From positions 1-56,413 of IMG/VR virus record IMGVR_UViG_3300025732_000048: a DNA stretch of 56,413 bases; one strand, given 5' to 3'. The number at the start of each line of letters is the position of its first letter. Position 1 is the stretch's first letter. The position numbers and the translations under genes are program-made. Positions 1 through 56,413 of the stretch are shown in pieces. The DNA is from a virus (Duplodnaviria; Caudoviricetes). Below the pieces are notes generated by a model. It was given only the letters and a program-made list of their open reading frames with translations. It had not been told where the DNA came from and ran no database searches.

Positions 1-2
1 TT

Positions 3-155
3 GCCACTGCTTTATTCGCAGATGAGCGCACAACTGAACTCTTTGCTCAACTGATTAGTGAGTTTGTAGAGACAAACATTCCTGTGGTTGATGATGAGAA
101 CCAGATGGAACTTTCTATGATGCTGTTGGAAACTCTGGACATTGTAGCACGATGA
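3..155 (+). CDS. Partial (5'-truncated) acidic hypothetical early protein
   Basis: Open frame from window edge ...ATALFADERTTELFAQLISEFVETNIPVVDDENQMELSMMLLETLDIVAR; TGA overlaps next ATG (ATGA, 152-155). Confidence 0.7.
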   Translation, partial: ATALFADERTTELFAQLISEFVETNIPVVDDENQMELSMMLLETLDIVAR

Positions 156-406
156 CTTACTCTAACCTCTCAAAGATTCGTCCTAAACTTCGTACAACTG
201 GGCGTGTGTCAGGGAATTTCGGAAAATCAAAAGTTGTCGCAGGTTCTTCACTTAATGACATCGGTGGTGATGGTAACATAGGAGCAACACAAGATGAGTA
301 TTTGAATCGTCTCTATTATGCTTTTGATAACACTGCCGAATCTGAACTTCGTCGTTTCATTTATCAGGAAATCCGTAAAATCCACATCCAAAGAGGAACT
401 TGGTAA
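152..406 (+). CDS. Hypothetical early protein, 84 aa
   Basis: ORF track; coupled to upstream stop; ends just before repeat copy 1. Confidence 0.75.
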   Translation: MTYSNLSKIRPKLRTTGRVSGNFGKSKVVAGSSLNDIGGDGNIGATQDEYLNRLYYAFDNTAESELRRFIYQEIRKIHIQRGTW

Positions 407-420
407 GAGAAATAGCTTTG

Positions 421-456
421 AATTAAAGTTATGATCGTCCAAAGCGTACCTATAGT
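421..456 (+). repeat. 36-bp cassette/promoter repeat, copy 1
   Basis: AATTAAAGTTATGATCGTCCAAAGCGTACCTATAGT followed directly by ATG (457). Confidence 0.97.
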
Positions 457-696
457 ATGAGCACTAACATCGTTTCCGAAATCTACTCCTACCACACAAA
501 TTGGAAGGAAGGTAAAGTCAATCAAATGTGGATTGAGCAAATCACTGATAAAGAGTGTGACAATCTTTACGTTGCTGTTGCTCACAATCCCCGCAATGGT
601 TCTACGATGGAGATGAGCAATCCCCGCACATCTTATCAGGAAACTCTAAACTGGGTTCGTCATTGGTGTGGCACTTTCTGTATTCTTCCTGCCTGA
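457..696 (+). CDS. Hypothetical early protein, 79 aa
   Basis: ATG abuts repeat copy 1; ORF track. Confidence 0.75.
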   Translation: MSTNIVSEIYSYHTNWKEGKVNQMWIEQITDKECDNLYVAVAHNPRNGSTMEMSNPRTSYQETLNWVRHWCGTFCILPA

Positions 697-702
697 TTGA
701 TT

Positions 703-846
703 ATGACACAAACTCAATGGGATGATCTTTACATCAAACTCTACGAAGCGTATGAGTTTGTGTCACTGAAAGATGAGCAAGTTCGCTCTACTCTTGGTGA
801 TGCACTTGACCGACTGATTGACATTAACCCTCGCAACAAAAACTGA
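703..846 (+). CDS. Hypothetical early protein, 47 aa (not in ORF track)
   Basis: MTQTQWDDLYIKLYEAYEFVSLKDEQVRSTLGDALDRLIDINPRNKN; fills the gap between neighbours with TGATT(GATT)ATG junctions. Confidence 0.7.
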   Translation: MTQTQWDDLYIKLYEAYEFVSLKDEQVRSTLGDALDRLIDINPRNKN

Positions 847-848
847 TT

Positions 849-1118
849 ATGTTCCGCACACTTTCTGAACTTCGTGACTCTATCAACCAAATGATTGAGA
901 GTCAAGGTGAGAACGCTCCCTGTGCTGCGTTTGTATTCACTCAACATGATGTGTTTGAGTTCAATGAGGAAACCAATCAGGATGATTATTTCTCTACACT
1001 TTTCACTCAAGATGTACTCGCTGATGTAGGTGGTTCTTCCTACATTTACGAACAGGTTGGTGAAATGATTGATGACGCAATTCGTCTCCGTAAGAAACTC
1101 CCACTCTACGCTAATTGA
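849..1118 (+). CDS. Hypothetical early protein, 89 aa
   Basis: ORF track; tight packing. Confidence 0.75.
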   Translation: MFRTLSELRDSINQMIESQGENAPCAAFVFTQHDVFEFNEETNQDDYFSTLFTQDVLADVGGSSYIYEQVGEMIDDAIRLRKKLPLYAN

Positions 1119-1120
1119 TT

Positions 1121-1306
1121 ATGACTGACGCTGAACTCACTAAACTTTACTACAGAAAGACTCGACTGTTTGATTTCTTGTATGAAACTTGCAAAAAGAA
1201 TGATGGTGTCTTAGTAGATACTTTGAACAACTACATTTCTTCCTTGGATGAGGTGGAACTGTGCGAACTTGAAGATTTTCTTGTCAACAACTTTGGAGAT
1301 GATTGA
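1121..1306 (+). CDS. Hypothetical early protein, 61 aa
   Basis: ATG at 1121 after TGATT; acidic C-terminus. Confidence 0.7.
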   Translation: MTDAELTKLYYRKTRLFDFLYETCKKNDGVLVDTLNNYISSLDEVELCELEDFLVNNFGDD

Positions 1307-1500
1307 TGACTGACGGTTACACTTTCAATCGAGTTGAGTTCACTGCTAATGAGGAAACTTGTATCCTTAAGTTTCTCAATGAAGCACGAGAATGTGGGTA
1401 TCCCAGTGGTAACGAACCATGGTATCCTGTGATCGATTCTATCTTCCAAAAGTTCTTCAATTCTAACATTAAAGAGGCACAAGACTGGCAGACACTATGA
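1306..1500 (+). CDS. Hypothetical early protein, 64 aa
   Basis: TGATG coupling at 1304-1308. Confidence 0.7.
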   Translation: MTDGYTFNRVEFTANEETCILKFLNEARECGYPSGNEPWYPVIDSIFQKFFNSNIKEAQDWQTL

Positions 1501-1640
1501 AGTACATCGTTGAGTTATACGTTGGTGGCAAAGTCTTCAAAGAAGAAGTACAAGCAACCAACCCAAAAGATGCCCGTGAGACAGCATTAGCACGAAATCC
1601 TCATGCTAGAGTAGTTGGTGTCAACGCAAGTTTCAAGTAA
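1497..1640 (+). CDS. Small cyanophage-type hypothetical protein, 47 aa (not in ORF track)
   Basis: MKYIVELYVGGKVFKEEVQATNPKDARETALARNPHARVVGVNASFK; ATGA coupling; stop TAA overlaps repeat copy 2. Confidence 0.75.
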   Translation: MKYIVELYVGGKVFKEEVQATNPKDARETALARNPHARVVGVNASFK

Positions 1641-1674
1641 TTAAAGTTATGATCGTCTAAAGTGTACCTATAGT
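1639..1674 (+). repeat. 36-bp cassette/promoter repeat, copy 2
   Basis: AATTAAAGTTATGATCGTCTAAAGTGTACCTATAGT + ATG. Confidence 0.97.
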
Positions 1675-1845
1675 ATGAGCAACACTTTCACCGTCCGTTT
1701 CGTATCTGATGCTCTGGATTCTCCAGAGTATATTGGACCTTTCTACTCTGAAGATGACGCACAAGACTATTGCGATGCTCGCAACGGTTCTTTACAACTA
1801 GGTGGGATTCCTTCCTGGGTTGCTTGTTACTCTGTTGTTGACTGA
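1675..1845 (+). CDS. Hypothetical early protein, 56 aa (not in ORF track)
   Basis: MSNTFTVRFVSDALDSPEYIGPFYSEDDAQDYCDARNGSLQLGGIPSWVACYSVVD; ATG abuts repeat. Confidence 0.7.
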   Translation: MSNTFTVRFVSDALDSPEYIGPFYSEDDAQDYCDARNGSLQLGGIPSWVACYSVVD

Positions 1846-1878
1846 TTGATGATTTCCCTTCCTAATCCTACAAACAAA

Positions 1879-2097
1879 ATGACACTTACTCAAGACCAAA
1901 TCTACAAACTGACTCAACTCTATGCTGCGCGAGTTGTTGATAACATGGACATGCGTGATTTGTGTGTATTTGCCCAAGAGACGATTGTTGATAATATGAT
2001 TGACTATAATGAGAGTGAATTGATGGAAGAATTGTCGCACTATTATGAGGATGATGAACTCCAAGAATTAGTGGAAAGTGTAACACAAGAGCCCTAA
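1879..2097 (+). CDS. Acidic hypothetical early protein, about 72 aa
   Basis: ORF track 1846..2097; ATG 1879 after an AC-rich leader preferred; start uncertain. Confidence 0.7.
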   Translation: MTLTQDQIYKLTQLYAARVVDNMDMRDLCVFAQETIVDNMIDYNESELMEELSHYYEDDELQELVESVTQEP

Positions 2098-2105
2098 TTC
2101 GTTTG

Positions 2106-2141
2106 AATTAAAGTTATGATCGTCTAAAGTGTACCTATAGT
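2106..2141 (+). repeat. 36-bp cassette/promoter repeat, copy 3
   Basis: AATTAAAGTTATGATCGTCTAAAGTGTACCTATAGT + ATAACCGCACAACC + ATG. Confidence 0.97.
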
Positions 2142-2155
2142 ATAACCGCACAACC

Positions 2156-2749
2156 ATGATGCAGAAACTCACAACGAATCAGGTTTATGGCAAACTCAAA
2201 GTAACTGATTTCAGTGTATTTGAGAAACCTGGAAAGAACAAAGGTGCTCGCGGGCAACTGTTAGAAACTGTGCTCGGAGTTCCTAATAGCTCTGACCTCA
2301 AAGATCTGGAGGATGGAGAGATCAAGACTTTCACTGTTGGTGAATCTATTGCTGCCACACAGTTAAAGCATTGTCTATCTGAAATCATCGAAGATTCTGT
2401 CTCGTTTGATGATAGCAAGGTTGGACAGAAACTACAACAAACTCTGTATGTTGGTTTCACCCGCTCCAACGATTATGTGGGTTGTGAGATTCTGAATGAG
2501 GAAACTCACCCCGAACACTATCAAGAATTGCGTGAGGATTATGACTTCATTTGTGATAGCATCCGCACACTTTTCAATGCTGGCAAACAACTAGGAACCA
2601 TCACTGGTCCTCACGGATTGCTACAGATTCGCACGAAAGCATCTAAAACCAATGGTGCTTATGTTCCTCTAACTTTCGCAGGTGTGACCCTTAAGGATAA
2701 AGGAATGGCATTTTATTTGTGTGGACAATTCGGACGCAATCTGTTCTGA
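2156..2749 (+). CDS. MutH/Sau3AI-family PD-(D/E)XK endonuclease
   Basis: NKGxxGQLLExxLG, D-x4-EIKT, GES, ELREDY, GLLQIRTKA and AFYL match the ordered motifs of MutH (DKGWIGxLLExxLG, DF...ELKT, LET, LREDW, YLQIRPKA, GFYL). Confidence 0.85.
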   Translation: MMQKLTTNQVYGKLKVTDFSVFEKPGKNKGARGQLLETVLGVPNSSDLKDLEDGEIKTFTVGESIAATQLKHCLSEIIEDSVSFDDSKVGQKLQQTLYVGFTRSNDYVGCEILNEETHPEHYQELREDYDFICDSIRTLFNAGKQLGTITGPHGLLQIRTKASKTNGAYVPLTFAGVTLKDKGMAFYLCGQFGRNLF

Positions 2750-2784
2750 ATTAAAGTTATGATCGTCCAAAGTGTACCTATAGT
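2749..2784 (+). repeat. 36-bp cassette/promoter repeat, copy 4
   Basis: AATTAAAGTTATGATCGTCCAAAGTGTACCTATAGT + ATG; first base is part of the MutH-like TGA stop. Confidence 0.97.
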
Positions 2785-2967
2785 ATGACCAACATTCAAA
2801 TCGACTTCCAAGATACCATTGCTCCCGCACTTCTGGAGTTTATGTGTAACAATCACACAGACCTGAATGATACTGTAGATTGGGTTTGTGATGTATTTGA
2901 CCTTGATGCAACTGATGAATTGATTGATCAGATTGCTGATGAGTTTGATGCTTTCTTCGGTAACTGA
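2785..2967 (+). CDS. Highly acidic hypothetical protein, 60 aa
   Basis: 15 D/E, no K/R; ATG abuts repeat. Confidence 0.75.
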   Translation: MTNIQIDFQDTIAPALLEFMCNNHTDLNDTVDWVCDVFDLDATDELIDQIADEFDAFFGN

Positions 2968-2976
2968 TTAACACAA

Positions 2977-3159
2977 ATGACACACTACAATCCTTACGTT
3001 GAAAACCTAATTGAGATGGGTTATGATGAGCAAGACTGCCGCAATGTAGCAGCAGTTGGTGAAACAAACGTAACTTATCCGCGTAACATTCACGGTCGCA
3101 TCTTTGAGACTGAAAATGAATACAAAGAAGCACTTGCTGACTTTATCAACGGACTGTGA
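2977..3159 (+). CDS. Hypothetical early protein, 60 aa
   Basis: ORF track; stop overlaps repeat copy 5. Confidence 0.75.
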   Translation: MTHYNPYVENLIEMGYDEQDCRNVAAVGETNVTYPRNIHGRIFETENEYKEALADFINGL

Positions 3160-3194
3160 ATTAAAGTTATGATCGTCCAAAGTGTACCTATAGT
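3159..3194 (+). repeat. 36-bp cassette/promoter repeat, copy 5
   Basis: Identical to copy 4; followed by ATG. Confidence 0.97.
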
Positions 3195-3383
3195 ATGAGC
3201 ACAACCAACAACGACAAAATGTTTATTCTCAACGATACCGCAAAGAATGATCCTGCTGTTCAGATTGCAATGGCAAATTATATTGAACAGTTAAAGCGTG
3301 AGGAAGCACGTCGGCAGGCAATTCTCTCTGGTGAGTATGTACCTTGTCCTGAAACTTCCTGGAATATCTCTGACCGCGACTGA
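3195..3383 (+). CDS. Hypothetical early protein, 62 aa
   Basis: ATG abuts repeat. Confidence 0.75.
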   Translation: MSTTNNDKMFILNDTAKNDPAVQIAMANYIEQLKREEARRQAILSGEYVPCPETSWNISDRD

Positions 3384-3398
3384 ACTATATCTGAAATC

Positions 3399-3614
3399 AT
3401 GAAACTTTTCATCCTCAACAATGTCCTCTCTGATTGGACTTCTGGAATGGCAGTTATCGCTGCTGAAACTAAAGAACAATGCCGCGAGTTGTTTATCAAA
3501 GAGTTCAGCGAATATCATGCTCATGAGTTCGACAATCATGCCAAGTTCACTGTTATCGAATCGGTAGGACTTGATGAAGCAGGTGTTATCTCTTATGAGT
3601 ACGGTGGTGGTTAG
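3399..3614 (+). CDS. Hypothetical early protein, 71 aa
   Basis: ORF track. Confidence 0.75.
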   Translation: MKLFILNNVLSDWTSGMAVIAAETKEQCRELFIKEFSEYHAHEFDNHAKFTVIESVGLDEAGVISYEYGGG

Positions 3615-3619
3615 TTAGA

Positions 3620-3772
3620 GTGGCAACCAAAAGACTCACTTTCAAGTCACCTGATAAAGTGAAAACAATTCTCCTCATTTTCGCTGTTGCTTTTATACTC
3701 TCCCCAGGAGTTCGCAACACTACCTCATCCACACTTCACACTGTAGCAGACATTATCCAACCTCATGATTGA
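3620..3772 (+). CDS. Small putative membrane protein, about 50 aa (GTG start)
   Basis: MATKRLTFKSPDKVKTILLIFAVAFILSPGVRNTTSSTLHTVADIIQPHD; one hydrophobic segment; fills the gap; start could be 3659. Confidence 0.55.
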   Translation: MATKRLTFKSPDKVKTILLIFAVAFILSPGVRNTTSSTLHTVADIIQPHD

Positions 3773-3905
3773 GACTGATTATTACATCCTGAACCAGGAA
3801 CAATTCAACCAGTATAACACTGAAGCACAAGAAGTAGGTGTTAGCTTGGATTATTATTTGGATGAGTTTTGTGATGTGATTGGACCGTACATCACAAGTA
3901 ATTAA
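3765..3905 (+). CDS. Acidic hypothetical protein, 46 aa (not in ORF track)
   Basis: MIETDYYILNQEQFNQYNTEAQEVGVSLDYYLDEFCDVIGPYITSN; last codon and stop (AAT TAA) lie inside repeat copy 6. Confidence 0.65.
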   Translation: MIETDYYILNQEQFNQYNTEAQEVGVSLDYYLDEFCDVIGPYITSN

Positions 3906-3935
3906 AGTTATGATCGTCCAAAGTGTACCTATAGT
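3900..3935 (+). repeat. 36-bp cassette/promoter repeat, copy 6
   Basis: Identical core to copies 4/5; followed by ATAACC leader. Confidence 0.97.
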
Positions 3936-3956
3936 ATAACCATCACACTTCCTACC

Positions 3957-4271
3957 ATGCGAAAGATTGAAAAGCAAATGAACGACGCAATCCTGAATCA
4001 AAAGGATTGGAAACAAGATAACACTGAAGTTATCTCTTGTTCCCATGTTTCTGATGTCTACCTTCACAACAATCTGATTGCCAGAATAGGCGAAACCTGG
4101 ATCGAATTGTTCGATGGTGGTTATCAATCAAAAACCACAAAGAGTCGCCTTAATGCTATTCTCCAAGCACACGGTTGCAAGAATGAGTATGTCTTTCAGA
4201 AGAAAGGTCAGTGGTTCATTCAATACAATGGAGCACCAATTCCTTTCTTCTCTGGTATGCGATTGAACTGA
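3957..4271 (+). CDS. Conserved phage hypothetical protein, 104 aa
   Basis: MRKIE...NTEV...VYLHNNLIA...TTKSRLNA pattern recalled from phage early proteins. Confidence 0.8.
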   Translation: MRKIEKQMNDAILNQKDWKQDNTEVISCSHVSDVYLHNNLIARIGETWIELFDGGYQSKTTKSRLNAILQAHGCKNEYVFQKKGQWFIQYNGAPIPFFSGMRLN

Positions 4272-4311
4272 ATCTTTCACTCTTAAGTAACACTCACTCT
4301 TCATTCCTTAA

Positions 4312-4446
4312 ATGTTCACAATCCGCTACTTTACTCCATATCAACAACAGTGGAGAACGCAATCATTCTCTACACTAGAGGAAGCAAATCGTATGGTTGA
4401 GTTCTACAAATCATGCGGAAGTCCTGCTGAACTCATTAACAACTAA
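4312..4446 (+). CDS. Hypothetical protein, 44 aa (not in ORF track)
   Basis: MFTIRYFTPYQQQWRTQSFSTLEEANRMVEFYKSCGSPAELINN. Confidence 0.65.
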   Translation: MFTIRYFTPYQQQWRTQSFSTLEEANRMVEFYKSCGSPAELINN

Positions 4447-4453
4447 TCCTATC

Positions 4454-4690
4454 ATGTTACTCTCCAAAGCATCATTCACTGACCAACAACTTCCTCCGTT
4501 CATTGTAAAGAAAGAGGATGAATATACAGAAGAAGGTAACTACTCTCTTCACCTATTCTCCAGAACTGTTATCACAACTGAAGGTAGAAAGTATAGGTAT
4601 CTGCCTCTTAAGTTTGAAGGTGAGTTAGCACGATTCAAGAAAAGAAAGGAAGCAGAAGAATACGCAAGGTACAGATTAGCACTTGATTGA
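4454..4690 (+). CDS. Hypothetical protein, 78 aa
   Basis: ATG 4454 preferred over track start 4397, which would overlap the 4312 ORF; followed by terminator. Confidence 0.7.
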   Translation: MLLSKASFTDQQLPPFIVKKEDEYTEEGNYSLHLFSRTVITTEGRKYRYLPLKFEGELARFKKRKEAEEYARYRLALD

Positions 4691-4699
4691 ATACACATA

Positions 4700-4726
4700 G
4701 AGACCTCATTCGTGGGGTCTTTTTTT
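4700..4726 (+). terminator. Rho-independent terminator
   Basis: AGACCTCA-TTCG-TGGGGTCT followed by T-run. Confidence 0.9.
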
Positions 4727-4950
4727 ATGCCTATTTGTATGATTTGTGGTAAAAAATGTATTAAAAACGATTAAAAATGTATTAAAAAATATATTTTACC
4801 TTTCTTTATCGTGTGATAATTATTGTTATTAAGAGGTGATAATGATATGAATTCGTATCAAATAGAGAGTGATTTATGTGTCTTTAAATGTGTCTGGGTC
4901 TGACACTTATAGTCAATTAAATGTGTCTGGTGCTTGTGATCTAAGCCCGC

Positions 4951-4979
4951 ATTCTATCACCTCTCCGCACAAATGTCAA
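4951..4979 (-). promoter_or_regulatory. Leftward sigma70-type promoter (extended -10)
   Basis: Minus strand TTGACA (4979-4974), 17 bp, TGA-TAGAAT (4956-4951). Confidence 0.7.
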
Positions 4980-5054
4980 GACCCGCCGCCATCAGAAATC
5001 CCACACATACCCTCACAAAAACATAAGCATCCCGAATAAATACCCCCAGACTCA

Positions 5055-5083
5055 TTGACATTTTTCCAGCAGCATCTTACAAT
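5055..5083 (+). promoter_or_regulatory. Sigma70-type early promoter
   Basis: TTGACA-17bp-TACAAT. Confidence 0.8.
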
Positions 5084-5110
5084 ACTCTCATACACATTCG
5101 GAGCGTACTT

Positions 5111-5284
5111 ATGTCAGTTGCTTATTCCCAGGCACAGAAGCAGCGTTATCGTATCACTCTGGATCTATCAGTGTTCGGTGACTTCGACCCACACCAGATT
5201 GATTGGGAGAAGTTATTCAAGTTGGAACCTGCAGAGAAGTGTGATGCTTACGTTGAGGACCTAAGTACACCTGACAACTGGTAA
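5111..5284 (+). CDS. Hypothetical protein, 57 aa (not in ORF track)
   Basis: MSVAYSQAQKQRYRITLDLSVFGDFDPHQIDWEKLFKLEPAEKCDAYVEDLSTPDNW; GGAG SD at 5100; downstream of promoter. Confidence 0.75.
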   Translation: MSVAYSQAQKQRYRITLDLSVFGDFDPHQIDWEKLFKLEPAEKCDAYVEDLSTPDNW

Positions 5285-5293
5285 TCTTCAAGG

Positions 5294-5329
5294 TATTAAA
5301 GTTGTGATCGTCGAAAGCGTACCTATAGT
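5294..5329 (+). repeat. 36-bp cassette/promoter repeat, copy 7 (diverged)
   Basis: TATTAAAGTTGTGATCGTCGAAAGCGTACCTATAGT; 4 differences from copies 4-6. Confidence 0.92.
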
Positions 5330-5376
5330 GTAGGGGGCACACAAACGACCCCCACACTAACACTCAAGACGTACCA

Positions 5377-5628
5377 ATGACTGTCACTTACCAGCACAAT
5401 GTTCTCGACACCAGCTATAACGGTTGGGAGAATTATGAGACCTGGAATGTTGCTCTGTGGATTAACAATGATGAGGGTTTGTATCACCTCGCAATGGAAG
5501 TTGGCAACTACGTTGACTTCATCGACCTGCTAAATGACCAGGGTATTGTGAGCACTCCTGACGGGGTTAAGTATAACGACCCTGCTGTAAATGTCATCCA
5601 ATTGAATAGCGATGTGTTCGACCTCTAA
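5377..5628 (+). CDS. Conserved phage hypothetical protein (YNGWxNYETWNVALW family)
   Basis: YNGWENYETWNVALWINNDEGLY motif. Confidence 0.8.
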   Translation: MTVTYQHNVLDTSYNGWENYETWNVALWINNDEGLYHLAMEVGNYVDFIDLLNDQGIVSTPDGVKYNDPAVNVIQLNSDVFDL

Positions 5629-5698
5629 GTAACACATACTCCTGTCGCAAGAGTATAAACTAGGCACCACACAGTTCACAACACTTTTCTTCTTTATT

Positions 5699-5839
5699 AT
5701 GTCCAAGTCCGTGATGCTTTCTCTGCTTGCTCAAGGTAACACTGGCAGCGAAATCCTGTCCATCCTTGATACTCTCACTGAGGACAATCAGCAGGCAGTT
5801 GCTTATGCTGAACCAACCGCAGATAGCATCGAGTTCTGA
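5699..5839 (+). CDS. Hypothetical protein, 46 aa (not in ORF track)
   Basis: MSKSVMLSLLAQGNTGSEILSILDTLTEDNQQAVAYAEPTADSIEF. Confidence 0.65.
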   Translation: MSKSVMLSLLAQGNTGSEILSILDTLTEDNQQAVAYAEPTADSIEF

Positions 5840-5849
5840 TACTAACTGT

Positions 5850-5889
5850 GTGCCCCTTGGTTGACACTGAGGGGCACTTATGTTATGAT
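5850..5889 (+). promoter_or_regulatory. Sigma70-type promoter with -35 inside an inverted repeat
   Basis: GTGCCCCT...AGGGGCAC flanks TTGACA (5861-5866); 17 bp; TG-T-TATGAT (5884-5889). Confidence 0.8.
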
Positions 5890-6047
5890 GTCTCAGTGAC
5901 ACTTATCGGCAGTGTTTTGCCGCCGATTGTTTATAGCGTCGCGGCGGCGTGATGGGGGCGGGCGGTTTTAAAATCGCTAACTACCCTAACCTACAGAGGT
6001 GACAAAACGCGAACGATATATCAATCTTATAAAATTTTTCCGGAAGT

Positions 6048-6206
6048 ATGATCAGTCTCAAAACCCCCCGCAGAGGACCTTATTGGAATTTTTGGAGAGT
6101 GGTACTCGCAGGTTGGATAATCAGATATCCAAAGACAATGGGTAGAATGGTATTAGTCCCCCTAGGGTTTTTGATAGTACTGATATATAATGCGGTAGTA
6201 AATTAA
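6048..6206 (+). CDS. Small putative membrane protein, 52 aa (not in ORF track)
   Basis: MISLKTPRRGPYWNFWRVVLAGWIIRYPKTMGRMVLVPLGFLIVLIYNAVVN; hydrophobic C-terminus. Confidence 0.6.
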   Translation: MISLKTPRRGPYWNFWRVVLAGWIIRYPKTMGRMVLVPLGFLIVLIYNAVVN

Positions 6207-6241
6207 GTTTTATTATAAAAAATTCCGAAAATATTTTTCAT

Positions 6242-6460
6242 ATGGAAAAGGTTTACCACATATATGCAAAGGATAGATGTTTATATCATTCTCTCAAGGA
6301 AGAAGAGTTTGAGAGAACTTGGAACACCTTGAAGAATATGGTTGGTCTTATGAAGACTGATTATGAGATGGATGATTTAAATTTCACAGAAATTACTGTA
6401 GGTATTGGTGGACACAAAGGGGACAAATCAGCAGAACCACCTGGATCTCCGTCATATTGA
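6242..6460 (+). CDS. Hypothetical cyanophage protein, 72 aa
   Basis: ORF track. Confidence 0.75.
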   Translation: MEKVYHIYAKDRCLYHSLKEEEFERTWNTLKNMVGLMKTDYEMDDLNFTEITVGIGGHKGDKSAEPPGSPSY

Positions 6461-6485
6461 CAAGGCATATATAGACTGTTAAAAT
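6457..6485 (+). promoter_or_regulatory. Sigma70-type promoter (extended -10)
   Basis: TTGACA-17bp-TAAAAT with TGn. Confidence 0.75.
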
Positions 6486-6509
6486 TGAGTTTGAAGGTTA
6501 CTAAACTTT

Positions 6510-7274
6510 ATGGCAAAAGGATTTACTGTAAAAGCAGCAGCACCAACACCCAAAGAAGATTGGGATATTGATGCGATTAAAGAAAGGATGCGAGGGAAGA
6601 GTATTGTATTCTGTCTACCTGGACGTGGATGCTCTTTTATTTTTCTGAAGAACTTTGTACAACTGTGCTTTGATATGGTACAGAATCAGATGAGTATTCA
6701 GATTTCACAAGATTATTCATCAATGGTAAACTTTGCACGTTGTAAGTGTCTTGGTGCCAATGTTCTTCGTGGTCCGAAACAAATTCCTTGGGATGGTAAA
6801 CTACAATATGATTATCAACTTTGGATTGACTCGGATATTGTCTTTGACACTAACAAGTTCTGGCAACTCTGTGATCTTGCTCTGAATGAAGAAGGAGAAG
6901 AGAAAGAAGTTGTTGCTGGTTGGTATGCCACAGAAGATGGACACACAACCTCTGTCGCACACTGGTTGGAAGAAGATGATTTCCGCAAGAATGGTGGAGT
7001 TATGAATCACGAAACTGTGGAATCAATCAGCAAGCGTCGTAAGCCATTCACTGTAGACTACACAGGTTTTGGTTGGGTTCTCATTAAGAAAGGTGTTTTT
7101 GAGAATCTTGAGTATCCTTGGTTTGCTCCAAAGATGCAAGTCTTTGAATCAGGTAATGTTCAGGACATGTGTGGAGAAGATGTTTCATTCTGTCTTGATG
7201 CTAAGGAAGCTGGATTTGATATCTGGTGTGATCCTCGTATTCGTGTTGGACATGAAAAAACTCGCATTATCTGA
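6510..7274 (+). CDS. GT-A (GT2-like) glycosyltransferase-fold protein
   Basis: YDYQLWIDSDIVF DxD motif; VDYTGFGWVLIKKGVFE; GEDVSFC; IRVGH. Confidence 0.8.
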   Translation: MAKGFTVKAAAPTPKEDWDIDAIKERMRGKSIVFCLPGRGCSFIFLKNFVQLCFDMVQNQMSIQISQDYSSMVNFARCKCLGANVLRGPKQIPWDGKLQYDYQLWIDSDIVFDTNKFWQLCDLALNEEGEEKEVVAGWYATEDGHTTSVAHWLEEDDFRKNGGVMNHETVESISKRRKPFTVDYTGFGWVLIKKGVFENLEYPWFAPKMQVFESGNVQDMCGEDVSFCLDAKEAGFDIWCDPRIRVGHEKTRII

Positions 7275-7429
7275 TGAACTATAACGTACTTTATAAAGGA
7301 CGTAAGATTTATATGGACCTCACTCCTGAAGAGTGTAGTGAGGTTCTACAAGATCTCTCAGAAAAGTTTTTCTCGGGAGATGATATTGACCCTAACTTTA
7401 TTGAACTGGAGGAAATTGTAAATGGCTAA
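7274..7429 (+). CDS. Hypothetical protein, 51 aa (not in ORF track)
   Basis: MNYNVLYKGRKIYMDLTPEECSEVLQDLSEKFFSGDDIDPNFIELEEIVNG; TGATG coupling. Confidence 0.7.
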   Translation: MNYNVLYKGRKIYMDLTPEECSEVLQDLSEKFFSGDDIDPNFIELEEIVNG

Positions 7430-7565
7430 AGGCGGCGGATCGAATAAGACTATTTTTGAACCTGGAGCACCGAAGAAGACTCGTCAAGGACGTTCTCCTC
7501 GTACACTACTCAGTGCGACCTCTCGTAATGGTCGTAAGAAAAAATATCGCGGACAAGGTAAATAG
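7422..7565 (+). CDS. Small basic protein ending KKYRGQGK, 47 aa (not in ORF track)
   Basis: MAKGGGSNKTIFEPGAPKKTRQGRSPRTLLSATSRNGRKKKYRGQGK; GGAGG SD upstream; C-terminal motif recalled from T4-like phages. Confidence 0.8.
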   Translation: MAKGGGSNKTIFEPGAPKKTRQGRSPRTLLSATSRNGRKKKYRGQGK

Positions 7566-7586
7566 TATTAACTAACATATGAATAT

Positions 7587-8270
7587 ATGTACCACTTAGA
7601 AGTATCTGATGAATGGAATGCAATTCATCCAGAAGATATGTGGGTATATAATAAACTATTCTTAAATCATCGTCTAGGGCATCTCTGCGGACCAGCAGGG
7701 TGCCCTGTTCCATTTTTAGGGGATTATATCGTTCGACCAAGTATTAATTTACTTGGAATGGGACGATTTTCTCGTATAGAAAGAATACAATATAGTACAG
7801 ATCACTTTCATCCATCTGAATTTTGGTGTGAACTATTTACAGGAATTCACTATAGTGTTGATTTTCAGTATCAAAAATCAGAATTGGTTGTTTTGGGTGA
7901 AAGAGATGATGATGAACCTCTTTACAAGTGGAAAAAGTGGACTAAAATTAACCATGAAGTAAAATTTCCTAACATTCTAAAGGATTTAAAGGGCAATTAT
8001 GAGTGGATAAATTGTGAATTTATAGGGAATAAACTCATAGAGGTACATTTTAGAAGAAATCCCGACTTCAGATATGGAAATAATATCGCAATTCCTGTAT
8101 GGAAAGGTGACAGACCTCAAAAAATTGAAAATTTTACTTTCGTAGAAGACAAAGACTACTTGAGAAAAGGATTTTTCATTGATTCACGGGATAGTAACCC
8201 CGTAAAAAGTTCTGATTTAACCAATCAGGAGCAAAAAAATGGAAGAAAAGATGTTAAGGGAGATCGCTAA
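7587..8270 (+). CDS. ATP-grasp-like protein
   Basis: YIVRPxxNLxGMG, FWCELFxGxHYSVD and INCEFIGNKLIEVHFRRNPD resemble ATP-grasp KP..GxG, EE..G.E.SVD and E...ExNxR motifs. Confidence 0.6.
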   Translation: MYHLEVSDEWNAIHPEDMWVYNKLFLNHRLGHLCGPAGCPVPFLGDYIVRPSINLLGMGRFSRIERIQYSTDHFHPSEFWCELFTGIHYSVDFQYQKSELVVLGERDDDEPLYKWKKWTKINHEVKFPNILKDLKGNYEWINCEFIGNKLIEVHFRRNPDFRYGNNIAIPVWKGDRPQKIENFTFVEDKDYLRKGFFIDSRDSNPVKSSDLTNQEQKNGRKDVKGDR

Positions 8271-8403
8271 TGACGATTTAACCCCCAAAAAACACGATTT
8301 CAAGGTTCAAAACGAAATTCATGAATTAATTCGTAATGATGATGACTATGATGACTGGGAATATGGTACAGAACCACTTTATGAATCAAAAAATCACGAA
8401 TAA
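8239..8403 (+). CDS. Acidic hypothetical protein, 54 aa (not in ORF track)
   Basis: MEEKMLREIANDDLTPKKHDF...DDYDDWEYGTEPLYESKNHE; AGGAG SD at 8227-8231. Confidence 0.7.
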   Translation: MEEKMLREIANDDLTPKKHDFKVQNEIHELIRNDDDYDDWEYGTEPLYESKNHE

Positions 8404-8406
8404 ATA
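8400..8406 (+). promoter_or_regulatory. T4-type late promoter upstream of gp25
   Basis: ATAAATA overlapping the upstream stop. Confidence 0.7.
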
Positions 8407-8426
8407 AGATAGAATTATAATATTCA

Positions 8427-8828
8427 ATGCCTCTAGAAAGGGTAAGTCAAGGTTTTAAGGATATTAGTATGACTTTTCAGAGCAATCCTCTGAACAGTGA
8501 CTTGATAGCACTCAAAAATGAGAGTGCTATTTCTCGTTCTATCCGAAATATTGTATTTACCCTTCCTGGTGAAAAGTTTTTTAATCCAAACTTTGGTTCC
8601 AGAGTCTCAAAAATACTTTTTGAGAACATTGATGAGATTGCAGCATCCAATATTAGAGATGAAATAGCGTCTTCTATTGTAAATTATGAACCAAGAGTTG
8701 AATTGATTGATGTTATTGTAAATCCAGACTATGACAACAACTCCTTTGATGCAATAATTCAGTATAGAATAGTAGGAATAGACGTTCCAACACAACAATT
8801 ACAATTCGTTTTGCAACCAACTAGGTAA
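8427..8828 (+). CDS. gp25: Baseplate wedge subunit gp25
   Basis: AISRSIRNIVFTLPGEKFFNPNFGS...YEPRV; position before gp6. Confidence 0.93.
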   Translation: MPLERVSQGFKDISMTFQSNPLNSDLIALKNESAISRSIRNIVFTLPGEKFFNPNFGSRVSKILFENIDEIAASNIRDEIASSIVNYEPRVELIDVIVNPDYDNNSFDAIIQYRIVGIDVPTQQLQFVLQPTR

Positions 8829-8829
8829 A

Positions 8830-10755
8830 ATGCCACTAGTAAACTTTTCTAATCTGGACTTTGACCAGGTTAAAACAACACTTAAGGATTATTTAAAAGC
8901 TAATCCTAACTTTACTGATTATGATTTTGAAGGATCTAATCTTTCAACAATACTTGATGTTTTGGCATACAACACCTATATTACTTCATATAATGCCAAC
9001 ATGGTTGCAAATGAAGTTTTTATTGATAGTGCCACAATTAGAGAAAATGTAGTTTCTCTGGCAAGAAATATTGGATATGTGCCACGTTCAAGAAAAGCAG
9101 CATCTGCTACAGTATCTTTCTTTGTAGATGTTTCAAATGTAACTCCAGCACCTGCTTCCCTGACTTTAAAAAAAGGAATTGTTGCTACTTCCTCTGGAAA
9201 TTTTGGAAATCAGTCTTTTATATTTTCTATCCTTGATGATGTAACGGTTCCAGTTTTTAATCAAGTAGCGACTTTTACAGATTTAGAAATACATGAAGGA
9301 GTTTTATTAACCAATAACTTTACATATTCGTCTAGAAATCCAAATCAAAAATATATTTTACCAAACTCCGGTATTGATACAGAACTTATATCGGTAACGG
9401 TAAAATCTAACGAAAACGCAACAACTTCTGTGAAGTATGCGTATCAAGATAGTTTGTTTGATATTGATTCAACATCAAATGTATATTTTCTTCAAGAAAT
9501 TGAAGATGAAAGATATGAATTGATTTTTGGTGATGGAATTTTTGGAAAACAGTTGGAAGAGGGTAATTTTATTACTGTAGATTATATTACTTCCAATGGA
9601 GACAGTGCCAATGGAGTTGGTAGTTTCAATTTTTCTGGAAGACTGACATATACAAGAAACTCTATCGAATATACGGTAACATCTGGCATTTCACTTCTAA
9701 CTACTGGCGTTTCTTCTAGAGGTGGGGAAAATATTGAATCTGTAGAGTCGATTAAAAAATATGCTCCAAGAATTTACGCTTCACAAAATAGAGCATTAAC
9801 TTCAAATGACTTTGAAACTTTGATTCCCTCAAAAATTTATCCAGAAACTGAAGCAATTTCTGTATTTGGTGGAGAAGAGTTGATTCCTCCTCAGTATGGA
9901 AAAGTATTCATAAGCATCAAACCTAGATTTGGAGACTTTCTTCCAAATTTAGAAAAAGAAAGTATTAAACTAAAACTAAAAAAATATGCTGTAGCAGGAA
10001 TAGTTCCAGAAATATTAGACCTAAAATATTTGTATGTTGAAGTTAACTCTAAGGTTTACTACAATACCAATCTGGCACCATCATCAGCATTTGTATCAAG
10101 TATAGTACAGTCTAATGCTACCAAGTATTCAGAATCTACTGAGTTGAATAGATATGGAGCTAGATTTAAGTATAGTAAGTTTTTGTCAATGATTGATAAT
10201 AGTCACGAATCTATTACTTCAAACATTACTACCATTCAAATGAGAAGAGATTTGAGAGTGCTTTTGAACACATTTGCTGAATATCAAATTGGATTTGGAA
10301 ATGAATTCCATATTTCTAGTATGGATGGATATAATATTAAGTCTAGCGGATTTCAAGTAGCAGGTATTTCTCAAACGGTTTATTTGGGAGATATTCCAAA
10401 TACAAATAGAGAAACTGGATCTATATTCTTGTTTAATGTTGGGTCAGCAAATTCAAGAACTTCAACTATTTTAAGAAGAAATGCTGGAACAATAGATTAT
10501 AAAAATGGAGTAATAACTTTAAATCCAATAAACATTCAATCTGGAAAAATCAAAGATGGCCAACCAACTATTGAAATTTCTGTTGTACCTAGATCAAATG
10601 ATGTTATTGGAAAACAGGATCTTTATTTACAACTAGATATTAATAGCAGTAATTTTGAAATGGTTGTTGATGAAATTGCTTCTGGATTAGATCCAGCAGC
10701 ATCCAAATACATTGTCTCTTCAAGCTACAGTAACGGGAACCTAGTAAGATTGTAA
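8830..10755 (+). CDS. gp6: Baseplate wedge subunit gp6
   Basis: LDFDQVK...FTDYDFEGSNLSTILDVLAYNT; FGDGIFG; QNRALT; PQYGKVFISIKP. Confidence 0.95.
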   Translation: MPLVNFSNLDFDQVKTTLKDYLKANPNFTDYDFEGSNLSTILDVLAYNTYITSYNANMVANEVFIDSATIRENVVSLARNIGYVPRSRKAASATVSFFVDVSNVTPAPASLTLKKGIVATSSGNFGNQSFIFSILDDVTVPVFNQVATFTDLEIHEGVLLTNNFTYSSRNPNQKYILPNSGIDTELISVTVKSNENATTSVKYAYQDSLFDIDSTSNVYFLQEIEDERYELIFGDGIFGKQLEEGNFITVDYITSNGDSANGVGSFNFSGRLTYTRNSIEYTVTSGISLLTTGVSSRGGENIESVESIKKYAPRIYASQNRALTSNDFETLIPSKIYPETEAISVFGGEELIPPQYGKVFISIKPRFGDFLPNLEKESIKLKLKKYAVAGIVPEILDLKYLYVEVNSKVYYNTNLAPSSAFVSSIVQSNATKYSESTELNRYGARFKYSKFLSMIDNSHESITSNITTIQMRRDLRVLLNTFAEYQIGFGNEFHISSMDGYNIKSSGFQVAGISQTVYLGDIPNTNRETGSIFLFNVGSANSRTSTILRRNAGTIDYKNGVITLNPINIQSGKIKDGQPTIEISVVPRSNDVIGKQDLYLQLDINSSNFEMVVDEIASGLDPAASKYIVSSSYSNGNLVRL

Positions 10756-10759
10756 TAAC

Positions 10760-13700
10760 ATGTCAGAAAAAAGAATTCAAATTAAAGACGTTGTAAAGAA
10801 TCAAATTCCCCAATACATCAAAGAGGATTTTCCTCTTGTTGGAGAATTTTTATCTCAATATTATCTTGCTCAGGAATTTCAAGGAGCACCTATTGATTTA
10901 CTTCAAAATATTGACAAGTATGTAAAAGTTGATTCTATAACTGAGTTAAAAAATTCAACAGTTCTTGGATCTGATATAAGTGAATTTGACGAAAATATAA
11001 CTATTAGTCTTTTGGATTCTGAAACTGGAACTAAAGGATTTCCTGAAAAGTATGGTTTGATTTCCATTGACAATGAACTTATTGTATATGAAAGCAAAAC
11101 TGACAGTGCATTTATTAATTGCTACAGAGGATTTAGTGGAATTGTAGCCTATAAAAATACCAATGTAGGAATAGCGGCTACTTATAAATTAAAATCGAGT
11201 GATGAACTTATTTTTAAGGAGTCCAATGCAGCATCCCACAAAGAAGGGACAGAAATCTTTAATCTCAGTAGCCTTTTCCTACAAGAATTTTTAATTAAAA
11301 CTAAGTATCAAATCGCACCTGGGTTTGAAAATAGAAGTTTTGTTGATAAAGTCAATGAATCTCTATTACTAAAACAGATAAAAGATTTTTATAGAAGTAA
11401 AGGAACTGATAGATCTTTTGAAATTTTATTCAAGGCTTTATATGGAGAAGATGTAAAGATTATAAGACCAAAAGATTTACTCTTTAGACCATCGGATGCT
11501 CAATACAAAGTAACTAATGATCTAGTTGTCGAATTAATTTCTGGTCCAATTGAAGAGATATCAAATCTTACTTTGTTCCAGAACGAATATCTAGATTTAA
11601 CAAAATCTTATGGAACTGTATCTGAAATAGAGACAATAACTTCCGATGATAATAGAGTATTTTATAAATTAAAAATTGATGGTGGATACAATAGGGACCC
11701 AGCTTTTGATGGGGCAATTTACGGAAAGTTTTCTGTTCACTCAAAAACACGTTCGATTGGAAAAACTTTAGCAGGTTCCACATCAATAGATGTAGATTCT
11801 ACTGTAGGATTTTCAACTCAAGGAGAGGTTTATGTTCAATTCTTTGATGGAACTACCGGAGTTGTATCTTACGATTCTAAGACAATAAATCAGTTTCTTG
11901 GATGCTCTAATATAACATCTGATATTTTAGATAATTCTATTGTCGGTATCAACACATATGCTGTAGCCACAACTGCCTCCGGAGAAGAAATTAGAGTTCG
12001 CATAAATTCCATTCTTAATAGTGTAAACATAGATTCTCCAAACTATTTTTACGCTAAGGGAGACACCGCAACTATTCCTACATTTGGATTCCAAGGTAAT
12101 ACTCCTTTAGATAATGATTGGGTTTTTAACACAGCAGCAACTTATAACATCTTATCTTATGAAGTGGTTGACTCTTCAGATAAGACTTATAGTGTAACAT
12201 TTAACAATAGGCACTCTTTCCAAATAGGAGATTTGTTAGAAATAATTGAGAATGAAGTTGCTACAAGACAAGCAAATGTAATTGATATTTTGTCAGAGAA
12301 GACAATAGTAATAAATGGTCAGGGCGATCTAAATGGGGATGCTCTTAAAGTTAGGAGAAAAGTTCTAAAAGTAGATTCTTATAATTATACCAATATAAAT
12401 CTACTATCAGCAAACATTCAAAATGTTTATAGAGACGGAGAAAAACTACTAGTAGCATCTCCATCCATACCAAGTTATGTTAATCAACAACTTAAAGTTA
12501 CAAATCGTTCTGTAACTTTCTCGGGAACCTATCAAGGAGAAACCATACAATTAACTTCTTTAGAAGATCACGGGTTTTACACTGGAGACTCTGTTTACTA
12601 TACACCAGAAGAATCTACGGTAACTTCTGTAGATGCTGATGGAAACTCCTCAACCTCAACTGTAGTGGCGAGTTCTCTATTTGATGAAGGGGAAGGGATA
12701 TATTTTATTAAAAGAATTGATGCTAATAATGTAAAATTTGCTAAGAGTAAATCTGATATTTTAAACGAAAAATTTGTAAGCGTAGTAAATCAAACTACTG
12801 TAACAAATAATAGAATAGAACCATATGAATTTTATAATAAATCTTTAAATTCACAAAAACTTTTAAGAGAAGTTTCTGCCTCATTACCAACAAAGACTGC
12901 TGTAAAAACACTACCTGGATTCACCGGTATATTGGTAAATGGAGTAGAAATATTAAATTATAAGAGTAAGGATAAAATTTTCTATGGTCCTATTGAAGGT
13001 ATTGAAGTACTGTCGGGTGGAAATAATTATGATATCATCAATCCCCCACAAATAGTAATATCCGATTCCATTGGAAGTGGGGCAACCGGAAACTGTTCTG
13101 TTTCAGGATCTCTTGTTGAAGTAAGAATTATTGATCCAGGATTTGATTACTTAGATACTCCTGTTGTAAAAATAACAGGAGGGAATGGTACTGGGGCAAA
13201 AGCAAGAGCTAATATGAAATTAGTCTCTCATGAAGTTTTATTTAATACTGAAGAGAAGTCTGCCCAAGTTTCTGTTGGGGCAACATTATCTGTTATTGGA
13301 TTTAGTACTTCTCATAAATTTAGAAATGCTGAATCTGTAGTTTATAAAACTTTCGGACAGAAATCTGTAAGTGGATTAACAACAAATTCAACTTACTATG
13401 TTTCAGTAGCATCTTCAACATCCGTAAAGTTACATAAAACTTTTGGAGATGCTGTTTCTGGAATAAACACAATAACTCTAAGTGATTATGGAGTAGGAAA
13501 TCATTCACTAGAGTCTGTAAATAAGAAGTCTATTTTAGCTTCTATATCAGTTGAAAGTTCGGGAATTGGATATCAGAATAAAAAACGTCAAGTTTCTTTA
13601 ATAGGAATCAACACATCAACTGATTCAATTCATATTGCAAATCATGATTTTTCATCAGGAGAAGTTGTAAAGTATTCTACTGAAGGAACTGTAATAGGTG

Positions 13701-16700
13701 GTCTAACAAATAACACAAACTATTATATTACAAAAATAGACGATGATAGTTTCAGACTTTCTGAGGTTGGAAGCGGTGAATATAGTGAGGACTTCTATTA
13801 TAGAACGAATCAATACATTAATATCACATCAAGTAATTCTGATCAACATACATTTAACTATCCAGATATAAGCGTTTCTCTCATTGGAAATGTAGGGATT
13901 TCTTCAGAATATAAGGCACAAATACAACCAATTTTCCGAGGTTCTATACAATCTGTACATGTGGTATCTGGTGGTTCATCTTATGGAATTGAAGATATAT
14001 TTGGTATTGAAAGAGAACCAAATATATCTATTGTAAGTGGAGTTAACGCAGAGTTTCAACCAATAATTTCTAATGGGAAAATAGTACAAGTTCTCGTTAA
14101 TAACGTTGGTAGAAATTATACATCTTCCCCAGATTTAGTAATTTCTGGTTCCGGAACTGGTGCCGTATTAACTCCTATTGTAGTTAACAATCAAATAGTT
14201 GAAGTTAGAGTAATTGATGGTGGTGGTGGTTATGCTCAAGATTCTACTTTAATATCATCTATTCATCCAGGAACTGGAGCAGAATTTAAAGCAAAAATAA
14301 AATCTTGGACTGTTAATCTTTTCCAGAAGTATATAAACAAAGTCACTGATGATGACGGATTTTTATCATTAGGAACTAATCCGGATTATGGATTACAATA
14401 TAGCCATCTTTATGCCCCAAGAAAGCTAAGAGAAATATTATTCTCTAGAGAACAAGGAGGTGGAATTTTATATTCAAATCCAGATTTAAGAATTTCAAAT
14501 TCTGTTGAGATAGCATCTACCGATCACTCACCAATTATTGGTTGGGCTTATGATGGAAATCCAATTTATGGTCCATATGGATATTCATCAAAGTCGGGTG
14601 GAGTAGTATCCCAAATGAAGAGTGGATACAGACTAGAACTTAATCCAAATAGACCATCAGTAAACCAATTCCCAGAAGGATTTTTTGTTGAAGATTATGT
14701 TCACTACGCATCGGAAGATGAAACTATCTTAGATGAGAATAATGGAAGATTTTGTATTACTCCAGAATATCCAAACGGAACTTACGCATATTTTACTACT
14801 ATCAATAGCTTTAGTGTAGAATCTTCTGGTCCTTTTACAAAGTATAAGAAACCAGTTTTCCCATACTTAATAGGAAACGCATTTAAATCAAAACCAAATG
14901 AATTTAATTTTGATAGATTTTCTAATCAGGATATTATAGATTTTAATGACACAAATTGGATTAGAAATACATATCCATACAACATAACAGAAGATGAGTC
15001 AACTTACGAATACATTACAATACCAAATAATTTAAATCAAACAATAGATGTTGTTGGAGTTTCTCCCGGTTCTGTTGATAGTGTTGGCATATTAACAGGA
15101 GGAAATAACTATAGAGTAAATGATTCTATTGATTTCAACAATTTGGATATTAATGGCAATATCAGAGGATATTCTGCGTCAGCTATTGTATCTAAAGTTA
15201 GTGGAAAACAAGTCTCCAGTGTTAGTGTAGCAAGTAGTACTTTATCTAATGTAGAAATTTATCCAATAGGAAACAGAGGAGAATATGTATTCTATTCCGA
15301 TGTTCCACACAATTTTACAAACTTCGATCTAGTTTCTATTTCTGGATTATCTACAACCTCTTCTTTAATAGAGGGTAATTATATTGCCGGAATAGAAACG
15401 AGTAAGTTTGCTTTAGTTGGACTTGGTACAACATCTATTGGAATCTCTACTGTTGGAATAACCGGTATAGTAACTTATATTTCTGTTTCTGGAAGTCTTG
15501 GATTCTTGAATATAAGAGAAAATGATATTCTATTACTAAATGATGAAAAAGTAAAAGTTTTAAACATTGATAGTATTTCTTCTAGGTTAAGAATTTTAAG
15601 ACAGATTGATGGAACTGTTGGAGTTTCTCATACTGTTACGACTGTCTTATACGAAAAGTCAAGAAAATTAAGAATTAACTCTGGATTTAAAACTGATTAT
15701 ACTTATTCTGTTAACAAACAAATTTATTTCTCTCCAGGAGAATCAGTTTCAATAGGTACAGACTCGTCTTTAGGAGCAGGGTCTACTGTTATTTTCTCAA
15801 ATCCTGGAGCAGGATTGACACAAGTATTCATTGGAAATGGATTAATTTATCTACCAAATCACGATCTCAATACTGGAGATTTGCTGACATACAATACAAA
15901 CGATGGAAGTCCAATAACAGTTTACTCTACAGGTATTGGTGCAACAACCTTATTTGATGATTCTGATGTATATGTCGCAAAATATGACGACAACTTCATA
16001 GGAATCTCAACAGTAAAAGTTGGACTAGGATCTACAGGATTTTTCTCTGGCATTTCTTCAGAGACTAGTTCTATAACTCCACTCTTCTTCACTGGAATTG
16101 GTACAGGTGTTTATCATAGTTTTAAAACTAATTATTCTGTCATAACAGGAACAGTATCTAGAAATATAGTCACAGTTTCTACTGCCCAAACTCATGGACT
16201 TATTAGTGGAAATTTTGTTGATGTGGATGTAAATCCATCAATAACAACATCAGTGACTGTTAAGTATGATGATTATAATAGAAAAGTTTTAATCAATCCA
16301 AAATCATTTGCTGCTTTAGATGTAGACACTACAAACAATACAATAACATTATCAAATCACAATTTTAAAACTGGGGATAAAGTTATTCATACCTCACAAT
16401 CTCCTTCTGCAGGATTAACAAATGAGGGTATCTATTATATTATATTTGTAGATAAAAATAATATTAAACTTTCTAATACTTACTATAATTCTAAAAAACT
16501 AATACCAGATGTTATCAGTATCACCAGTGCTTCTACGGGAACATTATCTTTAGTAAATCCACCAATCAAAGTTTATAGAGATTCTGTTGTTGAATTTGAT
16601 TTATCAGATTCTTCGCTATCTTACGAATATCAATCAATAAGATATTCTGCTTTTAGATTTGAAGTTTATCTTGATAGAGAATTTAGAGAAATATTTGATA

Positions 16701-19700
16701 CATCCAAAACAACCAGAACATTTAATGTTCAACGACTTGGCGTTGTTGGTATTTCTAGTGATGCAAAAGCAAGATTGATTGTTAACAATACTCTCCCACA
16801 AACATTATACTACAATTTAGTTCCGGTTTATGATAACATTTTACCTCTAGAAAAAGGAGAGGTATCTTCCGATAACTCTATTATTTCATATAATGAAATT
16901 CAAATTGAAGATAGTGGTTATAATGGATTAAAGCAAATATCTGTTCCATCAAGCACATCGTTTACTTATTTTCTAGCAGAAGAACCAGAATCTATTTCAT
17001 ATTCCCCAAATACGTCTATCTTAAATTATTATACTGATGCGACTAATGCTTATGGTCCAATCAAAGATGTGAAAATACTCAATAAAGGTCTTAACTATTA
17101 CTCTCTCCCAGGTATTACTAGCGTAAGATCAAATAGTGGAAGTGGAGCAGTTCTTGAAGCTTACAGTAAGACTATAGGTAGAGTAAGAAAGACAAAAATA
17201 TTGGATGTTGGTTTTGATTATCCTTCAGATTATACACTAAGACCAAAGGTTTCTCTACCAAAAGTAGTAAAAATTGATAGTTTAACATCTTTTGAATCAA
17301 TAGGCGTTTCTTCCGTTGGTCGAGGATATGTAAATCCACCAAAATTAATAGTTTTTGACGGTAAAACCGGAAATCGTATTCCTGAAGTTGATTTAATGTA
17401 TGAATTTGGGAGAAATGATGTAATTATTAGAAATAATACTTTTGGTATGTACAATACCACCCCAGTTATACTCCCAACAGATAATTCAAATGGGGTTGGA
17501 ATTAGAACAATATCGTATAACAATTCAACTAAAAAGGTAACAGTTGGTTTATCAACTGGATTCAGCACATCAGAATCTTTCCCATTCCAAGTGAATGATA
17601 AGGTTCTGATTGAAAATATCAGTGTCGGAGTAGGTTCAACTGGCAAAGGATTTAACTCTGAAAAGTATAATTATCAACTCTTTACACTCACTGATGTTGA
17701 CCCAAATATTGGAGGTATCGGATCTGTTTCATACAGTCTTGATGGATATTTGAATGGTTCAGAATTCCCAGGAACTTTTGACTCCAGAAATTCTGTTGGT
17801 AGAATAATTCCGGAGAAATTTTTCCCACAGTTTATATCAACTCTAACAAAAAATGATTATAGAGTTGGTGAGGTTGTAAAATCTGGAAACTCGACTGGCG
17901 TTGTTGAAGACTGGGATCCAATAACAAATTATCTTAAGATAGTAACTAAAGATAATTTTCAGATTGGGGATAAGATTGAAGGACTTTCTTCAAAAACTCA
18001 AGGATTTGCTTCTTCAGTAACTGAATTTGATTATTATGCCGTTCTTGACTCAACTTCAAAGTTTGAAAATGGTTGGGAGACGAGTGCTGGATTCTTAAAT
18101 AATGAAGAGCAGAGAATACAAGATAACTTCTACTATCAAAACTTCTCATATTCTATAAAATCAAAGATACCTTTTGATACTTGGAATGATGTAGTCAGTA
18201 CGTTGAACCATACTGTAGGATTTAAAAAATTCTCAGATTTACAATTAGAATCAAAAGTATCCCCAGAAAATAATACTTCTCTAACTGTTGGAGTTTCTAC
18301 TCAAACAACTGGTGTTGATGTTATTGTTGATATGATTGGATATGCTGATTTGAATTGTTTCTATGATTTTGATTTAGCAAAAGAAAATTCTTTAACAATA
18401 GAATCAAGAGTTGTTTCCAACCAAATATCGTTTGATAATAGAATTCTAACTGATTACTTTGAATCTTTTGGAAATAGAGTTCTGTCCATTGATGACATTA
18501 GTTCAGAATTCAATAGCAATCCAAGACCAACAAATTATAGTGAAGTAAATAGATTTGATTTGAGAGAAGTACAAGCTCAAAAATATATAACTTACATTAG
18601 AGATAAGAGATATACTGGACAAAGACAAATATTATTAGTTTCACTGATACATGATGGACTAAACGGTTATCTAAATCAATATGGAAGAGTAGAAACTTCT
18701 TATGATTTGGGTTCTTTTGACTTTGCTATTAGTGGTTCTGATGGAATTTTAAACTATTACCCAACAAAATTCACAATTAATGATTATGATGTAGTAACTC
18801 TTTCATATAATCTCAAAGATGATTTGTCTGGTATTGGATCTACAAGTATTGGTTCAATAGTTGAAATAAACACTTCAAACTCTAATGTATCAGCAGCTTC
18901 TACAGTTAACATAGTTAGCTTTGGTACAACTTATACATCAGCAAAGATTCTTGTAGAAATCACGGGTGGAGATGGAGAATATGAATTTGATGAATTAAAC
19001 TTAGTTCATGATGGAACAAATGTTGAGTTTCTTGAGTATGGTCAACTTACAACCGGTAATTTATTATCTCCACTATCTTCCAGTGGATATGGAACATATC
19101 ATCCATATATTTCAGGTTCTCAGGTAAAAGTTGACTTTATATCAAATGCTGGTATAGGAACAACGACTTATATTAACACAATAAGCGTTGGTATTGCTGA
19201 TACATCAAGTGTTGGCATTGGTACACTTGAAATGAAGCACGCTCTACTGAAAGCCACTACAACTTCTATAGCTTCTTCAACTTCACCAAGTTCTTCCGTA
19301 ATTTTAGATTACTCCGGAGAATATAGTGCTGCTTATTGTGTTGTTCAAGTAACTGATATTACGAATAATAGATATCAAATGTCTGAAATCGTAATGATTG
19401 ATGATGATGTTTATGCTGACCCATACATTACCGAGTTCGCAAACCTGGAAACCTATGCTTCACTAGGAACCATAGGTGGATCGGTAACTGGAATTGGTGA
19501 AACAACTCAATTAACCTTTACTCCACTTCCAAATATAGAAACTCAAGTAAAAGTTTATGCTAATATTCTCAGAATACAAGATGATTCTAGAGATGTTGTT
19601 GACTTCAATAATGGAACAATTGAAACAGTTTATGGAAATTATACGGGAACAGAAAGTGACTTGAAGAGAGCATTTAATTTAACCCATAAAGGTGCTCAGA

Positions 19701-22700
19701 TTTTTGAAAGATATTTTGATGCTTCAAGTTCTTCTGTTATTAATGTTTCTGATGACACTATTGAAATGCCAGGACATTTCTATGTAACAGGAGAAAAAGT
19801 ATCTTATACAAATGCTGGAGCAGGAACGACAACATCTGTAGGAATTGCTACCACTACTATCAGTGGATTAGGTTCTACAGATAAATTACCATCTACACTT
19901 TACATTGTAAAAGTAAATGATAATAAGGTAAAGGTATCTGCTTCTGCTACAGACGCCCTATTGTCGATTCCAAATACTTTAGATTTAACATCGGTCGGAA
20001 TAGGTTCTACACATAAATTTACTGCCCATAATCAAAATGCCAAGGTTCTTATTTCTTTAGACAATATTATACAATCACCTGTTGTTGCCACTTCAGTTGT
20101 GTCATCTCTCTCAACTAACACATATACAACAGACGATATTCTGTACTTCACCGGAATTACTTCATTCTTTGGTGGAGATTTGATAAGAATTGAAGATGAA
20201 ATTATGAAGATTGAAGCAGTTGGAGTAGGACTTACAAATGCTGTAAGAGTAAGAAGACCTTGGTTGGGAACTGTTACTGCGGGATATTCAACTGGGACAA
20301 CAATTACAAAAGTGAACGGAACTTATAATATTGTAGATAATACTCTTAACTTTGTTGAAGCTCCTTACGGTAATGTTCCAATTGGAAGCATAACAAATCC
20401 ACCAGATGAAAGAGATTGGGAGGGAATTTCTACAAGTTCATATTTCCACGGAAGATCTTTCATGAGATCTGGAATTGTAAATACTGGAAATGAGTCTTAC
20501 TATAAGAACTATGTATTTGATGATATATCATCAAACTTCAATGGTGTAGATAGAACATTTACTCTTCAATCTTCGGGAGCAAATGTTACAGGAATTTCAA
20601 ATGAAAACGCTATAGTTCTTATTAATGATGTCTTCCAAGGTCCCGGAACAGATGAAAATTATACATTATCAGAATCAACTGGGATCACTTCAATAACATT
20701 TACAGGAACAGCAACTTCAGTATCTTATGATATAAACTCCTCAAACTTACCAATCGGTGGAATAATAATTTCAGTTGGTTCAACTGAAGGATTTGGTTAT
20801 CAGCCACTTGTTGCTGCTGGAGGAACTGCAACTGTCTCTGTTGGTGGAACTATTTCGGCAATCAGTATTGGAAATAGTGGTTCTGGGTATAGATCTGGCA
20901 TCCAGACAGTTAGAGTTGGTGTTCAAACTTCAGATTCTAATGGATTCTATATTGAATTTATTGGAACTGCTGCTGTAAGTGGTGGAAGTGTTGTTAGTAT
21001 CGCTATTACCAATCCTGGAGTTGGATATACATCAACAAATCCACCAGAAGTAATTATTGATTCTCCACTATCATATTCTGATATTCCTCTAATTTACAGC
21101 TCCACAACAACCGCAGGTTTAGGTACAGCAGCAACGATTGACATCGTTGTTGGTCAAGGATCTAGTGTTATTGATTTTGAAATTAAAAATACTGGATATG
21201 GATATAGAGAAAATGAAATACTGACGGTTCCTGTTGGTGGACTAACTGGTATTCCAACCACATCATCTTTCAACGAATTCCAGATTACAATTCAAAATAT
21301 ATTCTCGGATAAATTTACAGGATGGTCTCTGGGAGAGCTCCAAGCACTTGATAATATTTCCAATCTTTTTGATGGAGAAACTACAACCTTCCCACTTACG
21401 GTAAATGGCGACTTAATCTCAATTAAGGCTGCTAAAGGTTCTAATATTAATGTTCAAGACCTTCTGCTCGTATTTGTCAATGACATCTTACAAGTTCCTG
21501 GTCAAGGGTATGTATTTAATGGCGGAAGCGTCATAACATTTACCGAAGCTCCAAAAGGAATAAGTTTAGGAATTCCCGGAACAAATGATACTTGTAAGAT
21601 TCTCTTCTATAGAGGTAGTGGTTCTGTTGATGTTATTGAAAGAAACATCCTTGAAACAGTTAAGATTGGAGATCAATTAGTTTTTGGATATGATTCTTCA
21701 ATTGGACAATCACCAACCCTCCAAGAGGAAGACAGAACTGTAACTCTTATTCGTGGTACTGATTTAGTTAATACCAATCCATACTTTGGACCAGGAAACA
21801 CTAGTGACGAATCACTATCAAGAACAATTACTTGGTGTCGCCAAACTGAGGATAAGATTATTGATGAGCAAGAAATTGCTAAAGACAGAATGTTATACGA
21901 ACCAATCATTACACCATCTGCTTACATAATCAAATCTGTTGGAATTGGTTCAACCGTAATTTATGTTGATAATCTGAGACCATTCTTCAATGCTCAAAAT
22001 GAGAGTGCGACAAGTCTAACATTCCAAAATAAGATAACACTTATTTCCCAAGATGAAAAAGTTGCCGCAGCTGCCACAGCAATAGTTTCTACTGCTGGCA
22101 CTATAACGTCTATCAGTATTTCTGATGGAGGAAGTGGTTACTTGTCTGCTCCAACAGTTACAATTGGAAGTACAGCACAATCTAATGGGATCGGGACACC
22201 AGCAACTGCTACCGCTTCAATAACATCGGGAATTGTCACTACAATTTCTCTAACAAATGCTGGAACTGGTTATACAGTATCAAATCCACCAGTTGTTCTG
22301 ATTTCTCCACCAACATCAATTGTAGAAACAAATAATGTTTCATCCTACTCTGGAGATTCTGGAATAATTGTTGGTTTTGGAACTACCACATCTGGTTCAG
22401 ATTATCAAATGATTTTTGATTTACATGTTCCTCAAAATTCTTTCTTGAGGGACACTGGTATTATGGGAGTTGGAGCTGCTGTTACTATAAGTGAAATTTC
22501 TACAGGAGACTACTTTGTAGTCTATGATTCCAATGTTGGAACATCATCAACTTCAATTTTATCAAAGGACATTGGCGGATCCACAATAGCGATTGGAACT
22601 AGTTTTATTGATAATGTTTATCAAGTGGCATCAGTTTCTAATGTTACATCTAATATAACCGGAATTGGAACAACTATTGTTTCTCGCGTTAATGTAACTG

Positions 22701-22900
22701 TAACTGGTATGGGAATAACTAATTCTGGAATCATTACAACATCAAATTATTTTGGAAATTATAGTTGGGGAAAAATACTTCTAACTTCCAGATCAGAGAG
22801 TAATGAATTTAATTTCTACGGAAATAACGGTGTTAGTGGAATTACTACTTCGGCAATAATCAATAGAAACCAATCATTGAAGTATAAAAATTATCTATAA
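10760..22900 (+). CDS. gp7: Giant baseplate wedge initiator (gp7-like), 4046 aa
   Basis: Between gp6 and gp8; IKDFYRSKGTDRSFEILFKALYG and RIQDNFYYQNFSYSIKS...LNHTVGFKKF core motifs; many GxGY beta repeats. Confidence 0.85.
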   Translation: MSEKRIQIKDVVKNQIPQYIKEDFPLVGEFLSQYYLAQEFQGAPIDLLQNIDKYVKVDSITELKNSTVLGSDISEFDENITISLLDSETGTKGFPEKYGLISIDNELIVYESKTDSAFINCYRGFSGIVAYKNTNVGIAATYKLKSSDELIFKESNAASHKEGTEIFNLSSLFLQEFLIKTKYQIAPGFENRSFVDKVNESLLLKQIKDFYRSKGTDRSFEILFKALYGEDVKIIRPKDLLFRPSDAQYKVTNDLVVELISGPIEEISNLTLFQNEYLDLTKSYGTVSEIETITSDDNRVFYKLKIDGGYNRDPAFDGAIYGKFSVHSKTRSIGKTLAGSTSIDVDSTVGFSTQGEVYVQFFDGTTGVVSYDSKTINQFLGCSNITSDILDNSIVGINTYAVATTASGEEIRVRINSILNSVNIDSPNYFYAKGDTATIPTFGFQGNTPLDNDWVFNTAATYNILSYEVVDSSDKTYSVTFNNRHSFQIGDLLEIIENEVATRQANVIDILSEKTIVINGQGDLNGDALKVRRKVLKVDSYNYTNINLLSANIQNVYRDGEKLLVASPSIPSYVNQQLKVTNRSVTFSGTYQGETIQLTSLEDHGFYTGDSVYYTPEESTVTSVDADGNSSTSTVVASSLFDEGEGIYFIKRIDANNVKFAKSKSDILNEKFVSVVNQTTVTNNRIEPYEFYNKSLNSQKLLREVSASLPTKTAVKTLPGFTGILVNGVEILNYKSKDKIFYGPIEGIEVLSGGNNYDIINPPQIVISDSIGSGATGNCSVSGSLVEVRIIDPGFDYLDTPVVKITGGNGTGAKARANMKLVSHEVLFNTEEKSAQVSVGATLSVIGFSTSHKFRNAESVVYKTFGQKSVSGLTTNSTYYVSVASSTSVKLHKTFGDAVSGINTITLSDYGVGNHSLESVNKKSILASISVESSGIGYQNKKRQVSLIGINTSTDSIHIANHDFSSGEVVKYSTEGTVIGGLTNNTNYYITKIDDDSFRLSEVGSGEYSEDFYYRTNQYINITSSNSDQHTFNYPDISVSLIGNVGISSEYKAQIQPIFRGSIQSVHVVSGGSSYGIEDIFGIEREPNISIVSGVNAEFQPIISNGKIVQVLVNNVGRNYTSSPDLVISGSGTGAVLTPIVVNNQIVEVRVIDGGGGYAQDSTLISSIHPGTGAEFKAKIKSWTVNLFQKYINKVTDDDGFLSLGTNPDYGLQYSHLYAPRKLREILFSREQGGGILYSNPDLRISNSVEIASTDHSPIIGWAYDGNPIYGPYGYSSKSGGVVSQMKSGYRLELNPNRPSVNQFPEGFFVEDYVHYASEDETILDENNGRFCITPEYPNGTYAYFTTINSFSVESSGPFTKYKKPVFPYLIGNAFKSKPNEFNFDRFSNQDIIDFNDTNWIRNTYPYNITEDESTYEYITIPNNLNQTIDVVGVSPGSVDSVGILTGGNNYRVNDSIDFNNLDINGNIRGYSASAIVSKVSGKQVSSVSVASSTLSNVEIYPIGNRGEYVFYSDVPHNFTNFDLVSISGLSTTSSLIEGNYIAGIETSKFALVGLGTTSIGISTVGITGIVTYISVSGSLGFLNIRENDILLLNDEKVKVLNIDSISSRLRILRQIDGTVGVSHTVTTVLYEKSRKLRINSGFKTDYTYSVNKQIYFSPGESVSIGTDSSLGAGSTVIFSNPGAGLTQVFIGNGLIYLPNHDLNTGDLLTYNTNDGSPITVYSTGIGATTLFDDSDVYVAKYDDNFIGISTVKVGLGSTGFFSGISSETSSITPLFFTGIGTGVYHSFKTNYSVITGTVSRNIVTVSTAQTHGLISGNFVDVDVNPSITTSVTVKYDDYNRKVLINPKSFAALDVDTTNNTITLSNHNFKTGDKVIHTSQSPSAGLTNEGIYYIIFVDKNNIKLSNTYYNSKKLIPDVISITSASTGTLSLVNPPIKVYRDSVVEFDLSDSSLSYEYQSIRYSAFRFEVYLDREFREIFDTSKTTRTFNVQRLGVVGISSDAKARLIVNNTLPQTLYYNLVPVYDNILPLEKGEVSSDNSIISYNEIQIEDSGYNGLKQISVPSSTSFTYFLAEEPESISYSPNTSILNYYTDATNAYGPIKDVKILNKGLNYYSLPGITSVRSNSGSGAVLEAYSKTIGRVRKTKILDVGFDYPSDYTLRPKVSLPKVVKIDSLTSFESIGVSSVGRGYVNPPKLIVFDGKTGNRIPEVDLMYEFGRNDVIIRNNTFGMYNTTPVILPTDNSNGVGIRTISYNNSTKKVTVGLSTGFSTSESFPFQVNDKVLIENISVGVGSTGKGFNSEKYNYQLFTLTDVDPNIGGIGSVSYSLDGYLNGSEFPGTFDSRNSVGRIIPEKFFPQFISTLTKNDYRVGEVVKSGNSTGVVEDWDPITNYLKIVTKDNFQIGDKIEGLSSKTQGFASSVTEFDYYAVLDSTSKFENGWETSAGFLNNEEQRIQDNFYYQNFSYSIKSKIPFDTWNDVVSTLNHTVGFKKFSDLQLESKVSPENNTSLTVGVSTQTTGVDVIVDMIGYADLNCFYDFDLAKENSLTIESRVVSNQISFDNRILTDYFESFGNRVLSIDDISSEFNSNPRPTNYSEVNRFDLREVQAQKYITYIRDKRYTGQRQILLVSLIHDGLNGYLNQYGRVETSYDLGSFDFAISGSDGILNYYPTKFTINDYDVVTLSYNLKDDLSGIGSTSIGSIVEINTSNSNVSAASTVNIVSFGTTYTSAKILVEITGGDGEYEFDELNLVHDGTNVEFLEYGQLTTGNLLSPLSSSGYGTYHPYISGSQVKVDFISNAGIGTTTYINTISVGIADTSSVGIGTLEMKHALLKATTTSIASSTSPSSSVILDYSGEYSAAYCVVQVTDITNNRYQMSEIVMIDDDVYADPYITEFANLETYASLGTIGGSVTGIGETTQLTFTPLPNIETQVKVYANILRIQDDSRDVVDFNNGTIETVYGNYTGTESDLKRAFNLTHKGAQIFERYFDASSSSVINVSDDTIEMPGHFYVTGEKVSYTNAGAGTTTSVGIATTTISGLGSTDKLPSTLYIVKVNDNKVKVSASATDALLSIPNTLDLTSVGIGSTHKFTAHNQNAKVLISLDNIIQSPVVATSVVSSLSTNTYTTDDILYFTGITSFFGGDLIRIEDEIMKIEAVGVGLTNAVRVRRPWLGTVTAGYSTGTTITKVNGTYNIVDNTLNFVEAPYGNVPIGSITNPPDERDWEGISTSSYFHGRSFMRSGIVNTGNESYYKNYVFDDISSNFNGVDRTFTLQSSGANVTGISNENAIVLINDVFQGPGTDENYTLSESTGITSITFTGTATSVSYDINSSNLPIGGIIISVGSTEGFGYQPLVAAGGTATVSVGGTISAISIGNSGSGYRSGIQTVRVGVQTSDSNGFYIEFIGTAAVSGGSVVSIAITNPGVGYTSTNPPEVIIDSPLSYSDIPLIYSSTTTAGLGTAATIDIVVGQGSSVIDFEIKNTGYGYRENEILTVPVGGLTGIPTTSSFNEFQITIQNIFSDKFTGWSLGELQALDNISNLFDGETTTFPLTVNGDLISIKAAKGSNINVQDLLLVFVNDILQVPGQGYVFNGGSVITFTEAPKGISLGIPGTNDTCKILFYRGSGSVDVIERNILETVKIGDQLVFGYDSSIGQSPTLQEEDRTVTLIRGTDLVNTNPYFGPGNTSDESLSRTITWCRQTEDKIIDEQEIAKDRMLYEPIITPSAYIIKSVGIGSTVIYVDNLRPFFNAQNESATSLTFQNKITLISQDEKVAAAATAIVSTAGTITSISISDGGSGYLSAPTVTIGSTAQSNGIGTPATATASITSGIVTTISLTNAGTGYTVSNPPVVLISPPTSIVETNNVSSYSGDSGIIVGFGTTTSGSDYQMIFDLHVPQNSFLRDTGIMGVGAAVTISEISTGDYFVVYDSNVGTSSTSILSKDIGGSTIAIGTSFIDNVYQVASVSNVTSNITGIGTTIVSRVNVTVTGMGITNSGIITTSNYFGNYSWGKILLTSRSESNEFNFYGNNGVSGITTSAIINRNQSLKYKNYL

Positions 22901-22903
22901 ATA
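22896..22903 (+). promoter_or_regulatory. Late promoter upstream of gp8
   Basis: TATAAATA. Confidence 0.75.
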
Positions 22904-22921
22904 GATAAAAAACGCCATCAA

Positions 22922-24469
22922 ATGTCCGCAATTATAACTGATCAGATTAGAATATTAAATGCGAAGAATTTTGTTGCTGGCGTCACTGCAGCATCAAATT
23001 CTTATTACTCATTTATAGGATTACCAAATCCAACAGATTATCAAACTGATTGGGATCAAAGTCCTCCTGCTCCAAAAGACAATTTTGACCAGGAGAATGA
23101 TTATTGGGATACTATGATTGCTTTGAAGAAAATTAATTCTTCAGATATTCGTCAAGTTGTTCCAAAAAGAGTTTGGACTTCTGGTGTTACTTATGACATG
23201 TACCGCCACGACTATAGCAGATCAAATGTAGCTAAGGTTTCTGGTGCCACTAACTTATACTCTGCTTTTTACTTTGTAATGAATAGTGAGTATAGAGTAT
23301 ATGTTTGTTTACAAAATGGAATTACTCCAGAAACGCCAAATGGAAAACCTTCATTAGATGAACCAACTTTTACTGATTTAGAGCCTAGAGCAGCGGGATC
23401 TAGTGGTGATGGATATGTTTGGAAATATTTGTATACGATTAGGCCATCTGATGTAATAAAATTTGAATCTTCAGATTTTATTCCGGTTCCACAAGACTGG
23501 GGAACATCAACAGAAAATGCTTCAGTAAGAGATAATGCGATTGATGGGTCTATAAAAATAGTTACTATAACAAACAGAGGAGTTGGTATAGGGACAGCAA
23601 ATACAACATACACAAGAGTTCCAATCAGAGGTGATGGAACTGGTGCGGAATGTACTATTGTTGTAAATAATGATCAACAGGTTCAATCAGTAACCGTTTC
23701 AAATCAAGGTTCTGGATATACTTATGGAAATGTTGATTTAGTGGCAGGTAATGTTCCAACAGGAACAACAAGACCAACATTCAATGTAATAACTTCACCA
23801 AAAGGTGGACATGGATATGATATTTACAGAGAACTTGGTGCATATAACGTTTTAATGTATTCAAGAATTGAGAATAATAACGAAAATCCAGATTTTATAA
23901 CGGGAAATCAAATTGCTAGAGTTGGTGTTGTAGAAAACCCAGAGGTTACCACAGGCACAATATTAACCTCAGATAGAGCAAGTGCTACAAGTGCTCTACG
24001 TTTAACTGGAGCTGGATATAGTTCAGTTACTTTTACCGCCGATTCTTTTATTACACAAACAGTTTCCACAGGAACAACTGCTATTGGTAGAGTAATTAGT
24101 TACAATCAAACAACGGGAGTTCTTAAGTATTGGCAAGATAGAACACTCGCTGGATTTAATACAGTTGGTACAGCACAAACAAATCCATCATATGGATTTG
24201 ACCTGACAGAGTTTACATCTTCCCCAGGAACTGGGGGTAGTTTATCTATCGTAGGAGGATCGCTAACTCTTTCCATTGACAACACTTATTCCGGCATATC
24301 TACCGTAATAAATAATAGGACCTACTACCTTGGGCAGACTTTTACTAATGGAGTCTCAGATCCAGAAGTAAAAAGACATTCAGGAAACATTATTTACGTT
24401 GACAACAGACCAGCAATTACTAGGTCATCAAATCAAAAAGAAGATATTAAAGTCATTTTGCAGTTCTAA
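22922..24469 (+). CDS. gp8: Baseplate wedge subunit gp8
   Basis: MSAIITDQIR; VYVCLQNG; DGYVWKYLY; SGNIIYVDNRPAITRSSNQKEDIKVILQF. Confidence 0.93.
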   Translation: MSAIITDQIRILNAKNFVAGVTAASNSYYSFIGLPNPTDYQTDWDQSPPAPKDNFDQENDYWDTMIALKKINSSDIRQVVPKRVWTSGVTYDMYRHDYSRSNVAKVSGATNLYSAFYFVMNSEYRVYVCLQNGITPETPNGKPSLDEPTFTDLEPRAAGSSGDGYVWKYLYTIRPSDVIKFESSDFIPVPQDWGTSTENASVRDNAIDGSIKIVTITNRGVGIGTANTTYTRVPIRGDGTGAECTIVVNNDQQVQSVTVSNQGSGYTYGNVDLVAGNVPTGTTRPTFNVITSPKGGHGYDIYRELGAYNVLMYSRIENNNENPDFITGNQIARVGVVENPEVTTGTILTSDRASATSALRLTGAGYSSVTFTADSFITQTVSTGTTAIGRVISYNQTTGVLKYWQDRTLAGFNTVGTAQTNPSYGFDLTEFTSSPGTGGSLSIVGGSLTLSIDNTYSGISTVINNRTYYLGQTFTNGVSDPEVKRHSGNIIYVDNRPAITRSSNQKEDIKVILQF

Positions 24470-24475
24470 AGAATT

Positions 24476-27400
24476 ATGTCTCAACAAACAAACCTCAATG
24501 TAGCACCGTATTTTGATGACTTTAATCCAAATAATGACTATCATCGTGTACTCTTTAAACCAGGATATCCTGTTCAGGCAAGAGAATTAACAACTTTACA
24601 GTCTATTCTCCAAAATCAAATTGAAAGATTTGGTCAGCATTTTTTCAAAGAGGGTGCTAAAGTAATACCAGGAAATACTGGATATAATGCGTTATATTAT
24701 GCTATTCAACTTCAAAATAATTATCTTGGAGTTCCAGTAGAAGCATATATTGAACAATTAGTTGGGGCAAAAATAACAGGTCAAACATCTGGCGTAACTG
24801 CTGTTGTAGACAAAGTTTTATTTTCACAAGATTCTGAAAGAGGTAATTTAACACTATACATAAACTACTTGAGTTCAAATACCCAAAATAATTCAACTCA
24901 ACAGTTTTCTGATGGTGAACTATTAACATCAAATATAACTATTACTTCAGGATTACTTGGAAATACCACAATTGAATCTGGATCTCCATTTGCGGTTACT
25001 TTAGCAAATAATGCAGCTGCTGTGGGTTCTTCATTTAATATTTCTGAGGGGGTTTACTTTATTAGAGGTAATTTTGTAAATGTAAATACAGAAACCTTAA
25101 TTCTCGATCAATATTCAAACACTCCAAATTATAGAATCGGTCTGTATATCAATGAAGAGATAATTACATCAGATATTGACGAAACGCTTACAGATAATTC
25201 TCAGGGAGAAAATAATTATGCAGCACCTGGCGCAGATAGATTAAAGATATCCACATTTCTATTTAAAAAAAGTTTAACCGACTTTGATGACAATAACTTT
25301 ATTGAGTTAGCAACAATTTCTGATGGGAGTATTCGCACAAAAACTATCCCAAGTAATTATAATCTAATTACAGACGAACTGGCAAGAAGAACATATGCCG
25401 AATCTGGAGATTATGTTGTATCTTCATTTGATATTTCGGTAAAAGATTCTTTAAACAATAATAAGGGAAATAGAGGAATATTTAATAGAGGGCAATTTAC
25501 ATATGGTGGTTCTACTCCAACGGATAATTTAGCATTATATCAAGTTTCTCCAGGAAAAGCTTTTGTTAGAGGATATGAAGTAGATTTAATTTCTACGACA
25601 TTTTTAGATGTCCCAAAGCCAAGAACAGTAAAAACTTTAACCAATCAATCCGTAGTTTATAATACTGGACCAACTCTAAAACTCAATAGAGTCTTAGGTG
25701 CTCCTCAAATTGGACTAGGAAATACTTATGTTGTCAGTTTGAGAAATCAAAGAGTTGGTTCTTCAGGAACAACCGCTTCCGGAACGGAAATTGGTGTTGC
25801 TAGAGCTTATGATTTTAAACTAGAATCTGGTTCATATGAAGTAACAAATAAAAATTTAAATGAATGGCATGTATCTTTATTTGATATTCAAACATTTACA
25901 AATATCCATTTAAATAATCCAGTAACTTTATCGGTTCCAACTTATATTAAAGGAAATAATAGTGGAGCCAGTGGATTCCTAAGAAATAGTATAACCGATT
26001 CAAGGTCTTTAACAATTTATGATGTAAAGGGGACTTTTATTCCAAATGAATCACTGTCTTTTGATGGCATAGAATCGGGAGTAATTGGTGTAGCAGTAAC
26101 TGCACATGGAATTTCTGATGTAAAATCTGTTTATGGAAAAGTTGGAAGTGCTTCCACCTTTAATGCTGATGTTATTCAATCTACAAGTTTCAATGTTGGA
26201 ATTGCTACAGTTGGAGTTGAAAAATATTTCATTAATGAAGAATTATTCAGAACAACACTATCATCCACTGTTGGTGTAGGATCTACTGTAATTTATCTGG
26301 ATACAAATCAATTCAGTCTCAATGGAATTGACAATATTTCAATTTCAATAGGAAATTCAATTACAGCAGGAACAGGAACTGTAACAAACGCTCCTATAGT
26401 TTCTGTCGGCAATACTTTTATCAGAATTTCTCAATCACAAGCTGATGGTGTAGGAACTTCTCTTGAAACCGAATTAACAACAACTGTTGGATTTGGTTCT
26501 GACATTATTTTTATTGATGCTTCCACAGAGGCAATTACCATAGGAAGTAGTATTACAGTTGGAACAGCTTTAACTAATGCACCAATTGTTGCTGTTGGTG
26601 ATACATTTGTCCGAATAAGTGCTGGAAGTACTTCAAGTCAGCCATTAGTAACATCTATATCTTCTAATGTTGGTGTTGGTTCAACTTCAATTTTTGTCGG
26701 AATTGTAACTGGAGTTGTTGCTGGAGTAAGTTCTGTTTCTGTAGGCACTGCTCTCACAAATGTTCGTATTGTTTCAATAGGAGACACTTTTGTAAATATA
26801 GGGACGGGAAATACTGCAGGAGTTTTAATATCAACTGGAACAGCGGTTACATTTACCAATGTTTCGTCCATGATAACTGGAACTGCGGTAACATTTACCA
26901 GAGTTTCACGATTGGTGATTGGTGATGAAGTAATTATCTCAAATCCAATATTTACTAGCACCGTAAAATCTCCAAATCCATCATTCCCAGGTTCCAATAG
27001 AATATTTAAGAATAATCTGATAACATACACAGATACGACTCTACCAGATCCAGTTGTGGCAAGAGTTGTTAGTGTAGGAACAACTTCTATTGAGATTCAA
27101 GAGGTTCAGACAATAAGTGGAATTACTTCTTCACTTTTACCATCTTCTTCTATTTTAGATGTTACAGATTTTAAGGTTATTAGTACTGCTTTAGAATCTT
27201 CAGATGATAATACTTTATACACAAAACTTCCAAAAAATAACATTTCCTCTGTAGATCTTTCAGCAGGATCTTTAACCATAAGGAAATCTTTTACTGTCAA
27301 TATTTCTGGTAATCAGTTATCGGCAAATGTAGTTGCTGGTGATAATGAAACTTTTGCTGCTTTTGATGTTGAAAGATATTCATTGATTAGGTCTGATGGA

Positions 27401-30400
27401 GAAGCAGAAGTTCTAACCGCAGATAGATTTGCCTTCATTGCTGGAGGAACTCAACTACAAATCTACAATTTAGGTGGAAATGATACTGGAGCAACTTTAA
27501 CCGCAACTCTGCAAAAGATTAATCCAAAATCAAAAGTAAAGAGAAAAAATAGAGTAAATTCTGTTCTAATCAGCAATTCAAAATATGAGGGTTCTGGAAT
27601 AGGAGCAACCACTCTTAACGATGGATTAACTTTTGGCAACTATCCATATAGCACCAGAGTTCAGGACGAAAATATTTCATTAAATACTGCCGATATTATT
27701 GAAATTCATGGAATTTATGAATCGGCAGATACATCAAATCCATCTCCACCAAAAGCGGTTCTTGCTTCTCTCACAACTTCTTCATCAACTACTCAAGAAC
27801 TTATTATTGGAGAAGAACTTGTTGGACAAACAAGTGGAGCAATAGCGATAGTTGCCGAAAAATTAACCTCATCCCAAATTTCATTTATTTACAAAAATCA
27901 GAATACTTTTAATGAGGGAGAAACTATTGTTTTTGGGGAAAGTGCTGTCCAAGGTCAAATTATAACATTAGATTCACCTAGTTTTGATGTTTCCTTTAAT
28001 TATACTTACAATAATGGACAGTCTAGTACTCAATATGGTTATGGATATCTTACCAGAAAATCAGACTCGTCAGAGCCAACTAAAAAATTAAAAATTTACT
28101 TCAGCAATGGTTACTATGATTCCACCGACGATGGAGACATTACAACTGCTAGTTCATATGATACTTTTGACTACTCTTTAGAAGTCCCAGTAATTGATAA
28201 CAATAGAGTATCAGATATCATTGACATTAGACCAAGAGTTTCTAATTATACAGTTTCTGAGGGAAGTCGTTCTCCTCTAGAATTTTATGGAAGAACTTTT
28301 GACTCAACTGGAAATTCTTCTACAAGTGTATTAGCATCTGATGAAACACTTCTTGCGACTTTTTCATTCTATCTCGGACGAATTGATAGAATATACCTAG
28401 GTAAAGATGGAAAACTTCAAGTAAAATATGGAGAACCTTCAGAAAAACCAGAAAAACCAGTTTCTGTAGATGATTCTTTAGAGATTGCTACGATTAACCT
28501 TCCACCATACTTATATTCTACTTCTGATGCTTCTATTGAATTTCTTGAGCATAAAAGATATAGAATGGTTGATATTAAACAACTTGAAAATAGAATTAAA
28601 AATCTTGAATATTATACGACTTTATCTTTACTAGAATCAAACACTGCCAACTTGTTTGTTCCAGATGCTGATGGATTAAATAGATTTAAATCTGGCTTCT
28701 TTGTTGACAATTTCTCATCTTTCTTAGCGCAAGAAGATCGTGTATTAATTAAAAATAGTGTTGATACAAAAAATAAGGAACTAAGACCAGGACATTATAC
28801 AACTTCAATTGATTTAATAGAGGGCCCTGTCGTTGGTGTTGACCCAACAACAGATCTTGCTTTTGAACCAATTGAAGGAATTAATGTAAGAAAAACTGGG
28901 GATATTTTAACCTTAGATTATGCGGAAGTTGAATGGTTAAAACAAACTTTTGCTACTAGATCTGAAAGTGTCACTCCTTTCTTAATTAGTTTCTGGCAAG
29001 GAACCGTAGAATTAATTCCAGCAACAGACACTTGGATTGATACTACAAGACTTGAAGCAAAAATCATCAATGCTGAAGGAAATTATGCTGAAACATTAGC
29101 AAATTCTGCTAGAACACTAAATGTTGACCCTCAAACTGGATTTGCTCCAACCATTTGGAACGCATGGGTAACTAACTGGACTGGTCAAGATGTTATTCAA
29201 ACAACAAGAACAAGAACTCAGTTTGGTCAAGCTTGGGGTGGTGGAGCTAGAGCTATTTGGGGAACACTAACAGATACGACATTTGAGGACACATTTAGAG
29301 AAGTTCGTGACACTGGTGTAATGTCAAGAACTGGTGTTCAGACGATAGTTACTGAGCAATTTGATCAAACATCAGTCGGAGATAGAGTTGTTCGCAGAGA
29401 CCTCGTTCCATACATGAGGTCTAGAAATGTCCAGTTTATCTCCAAAAAAGTTAAACCACTAACTAGACTTTATGCTTTCTTTGATGGTGTAGATGTAACT
29501 CGTTATTGTGTACCAAAACTACTTGAAATTACAATGTTATCTGGAGTGTTTGAGGTTGGCGAAACTGTTACCGGATATGTTCAACAAACAGGTCTTGGGC
29601 AGGGAACTGAAAATACTTCAGCAAAGATAACATTTAGAGTATCTCAGTCAAATCATAAGGAAGGTCCATATAATGTACCAACAACAACCTTCCCACAAAA
29701 TCCATATACTTCTCAAGTATTACAAGAATCTTACTCATCAACATCTACAATATTGAATATTGACACATTCTCACTATCAAATGCTTCACAAGGAGAATTT
29801 AGTGGATGGGTAGAATCTGGAATGATTCTTGTTGGCCAATCAAGTCAGGCACAAGCAACAATTAACAATGTACGACTAATTTCCGATCTATCAGCAACAT
29901 TAATTGGAAGTTTTTATATTCCAAATCCAAATCTCAATGTTCACCCAAGATTTGAAGCTGGAACAAAAACATTTACTTTAGTAAATGATGATACAAATGA
30001 TCAAAATGTTGCTACAACAATTGCTGAAGAAGCATTTACCTCAAGCGGAACTTTAGAAACTGTACAAGAAAACATTATTTCGGTCAGAAATGCTAGAATT
30101 GAAAATAAACAAGTATTTGAAGAACAGTCTGTTGCTAGAACAACTGGAAGTCAACTTGTAAATAGTAGAGTTATTGCTCAAACTCAGAGGCAGGGAATTA
30201 TTGGATGGTATGATCCTCTTGCTCAGTCATTCTTAGTTGACAATGAATTTGGTGTATTTTTGACAAGTTGTGATGTATTCTTTAGATCAAAGGATGATAC
30301 AGACATCCCAGTAACTTTCCAGTTGAGAACAATGCAGGGTGGATTCCCAACTCAAAATGTAATTCCTTTCTCAGAAATTGTTTTAGAACCAGGAGAAATC

Positions 30401-32644
30401 ACAACATCTGGTGATGGAAGCATTGCTACAAATATTCAATTTAAGGCACCAATTTATCTGGAAGGAGGAAAAGAATATTGTATTTGTCTAGCATCCAATT
30501 CCACAAAGTATAGTGTTTATATTTCCAGAATTGGAGAAAATGATTTAATTACTCAAACATTTATTTCCAACCAACCATATCTTGGTTCATTGTTCAAGTC
30601 GCAAAATGCCTCTACTTGGGAAGCAAGTCAGTGGGAAGATCTGAAGTTTACTCTGTATAGAGCAGACTTTATTGAAAATGGTACTGCTGAATTCTATAGC
30701 CCTCAACTTTCTGAAGGTAATAATCAAATTGCCAAATTACTACCAAATTCACTAAACTTCAATTCCCAAAGAGTAAGAGTAAGTCTATCTTCAACTATTA
30801 ATGATACAGACTTAACACTTGGAAATACCATAGTTCAAGTTGGAACTGGAGCTAGTGGAAATTATGTTGGAAATGCTGGAATTGCTACAGGAACTTTATC
30901 AATCACAAATGCTGGAATAGGATATACTCCATCATCAGGTTCTGCCACATATAATAATGTGGTTCTTTCCAGATTAACTGGAAATGGTTCTGGGGCAACA
31001 GCAAATGTAACCATTAATAATGGAGTTGCTATAGCAGCAACAATTGTTAGCAGTGGAAATGGTTATAGAGTTGGCGATACTGTAGAAATCACAACTTTAG
31101 GTTCAGTATCAGTAGGCAGAGATGCTAAATTTACTATAGTTTCTATTGCCAATACAAATCAACTGATAATTGATAATGTCCAAGGAAACTTTGAAGTTGG
31201 ATCAGCAAATACAATTACTTACATCAACAACTCCGGAATAACAACTGACTTGAATGCTTCTCTTGGTGGTGGAATATATGCTAGTGAAATTACAACTGTT
31301 ACAGATGGTTTACACATCAAAGTAAATCATAAAAATCATGGAATGTATGCTGAAGGAAATTTAGTAGCAATATCTGGCGTTGAATCTGATGTAAAACCAA
31401 CAAAACTAACCGTTGCTTATGCTTCAGATTCTACCGGAACAATAAGTGTAGATAATGCTTCCAATTTTGGTATTTTTGAAGGTGTTGGTGTAGGAACAAC
31501 AAATCCAGGATACTTGAAGATTGGTAATGAAATTATTGAATATACCTCAGTGACTGGAAATGTTATTGGTGGAACTATTGTAAGAGGAACAAATCCTCTT
31601 ACATATCCGATAGGTTCTCAAGTTTATAAGTATGAAAGTAATGGAGTTTCTCTAAGGAGAATCAATAAGACTCACGATCTTGATAACGCAACTGTTTCCA
31701 ATCCAGTTGACTTTGATTACTACAATATTAAACTTGACATGTCATCTGATGGAACTGATAGATCTTCTGGAACTGGATTTAGAAAATTATATCAAAATGA
31801 AACCAAATCTGGCGGTGGATATGAAATAAGAGCAACTCAAAATATTGCTTATGAAATTATTACCCCAATCGTCCAAAATCTAACAGTTCAAGGAACATCT
31901 TTAAGTGCGGAAGCTAGAACAGTAACAGGAACAAGTATTAGTGGTAATGAAATTGCGTTTGTTGATGCTGGATTTGAACAAATTTCGGTTAATCAAGCAA
32001 ATTATCTTTCTTCACCAAGAATGATATGCTCAAAAATAAATGAAGATTCTAACCTAGGATCTTTACCTGGAAACAAATCTCTAAATATGAGATTGAGACT
32101 TGATACAACTAATACTTATCTATCTCCAGTTGTTGATACTCAAAGAGTAAGTACAATTCTTACTTCAAACAGAGTAAATAGCGTAATAACAAATTATGCT
32201 ACAGATAATAGAACTGGATCTATTTTTGAAGACCCAACTGCCTTCCAATATATTTCTAAAGAAATAACCTTAGAAACACCAGCAACTTCTATAAAGACTA
32301 TTCTTAATGCTTATATTAATTCATATTGTGACATAAGAGCTTTCTATTCTATAGGAGAAAATCCTGGATTTGAACCAATATTCACGCCTTTCCCTGGATA
32401 CGATAATCTTGATTTTAGATCTCAAATAATTTCTCCAGAAAATAATAGTGGAAGACCTGATTCTTATGTTACACCATCCACCTCGCTTGAATTTAATTCT
32501 GAACTTCTAGATTTTAAGGAGTATAATTTCACCGCAGATAATCTTCCCCCATTTAGAAGTTATAGAATTAAATTGGTTGCTACCTCAACTAATCAGGTTT
32601 ATGTTCCTAGAATAAAGGATCTAAGAGTTATTGCTCTGGCATGA
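24476..32644 (+). CDS. Large virion structural protein, VrlC/DUF4815-like, 2722 aa
   Basis: NLNVAPYFDDF...VLFKPGYPVQARELTTLQSILQNQ; APGADRLKI; RFKSGFFVDNF; DPLAQSF; PRIKDLRVIALA. Confidence 0.88.
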   Translation: MSQQTNLNVAPYFDDFNPNNDYHRVLFKPGYPVQARELTTLQSILQNQIERFGQHFFKEGAKVIPGNTGYNALYYAIQLQNNYLGVPVEAYIEQLVGAKITGQTSGVTAVVDKVLFSQDSERGNLTLYINYLSSNTQNNSTQQFSDGELLTSNITITSGLLGNTTIESGSPFAVTLANNAAAVGSSFNISEGVYFIRGNFVNVNTETLILDQYSNTPNYRIGLYINEEIITSDIDETLTDNSQGENNYAAPGADRLKISTFLFKKSLTDFDDNNFIELATISDGSIRTKTIPSNYNLITDELARRTYAESGDYVVSSFDISVKDSLNNNKGNRGIFNRGQFTYGGSTPTDNLALYQVSPGKAFVRGYEVDLISTTFLDVPKPRTVKTLTNQSVVYNTGPTLKLNRVLGAPQIGLGNTYVVSLRNQRVGSSGTTASGTEIGVARAYDFKLESGSYEVTNKNLNEWHVSLFDIQTFTNIHLNNPVTLSVPTYIKGNNSGASGFLRNSITDSRSLTIYDVKGTFIPNESLSFDGIESGVIGVAVTAHGISDVKSVYGKVGSASTFNADVIQSTSFNVGIATVGVEKYFINEELFRTTLSSTVGVGSTVIYLDTNQFSLNGIDNISISIGNSITAGTGTVTNAPIVSVGNTFIRISQSQADGVGTSLETELTTTVGFGSDIIFIDASTEAITIGSSITVGTALTNAPIVAVGDTFVRISAGSTSSQPLVTSISSNVGVGSTSIFVGIVTGVVAGVSSVSVGTALTNVRIVSIGDTFVNIGTGNTAGVLISTGTAVTFTNVSSMITGTAVTFTRVSRLVIGDEVIISNPIFTSTVKSPNPSFPGSNRIFKNNLITYTDTTLPDPVVARVVSVGTTSIEIQEVQTISGITSSLLPSSSILDVTDFKVISTALESSDDNTLYTKLPKNNISSVDLSAGSLTIRKSFTVNISGNQLSANVVAGDNETFAAFDVERYSLIRSDGEAEVLTADRFAFIAGGTQLQIYNLGGNDTGATLTATLQKINPKSKVKRKNRVNSVLISNSKYEGSGIGATTLNDGLTFGNYPYSTRVQDENISLNTADIIEIHGIYESADTSNPSPPKAVLASLTTSSSTTQELIIGEELVGQTSGAIAIVAEKLTSSQISFIYKNQNTFNEGETIVFGESAVQGQIITLDSPSFDVSFNYTYNNGQSSTQYGYGYLTRKSDSSEPTKKLKIYFSNGYYDSTDDGDITTASSYDTFDYSLEVPVIDNNRVSDIIDIRPRVSNYTVSEGSRSPLEFYGRTFDSTGNSSTSVLASDETLLATFSFYLGRIDRIYLGKDGKLQVKYGEPSEKPEKPVSVDDSLEIATINLPPYLYSTSDASIEFLEHKRYRMVDIKQLENRIKNLEYYTTLSLLESNTANLFVPDADGLNRFKSGFFVDNFSSFLAQEDRVLIKNSVDTKNKELRPGHYTTSIDLIEGPVVGVDPTTDLAFEPIEGINVRKTGDILTLDYAEVEWLKQTFATRSESVTPFLISFWQGTVELIPATDTWIDTTRLEAKIINAEGNYAETLANSARTLNVDPQTGFAPTIWNAWVTNWTGQDVIQTTRTRTQFGQAWGGGARAIWGTLTDTTFEDTFREVRDTGVMSRTGVQTIVTEQFDQTSVGDRVVRRDLVPYMRSRNVQFISKKVKPLTRLYAFFDGVDVTRYCVPKLLEITMLSGVFEVGETVTGYVQQTGLGQGTENTSAKITFRVSQSNHKEGPYNVPTTTFPQNPYTSQVLQESYSSTSTILNIDTFSLSNASQGEFSGWVESGMILVGQSSQAQATINNVRLISDLSATLIGSFYIPNPNLNVHPRFEAGTKTFTLVNDDTNDQNVATTIAEEAFTSSGTLETVQENIISVRNARIENKQVFEEQSVARTTGSQLVNSRVIAQTQRQGIIGWYDPLAQSFLVDNEFGVFLTSCDVFFRSKDDTDIPVTFQLRTMQGGFPTQNVIPFSEIVLEPGEITTSGDGSIATNIQFKAPIYLEGGKEYCICLASNSTKYSVYISRIGENDLITQTFISNQPYLGSLFKSQNASTWEASQWEDLKFTLYRADFIENGTAEFYSPQLSEGNNQIAKLLPNSLNFNSQRVRVSLSSTINDTDLTLGNTIVQVGTGASGNYVGNAGIATGTLSITNAGIGYTPSSGSATYNNVVLSRLTGNGSGATANVTINNGVAIAATIVSSGNGYRVGDTVEITTLGSVSVGRDAKFTIVSIANTNQLIIDNVQGNFEVGSANTITYINNSGITTDLNASLGGGIYASEITTVTDGLHIKVNHKNHGMYAEGNLVAISGVESDVKPTKLTVAYASDSTGTISVDNASNFGIFEGVGVGTTNPGYLKIGNEIIEYTSVTGNVIGGTIVRGTNPLTYPIGSQVYKYESNGVSLRRINKTHDLDNATVSNPVDFDYYNIKLDMSSDGTDRSSGTGFRKLYQNETKSGGGYEIRATQNIAYEIITPIVQNLTVQGTSLSAEARTVTGTSISGNEIAFVDAGFEQISVNQANYLSSPRMICSKINEDSNLGSLPGNKSLNMRLRLDTTNTYLSPVVDTQRVSTILTSNRVNSVITNYATDNRTGSIFEDPTAFQYISKEITLETPATSIKTILNAYINSYCDIRAFYSIGENPGFEPIFTPFPGYDNLDFRSQIISPENNSGRPDSYVTPSTSLEFNSELLDFKEYNFTADNLPPFRSYRIKLVATSTNQVYVPRIKDLRVIALA

Positions 32645-32645
32645 T

Positions 32646-32870
32646 ATGAACTATATTAAAGTAGAGGGTCACGATGGTCTTATTCGTGACCCAAAAACAA
32701 ATTCAATCATAAACACAAAAATGACAGAGTATCAAGAGTATGTTTCTAGAAAAAAAGTAAAAGAGGAGGAGCAACAAAAACTACAAAATCTAGAAAATGA
32801 TTTTGCTAATATGAAAGATGATTTGAATGAAATTAAAACTTTACTTAGGAGTTTGGTAAATGGATCCTGA
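32646..32870 (+). CDS. Conserved cyanophage small coiled-coil protein, 74 aa
   Basis: MNYIKVEGHDGLIRDPKTNSIIN...DLNEIKTLLRSL; ATG 32646 preferred. Confidence 0.8.
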   Translation: MNYIKVEGHDGLIRDPKTNSIINTKMTEYQEYVSRKKVKEEEQQKLQNLENDFANMKDDLNEIKTLLRSLVNGS

Positions 32871-33036
32871 TAAAATAACTTTAGAAAACTTATCTAAAAA
32901 TTTTGAATATGCTAAAGCATGTATAGAGATTGATTCTATAACTGATATTGAAAATTTAAGAAATATTGGAAAGGCTTACATGAAACTATACATGAAGCAA
33001 CAAGAAGTTCTTTCTAGTATGTTAAGCAAACCATAA
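32860..33036 (+). CDS. 58-aa helical protein, possible NblA-like (not in ORF track)
   Basis: MDPDKITLENLSKNFEYAKACIEIDSITDIENLRNIGKAYMKLYMKQQEVLSSMLSKP; AGGAG SD; function inferred only from size and hydrophobic pattern. Confidence 0.6.
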   Translation: MDPDKITLENLSKNFEYAKACIEIDSITDIENLRNIGKAYMKLYMKQQEVLSSMLSKP

Positions 33037-33039
33037 ATA
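33033..33039 (+). promoter_or_regulatory. Late promoter upstream of gp13
   Basis: ATAAATA. Confidence 0.7.
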
Positions 33040-33058
33040 TTTTGAGAGGAATTAAAAA

Positions 33059-33907
33059 ATGGCGCAACCAACTTCCAGGCAAGAATTAATAGATTATTGT
33101 AAGAGGAAACTTGGTGCCCCTGTACTAGAAATTAACGTAGCAGACGAACAAATAGATGATTTGGTAGACGATGCTATACAATTTTTCCAAGAAAGACATT
33201 TTGATGGCGTAGGTCAAGTATTTCTAAAGTATCAATTAACTCAAGATGATATTAATAGAGGTAGAGCACCTAATGGAGAATCTCCAACAGCAGGTATTGT
33301 AACTACTTCAGCAACAACTTCTATAGTTGGAACCACAACTACTTTTAACTATAAAGAAAATAGTAACTTTTTACAAATTCCACCTTCAGTTATTGGAATT
33401 ACAAAAATATATCACTTTGATGGTAGTAATACAACTACTAATAATATGTTTAGTGTAAAATATCAATTATTTTTAAATGATATTTACTATTGGGGATCTA
33501 CTGAAATATTGACTTATGCCATGACAAAAACATATCTTGAAGATATTGACTTTTTACTTACCACCCAAAAACAGATAAGATTTAATCAAAGACAAGATAG
33601 ACTTTACTTGGACATAGATTGGGGTAGTGTAAGAGCTGGAGACTATGTTATTATTGATTGCTATCGAGCCTTAGATCCATCAGACTATACTAGAGTTTGG
33701 AACGATTCATTCCTAAAAATGTATCTAACTTCATTGATAAAGAAACAATGGGGACAAAATTTGATTAAATTCCAGGGAGTAAAGTTACCCGGAGGAGTTG
33801 AATTAAATGGAAGACAAATATATGATGATGCTCAAAGAGAACTTGATGTCATTATGGAAAAAATGTCAAATACTTATGAACTTCCACCATTAGACATGAT
33901 TGGTTAA
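33059..33907 (+). CDS. gp13: Neck protein gp13
   Basis: LIDYCKRKLGAPVLEINV; KKQWGQNLIKFQGVKLPGGVELNG. Confidence 0.95.
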   Translation: MAQPTSRQELIDYCKRKLGAPVLEINVADEQIDDLVDDAIQFFQERHFDGVGQVFLKYQLTQDDINRGRAPNGESPTAGIVTTSATTSIVGTTTTFNYKENSNFLQIPPSVIGITKIYHFDGSNTTTNNMFSVKYQLFLNDIYYWGSTEILTYAMTKTYLEDIDFLLTTQKQIRFNQRQDRLYLDIDWGSVRAGDYVIIDCYRALDPSDYTRVWNDSFLKMYLTSLIKKQWGQNLIKFQGVKLPGGVELNGRQIYDDAQRELDVIMEKMSNTYELPPLDMIG

Positions 33908-33912
33908 TTCAC

Positions 33913-35343
33913 ATGTTAAATCCTTTCTTTCAACAGGGAACAAGACAAGAGCAGAGTCTAATACAAGATTTAATCAACGAACAGTTGAGAATATATGGCG
34001 TTGAAATATATTACTTACCTAGAAAATATGTAACTGAAAAAACAATAATTAAAGAAGTAATTGAATCAAAGTTTGATAATGCTTATCCGATTGAAGCATA
34101 TGTAGAAAACTTTGATGGATATGGAGATAATACTACAATTCTATCAAAATTTGGAATACAGGCATTAAATGAAATAACTTTAATAATTTCAAAGGAAAGA
34201 TTTGAAGAGTATATTTCTCCACTCACAAAAGATAAGGCAAATATAAAACTTTCATCAAGACCAAAAGAAGGAGATTTGGTTTATTTTCCATTGGGGGATA
34301 GATTATTTGAAATTAAATTTGTAGAGCATGAGAAACCATTCTATCAATTACAAAAAAATTATGTTTATGAATTAAGATGCGAACTGTTCAGATATGAAGA
34401 TGAAATTATTGATACTGGCGTTGATGATATTGATGATACTCTAGAAGGAACCACTGGCGCTGATGGAGAGGAGACTTTTGTAGGAAGAACTCAAACTTTA
34501 ACTCTAATTGGTTCAGGTACTACTGCAACAGCAACGGCAACTATTGTAAATGGTGGAATTAGATTAATTACAATTACAAATAGAGGTGGAGGTTATACCA
34601 GTATTCCAACAGTTGGGATTTCTTCTGCTCCCTCTGGAGGTGTCTCTGGAATAGCATCTGCTGTAATGATTGGAGGTGTTGTTGCCTGTAACGATAATGT
34701 AAATCCAGCGGCAAGATCTGTTCAAGCAGTAGATATCATTAATGCTGGTTCTGGTTATACTGTATCTCCTGGAATTAGGTTTATTGGTGGCGGCGGAGCT
34801 GGTGCTGCTGCTACAGCAACTATTGGCAGTGGAATTGTCGGTATTGTAAGTATAACATCTAGTGGATCCGGATATTCTACATCTCCCACAATACAGTTTA
34901 CAAACCAAATATTCCTTAGTGGTGTAGCAACTGTTTCTGCTGCAGCAACAGCAGTCGTTAGTGCTGCAGGAACGATTACATCAATTAGAATCACAAATGC
35001 TGGTTTAGGATATAGTGTAGCACCAACTATTGTAATTTCTTCTCCATATAGTTCAGGAATAGGAACCTTCCAATTCAATGAAATTGTAACAGGACAAACT
35101 AGTGGAACAACTGCAAGAGTTAGAAAGTGGAGTGCTGTTACAAATGAACTTGAAGTTTCAAATATTAGTGGTTCTTTTGTTAATGCTGAAACTGTTGTTG
35201 GTTCAGCATCTAGTGCTTCATATCAAATAAGAAATGTAGATACAAATATAAACAAAGATGGATATTCGGATAATGATGAAATTGAAATTGAAGCGGATCA
35301 AATTATAGACTTTAATGAATTTAACCCTTTTGGAATTCCATAA
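33913..35343 (+). CDS. gp14: Neck protein gp14 with internal beta-repeat insertion
   Basis: EQLRIYGVEIYYLPR; RPKEGDLVYFP; FVEHEKPFYQL; C-terminal DFNEFNPFG. Confidence 0.93.
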   Translation: MLNPFFQQGTRQEQSLIQDLINEQLRIYGVEIYYLPRKYVTEKTIIKEVIESKFDNAYPIEAYVENFDGYGDNTTILSKFGIQALNEITLIISKERFEEYISPLTKDKANIKLSSRPKEGDLVYFPLGDRLFEIKFVEHEKPFYQLQKNYVYELRCELFRYEDEIIDTGVDDIDDTLEGTTGADGEETFVGRTQTLTLIGSGTTATATATIVNGGIRLITITNRGGGYTSIPTVGISSAPSGGVSGIASAVMIGGVVACNDNVNPAARSVQAVDIINAGSGYTVSPGIRFIGGGGAGAAATATIGSGIVGIVSITSSGSGYSTSPTIQFTNQIFLSGVATVSAAATAVVSAAGTITSIRITNAGLGYSVAPTIVISSPYSSGIGTFQFNEIVTGQTSGTTARVRKWSAVTNELEVSNISGSFVNAETVVGSASSASYQIRNVDTNINKDGYSDNDEIEIEADQIIDFNEFNPFGIP

Positions 35344-35346
35344 ATA
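35340..35346 (+). promoter_or_regulatory. Late promoter upstream of gp15
   Basis: ATAAATA. Confidence 0.7.
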
Positions 35347-35386
35347 AAAGTTATAAGACTTCCAAAGTTATATAATAGGTAAAAAA

Positions 35387-36388
35387 ATGTTTGAATACTT
35401 TTACAACGAAATTTTAAGAAGAACTGTTATTGCGTTCGGAACTTTATTTAACAATATTGAGATAAGACATACAAATAGTTCTGATCAAGTTGTAAGTATT
35501 TTGAAGGTTCCTTTAGCATATGGACCAACACAAAAATTTCTTGCTAGGCTTGAACAATCGCCAGATTTAAATAAACCAACAGCAATAACTTTGCCTAGAA
35601 TGTCATTTGAATTTACTGGATTGACTTATGATCCAGCAAGAAAAGTGACAACAACACAAACTTTTACTGCTAAAGATTCTACTACAGGAACAGAAACAAA
35701 AAAGGCATATATGCCAGTTCCATATAATATGCAGTTTGAACTCAGCATTATGTCAAAGTTGAACGATGATGCTCTTCAGATAATAGAACAAATACTCCCA
35801 TATTTTCAACCATCTTATAATTTAACTGTAGAGCTGGTTGAATCTATTAATGAAAAAAGAGACATACCAATAGTTCTAGAAAATATTACAATGCAGGATG
35901 ATTATGAGGGTAACTTTACAACAAGAAGAGTTTTACTTTATACTTTAAGATTTACAGCAAAAACATACCTATTTGGTCCAATGTCTTCGGCAACCAAAGA
36001 TATTGTCAAGCAAGTTTCTATCAGCTATCTTACTGGAGATAGTAGAGACAATACCACTCGTGAAGTTGTTTACTCATCTCAACCAAGAGCTATTAAAAAT
36101 TATACTGGCATTGTTTTGACTAATCTTTCAAAAGATATAACAACAACTGATTCTTTAGTTACTGTTAACGATGCTTCTTCAATATCAATCAATACATATC
36201 TTGATATTGAAGGCGAAGAAGTATATGTAAAATCAAAATCTGGAAATGTTTTAACAGTAGATCGTGGTAGAGATGATACCACAATAACATCTCACCTATC
36301 TGGAGCTGAAATTAAATCAATAACATCTACTGATAATACCCTAATAGAAGAAGGTGATGATTTTGGATTTAGTGGAAGTATTTCATGA
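35387..36388 (+). CDS. gp15: Tail sheath stabilizer/terminator gp15
   Basis: FGTLFNNI; KVPLAYGPTQKFLARL; LPRMSFE; QIIEQILPYFQP. Confidence 0.95.
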   Translation: MFEYFYNEILRRTVIAFGTLFNNIEIRHTNSSDQVVSILKVPLAYGPTQKFLARLEQSPDLNKPTAITLPRMSFEFTGLTYDPARKVTTTQTFTAKDSTTGTETKKAYMPVPYNMQFELSIMSKLNDDALQIIEQILPYFQPSYNLTVELVESINEKRDIPIVLENITMQDDYEGNFTTRRVLLYTLRFTAKTYLFGPMSSATKDIVKQVSISYLTGDSRDNTTREVVYSSQPRAIKNYTGIVLTNLSKDITTTDSLVTVNDASSISINTYLDIEGEEVYVKSKSGNVLTVDRGRDDTTITSHLSGAEIKSITSTDNTLIEEGDDFGFSGSIS

Positions 36389-36816
36389 AAATGACAAAGA
36401 AATTTGATAAGCTAGATGACGCTTTTAATGTAGAAAGCGAGATTGTCGAATCCAATCAAGTAGATTCGACGGAAAAAATTGAAAAGTTATCATCTGCGAT
36501 TGATGATGTAAAAAAAGACTATGAATACACTAGAGGAAATTTATATTCTTTGATTGAAAAAGGTCAAGAAGCTATAAATGGAATTTTGGAATTAGCCCAA
36601 GAAAGTGAAATGCCTAGAGCCTATGAGGTAGCTGGACAATTAATTAAAAATGTTGCCGATGCTACAGATAAATTAATGGATCTCCAGAAAAAACTAAAAG
36701 AAGTAGAAGAAGAAAAACAAACAAGAGGTCCAACAAATGTAACAAATGCTTTATTTGTTGGTTCAACTGCGGAATTGGCAAAACTACTAAAAAAACCTAC
36801 CGATGAAAACGTTTAA
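36385..36816 (+). CDS. gp16: Terminase small subunit gp16
   Basis: DYEYTRGNLY; PRAYEVAGQLIK; NALFVGSTAEL. Confidence 0.93.
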   Translation: MKMTKKFDKLDDAFNVESEIVESNQVDSTEKIEKLSSAIDDVKKDYEYTRGNLYSLIEKGQEAINGILELAQESEMPRAYEVAGQLIKNVADATDKLMDLQKKLKEVEEEKQTRGPTNVTNALFVGSTAELAKLLKKPTDENV

Positions 36817-36958
36817 ACAGTTTCAAGAGGAGTGGACTAATAAATATAAAAAGAGTATTGACTGCTCAAATCCGAAAGGATTTTCTCAACGCGCTCATTG
36901 TGCAGCGAGAAGAAAAAGAGCAAAAGGTGAAGAGACCAAATCAAAACCAGTTGAATGA
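36803..36958 (+). CDS. Small basic protein with capsid-targeting-like N-terminus, 51 aa (not in ORF track)
   Basis: MKTFKQFQEEWTNKYKKSIDCSNPKGFSQRAHCAARRKRAKGEETKSKPVE; ATGA-coupled to next gene. Confidence 0.75.
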   Translation: MKTFKQFQEEWTNKYKKSIDCSNPKGFSQRAHCAARRKRAKGEETKSKPVE

Positions 36959-38622
36959 AATACCCCAAATTCTCACACAAAACACCACATCTAAAAGGAA
37001 AACAACATCAGTTGGATCCTAATTTAGATTTGAAACAATTAGTACATCACGCAACAGTTCAATATGTTGACCGTGATGCTGATGGGGATGTTGACATTTA
37101 TGATAAACCAAGTAAAAAAACTCCAGATGAAAATGTAACGAGTGCTCCAGTGGGAGCAGAAGTTGCTTCAAGAAAACTTATTGCTAAACAAAAAGGGGAG
37201 CTTAAGCACACAAAAAGGGGTTTGGCATATGAGGAAACAAAATCTGGAGATGAAGGTCTTAGAGATTGGTTTGGGAAGTCAAAATCTTCTGATGGAAAAT
37301 CTGGTTGGGTTCAACTTGGCGGCAAATGGGCTGGTAAACCATGCGCTCGCCAACCTGGACAAACTTCTACACCAAAATGTGGAAGCTCTAAGATGGCAGC
37401 AAATCTATCGTCAGAAGAAGAAGAGACAGCAAGAATAAGAAAAAATCGTTTAGATCCCAACCAACCAGAAAAGTTTGGTGGAGCAAAACCAACTAACGTA
37501 AGAACTGAAGAAATGGACCTACAAGAAGTAAAAGATAAACCAGGTAAGGGCAGTGGCAAAAAAGATGCTTGCTACAATAAAGTGAAATCACGTTATGACG
37601 TTTGGCCAAGTGCATATGCTTCTGGAGCACTTGTTAAGTGTCGTAAGGTAGGTGCTGCTAACTGGGGAACTAAGACTGAGGAAATGCATATGCACGAAGA
37701 AGAAAGATATTGCCCATTATGTGCTAAAAGAGAAACAAGATCGGAATGCTCTTATGGTGCCAAAGCTTGGGATAAAGTCTCAGTAAAAGATGAGGAATAT
37801 TCAATGGCTCGTTCCGAGTTAAATACGATTGTTGATGCTGTTAGAAGACTCAAAACAAAAGTTTCCAATGGCGAAGGAAATTTGGAAGCATGGGTACAGT
37901 CAAAAATTACCAAGGCAGCAGATTATATTGATACAGCAGCAGATTATGTTAATGGTGGAGAAATGGAAGAAATGAAATGTTGGTCTGGATATGAAAAGAA
38001 AGGAACTCAAAAATTGTTTGGTAAAAAGTATAATCGTTGTGTTAAAAAAGAAGATGTAACTATTGAAGATGCCGATGGAAATACTTTCGCTGAAGTTATT
38101 GATCTGATTAAACCAGAACCAATCAAAGGGTTTAAATCCCAAGTTGATGAAGCAACTAGAATTCAAGCAAAAACTGGAAATTTAATGATGGTTATTGCGA
38201 TGTGGAGAGGAAAAAGTTATTCTCTTAAAATGTTTTTTCCTCAAGCCAAACTTCCAAATAAAAAGGAAGTTGAGGAGCAGATTCAAAAAGTTTATCCAGG
38301 AGCAAAAGTCATTTACTCTAAAGTATCTGAGAGAGAACCTGGAGAACCTTTTCTTCAAGTGGAGGATTGGCAATCAGTAAACCGCAAGGATAAGACTGAT
38401 GGTTTAAGCCAAAAAGCAGTAGATGCCTATCGTAGTGAGAATCCAGGTTCAAAACTTCAAACAGCAGTAACTGAGAAAAAACCAACAGGTAAAAGAGCAG
38501 CACGTCGCAAATCTTTCTGCAGTAGAATGAGTGGAATGAAGAAGAGACTGACTTCTGCAGAAACTGCAAGAGATCCAGATTCAAGAATCAACAAAGCCCT
38601 TCGTCGCTGGAACTGTAATTAA
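36955..38622 (+). CDS. Mosaic basic Cys-containing protein, 555 aa (putative head-internal polyprotein)
   Basis: Concatenated short modules separated by E-rich linkers; between gp16 and gp17. Confidence 0.8.
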   Translation: MKYPKFSHKTPHLKGKQHQLDPNLDLKQLVHHATVQYVDRDADGDVDIYDKPSKKTPDENVTSAPVGAEVASRKLIAKQKGELKHTKRGLAYEETKSGDEGLRDWFGKSKSSDGKSGWVQLGGKWAGKPCARQPGQTSTPKCGSSKMAANLSSEEEETARIRKNRLDPNQPEKFGGAKPTNVRTEEMDLQEVKDKPGKGSGKKDACYNKVKSRYDVWPSAYASGALVKCRKVGAANWGTKTEEMHMHEEERYCPLCAKRETRSECSYGAKAWDKVSVKDEEYSMARSELNTIVDAVRRLKTKVSNGEGNLEAWVQSKITKAADYIDTAADYVNGGEMEEMKCWSGYEKKGTQKLFGKKYNRCVKKEDVTIEDADGNTFAEVIDLIKPEPIKGFKSQVDEATRIQAKTGNLMMVIAMWRGKSYSLKMFFPQAKLPNKKEVEEQIQKVYPGAKVIYSKVSEREPGEPFLQVEDWQSVNRKDKTDGLSQKAVDAYRSENPGSKLQTAVTEKKPTGKRAARRKSFCSRMSGMKKRLTSAETARDPDSRINKALRRWNCN

Positions 38623-38640
38623 AATTAAGAGGATTATATT

Positions 38641-40296
38641 ATGTCAAATGGAAATGATATTTACCTTGGTAATCCACTCTTAAAGAAAGCAAATACTCCA
38701 ATAGAGTTTACTCAGGAGCAAATTGAAGAGTTTATTAAATGTAAAGATGATCCGGTATATTTTGCTAAAAATTATGTAAAAATTGTCACCCTTGACTATG
38801 GATTACAACCGTTCAAGATGTATCCATTTCAAGAAAAACTTGTAAATAGATTTCACCAAAATAGATTTAATATTTGCAAGATGCCCCGCCAGACGGGAAA
38901 ATCTACCACTGTAGTATCTTTTCTTTTACATTATGCAGTTTTTAATGATAATGTAAATATTGGTATTCTTGCAAACAAAGCAGCAACTGCTAGAGAACTA
39001 TTAGACAGACTTCAAACTGCTTATGAAAACTTACCAAAGTGGATGCAGCAGGGTATCATTTCTTGGAACAAAGGTTCCTTGGAATTGGAAAACGGAAGTA
39101 AAATCCTCGCTGCTTCTACTTCTGCTTCTGCGGTTCGTGGTATGTCATTCAATATTATCTTTTTGGACGAATTTGCGTTTGTCCCCAATCATATTGCGGA
39201 TGACTTCTTTAGTTCAGTATATCCAACAATTTCTTCAGGTAAATCTACAAAAGTAATTATTGTTTCTACCCCAAAGGGTATGAATCATTTTTACCGAATG
39301 TGGCATGATGCCGAGAAAGGTAAAAATGAATATATCTTTACCGATGTTCATTGGAGTGAAGTTCCTGGAAGAGATGAGGCATGGAAAGCTCAAACAATTG
39401 CCAATACATCAGAGCAACAATTTAAGGTTGAGTTTGAATGCGAATTCCTAGGATCTGTAGATACACTTATTGCTCCAAGCAAACTTAGAAATCTAGTATA
39501 CGATCATCCATTAAAAAGAAATGCCGGACTAGACGTGTATGAAGATGTTCAAGATGAACATGATTATGTGATTACTGTTGATGTTGCTAGAGGAGTAAGT
39601 GAAGATTATTCTGCTTTTGTTGTAGTTGATATAACTAACTTTCCACATAAAGTGGTGGCAAAGTACAGGAATAATGAAATTAAACCAATGCTATTTCCTA
39701 ATATCATATATGAAGTAGCAAAAAATTATAATGGTGCTTATATTTTATGTGAGGTTAATGATATAGGTGATCAGGTAGCATCACTTCTTCATTATGACTT
39801 GGAATATCAGAATGTTTTAATGTGTTCTATGAGAGGTAGAGCTGGACAAATAGTTGGACAAGGATTTTCTGGAAAGAAGACTCAGTTGGGAGTTAAAATG
39901 TCCAAGACGGTAAAAAAAGTTGGATCTCTAAATTTAAAAACTATTATTGAAGAAGATAAATTAATATTTAAAGATTATGAGATTATATCTGAATTGACAA
40001 CTTTTGTCCAAAAGCATAATTCTTTTGAGGCAGAAGAGGGTTGTAATGACGACCTAGCAATGTGCTTAGTAATATATGCTTGGTTAGTTGCTCAAGACTA
40101 TTTTAAAGAATTAACAGATCAAGACGTAAGAAAGAGAATATACGATGAGCAGAAAAATCAGATTGAACAGGACATGGCACCATTTGGATTTATCGTAGAT
40201 GGTATGAATGATGAAGAAACCTTTGTAGATTCTAGTGGAGATAGATGGTTTACTGATGAGTATGGTGACATGGCATATATGTGGGAGTACAGGTAA
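38641..40296 (+). CDS. gp17: Terminase large subunit gp17
   Basis: MPRQTGKST Walker A; IFLDEFAF Walker B; TVDVARG; CNDDLAM. Confidence 0.97.
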   Translation: MSNGNDIYLGNPLLKKANTPIEFTQEQIEEFIKCKDDPVYFAKNYVKIVTLDYGLQPFKMYPFQEKLVNRFHQNRFNICKMPRQTGKSTTVVSFLLHYAVFNDNVNIGILANKAATARELLDRLQTAYENLPKWMQQGIISWNKGSLELENGSKILAASTSASAVRGMSFNIIFLDEFAFVPNHIADDFFSSVYPTISSGKSTKVIIVSTPKGMNHFYRMWHDAEKGKNEYIFTDVHWSEVPGRDEAWKAQTIANTSEQQFKVEFECEFLGSVDTLIAPSKLRNLVYDHPLKRNAGLDVYEDVQDEHDYVITVDVARGVSEDYSAFVVVDITNFPHKVVAKYRNNEIKPMLFPNIIYEVAKNYNGAYILCEVNDIGDQVASLLHYDLEYQNVLMCSMRGRAGQIVGQGFSGKKTQLGVKMSKTVKKVGSLNLKTIIEEDKLIFKDYEIISELTTFVQKHNSFEAEEGCNDDLAMCLVIYAWLVAQDYFKELTDQDVRKRIYDEQKNQIEQDMAPFGFIVDGMNDEETFVDSSGDRWFTDEYGDMAYMWEYR

Positions 40297-40526
40297 TGGA
40301 AATAGACAAGCAGATAAACTTAGGTCATTTGTTGCTTGTTGATAGAAGGTGTAGAGTTTGTGGAGAAACTAAAAATCTAATAGACAGTTTTTATAGAACA
40401 CGTAAAGATAGAGGAGCTGTTTCTTCTTCTTATTCATATGAGTGTAAAGATTGCACAATTAAAAGAGTTGTCACCAGTAGAATGGTTAGTAGAGTTCTTG
40501 ATAAGTGGGAATATCCTGACTGGTAA
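40296..40526 (+). CDS. Small CxxC...CxxC zinc-binding protein, 76 aa
   Basis: CRVCGETK...FY...YECKDC; TAATG coupling to gp17. Confidence 0.75.
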   Translation: MEIDKQINLGHLLLVDRRCRVCGETKNLIDSFYRTRKDRGAVSSSYSYECKDCTIKRVVTSRMVSRVLDKWEYPDW

Positions 40527-40567
40527 TTAATTCACGTCCCATTTCCCCTGCGAAAAGTAAGTTTTTA

Positions 40568-40574
40568 ATAAATA
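40568..40574 (+). promoter_or_regulatory. Late promoter upstream of gp18
   Basis: ATAAATA. Confidence 0.7.
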
Positions 40575-40609
40575 TTTTGTAGATAAACTGAGACTTTACG
40601 GAGAAAAAA

Positions 40610-42826
40610 ATGGCGACTCCTCAATTATCTCCAGGCGTACTCGTCAGGGAAGTTGATCTAACTGTAGGAAGAGCTGATAATGTTTTAGATAATATTGGTG
40701 CCATTGCTGGACCTTTCCCAATTGGACCTGTTGATTACCCAATTGACATCACAACAGAACAAGACCTTATTAACGTATTCGGAAAACCACTCTCAACAGA
40801 TTCCCAATACGAATACTGGATGAGTGCTTCATCTTTTCTCTCATATGGTGGAGTTCTAAAGGTTGTACGAACTGGTGGAACAACTCTCAATAACTCAAAT
40901 GCTGGCGTTGGTGCAGCGTATACAACGTCATTAGACATTGATAACTATGATGATTATATCAATAATCACGCAGAAGCAAACGATTTTAATTGGGCAGCAA
41001 AGAACCCTGGTTCTTGGGCAAACTCATTAAAGGTTTGTGTAATTGATGACCTAGCAGACCAAATTATCGGTATCACTACCACAAACTTAGGCAATGCTGG
41101 TGCTGTTATTGGTTATGGTATTACTGCAGCAGTATCTGGAACTCTTGCCGGTTCTGGAAGCACTTCAACATTTACTGGACACCTAAAAGGAATTATCACG
41201 GGTGTTAGCACAGATGCGACAAATTCAAATAGCAAAATTACAGTAAAAATCGTTTCTAGAGTTTCCTCTGCTGGAACAGAAACAAAAATTGACTATGCAG
41301 AAGGTGGAGCATTCAACTCTTTTGATACTTCAGATTCAGTTTATTTTGTAAATAGTTCTGGTATCAATACTGGTGTTTCTGCCACTGCCCCATATACACC
41401 AGCAACTGTAACTGACTGGTATGATCAACAGACTCTCGGATTAACAAATAGCACAGTTTATTGGAAGTCTATTGCTCCAAAACCAACATCAAATGCATAT
41501 TCTTTAGAAAGAAGTGGTAAAGGTGATGGAATTCATGTTGTTGTTGTTGATGACTTAGGATCTGTAACAGGAATTCAAGGCAATATCCTGGAGAAGCATG
41601 TAGGACTTTCAAAAGCACTTGATTCAATTTCCTCTGTCAATTCTCCACAGAGAATTTGGTACGAGCAGTACATTGCTGATTTTTCAACTCAAGTATATGC
41701 TGGGGGAAATCCATCATCTGCTGCAGATGCTTATTGGGGAACCGCTCCAAGAGCTACTGGATTCACTACCTATAGTGGAGTCGCTGCTGCTTCCTTTACT
41801 CCAATCACAACTGGAGATGGTCTGTGGGGACAAAACGCACAGGATGTAACTTTCTCGGCAATTGGAAATGTAACCTACACTTTAGGGGGTGGAGTTGACT
41901 ACTCTGCTGCTGGTGGAATGAAAGCAACTCTAGGTAATCTAATCACTTCTTATGGACTCTTCTCAAATCAAGATGAAGTGGAAGTTGATTACCTAATCAT
42001 GGGTCCTGGATTAACAGATAGGGCAGACTCTCAAGCAAAAGCAAACTATCTAATCTCTCTTGCAAATGAAAGAAAAGATTGTGTTGCTACAGTTGGTCCT
42101 CACAGAGGAGACCTAATCGGAATAACAAACACTACGACTCAAACAAATAATCTAGTTAACTACTTCAGTTCACTATCATCTTCATCATATGCTGTTTTTG
42201 ATAGTGGATACAAGTACACCTATGATAGATTTAACAACAAGTTCCGTTACATTCCATGTAATGCGGATGTTGCTGGTCTAATGACTCGCACCAACATTGT
42301 TGCCTATCCATGGTTCTCTCCTGCTGGTCAACAGCGTGGCATCATAAACAATGCTGTTAAGTTGGCATACAACCCAAGCAAGGCACAGAGAGATAAGTTA
42401 TATCCTCAGAGAATAAACGCTATTGTTACTCAACCTGGAATCGGTACTCTCCTATTTGGCGATAAGACTGCTCTAGGATACTCTTCAGCGTTTGATAGAA
42501 TCAATGTTCGCCGCTTGTTCCTCACAATTGAACAAGCACTTCAGAGAGCAGCACAAGCACAACTCTTTGAACTGAATGATGAGCTAACAAGAGCAAACTT
42601 TAGAAATATTGTTGAACCATATCTCCGCGATGTTCAAGCAAAGAGAGGACTTTATGGATTCTTAGTTGTTTGTGATAGTTCAAACAATACTCCTGATGTT
42701 ATTGATAATAATGAATTCAGAGCAGACATCTTCCTGAAGCCTGCTAAGTCTATTAACTATGTAACTCTGACCTTTGTTGCTACCAGAACTGGTGTAAGTT
42801 TTGAAGAAGTAGCTGGTACAGTTTAA
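40610..42826 (+). CDS. gp18: Tail sheath protein gp18
   Basis: SPGVLVREVDLT; PWFSPAG; SAFDRINVRRLF; KPAKSINYVTLTFVATRTG. Confidence 0.97.
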   Translation: MATPQLSPGVLVREVDLTVGRADNVLDNIGAIAGPFPIGPVDYPIDITTEQDLINVFGKPLSTDSQYEYWMSASSFLSYGGVLKVVRTGGTTLNNSNAGVGAAYTTSLDIDNYDDYINNHAEANDFNWAAKNPGSWANSLKVCVIDDLADQIIGITTTNLGNAGAVIGYGITAAVSGTLAGSGSTSTFTGHLKGIITGVSTDATNSNSKITVKIVSRVSSAGTETKIDYAEGGAFNSFDTSDSVYFVNSSGINTGVSATAPYTPATVTDWYDQQTLGLTNSTVYWKSIAPKPTSNAYSLERSGKGDGIHVVVVDDLGSVTGIQGNILEKHVGLSKALDSISSVNSPQRIWYEQYIADFSTQVYAGGNPSSAADAYWGTAPRATGFTTYSGVAAASFTPITTGDGLWGQNAQDVTFSAIGNVTYTLGGGVDYSAAGGMKATLGNLITSYGLFSNQDEVEVDYLIMGPGLTDRADSQAKANYLISLANERKDCVATVGPHRGDLIGITNTTTQTNNLVNYFSSLSSSSYAVFDSGYKYTYDRFNNKFRYIPCNADVAGLMTRTNIVAYPWFSPAGQQRGIINNAVKLAYNPSKAQRDKLYPQRINAIVTQPGIGTLLFGDKTALGYSSAFDRINVRRLFLTIEQALQRAAQAQLFELNDELTRANFRNIVEPYLRDVQAKRGLYGFLVVCDSSNNTPDVIDNNEFRADIFLKPAKSINYVTLTFVATRTGVSFEEVAGTV

Positions 42827-42835
42827 CTTTATAAT

Positions 42836-42842
42836 CTAAATA
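42836..42842 (+). promoter_or_regulatory. Late promoter upstream of gp19
   Basis: CTAAATA. Confidence 0.7.
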
Positions 42843-42861
42843 ACAAAAGGAGGACTTAACA

Positions 42862-43461
42862 ATGGCAACAACAAAAGAAAACAAAACTATCTCTCAGTTT
42901 AAATCATCACTCGTTGGGGGCGGTGCTCGCCCCAATCTATTTGTGGTCGAGATGACATTGAGTGAACTTGGATTTGACCTTCCAACATTTGACGCTGACA
43001 AATTCCAGTTTATGTGTAAAGCAGCACAGCTTCCAGCACAAAACATTGGATCCATTGATGTTCCTTTCCGTGGAAGAACATTCAAGGTAGCTGGTGATAG
43101 AACTATTGACGCATGGACAGTAACTGTCATCAATGATGAAGACTTCGTATTGAGAAGAGCATTTGAAGAGTGGTCAAATCAAATTGCGAGTCTTGAACTC
43201 AATCTTGGAGCAACTGATCCTTCAGCATACATGGCTACTGCCAGAGTATTCCAGCTGGGTAGAGGATCAACAGCAAGCAGCCAAGATAACAGTGGAAACG
43301 CTAACTCCGTTCTTGCTGAGTATGAATTTGTTGATATTTTCCCAACAAATGTTTCAGCAATTGATCTTTCCTATGATTCTTCAGACACAATTGAAGAATT
43401 TACCGTAGAATTCCAAGTTCAATCATTTAACATAGTTGCGGCTGGCGGTTCTAACGGCTAA
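42862..43461 (+). CDS. gp19: Tail tube protein gp19
   Basis: GGARPNLF; VPFRGRTFKVAGDRT; IEEFTVEFQV. Confidence 0.96.
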   Translation: MATTKENKTISQFKSSLVGGGARPNLFVVEMTLSELGFDLPTFDADKFQFMCKAAQLPAQNIGSIDVPFRGRTFKVAGDRTIDAWTVTVINDEDFVLRRAFEEWSNQIASLELNLGATDPSAYMATARVFQLGRGSTASSQDNSGNANSVLAEYEFVDIFPTNVSAIDLSYDSSDTIEEFTVEFQVQSFNIVAAGGSNG

Positions 43462-43467
43462 TAAATA
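43461..43467 (+). promoter_or_regulatory. Late promoter upstream of gp20
   Basis: ATAAATA. Confidence 0.7.
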
Positions 43468-43497
43468 GTCTAAAGATTAATTCTAAACTAATAAATT

Positions 43498-45180
43498 ATG
43501 GCAAAGTTATTTGGATTTTCTATAGAAGATAATGAGCCACTATCTCCTGGAGTAGTCTCCCCTGTTCCTCAAAACAACGAGGACGGGGTTGACCACTACA
43601 TGAGTAGTGGTTTTTTTGGTTCCTATGTAGATATTGAGGGTGTTTATAGAACTGAATATGAATTAATCAAAAGATATAGAGAAATGGCACTTCATCCAGA
43701 AGTTGATAGTGCTATTGAAGACATTGTAAATGAAGCAATTGTATCAGATACAAATGATACTCCCGTCCAAATAGATTTAGATAATTTAAATGCTAGCGAT
43801 GGGATTAAAAAGAAAATCAGACAAGAATTCAAATTCGTTCTAGATTTACTGGATTTTGATAAAAAGTCTCACGAAATTTATAGAAATTGGTATGTTGATG
43901 GTAGACTTTACTATCATAAAGTAATTGATTTAAAAAATCCCCAAGACGGAATTCAAGAGTTGCGTTATATTGACGCAATGAAGATGCGTTATGTTAGACA
44001 GAATAAAAAGAAGCCAGAAGATAGATTTAATATTTCAAAAATCCAAAGTGATAATCCAATGGATTATAGCTTTCCTGATATTGAAGAATATTTTATCTAT
44101 AATCCGAAAGGATCTCAACCAACAGGAAACATAAACGCTACTGGTGCGAGTCAAGGAATTAAAATGTCCAAAGACTCTATTACATATTGTACATCAGGAT
44201 TAGTAGATAGAAATAAGGGAAATACTCTTTCATATCTTCACAAAGCAATCAAGTCTCTTAATCAGCTCCGCATGATTGAAGATTCACTGGTTATCTATAG
44301 ATTATCTCGTGCTCCTGAGCGTAGAATTTTCTATATTGATGTTGGCAATCTACCCAAGGTCAAAGCAGAGCAATATCTCCGTGATGTTATGATGCGTTAT
44401 CGTAATAAGTTAGTGTATGACGCTAACACTGGCGAAATTCGTGATGATAAAAAGTATATGGCAATGCTTGAAGATTTCTGGCTCCCTCGTCGTGAAGGTG
44501 GTAGAGGAACCGAAATCACCACACTTCCTGGTGGTCAAAATCTTGGAGAGATCACTGATATTGAATATTTTAAGAAAAAACTATATCGTTCACTGAATGT
44601 TCCTCCATCAAGAATGGATGGTGAAGGTGGATTTAACTTAGGTCGTTCTTCTGAGATTTTAAGAGACGAACTTAAGTTTACAAAATTTGTTGGACGTTTG
44701 AGAAAGAGATTCTCAAATATGTTTAATGATATGTTGAGAACTCAGTTAATTCTCAAAAACATTATTACCCCAGAAGATTGGGAAATAATGAGCGAGCATA
44801 TTCAATATGATTTCCTTTATGATAATCATTTCTCAGAATTAAAAGATGCTGAGTTAATGACTGAGAGACTTAATATGGTTCAAGTTGCCGAACCATATGT
44901 TGGAAAATATTTCTCTCAAGATTATGTAAGAAGAAAGATTCTTCGCCAAACCGATGTTGAAATTCTTGAGCAAGATGCTCTAATAGAAAAAGAAATTAAA
45001 GATGGTCTTATTCCAGATCCAAATGCTCCGGTAGATCCAGCAACAGGTATGCCATTAGACCAATCATCTCAAATGGATTTGGGTCAACCAGTAATGGAAC
45101 CAGATTTGGAATCACAGGGAGCAGCAACCGAAGCCCCAGGAATAAAAGCACCACAAATGCCCAAGGGTGGTGAGATATAA
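43498..45180 (+). CDS. gp20: Portal protein gp20
   Basis: IYRLSRAPERRIFYIDVGNLPK; EDFWLPRREGGRGTEITTLPGGQNLG. Confidence 0.98.
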   Translation: MAKLFGFSIEDNEPLSPGVVSPVPQNNEDGVDHYMSSGFFGSYVDIEGVYRTEYELIKRYREMALHPEVDSAIEDIVNEAIVSDTNDTPVQIDLDNLNASDGIKKKIRQEFKFVLDLLDFDKKSHEIYRNWYVDGRLYYHKVIDLKNPQDGIQELRYIDAMKMRYVRQNKKKPEDRFNISKIQSDNPMDYSFPDIEEYFIYNPKGSQPTGNINATGASQGIKMSKDSITYCTSGLVDRNKGNTLSYLHKAIKSLNQLRMIEDSLVIYRLSRAPERRIFYIDVGNLPKVKAEQYLRDVMMRYRNKLVYDANTGEIRDDKKYMAMLEDFWLPRREGGRGTEITTLPGGQNLGEITDIEYFKKKLYRSLNVPPSRMDGEGGFNLGRSSEILRDELKFTKFVGRLRKRFSNMFNDMLRTQLILKNIITPEDWEIMSEHIQYDFLYDNHFSELKDAELMTERLNMVQVAEPYVGKYFSQDYVRRKILRQTDVEILEQDALIEKEIKDGLIPDPNAPVDPATGMPLDQSSQMDLGQPVMEPDLESQGAATEAPGIKAPQMPKGGEI

Positions 45181-45183
45181 ATA
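45176..45183 (+). promoter_or_regulatory. Late promoter
   Basis: TATAAATA overlapping the gp20 stop. Confidence 0.75.
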
Positions 45184-45207
45184 AAGAAAATTACTTAGGT
45201 ATTTAAA

Positions 45208-45387
45208 ATGGATGACCTTTTGGATATGATTATCGCTGATGAACCACCATCGCAGATCAGTGATAAGATTAAAGATATACTATTTTCTAAATCAGCAGAA
45301 AAAATTGATGCTTTCCGTCCAGCAGTAGCGGCAAGTATGTTTGGACAAGATGAAGAAGGTGAGGAAGATTACGAAGAGGAAGAATGA
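45208..45387 (+). CDS. Small acidic prohead-core-like protein (gp67 position), 59 aa (not in ORF track)
   Basis: MDDLLDMIIADEPPSQISDKIKDILFSKSAEKIDAFRPAVAASMFGQDEEGEEDYEEEE; directly after portal. Confidence 0.7.
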   Translation: MDDLLDMIIADEPPSQISDKIKDILFSKSAEKIDAFRPAVAASMFGQDEEGEEDYEEEE

Positions 45388-45701
45388 AATCCTATAAGCA
45401 ATTTATTTCAGAATCAATCAATATTGCTGGAGATTTTACAGGAAATCTTTATGTAAATTCTCAACCAGAACAACAACAAGTTGGTGAAGAGTATGTTGCC
45501 GATGTAATGTGGAATGGAAGCTTATATCGTTTAGAAATGGTTACTAAAAACGGAATTCCTTCCACAAGAGAACTTGGTGAACAATTACAATCCAATTATC
45601 CCGGAGCAGTTGTTCATCAAATCTATCCTGTTTTAGAAAAAAATTTAAACATCAAAAACGCACAAAGATATCACCCGTCAAAATTGGAATGGATTGATTA
45701 A
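45384..45701 (+). CDS. Hypothetical protein with capsid-targeting-like N-terminus, 105 aa
   Basis: Begins MKSYKQFISE. Confidence 0.75.
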   Translation: MKSYKQFISESINIAGDFTGNLYVNSQPEQQQVGEEYVADVMWNGSLYRLEMVTKNGIPSTRELGEQLQSNYPGAVVHQIYPVLEKNLNIKNAQRYHPSKLEWID

Positions 45702-47131
45702 TGGCTCAGTGGAATATAACTACACAAGATTATTTAAATCAGGAAAGATCTCTTTTTGAAGTTGTAGGCGTTGCATCAAGTGATGGGCAAATAATTAGTC
45801 CACAAAATCCATTTCCAGTCACCGGAACTGTTGGAATATCATCAGAGACTGTTGTAACTATTAATCCAGATACAAATGCTGTTGATGCATTTGGTAGAGC
45901 AAGAGTTTCTGAATTATTTACTCTTGGTGACTATAAGCACCTTTATGCCATTGACCCAAACTTTTTGGATAGTGTTTCTGGTGCAGGATCAACAGTAATA
46001 TTTATACAAAATCAGGCAGCAGCAAGACTTCAAACTGGTATTGGATCTACTGCATTTAGTATTCACCAAACAAAGTTTTATCATCATTATCAACCAGGAA
46101 AAGGACAGTTAATTTTTAGTTCTTTTAATTTTTATGCACCTCAACAAAATGCAACTAAAAGAACTGGATATTTTGATGATAGAGACGGAATTTATTTTGA
46201 ACAAGTTGGACTTAGCACTTCAAATGGAGTAAATCCTGATATTGGAACTCTCAACTGGGTAATTAGGTCTTTTGTAAGTGGAATTGCATCAGAAACCAGA
46301 ATTCCACAGTCACAATGGAACAGAGATAAGTGTGATGGCACAGGAACATCTGGATTTGATTTGGATGTTACAAAAACTCAAGTTGCATTTATAGATTTCC
46401 AGTGGTTAGGTGTTGGTAGAGTTCGTTGTGGGTTTGCTCACGATGGGCAACTCATCACAGCACACGAATTTTACCACTCTAACAATTTAGCAACTGTTTA
46501 TATTGCCAATCCAAATTTACCAGTTCGTTGTGAAATCAGAAATACTGCCGTAGGTGTTGGGGCATCATTTGACCAAATTTGTTCTTCTGTAATGTCAGAA
46601 GGTGGATATGTAGAAAGTGGTATTGACTTTGCTTATACAATGACTACTACAAGAACCACACCAACACCAGCAGGAACAGAACTTCCTTTGGTTGCTATTC
46701 GTCTCAAAAATACTTTCCGGGGATATCCAAACAGAATATCAGTCAAATTAAATAATCTTTCATTATTTTGTGAGTCCAATAGTATTGTTTATAAAGTTGT
46801 AAAACTTCCAAGTTCTGCTTATTTGAGTAACGCTGGAACTTTAACTTGGACTTCTGCTTCTAATAATAGTGGAGTTGAAGTTTGTGTGGATGCTACAACT
46901 TATAGTGATGGTGACGAGTTTGCATCAGGATATGTTCCTTCTGGTGCGTCTCAAAACTCACTCTCACCAGTTGCTTCTGGAACATTAAGTGCTGCAAAGA
47001 AAAATATTATTGTTCAAAATATAGATTCAACAAACTCTGAGATTTATGTTCTTGTTGTAAGAACCATTACTACTACTGGTAATGCCACTGCTGGTGTTGC
47101 TGCAGCACTACAATGGAGGGAGATTTATTAA
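45701..47131 (+). CDS. Putative virion beta-rich protein, 476 aa
   Basis: DAFGRARVS...YQPGKG...FIDFQWLGVGRVRCGF; inside head module. Confidence 0.75.
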   Translation: MAQWNITTQDYLNQERSLFEVVGVASSDGQIISPQNPFPVTGTVGISSETVVTINPDTNAVDAFGRARVSELFTLGDYKHLYAIDPNFLDSVSGAGSTVIFIQNQAAARLQTGIGSTAFSIHQTKFYHHYQPGKGQLIFSSFNFYAPQQNATKRTGYFDDRDGIYFEQVGLSTSNGVNPDIGTLNWVIRSFVSGIASETRIPQSQWNRDKCDGTGTSGFDLDVTKTQVAFIDFQWLGVGRVRCGFAHDGQLITAHEFYHSNNLATVYIANPNLPVRCEIRNTAVGVGASFDQICSSVMSEGGYVESGIDFAYTMTTTRTTPTPAGTELPLVAIRLKNTFRGYPNRISVKLNNLSLFCESNSIVYKVVKLPSSAYLSNAGTLTWTSASNNSGVEVCVDATTYSDGDEFASGYVPSGASQNSLSPVASGTLSAAKKNIIVQNIDSTNSEIYVLVVRTITTTGNATAGVAAALQWREIY

Positions 47132-47135
47132 ATTA

Positions 47136-47142
47136 ATAAATA
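47136..47142 (+). promoter_or_regulatory. Late promoter
   Basis: ATAAATA. Confidence 0.65.
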
Positions 47143-47166
47143 ACTAAAAGTGTACTATCAAAAATA

Positions 47167-47712
47167 ATGGCTCATAAACCAGTTGGGGCAGGTTCGTCCT
47201 TTAATTTTAGTTCAGGCGCTGCTACTACATCATCATCTTTTTCTGTTCAATCAAGTGTATTGAGAATTGTTGCCGTAGGTGCTGCTGCTCATGTCAAAGT
47301 TGATGGTGATCCAGTTGCTTCTACTTCAGATTATTATATTCCTTCTGGAGGATCAGCAACTCTGGCTCTTACCAAAGCATCCAACAGAGTTGTGGGTGTA
47401 ACAACAGGAACAACTACAATTGTAAGTGTTCCCGAAGGTACTCAAGTTCCTTTTGGTGTTGGCGACTTTGTTACTTTGAGTGGTTCAACATACCACGACT
47501 TTTCACATAAAGAAGTTTTGTCAGTGGATACTTCATCTTCATATGATGGTTATTTTCAGACAAGATTAACCGTTGATAATGATTCAAGTGGAATAGTTAC
47601 CACATTTTCTGAAAGAGACTCATCAATATCAATTTCAAATAAAGTTTCTGCCAAAGGAGTTGGATCAGGAACACTCTATTACCAACAAGTTCAAATCTCA
47701 GGAGACGCATGA
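47167..47712 (+). CDS. Putative virion structural protein, 181 aa
   Basis: S/T/G-rich; late promoter upstream; precedes gp21. Confidence 0.75.
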   Translation: MAHKPVGAGSSFNFSSGAATTSSSFSVQSSVLRIVAVGAAAHVKVDGDPVASTSDYYIPSGGSATLALTKASNRVVGVTTGTTTIVSVPEGTQVPFGVGDFVTLSGSTYHDFSHKEVLSVDTSSSYDGYFQTRLTVDNDSSGIVTTFSERDSSISISNKVSAKGVGSGTLYYQQVQISGDA

Positions 47713-48362
47713 TGAAACTTATTAGAGAAGAAATCGAAAAGGTTGAAGTCATCACTGAAAGTGTTGGTGGCAAAAAAAATCTTTTCATTAAAGGTATTTT
47801 TCTACAATCAGAGTGCGTCAATCGCAACGGTAGAAAGTATCCCTTTTCAATTATGGAGAGGGAAGTAAAACGTTATAGTGAAAATTATGTTCAGAAAGGA
47901 CGTGCTCTTGGTGAACTTGGACACCCAGATGGTCCAACTGTAAATCTTGATAGAGTTTCTCATAAGATTACAGAACTTTATCAAGATGGTAATAATTTTA
48001 TTGGAAAGGCACAAATCCTTTCCACTCCTATGGGAAAGATTGCAGAGTCACTTCTAAAAGATGGAGTAACTCTTGGCGTTTCTTCTCGTGGTATTGGTTC
48101 TTTAAGAGAAACAAGAGAAGGTCATAAGGAAGTTGGTGAAGATTTTATGCTAGCAACTGCTGCCGATATCGTCGCTGATCCTTCCGCTCCTGATGCTTTT
48201 GTTCAAGGAATTATGGAAGGTAAGGAGTGGATTTGGGATGGTGGCATCCTTCGTGAAAAGTATGCTGAGCAAACTAAGAAGAGAATTGATTCTCTGGTTG
48301 ATCAGCATATTCTAGAAGAATATAAACTAAGTTTATTCAATGAGTTCCTCAATTCATTGTAA
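47709..48362 (+). CDS. gp21: Prohead core protease gp21
   Basis: GRALGELGHPDGP; LGVSSRGIGS; DIVADPSAPDAFV. Confidence 0.97.
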   Translation: MMKLIREEIEKVEVITESVGGKKNLFIKGIFLQSECVNRNGRKYPFSIMEREVKRYSENYVQKGRALGELGHPDGPTVNLDRVSHKITELYQDGNNFIGKAQILSTPMGKIAESLLKDGVTLGVSSRGIGSLRETREGHKEVGEDFMLATAADIVADPSAPDAFVQGIMEGKEWIWDGGILREKYAEQTKKRIDSLVDQHILEEYKLSLFNEFLNSL

Positions 48363-48372
48363 TTAATTAATT

Positions 48373-48384
48373 TATAAATAAATA
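48373..48384 (+). promoter_or_regulatory. Late promoter(s) upstream of gp22
   Basis: TATAAATAAATA. Confidence 0.75.
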
Positions 48385-48416
48385 TAGATTTACTACAGGA
48401 AAATCGGAGAGTTCAA

Positions 48417-49559
48417 ATGTCTCGTGGCAAACAATTACAAGAAATGGAAGTAGGCACTAAACCATCCAAAACCGCTGTTAACTCAGGTGCAGCAGCTGCA
48501 GAAGGAATGCCAAAACTATCAGGTAATATTCCCCCAGGTCAAACTGGTTCTTGGGAAGATCTTGGTGGACCTACTCCAGAAAATTATAAGTCTGATGATG
48601 ATTCAGCTAAACTAAAAACCCCAGGAGCAACTCTTAAGCAAGTTAAGGACGTTGTAAATAAAGGCGCTAAACCAGCAGAAGCTGCGAAAGCAATGAGAGA
48701 AGAAGAGTTAGAACTAGATGATGAGGAAGTAATTGCTGAGTCTGAAGAGGAAGAACTCGAAGATGAAGGTTTAGAGGAAGGTGAAGAAGAAGGTGATGAA
48801 GAGGAAGCTGATGAAGAAGAGGTAGTAGAAGAAGAGTATGATATTGAAGAAGATGTTAATGCTCTGATTGAAGGTGAAGAACTTTCAGAAGAGTTTAGAG
48901 AAAAGGCAAAGACAATTTTTGAAGCAGCAATTACTTCAAGAGTTGTACAAATCAAAGAGCAACTAGAAGCACATTATGAAGAGCGTCTAGTTGAAGAAGT
49001 AGAAGAAATCAAAGAAGCTCTTTCTGAGCGTGTTGATTCCTACTTAGAGTATGTTTCTGATGAGTGGTTCACTGAGAACTCACTCTCAATTGAAGGTGGT
49101 CTGAAGGAAGAGTTAACCGAATCCTTCATGACCGGTCTGAAAGGACTTTTTGAAGAACATTATGTATCAATCCCTGAAGATAAATACAATGTGCTTGAGA
49201 GCATGGTAGAAAAACTTGATGAAATGGAGACAAAACTCAACGAGCAAATTGAGAAGAATGTTTCCCTAAACAAGCGTCTCGCAGAGTCGGTTGCTAACGG
49301 AATCTTTGATGAGATTTCTGAGGGCCTTGCTGCTACTCAGAAAGATAAGCTCGCTTCACTTGCCGAAAGTGTTGAGTTTGAAAGTGAAGAAGAATATCGT
49401 GAAAAACTGGAGACCCTGAAGGAAGCATATTTTCCTTCAAAAGTAGCATCTCCTTCTGCTAAAACTGAGTCCCTCTCTGAGGGAGTAGATAGTTCATCTG
49501 CAGATATCAGCGGATCTATGTCCGCATATCTGAGAACTCTCTCATCATTTAGCAAATAA
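48417..49559 (+). CDS. gp22: Prohead scaffold gp22
   Basis: LSEEFREKAKTIFEAA; VDSYLEYV; acidic coiled-coil; precedes gp23. Confidence 0.94.
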   Translation: MSRGKQLQEMEVGTKPSKTAVNSGAAAAEGMPKLSGNIPPGQTGSWEDLGGPTPENYKSDDDSAKLKTPGATLKQVKDVVNKGAKPAEAAKAMREEELELDDEEVIAESEEEELEDEGLEEGEEEGDEEEADEEEVVEEEYDIEEDVNALIEGEELSEEFREKAKTIFEAAITSRVVQIKEQLEAHYEERLVEEVEEIKEALSERVDSYLEYVSDEWFTENSLSIEGGLKEELTESFMTGLKGLFEEHYVSIPEDKYNVLESMVEKLDEMETKLNEQIEKNVSLNKRLAESVANGIFDEISEGLAATQKDKLASLAESVEFESEEEYREKLETLKEAYFPSKVASPSAKTESLSEGVDSSSADISGSMSAYLRTLSSFSK

Positions 49560-49611
49560 TTGAATTTAATATAATTCAAACAAAACATCCACACAACAAA
49601 GGTAAACGCAA

Positions 49612-51039
49612 ATGTTCCATTCAGAGCATCTGCAGGAAAAGTGGGCACCTCTCCTCAACTATGAGGGTCTTGATACAATCAAAGATTCGCACAGAAGAGC
49701 GGTAACCGCAGTCCTGCTGGAAAACCAAGAAAAATTCTTAAGAGAGCAAAATGCTTTCGCAACTTCAGGTTCATTCCTGACAGAAGCAGCTCCTAACGTT
49801 AATACTCAATCTGGCGCAAACGCTGGTTTCAGTGCTAATGCTACCGATGCTGGTCCTGTTGCAGGTTTTGATCCAGTTCTGATTTCTCTAATCAGACGTT
49901 CAATGCCTAACCTGGTCGCTTATGACCTCGCTGGCGTTCAACCAATGAGCGGTCCTACTGGACTCATCTTCGCAATGCGCTCCCGCTATGCTAGCCAGTC
50001 TGGTGGCGAAGCACTGTTCAACGAAGCAGATACCGCATGGTCTGGTCAGAACAATTCTCGCAACCTCACTAGCGGATTCAGTGATGCTAATGCTGGTCTC
50101 GGTACTACCGCACAATCTGGCGTTAACCCATCAGTTCTGAACCCAGTTGGTAGTGCAAACTCCCTCGGCTATAATGTTGGTCAGGGTATGCGTACTGATG
50201 CTGCTGAAGCTCTTGGCGACGGCACCAGCAACGAGTTCAACGAGATGGCATTCTCAATCGAGAAAGTCACCGTTACTGCAAAGTCACGCGCACTGAAGGC
50301 TGAGTACTCACTTGAGCTTGCTCAGGACCTTAAGGCAATTCACGGTCTGAATGCAGAAGCTGAGTTGGCAAACATTCTGTCAACTGAAATTCTTGCTGAA
50401 ATCAACCGCGAAGTCATCAGAACCATCTACAAGGTTGCTGAGCAGGGTGCTGTTCAGAACGTTGCTACTGCTGGTACTTTTGACCTTGACGTTGACTCCA
50501 ACGGTCGTTGGTCAGTTGAGAAGTTCAAGGGTCTTCTGTTCCAAATCGAGCGCGATGCTAACGCAATTGCACAGCGCACTCGTAGAGGAAAGGGCAACAT
50601 CATCATGTGCTCTGCTGACGTTGCTTCAGCACTGACCATGGCTGGTGTTCTCGATTACACCCCAGCACTCAACGCTAACCTGAATGTTGATGATACCGGC
50701 AACACCTTTGCTGGTACTCTCATGGGCAAATTCCGCGTATACATTGACCCATATGCTGCTAACCTGACTGCTGCTAATGGCACTCCAGGCAACCAGTACT
50801 ATGTTGTCGGTTATAAGGGTTCTTCACCTTATGACGCTGGACTCTTCTATTGCCCATATGTTCCCCTCCAAATGGTTCGTGCCGTTGGTGAGAACACCTT
50901 CCAGCCAAAGATTGGCTTTAAGACCCGCTACGGCATGGTCGCTAACCCATTCGCGGAAGGAACCAACCAGGGTCTTGGTGGTCTCAACGTTAACGCAAAC
51001 CGTTACTACAGACGTGTTGCTGTTAAGAACCTCATGTGA
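49612..51039 (+). CDS. gp23: Major capsid protein gp23
   Basis: GVQPMSGPTGLIFAMR; AKSRALKAEYSLELAQDLKAIHGL; FQPKIGFKTRYG. Confidence 0.98.
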   Translation: MFHSEHLQEKWAPLLNYEGLDTIKDSHRRAVTAVLLENQEKFLREQNAFATSGSFLTEAAPNVNTQSGANAGFSANATDAGPVAGFDPVLISLIRRSMPNLVAYDLAGVQPMSGPTGLIFAMRSRYASQSGGEALFNEADTAWSGQNNSRNLTSGFSDANAGLGTTAQSGVNPSVLNPVGSANSLGYNVGQGMRTDAAEALGDGTSNEFNEMAFSIEKVTVTAKSRALKAEYSLELAQDLKAIHGLNAEAELANILSTEILAEINREVIRTIYKVAEQGAVQNVATAGTFDLDVDSNGRWSVEKFKGLLFQIERDANAIAQRTRRGKGNIIMCSADVASALTMAGVLDYTPALNANLNVDDTGNTFAGTLMGKFRVYIDPYAANLTAANGTPGNQYYVVGYKGSSPYDAGLFYCPYVPLQMVRAVGENTFQPKIGFKTRYGMVANPFAEGTNQGLGGLNVNANRYYRRVAVKNLM

Positions 51040-51062
51040 TTTAAACTCACAAGAGTTATCTG

Positions 51063-51089
51063 GAGGGTCCTTCGGGACCCTCTTTTTTT
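51063..51089 (+). terminator. Rho-independent terminator after gp23
   Basis: GAGGGTCC-TTCG-GGACCCTC followed by T7. Confidence 0.95.
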
Positions 51090-51091
51090 AT

Positions 51092-51098
51092 CTAAATA
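51092..51098 (+). promoter_or_regulatory. Late promoter upstream of gp3
   Basis: CTAAATA directly after terminator. Confidence 0.75.
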
Positions 51099-51108
51099 GT
51101 TAGAAAAA

Positions 51109-51663
51109 ATGGCAGGAAGACCATCTCAGATTGAAAATAGAAATTTTCTTTCACCAACTGGATTTAAATTTGTATTAAAAAGAAGTCCTAAGGTAGCTTT
51201 CTTTTGTAATCAAGCAAATATTCCAGATATAAATTTAGGTATCGCAACCCAACCATCTTATTTGAAAGATATATCCATACCGGGAGATAAACTTCAGTTT
51301 GGAGATTTAAACTTAAGATTCTTAGTAGATGAAAATCTAGAGAATTATATGGAAATTCAAAACTGGATGAGGGGACTTGGATATCCTGAAGAAGTAAAAG
51401 AATTTAGAGACCTTGCCAATGAAGGAATTGTTCAAGGAAATTATTCTAGAGATAGACAAAACATTTATTCTGATGCAACGTTACAAGTTTTAAGTAGCAA
51501 TTTGGTTGCAAAGTTTCAAGTTTTTTTCAAAGACGTTTTTCCATATTCACTATCAACAATAACATTTGATGCGACTAATACTGACATAGAATACTTTACA
51601 GCAGATGTCAGTTTCAAGTATACTATATACAACCTAACAGACTTGAGCGGAAATCCTTTATGA
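51109..51663 (+). CDS. gp3: Tail completion protein gp3
   Basis: NFLSPTGFKF; PGDKLQFGDLNLRFLVDENLENYMEIQNW. Confidence 0.9.
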   Translation: MAGRPSQIENRNFLSPTGFKFVLKRSPKVAFFCNQANIPDINLGIATQPSYLKDISIPGDKLQFGDLNLRFLVDENLENYMEIQNWMRGLGYPEEVKEFRDLANEGIVQGNYSRDRQNIYSDATLQVLSSNLVAKFQVFFKDVFPYSLSTITFDATNTDIEYFTADVSFKYTIYNLTDLSGNPL

Positions 51664-52097
51664 TCATTGATCTTGATAAGATTCAAGAAATGTGGGAAAA
51701 AGATTCTAAGATAGATATGGACAATTTACATACAGAATCTACAAATATCCCAGTTCTTCATGCAAAATATTTTGAACTTTATAATACCATCTTTCTTCTT
51801 AGAAAAAAAGCAGAGCAACAAAAAAGAAATATCCGACACGAAAGATATGAATACTACTCTGGAAAGTCAGACCCAGAAGTTTATATAGATAATCCTTTTC
51901 CTAAAAAAATTAGAGATAAGGATACAATGCAGAAGTATCTTGATGCAGACGAAAAACTTTCTACAGTATGCCTCAAGATTGATTACTACGATACAATGCT
52001 AGTTTATATTGAAAGCATCCTCAAGATGGTTCAGAACAGAACATATCAAATTAAAAATGCTATTGAGTTTATGAGATTTAACTCTGGACTGGGGTAA
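51660..52097 (+). CDS. uvsY: Recombination mediator UvsY
   Basis: WEKDSKID; IPVLHAKY; NRTYQIKNAIEFMRF. Confidence 0.92.
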   Translation: MIIDLDKIQEMWEKDSKIDMDNLHTESTNIPVLHAKYFELYNTIFLLRKKAEQQKRNIRHERYEYYSGKSDPEVYIDNPFPKKIRDKDTMQKYLDADEKLSTVCLKIDYYDTMLVYIESILKMVQNRTYQIKNAIEFMRFNSGLG

Positions 52098-52104
52098 ATA
52101 AATA
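52095..52104 (+). promoter_or_regulatory. Late promoter upstream of uvsW
   Basis: TAAATAAATA. Confidence 0.65.
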
Positions 52105-52125
52105 TCTGTAGATGAATGGATCCTC

Positions 52126-53601
52126 GTGATTGATACTACAGCAAATCTTGTAATTTCCAAATCTAACGAAGTATTTTTAAAGATTAATACAGAACCTCAT
52201 ATTGAATACGAACTAAGAGATCATTTCAAGTTTGAGGTTCCAAATGCAAAGTTTATGCCACAGTACCGTGGAAGGAATTGGAACGGGGAAATTCATCTAT
52301 ATGATATGAGATCAAAGCAAATCTATGTTGGTTTGCTTGATAAGATTGTATCCTTCTGTAATCAATATGGATACACTTATAAATTTGAAGACAATAAGTT
52401 CTATGGCACTCCATATGAGGAAAACGCGGAGATTTCATATGAGGGTGTTAAGGATTATATGTATTCCATTTGTGCCCATACTCCCAGGAAGTATCAAATT
52501 GAGGGAGTATATGGTGCCCTAAAGCATAATAGAAAACTATTGATAAGCCCCACTGCGAGCGGCAAATCGTTGATGATTTATTCTCTCGTAAGATATTATG
52601 TGGATAAAGGCGAAAAAATTCTTTTAGTTGTTCCGACGACATCTCTTGTAGAGCAGATGTACAAGGATTTCCTTGATTATGGTTGGGATGCTGACTCATA
52701 CTGCCACCGTATCTATTCTGGTAGGGAAAAAACTAATGAATATCCTGTAACAATTACGACTTGGCAATCAGTATATAAACTGGAGCGTTCATTCTTTGAG
52801 GATTATGGATGTATTATAGGTGATGAAGCTCATTTATTCAAGAGCAAATCTTTAATTGAGATTATGACTAAACTTCATCATGCCAAGTATCGTTTTGGTT
52901 TTACTGGCACTTTGGATGGAACACAAACTCATAAATGGGTTCTTGAAGGATTATTTGGTCCATCATATAAAGTTACAAAAACTGATGAATTGATGAGACA
53001 GGGACATCTCTCTCAACTTGATATTCAATGTCTTATTTTAAAACACCCACCACAAAAGTTTGAAACTTATGAAGATGAGATACAGTATTTAATCTCTCAC
53101 GAACAAAGAAATAATTTTATTAAAAATTTATCTTTAGATTTAAAAGGAAATACTCTTGTTCTTTTTGCTAGAGTAGAAGCACATGGAGCAATACTCTATG
53201 AAAAGATAAATACTAACAAGAGTGATGATCGTAAAGTATTTTTTGTTCATGGTGGAGTGGATGCTGAAGAGAGAGAATTGGTAAGAGAAATAACGGAGAG
53301 GGAGAACAACGCAATTATTGTTGCCTCTTATGGAACTTTTTCTACTGGTATCAATATTAAAAATCTCCATAATGTTATCTTCGCCTCACCAAGTAAGTCC
53401 AGAATTAGAAATCTTCAAAGTATTGGACGAGTTCTTAGAAAAGGAAAAGACAAAGTAAAAGCAACACTTTATGATATTGCTGATGATTGCACAACTAAGT
53501 CAAGAAGAAACTATACCTTAAATCATTTCATTGAAAGAATTAAAACTTATAATGAAGAGAATTTTAACTATGAAATAATCACAATTCAATTAAAGATATG
53601 A
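52126..53601 (+). CDS. uvsW: SF2 helicase UvsW
   Basis: SPTASGKS; GDEAH; GFTGTL; QSIGRVLR. Confidence 0.96.
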   Translation: MIDTTANLVISKSNEVFLKINTEPHIEYELRDHFKFEVPNAKFMPQYRGRNWNGEIHLYDMRSKQIYVGLLDKIVSFCNQYGYTYKFEDNKFYGTPYEENAEISYEGVKDYMYSICAHTPRKYQIEGVYGALKHNRKLLISPTASGKSLMIYSLVRYYVDKGEKILLVVPTTSLVEQMYKDFLDYGWDADSYCHRIYSGREKTNEYPVTITTWQSVYKLERSFFEDYGCIIGDEAHLFKSKSLIEIMTKLHHAKYRFGFTGTLDGTQTHKWVLEGLFGPSYKVTKTDELMRQGHLSQLDIQCLILKHPPQKFETYEDEIQYLISHEQRNNFIKNLSLDLKGNTLVLFARVEAHGAILYEKINTNKSDDRKVFFVHGGVDAEERELVREITERENNAIIVASYGTFSTGINIKNLHNVIFASPSKSRIRNLQSIGRVLRKGKDKVKATLYDIADDCTTKSRRNYTLNHFIERIKTYNEENFNYEIITIQLKI

Positions 53602-53987
53602 TAGAAGAAGATTTTTATGCAACAGTAAAACTTAAAACAGGAGAAGAAATATTCTGTAAAGTAGCAGCATCTGAAGAAGAGGATAGAACTATGCTTATAG
53701 TTTCAAATCCAATTACAGTATCAGAAATAAAAAGTAGAACAGGTGTAGTTGGATATAAACTAGAACCATGGTTAAAAACAACTACTGAAGATATGTTCAT
53801 TCTCAATATTGAAGATGTTTTAACTCTATCAGAATCTTCAGATATAGAAATGATAATAATGTATCAAAATTATATTCGCCAATCTACTAAAGATGGCAAT
53901 CAATCCAAACTCAGTCGTAGAATGGGATATCTTGCCAATGTAAATGATGCTAAAGAGATTCTAGAGAAGCTCTATAAAAATAGCTAA
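53598..53987 (+). CDS. Conserved cyanophage hypothetical protein, 129 aa
   Basis: FYATVKLKTGEEIF; between uvsW and gp55. Confidence 0.8.
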   Translation: MIEEDFYATVKLKTGEEIFCKVAASEEEDRTMLIVSNPITVSEIKSRTGVVGYKLEPWLKTTTEDMFILNIEDVLTLSESSDIEMIIMYQNYIRQSTKDGNQSKLSRRMGYLANVNDAKEILEKLYKNS

Positions 53988-54016
53988 AGATAATCTTTTC
54001 AACCTCCACAAAGGTA

Positions 54017-54045
54017 ATTGTACAGGGTTTTGAGTACCTTGTCAA
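54017..54045 (-). promoter_or_regulatory. Leftward sigma70-type promoter (antisense to uvsW region)
   Basis: Minus strand TTGACA (54045-54040)-17bp-TACAAT (54022-54017). Confidence 0.65.
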
Positions 54046-54067
54046 CTATTTGTATAAGTGGTATAAT
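54039..54067 (+). promoter_or_regulatory. Sigma70-type promoter of gp55
   Basis: TTGTCA-17bp-TATAAT with TGn. Confidence 0.8.
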
Positions 54068-54092
54068 CTATACATAATAATGATAAAAACTT

Positions 54093-54629
54093 ATGATTAC
54101 CACAGCAGTTATGACCAAGAGAAAGAGGTCAGAGCATTACGTTAATAACAAAGAGTTTCTTGCTGCTCTAATTAAGTATCGTGAAGATGTTGAAATATCA
54201 TTTATCCGTAAAAATGGTAGAGAACCAACAAAAGAAGATAGATCCCAAAGATGGGATACAAAACCACCCATTCCTCGCTACATTGGTGAGTGTTTCCTAA
54301 AAATTGCTAATCACCTGTCATTCAAACCAAACTTCGTGAACTACATGTTCAAGGAAGATATGATTTCTGATGGCATTGAAAACTGTGTTCAATACATTCA
54401 TAACTTCAACCCAGAGAAGTCACAAAACCCATTTGCATACTTCACTCAAATCATTCACTACGCTTTCCTTCGTCGTATCCAAAGAGAAAAGCGTCAGTTA
54501 GAAATCAAGAACAAAATCCTTGAGCGTTCAGGATTTTCTGAAGTATTTGACGACAACAGTATTGACGGAAGCAACTACAGCGACTATAATAGCATTAAGG
54601 ACGCTGTACACTCCAAACTTCGTTATTGA
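54093..54629 (+). CDS. gp55: Late sigma factor gp55
   Basis: HYVNNKEFL; YIGECFLKIANHLS; NPFAYFTQIIHYAFLRRIQREK. Confidence 0.96.
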   Translation: MITTAVMTKRKRSEHYVNNKEFLAALIKYREDVEISFIRKNGREPTKEDRSQRWDTKPPIPRYIGECFLKIANHLSFKPNFVNYMFKEDMISDGIENCVQYIHNFNPEKSQNPFAYFTQIIHYAFLRRIQREKRQLEIKNKILERSGFSEVFDDNSIDGSNYSDYNSIKDAVHSKLRY

Positions 54630-55670
54630 ATGAAAGTCGCAATTATTACAGACCAACACTTTGGAGCAAGAAAGAATTCCAAACTCTTTCATGATTATTT
54701 TTTAAAATTCTACAATGATGTATTTTTCCCGACGCTGGAACAGTATGGGATTACTACCGTTGTAGATATGGGAGATACTTTTGATAGTCGTAAAGGAATT
54801 GATTTCTCTGCTTTATCTTGGGCTAAAAGTAATTATTACGACAGACTCCAAGAAATGGGAGTAAAGGTTCATACGATTGTTGGCAATCATACAGCATACT
54901 ATAAAAACACTAATCAAGTAAACGCGGTAGATTTGCTACTGCGTGAATATGATAATGTGACTGTATATTCAGAACCAACTGAAGTGATGTTGGATAAACT
55001 TCCAACACTTTTTATACCTTGGATTAATCAAGAAAATGAAGAAAGCACTCTTAAACTTATTGAAAAGACAACTTGCCCGTGTGCGATGGGGCACCTTGAG
55101 CTTTCAGGATTTAGAGTTAATAAACAAATCGTCATGGAGCACGGTTTGGAAAGCACATTATTTGAGAAGTTCAAAGTTGTCTTCTCGGGACACTATCACA
55201 CTAGATCGAATAACGGAACAGTCTTCTACCTAGGAAATCCTTATGAGATGTTTTGGAATGATGTGAATGATACTAGGGGATTTCACATCTTTGATACTGA
55301 AACGGTAACTCACGAACCTATCAATAATCCGTATCGCCTGTTCTATAACATTTACTATGAGGATACAAACTATCAAACTTTTGATACTCGTGAGTATGAA
55401 AATAAGATTGTTAGGGTAATTGTTCGCAAGAAATCGGACATTAAGAAGTTTGAAAAGTTTGTTGATAAACTTTATTCCTCTAACATATCAGAACTCAAAA
55501 TCGTTGAAAATTTTGTAATACAAGAATCAGAAAATTTTGAAGCATTTGAATCAGAAGATACTCTTTCAATCTTGAATAGATATATTGAGGAGGCAGAAGT
55601 AAGTCTCGATAAATCAGTCGTTCAAAAAATGATTCAAGAAATTTATCAAGAGGCATGTGAATTAGTATGA
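54630..55670 (+). CDS. gp47: Recombination endonuclease subunit gp47 (Mre11/SbcD-like)
   Basis: TDQHFG; MGDTFD; VGNH; SGHYH; YLGNP. Confidence 0.96.
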   Translation: MKVAIITDQHFGARKNSKLFHDYFLKFYNDVFFPTLEQYGITTVVDMGDTFDSRKGIDFSALSWAKSNYYDRLQEMGVKVHTIVGNHTAYYKNTNQVNAVDLLLREYDNVTVYSEPTEVMLDKLPTLFIPWINQENEESTLKLIEKTTCPCAMGHLELSGFRVNKQIVMEHGLESTLFEKFKVVFSGHYHTRSNNGTVFYLGNPYEMFWNDVNDTRGFHIFDTETVTHEPINNPYRLFYNIYYEDTNYQTFDTREYENKIVRVIVRKKSDIKKFEKFVDKLYSSNISELKIVENFVIQESENFEAFESEDTLSILNRYIEEAEVSLDKSVVQKMIQEIYQEACELV

Positions 55671-55671
55671 T

Positions 55672-55944
55672 ATGTTTATTCTAACAATCAGTGGTAGAGA
55701 ATCTGAAGGAGCATATTCCGTAGTAGACGATGAAGGTGAACAAATTCTTTATTTGTTTGAGGAGGAAGATGATGCTGTGAGATATGCTATGATGTTAGAA
55801 GAAAATGGATGCCCTGAGATGCATGTAATAGAAATAGAAGATGATGTAATGATAAACACATGCGAAATACATGATTATAAGTATGCTATTATTACTCCAA
55901 ATGACATTGTGATTCCTCCCGACTCTGAACATGATTTTATTTAA
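55672..55944 (+). CDS. Conserved cyanophage hypothetical protein, 90 aa
   Basis: LYLFEEEDDAVRYAMML; between gp47 and gp46. Confidence 0.8.
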   Translation: MFILTISGRESEGAYSVVDDEGEQILYLFEEEDDAVRYAMMLEENGCPEMHVIEIEDDVMINTCEIHDYKYAIITPNDIVIPPDSEHDFI

Positions 55945-56413
55945 AACTATCAAATGGAAGAATTTTCTTTCTACTGGTAATCAATATACTGAAGTTGATT
56001 TCACAAAAAATAAAACAAATCTAATCATCGGAACAAATGGTGCAGGAAAGTCCACTGTTCTAGATGCTCTTACTTTTTCTTTATTTGGAAAACCATTTCG
56101 CAAAATCAATAAACCTCAACTTATCAACTCTGTAAATGAGAAAGATTGTAAAGTTGAAGTTGAGTTTTCTATTGGTAATGTTGAATGGAAAGTAGTTCGT
56201 GGAATCAAACCTGCTATTTTTGAAATCTGGAGAAATGATGCAGCATTAGATCAGTCTGCTGCTGCTTTGGATCAACAAAAATGGTTGGAGCAAAATGTTC
56301 TAAAAATGAACTATAAGTCTTTCACTCAGATCGTGATTCTGGGTAGTAGCACTTTTGTTCCTTTCATGCAACTTTCTGCTGCTCACCGCAGGGAAGTGAT
56401 TGAAGATTTGATT
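55931..56413 (+). CDS. gp46: Recombination ATPase gp46 (Rad50/SbcC-like), 3'-truncated by window
   Basis: MILFKTIKWKNFLSTGN; GTNGAGKSTVLDA Walker A; NYKSFTQIVILGSS. Confidence 0.95.
   Translation, partial: MILFKTIKWKNFLSTGNQYTEVDFTKNKTNLIIGTNGAGKSTVLDALTFSLFGKPFRKINKPQLINSVNEKDCKVEVEFSIGNVEWKVVRGIKPAIFEIWRNDAALDQSAAALDQQKWLEQNVLKMNYKSFTQIVILGSSTFVPFMQLSAAHRREVIEDLI

Follow-up and report, generated by a model that had tools for sequence, protein, structure and literature searches.

A repeated upstream element of T4-like cyanophage small-gene arrays, most likely a promoter and often also a start-codon donor

Introduction

In phage T4, middle promoters consist of a MotA box at -30 and a -10 hexamer and have no -35. 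In phage Syn9, the abstract of the study by Doron and colleagues (ISME J, 2016) is said to describe a novel regulatory element controlling the early genes and host-like promoters driving the middle genes. The small genes of Syn9 have the upstream element GTGTATTCTATARGAG...ATG, probably the one meant in that abstract. According to the excerpted text of PMC5780444, neither motA nor asiA is present in T4-like cyanophages. How their early genes are timed without MotA or AsiA is unsettled, and the element described here bears on that question.

The promoter-early stem-loop (PeSL) cassettes of T4-type coliphages and vibriophages are a further system close to the present one (Arbiol et al. 2010, PMC2839356; Comeau et al. 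2014, PMC4122927). The word cyanophages has no occurrence in the excerpted text of PMC4122927, and the group is unmentioned in that of PMC2839356.

The window analyzed here, 56,413 bases long, is a whole record and represents a genome fragment from a T4-like cyanophage in the family Kyanoviridae. It contains a repeated element that is most likely a promoter and often also donates a start codon. The right half of this element is identical throughout the phage clade, whereas the other half is particular to each genome.

The repeat in the window

The element is about 42 nucleotides long and is present in seven copies within positions 421-5335, all on the + strand and all at gene boundaries.

421..462, + strand, element copy 1; ATG 457 begins a 79-aa gene
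1639..1680, + strand, element copy 2; TAA 1638-1640 ends the upstream gene and ATG 1675 starts a 56-aa gene (phrog_28075)
2106..2147, + strand, element copy 3; unfused, with ATA after TATAGT; the ATG of the MutH-like gene is at 2156
2749..2790, + strand, element copy 4; TGA 2747-2749 ends the MutH-like gene; fused ATG at 2785
3159..3200, + strand, element copy 5; TGA 3157-3159 ends the upstream gene; fused ATG at 3195
3900..3941, + strand, element copy 6; unfused; the ATG of a Kyano_Gp96-family gene is at 3957
5294..5335, + strand, element copy 7; the most diverged, with GTG for ATG in the left half and GTA after TATAGT
457..4690, + strand, six units, each headed by one of copies 1-6, with about 18 small genes in all, co-directional
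2156..2749, + strand, MutH/Sau3AI-fold endonuclease-like protein of 197 aa, the sole gene of the copy 3 unit
4699..4730, + strand, intrinsic-terminator-like hairpin and T run, closing the copy 6 unit
5055..5083, + strand, canonical promoter of the sigma-70 type (TTGACA-17-TACAAT), representing a second class of upstream element in the region
5861-5889 and 6457-6485, further canonical sigma-70-type promoters from the same consensus scan

A repeat search found one family of seven direct copies, in register over 54 nt. The family starts at 416, 1634, 2101, 2744, 3154, 3895 and 5289, which places the element proper at 421, 1639, 2106, 2749, 3159, 3900 and 5294. The 36-nt consensus, with up to three mismatches allowed, has six matches compared to 0.00 expected from 100 shuffles. 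The seventh copy, at 5294, is more diverged and its 31-nt core was recovered with a degenerate pattern, which over the whole record gives seven matches in the forward and none in the reverse direction. The exact 11-nt core GTACCTATAGT is limited to these seven sites within the 56,413 bases. The sequence-only reading of this DNA had reported seven copies in the same orientation at gene boundaries and none elsewhere in the window; the repeat search and the shuffles agree with it, chance predicting none. The first base of the window falls within the array, so that seven copies is a lower bound. In two relatives, L031 and the record G002, the array extends further upstream and has 13-14 copies.

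All seven copies contain GATC. In copy 1, the AT-rich left end with its stops is followed by the box TGATCG, which is the genome-specific part, by the invariant core AAAGCGTACCTATAGT and then by ATGAGC. Five of the seven copies close all three forward frames, and the other two close two frames. The upstream stops earlier assigned to the left end are present at TAA 1638-1640, TGA 2747-2749, TGA 3157-3159 and TAA 3903-3905, and TATAGT runs directly into ATG in four copies (457, 1675, 2785 and 3195), the number for which such a fusion had been described.

The earlier count of 6, 2, 1, 2, 4 and 3 genes per unit is reproduced once the fourth gene of unit 5, a GTG-start ORF of 50 aa (3620-3772), is included; ATG-only ORF calling gives 6, 2, 1, 2, 3 and 3. 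Most of the small genes fall into phage protein families without a known function. The 197-aa protein matches 2aoq_A in Foldseek (E 6.7e-07, TM 0.55), and its name, MutH, is that of the source annotation. No terminators were found between units 1-6. Copy 7 is followed by a G5/C5 hairpin and then by an ATG at 5377. The structural genes in the window are preceded by ATAAATA late-like sites. Given these sites and the TTGACA-17-TAnAAT promoters, the repeat constitutes a third, separate class of element.

The element in related phages

A scan of related genomes, which the sequence-only reading had proposed, located the element in uncultured contigs and in cultured phages. Arrays of 10-14 copies with the right half, AAAGYGTNCCTATAGT, occur in many contigs of uncultured phages as well as in two isolates, S-SM2 and SynMITS9220M01, and these arrays are confined to a single stretch of small genes, 14-18 kb in length. 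There are 14 copies in 18 kb in G002, a 284-kb record rated 100% complete by CheckV, 14 copies likewise confined to 18 kb in G001, and about 10 copies within ~14 kb in each of the two isolates. The element is therefore a sharply defined and easily found signal for a clade that includes two cultured phages. No Rfam family matched it.

The hexamer TATAGT is -10-like and agrees with TATAAT at five of six positions. TATAAT itself is found in some copies, two each in G001 and G002 and two in L009. Among 225 distinct instances, the 10 nt on the 3' side of the hexamer are conserved whether coding or not, and position 6 after the hexamer is C (0.58) and position 7 is A (0.79). With A at 2, T at 6 and a purine 6-8 nt downstream, the element has the features of a sigma-70-type -10. 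Across the clade, ATG directly follows TATAGT in 142 of 253 distinct instances; in 136 of these, the frame that it opens runs on for 30 codons or more. A second ATG in the fused instances peaks at offsets 15 (45 instances) and 18 (11 instances); in 56 of the 142, no further ATG lies within 40 nt. In the unfused instances the first ATG lies mostly 16-21 nt past the hexamer (54 of 111).

There is no TTGACA-like hexamer at 16-18 nt from the -10 in the copies of the window, of which copy 7 alone scores 9/12 in the consensus scan. The -35 position is G-rich in some box types of other genomes. The folds of 70 nt around the seven copies (z from -0.39 to +1.40) reveal no hairpin in the element and no helix common to the copies. 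These results agree with the earlier statement that an obvious stem-loop and TTGACA are both lacking, and for these reasons the element is not a PeSL in the strict sense.

The half of the element that differs between genomes is a stretch of ~13 nt upstream of the core. It is uniform within a genome and different between genomes, with at least 12 types known. This pattern of a genome-specific box is new here. The box is uniform in 13/13, 12/12, 11/11, 11/11 and 7/7 copies of individual loci, whereas position -1, a base only 3 nt from the box, varies within loci (entropy 0.87), which suggests that the box is under selection rather than being merely homogenized by gene conversion. Mixed loci are rare (L009, L022, L045, L020 and L041) and carry a foreign element in its entirety.

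Comparison with known systems

Judging by the excerpted text of the two PeSL papers, the element resembles a PeSL in being repeated, well conserved, upstream of and co-directional with genes in the hyperplastic small-gene region of a T4-like phage, where it is dense (seven copies in 4.9 kb here and 10-14 in 14-18 kb elsewhere), and in that it could serve homologous recombination without a dedicated recombinase. It differs from the PeSL of those texts in lacking the stem-loop and the -35 consensus, in having terminator or promoter activity that is predicted at most, and in showing no enrichment of breakpoints. The genome-specific box and the fused start codon are absent from the PeSL descriptions in the excerpted text of PMC2839356 and PMC4122927.

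The Syn9 element is a related variant. It is found in the same virus family and the same region, the small genes before the baseplate module, and has in common with the present element the core GTGTA-YYC-TATAR, an upstream box rich in G/C and an ATG located some 18 nt past the hexamer. However, it has four exact copies compared to 10-14, its hexamer is TATAAG with an unfused ATG 18 nt beyond it, it contains an AAGGGA Shine-Dalgarno-like leader, and its boxes are not uniform. The window-type core was not found in Syn9, whose best profile score was about 0. Both types occur together in one array, L069. The assignment of the repeat to a different class thus holds with respect to the strict PeSL but was overstated with respect to known promoters, because the element belongs to a Kyanoviridae family that has a variant in Syn9.

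The element is similar to T4 middle promoters in having a TAnnnT -10 hexamer, no -35, and a box centered near -29 of the predicted start. The sequence of the box, however, is unrelated and changes from genome to genome.

Recombination at the repeat

The sequence-only reading likened the array to an integron without a visible integrase, in which crossover between copies would move intact cassettes. As in integrons, short cassettes are arranged in order and separated by a repeated site. Unlike integrons, the array has no integrase, the element has no attC-type folded structure, and each unit has its own promoter-like element instead of one Pc promoter serving the array. The absence of a visible integrase was confirmed: the tyrosine-recombinase family PF00589 was found in none of five element-carrying records, while the control matched in 14 of 14 genomes.

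It is unlikely that, in a PeSL-like or integron-like manner, the repeat mainly supplies homology for cassette shuffling and that expression is a by-product. Whole cassettes bounded by the element do differ between relatives. Gene 12 has its own copy of the element in L031, L099 and L085 and none in the window, the unit of genes 27 and 12 occupies a different array position in L086 than in the window or L028, and the unit of gene 46 and the one beginning with gene 8 are present or absent. Positions 4990-6380 of L009 are replaced, with the left break within the core in four comparisons. In the tree of one motif-headed gene (33 distinct proteins) close alleles stand behind different box types (CGATCG in L061 with CTCACC in L040; GGATCC in L070 with CTCACC in L076 and L036), so genes move between genomes and end up behind the resident box. 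The foreign whole elements of the rare mixed loci point in the same direction. Nevertheless, gain and loss are equally common at element-free junctions. Among 133 ends of homology blocks in 12 comparisons (46 of them inside genes), 27 fall at seven motif junctions (3.86 each) and 60 at 16 others (3.75 each), and neighboring genes have stayed adjacent at 162 of 611 motif junctions (27%) versus 216 of 582 other junctions (37%). Much of the variation is within units, the interior between genes 4 and 1 differing in seven relatives, and in the chimeric array L069 the switch lies at an overlap between two genes rather than at the element; the lack of integrase and hairpin also speaks against this explanation. 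The breaks of gene gain and loss are thus not concentrated at the repeat, the outcome coming near to indel breakpoints unrelated to the repeat, which the sequence-only reading had itself set against the idea, and the integron-like interpretation is weakly supported. Indels and replacements ending at the element exist as examples without enrichment among pairs that are less close than phi1/RB49. The mosaic joints of these arrays appear to lie at gene boundaries generally, without preference for the repeat.

Function of the element

The element is probably a promoter module specific to the clade, which the host RNA polymerase reads and which fires the small-gene units. These units, probably early, adjoin the baseplate and structural genes on their upstream side. 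In 5' to 3' order, the module would consist of an AT-rich stretch, whose left end stops the preceding gene, the ~13-nt genome-specific box in the place of a -35, the spacer AAAGYGTNCC, which is invariant across the clade, the -10 hexamer TATAGT, the discriminator RTRAGC and, at the start site, a conserved C-A. Since this discriminator mostly reads ATGAGC, the element would also provide the unit's first gene with a start codon in frame. The repeated 40-nt homology could serve homologous recombination as well. The intergenic position of the copies, their orientation along the genes and the C-A in the usual spacing and context of a start site all favor a promoter. We infer the promoter role, the polymerase, the transcription start, the temporal class and a factor reading the box from such features, and early timing from genomic position and the abstract on Syn9. 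The earlier description of the repeat as a portable stop/expression/start junction is supported in that stops close the frames and a start is supplied in 142 of 253 instances; its expression part corresponds to a -10-like hexamer and is predicted.

Two observations count against a promoter: the -35 is absent and, with TATAGT as the -10, the fused ATG falls upstream of the predicted start site. This ATG, in frame in 136 of 142 instances and without another nearby ATG in 56, must be part of some mRNA, which requires either read-through from upstream or a leaderless start at its A. A start at that A has a spacing not normally used by sigma-70-type polymerases. The fixed in-frame ATG would suit an RNA-level element of a polycistronic mRNA, such as an initiation region free of a Shine-Dalgarno sequence, a processing site or the operator of a RegA-like repressor. 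Read-through is likely because no terminators separate units 1-6. In addition, the region is unstructured, four of the seven copies folding worse than shuffles (z > 0.8), and no Shine-Dalgarno-like sequence was seen in the core by eye. We nevertheless regard an RNA-level role as improbable. The 10 nt after TATAGT are conserved in the 111 unfused instances too, which is more in keeping with a DNA signal than with a ribosome site, the change of TATAGT to TATAAT points to a -10, and neither a ribosome nor a conserved RegA easily accounts for a genome-specific box, the complement of which was found nowhere else in the window. A promoter for a phage-encoded T7/SP6-like polymerase, starting at the G of TATAG and producing near-leaderless mRNAs, would explain the fixed position of the ATG at or beside the start, and a specific box next to an invariant TATA recalls the promoter specificity of T7-group polymerases. 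By eye the core GTGTACCTATAG is similar to the SP6 promoter, GTGACACTATAG, and the L069 variant reads CTATAGAAG. This explanation is very improbable, however: partial likeness to these promoters comes cheap because CTATAG is palindromic, and PF00940 was absent from four element-carrying records, including two complete isolates and one rated 100% complete, in a search that had no positive control. In a comparison of cyanophages with S-SM2 among them, host sigma-70 and T4 late promoters are predicted, and the excerpted text makes no mention of a phage polymerase (PMC3037559).

Within the promoter explanation, a two-part arrangement can be proposed tentatively, in which the host polymerase would read the core, and a co-evolving phage-specific protein the box. 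This protein could be an activator that replaces the missing -35, comparable in cyanophages to MotA-type sigma appropriation, or it could be a repressor for shut-off. In addition, leaderless mRNAs beginning at the fused ATG might be the form in which more than half of the units are expressed. An invariant core next to a box that is uniform within a genome but comes in at least 12 forms across genomes is what a lineage-specific DNA-binding factor would be expected to leave as its signature, and this makes the existence of the factor testable. If the proposal is correct, each phage lineage has a private regulatory 'address' common to all of its 10-14 units, and imported genes, exchanged downstream of the box, would fall under the resident address.

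Contigs of relatives assembled in one RNA run break at the repeats. The element delimits the small-gene region and allows start codons to be predicted, fused ones among them, which is of help in annotating metagenomic cyanophages.

Genomic setting of the repeat

The first 5.3 kb of the window contains about 20 small co-directional genes. A repeat search of the window found one family of seven direct copies, at 421, 1639, 2106, 2749, 3159, 3900 and 5294. The repeat is real and non-random. Its 36-nt consensus, at up to 3 mismatches, has six matches in the window compared to 0.00 expected, and a degenerate 31-nt pattern recovers all seven copies and none on the opposite strand. These searches, together with reading of the ORFs, bore out the sequence-only reading with respect to the seven repeats, the stop codons that they share with the preceding genes and the four copies whose right end is fused to an ATG. 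Because the record begins within the array, seven copies is a lower bound; the record, which the window covers in full (56,413 bases), has a completeness rating of 26%. The window also encodes T4-type baseplate wedge, neck, sheath and terminase proteins, and the terminase shares 84-87% identity with its counterparts in Kyanoviridae phages of Synechococcus and Prochlorococcus.

Features of the window
2156-2749, + strand: 197-aa protein, the only gene of unit 3 (a unit being the group of small genes headed by one copy)
4699-4730: terminator, closing the sixth unit
5055, 5861 and 6457: canonical TTGACA-17-TAnAAT promoters
10760-22900: giant ORF of 4046 aa in the baseplate module, with a YHYH domain
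24476-32644: giant ORF of 2722 aa in the baseplate module, with a DUF4815 domain
22895, 33031, 35338 and 48372: T4-late-like (N)ATAAATA sites, each 18-40 nt upstream of a structural gene (genes at 22922, 33059, 35387 and 48417)

Between units 1 to 6 there are no terminators. Downstream of the terminator lies an AT-rich non-coding stretch (4740-5100), where the 16-nt sequence AAAAATGTATTAAAAA is repeated exactly, at 4752 and 4773, and where consensus promoters face each other at 4979 (-) and 5055 (+). A G5...C5 hairpin follows the seventh copy, within 5330-5376, in the leader of the next gene, which starts at 5377, and a similar G/C-rich leader is found behind the last copy in the cultured phage S-SM2.

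The core and the genome-specific box

The anatomy of the element was derived from 225 distinct instances and from 19 non-redundant loci containing at least 6 copies. The sixteen-base core, AAAGYGTNCCTATAGT, is essentially invariant in all loci. The ten bases that follow it (consensus ATGAGCACCA) are conserved whether they are coding or not. The element begins with an AT-rich, loosely conserved sequence, and between this and the core is a box of about 13 bases with an entropy of 0.00-0.45 within a locus compared to 0.9-1.75 between loci. With the predicted start as reference, the box spans roughly -38 to -26. The lone base separating box and core varies freely within loci (entropy 0.87).

Central hexamer of the box
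TGATCG: all 7 copies in the window
GGATCG: 13 of 13 copies in another locus
GGGGCC: 12 of 12 copies in another locus
CTCACC: 11 of 11 copies in another locus
GGATCC: 11 of 11 copies in another locus

There are at least 12 box types, many of which differ by one substitution. Mixtures occur in only five loci, where the deviating copy has an entire foreign left half. Since the box is uniform in each genome while the base next to it varies freely, it appears to be under selection by something that differs from phage to phage, and a protein may read it. A search of the window for an antisense partner, complementary to the box, found only the seven copies themselves. This genome-private box is the one really unusual property of the element.

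Distribution across the clade

A scan of related genomes had been proposed to follow from the sequence-only reading, and it places the element across the clade, including two cultured phages. The right half, AAAGYGTACCTATAGT, occurs in 86 stretches of IMG/VR, where single matches may be due to chance. At least 3 copies, and up to 13, are present in 48 fetched loci, some of which are pieces of one contig. The cultured carriers, S-SM2 and SynMITS9220M01, have about ten copies each, all on one strand, within about 14 kb of small genes that end shortly before the baseplate genes.

Copies in cultured phages
S-SM2 (GU071095): 42.7-57.1 kb
SynMITS9220M01 (MT408532): 36.3-50.0 kb

A 284-kb record rated 100% complete has 14 copies inside 18 kb, and the rest of it has no further copies except for three matches with 2 mismatches. 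In Syn9, S-SCSM1, Bellamy, P-TIM68, S-CREM1 and S-WAM1 the window-type element is not found above a reversed-pattern control. In cellular genomes the matches listed for the 16-nt core are only single ones in unrelated taxa, as could arise by chance in 596 billion bases.

A putative promoter and start module

Judged from its sequence, the element is best read as a putative clade-specific promoter and start module. Several properties argue for recognition by the host polymerase. The hexamer TATAGT at the end of the core matches the -10 consensus at five of six positions, and its only natural variants are TATAAT. A conserved C-A is located at the canonical start-site distance, and the start codons of unfused copies are mostly 16-21 nt past the hexamer. 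All copies are intergenic and co-directional, and the element has neither RNA structure nor membership of a known RNA family (Rfam gave no match at E ≤ 1 in window 1-9000). The spacing between hexamer and start codon resembles that of a variant element in Syn9 and of two late-promoter-like ATAAATA sites in the window. Since canonical promoters also occur in the window, the element would make up a third class of upstream signal, separate from the others.

The fused start codon complicates this picture. ATG directly follows TATAGT in 142 of 253 distinct instances, and 136 of these 142 begin an open frame of 30 codons or more. Within 40 nt, 73 instances have a further ATG in frame, 13 have one out of frame and 56 have none. 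These counts imply that the fused ATG is under selection as part of a reading frame and is present in some mRNA. A start site 7 nt downstream is in conflict with this, unless genes with a fused ATG are translated from transcripts that read through from the preceding unit, or transcription starts at the fused ATG itself. A start adjacent to TATAG would suit a single-subunit polymerase of the T7 type, but no such polymerase was found in four records by a search run without a positive control. The host-polymerase promoter remains the reading adopted here.

An RNA run with matches to the window (0.05 of sampled words) yielded only contigs of relatives of 85-95% similarity. The contig ends were rejected as transcript ends because they fall at repeats, as in assemblies, and apparent joints were rejected as evidence of circles because their sides, 20-37 nt long, are the repeat itself.

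Relation to other upstream elements

The promoter-early stem-loop (PeSL) of T4-type phages has its setting and general idea in common with the window element. However, PeSL is defined by a consensus sigma-70 promoter and a terminator hairpin, and the window element has neither. Folding gave no hairpin and a consensus scan no -35 hexamer, in agreement with the earlier view that the two are different. In the accessible portion of Sullivan et al. 2010 (PMC3037559), only BPROM sigma-70, T4-late, Pho and NtcA sites were predicted. The logos of figure S5 in that paper aside, no description of the motif, the genome-specific box or the fused start codon was found in the literature, which does not establish absence from print. 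Among the matches listed for the motif string CCTATAGT, only T7-primer contexts occur.

The closest relative of the window element is the Syn9 element. In it an ATG comes 18 nt after GTGTATTCTATARGAG, and there are 4 exact copies. This variant (GTGTATTCTATAAGAG) heads four genes, among them gp63, gp73 and gp78, in the region equivalent to that of the window. It was detected only by reading upstream sequences; de novo word counts of the Syn9 upstream regions picked out nothing but the late-promoter words CTATAA and TAAATA. The Syn9 type also occurs in S-SCSM1 (four copies) and in S-WAM1 (one). Doron et al. 2016 reportedly showed that a novel regulatory element drives early genes of Syn9; if their element is this one, the temporal class would be early.

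In one fetched locus, L069, the window-type element gives way to the Syn9 type. At least four units in its second half (6121-10450) are headed by a repeated upstream element, ..GTGTATTCTATAGAAGTTCAAGGGATTTCACCCA-ATG, which matches the Syn9 type (compared with locus L116, Syn9 46.3-53.1 kb). The array changes type where two genes overlap by 4 nt, following a duplicated gene pair (families 30 and 10). This mixed array and the Syn9-type relatives place the window element as a single branch within a broader family of upstream elements in the Kyanoviridae.

Mosaicism of the array

The strings of gene families in 24 loci have a common backbone with many differences, and identity to relatives shifts at nearly every gene. 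The sequence-only reading had proposed integron-like shuffling of cassettes through the repeat. Some differences between loci are indeed whole units bounded by the element. Breakpoints show little or no excess at the element, however. The window and 12 relatives yield 133 homology-block ends. Gene interiors account for 46 of them, the 7 motif junctions for 27 and the 16 remaining gene junctions for 60, so that ends are barely commoner at the element (3.86 per junction) than at the other junctions (3.75). Adjacency is conserved in 162 of 611 comparisons at motif junctions compared to 216 of 582 at others. Both counts are pairwise over related loci and hence descriptive only. No integrase was found in five element-carrying records. 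Taken together, these results describe a mosaic array in which the repeat is not shown to be a privileged joint.

The tree of one motif-headed gene, built from 33 distinct proteins from 44 loci, requires 15 changes of box type, compared to a minimum of 11 and a shuffle average of 22.8. Close alleles sit under different box types (support 95/95 and 95/92). Genes move between lineages while the box stays with the genome.

Nucleases in the arrays

The 197-aa protein of unit 3 has no match in Pfam and no sequence match in the PDB. Its AlphaFold model (pLDDT 77.6) matches MutH and Sau3AI (2aoq_A, E 6.7e-07, TM 0.55), which are GATC-specific endonucleases, and one source names its relatives MutH. 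In S-SM2 a different nuclease lies directly behind a copy of the element.

Nuclease gene in the S-SM2 locus
L100 847-1374: SSM2_066, MjaI-family restriction endonuclease (PF09568, E 1.2e-46)

Nucleases of restriction type appear to be recurrent cargo of the element arrays. Among the fetched loci, the MutH-like gene occurs only where the box has GATC, in loci that are close kin: it is present in 8 of 14 loci with a GGATCC or GGATCG box compared to 0 of 27 without GATC in the box. A link between box and gene was set aside because of this kinship, because many loci end short of that part of the array, because the window has 139 GATC sites, and because S-SM2 carries the MjaI-family nuclease instead, without a matching site in its box. 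GATC is depleted in the window, shuffles giving an expectation of 225 ± 14 sites, and despite this depletion one GATC is kept in every copy of the element.
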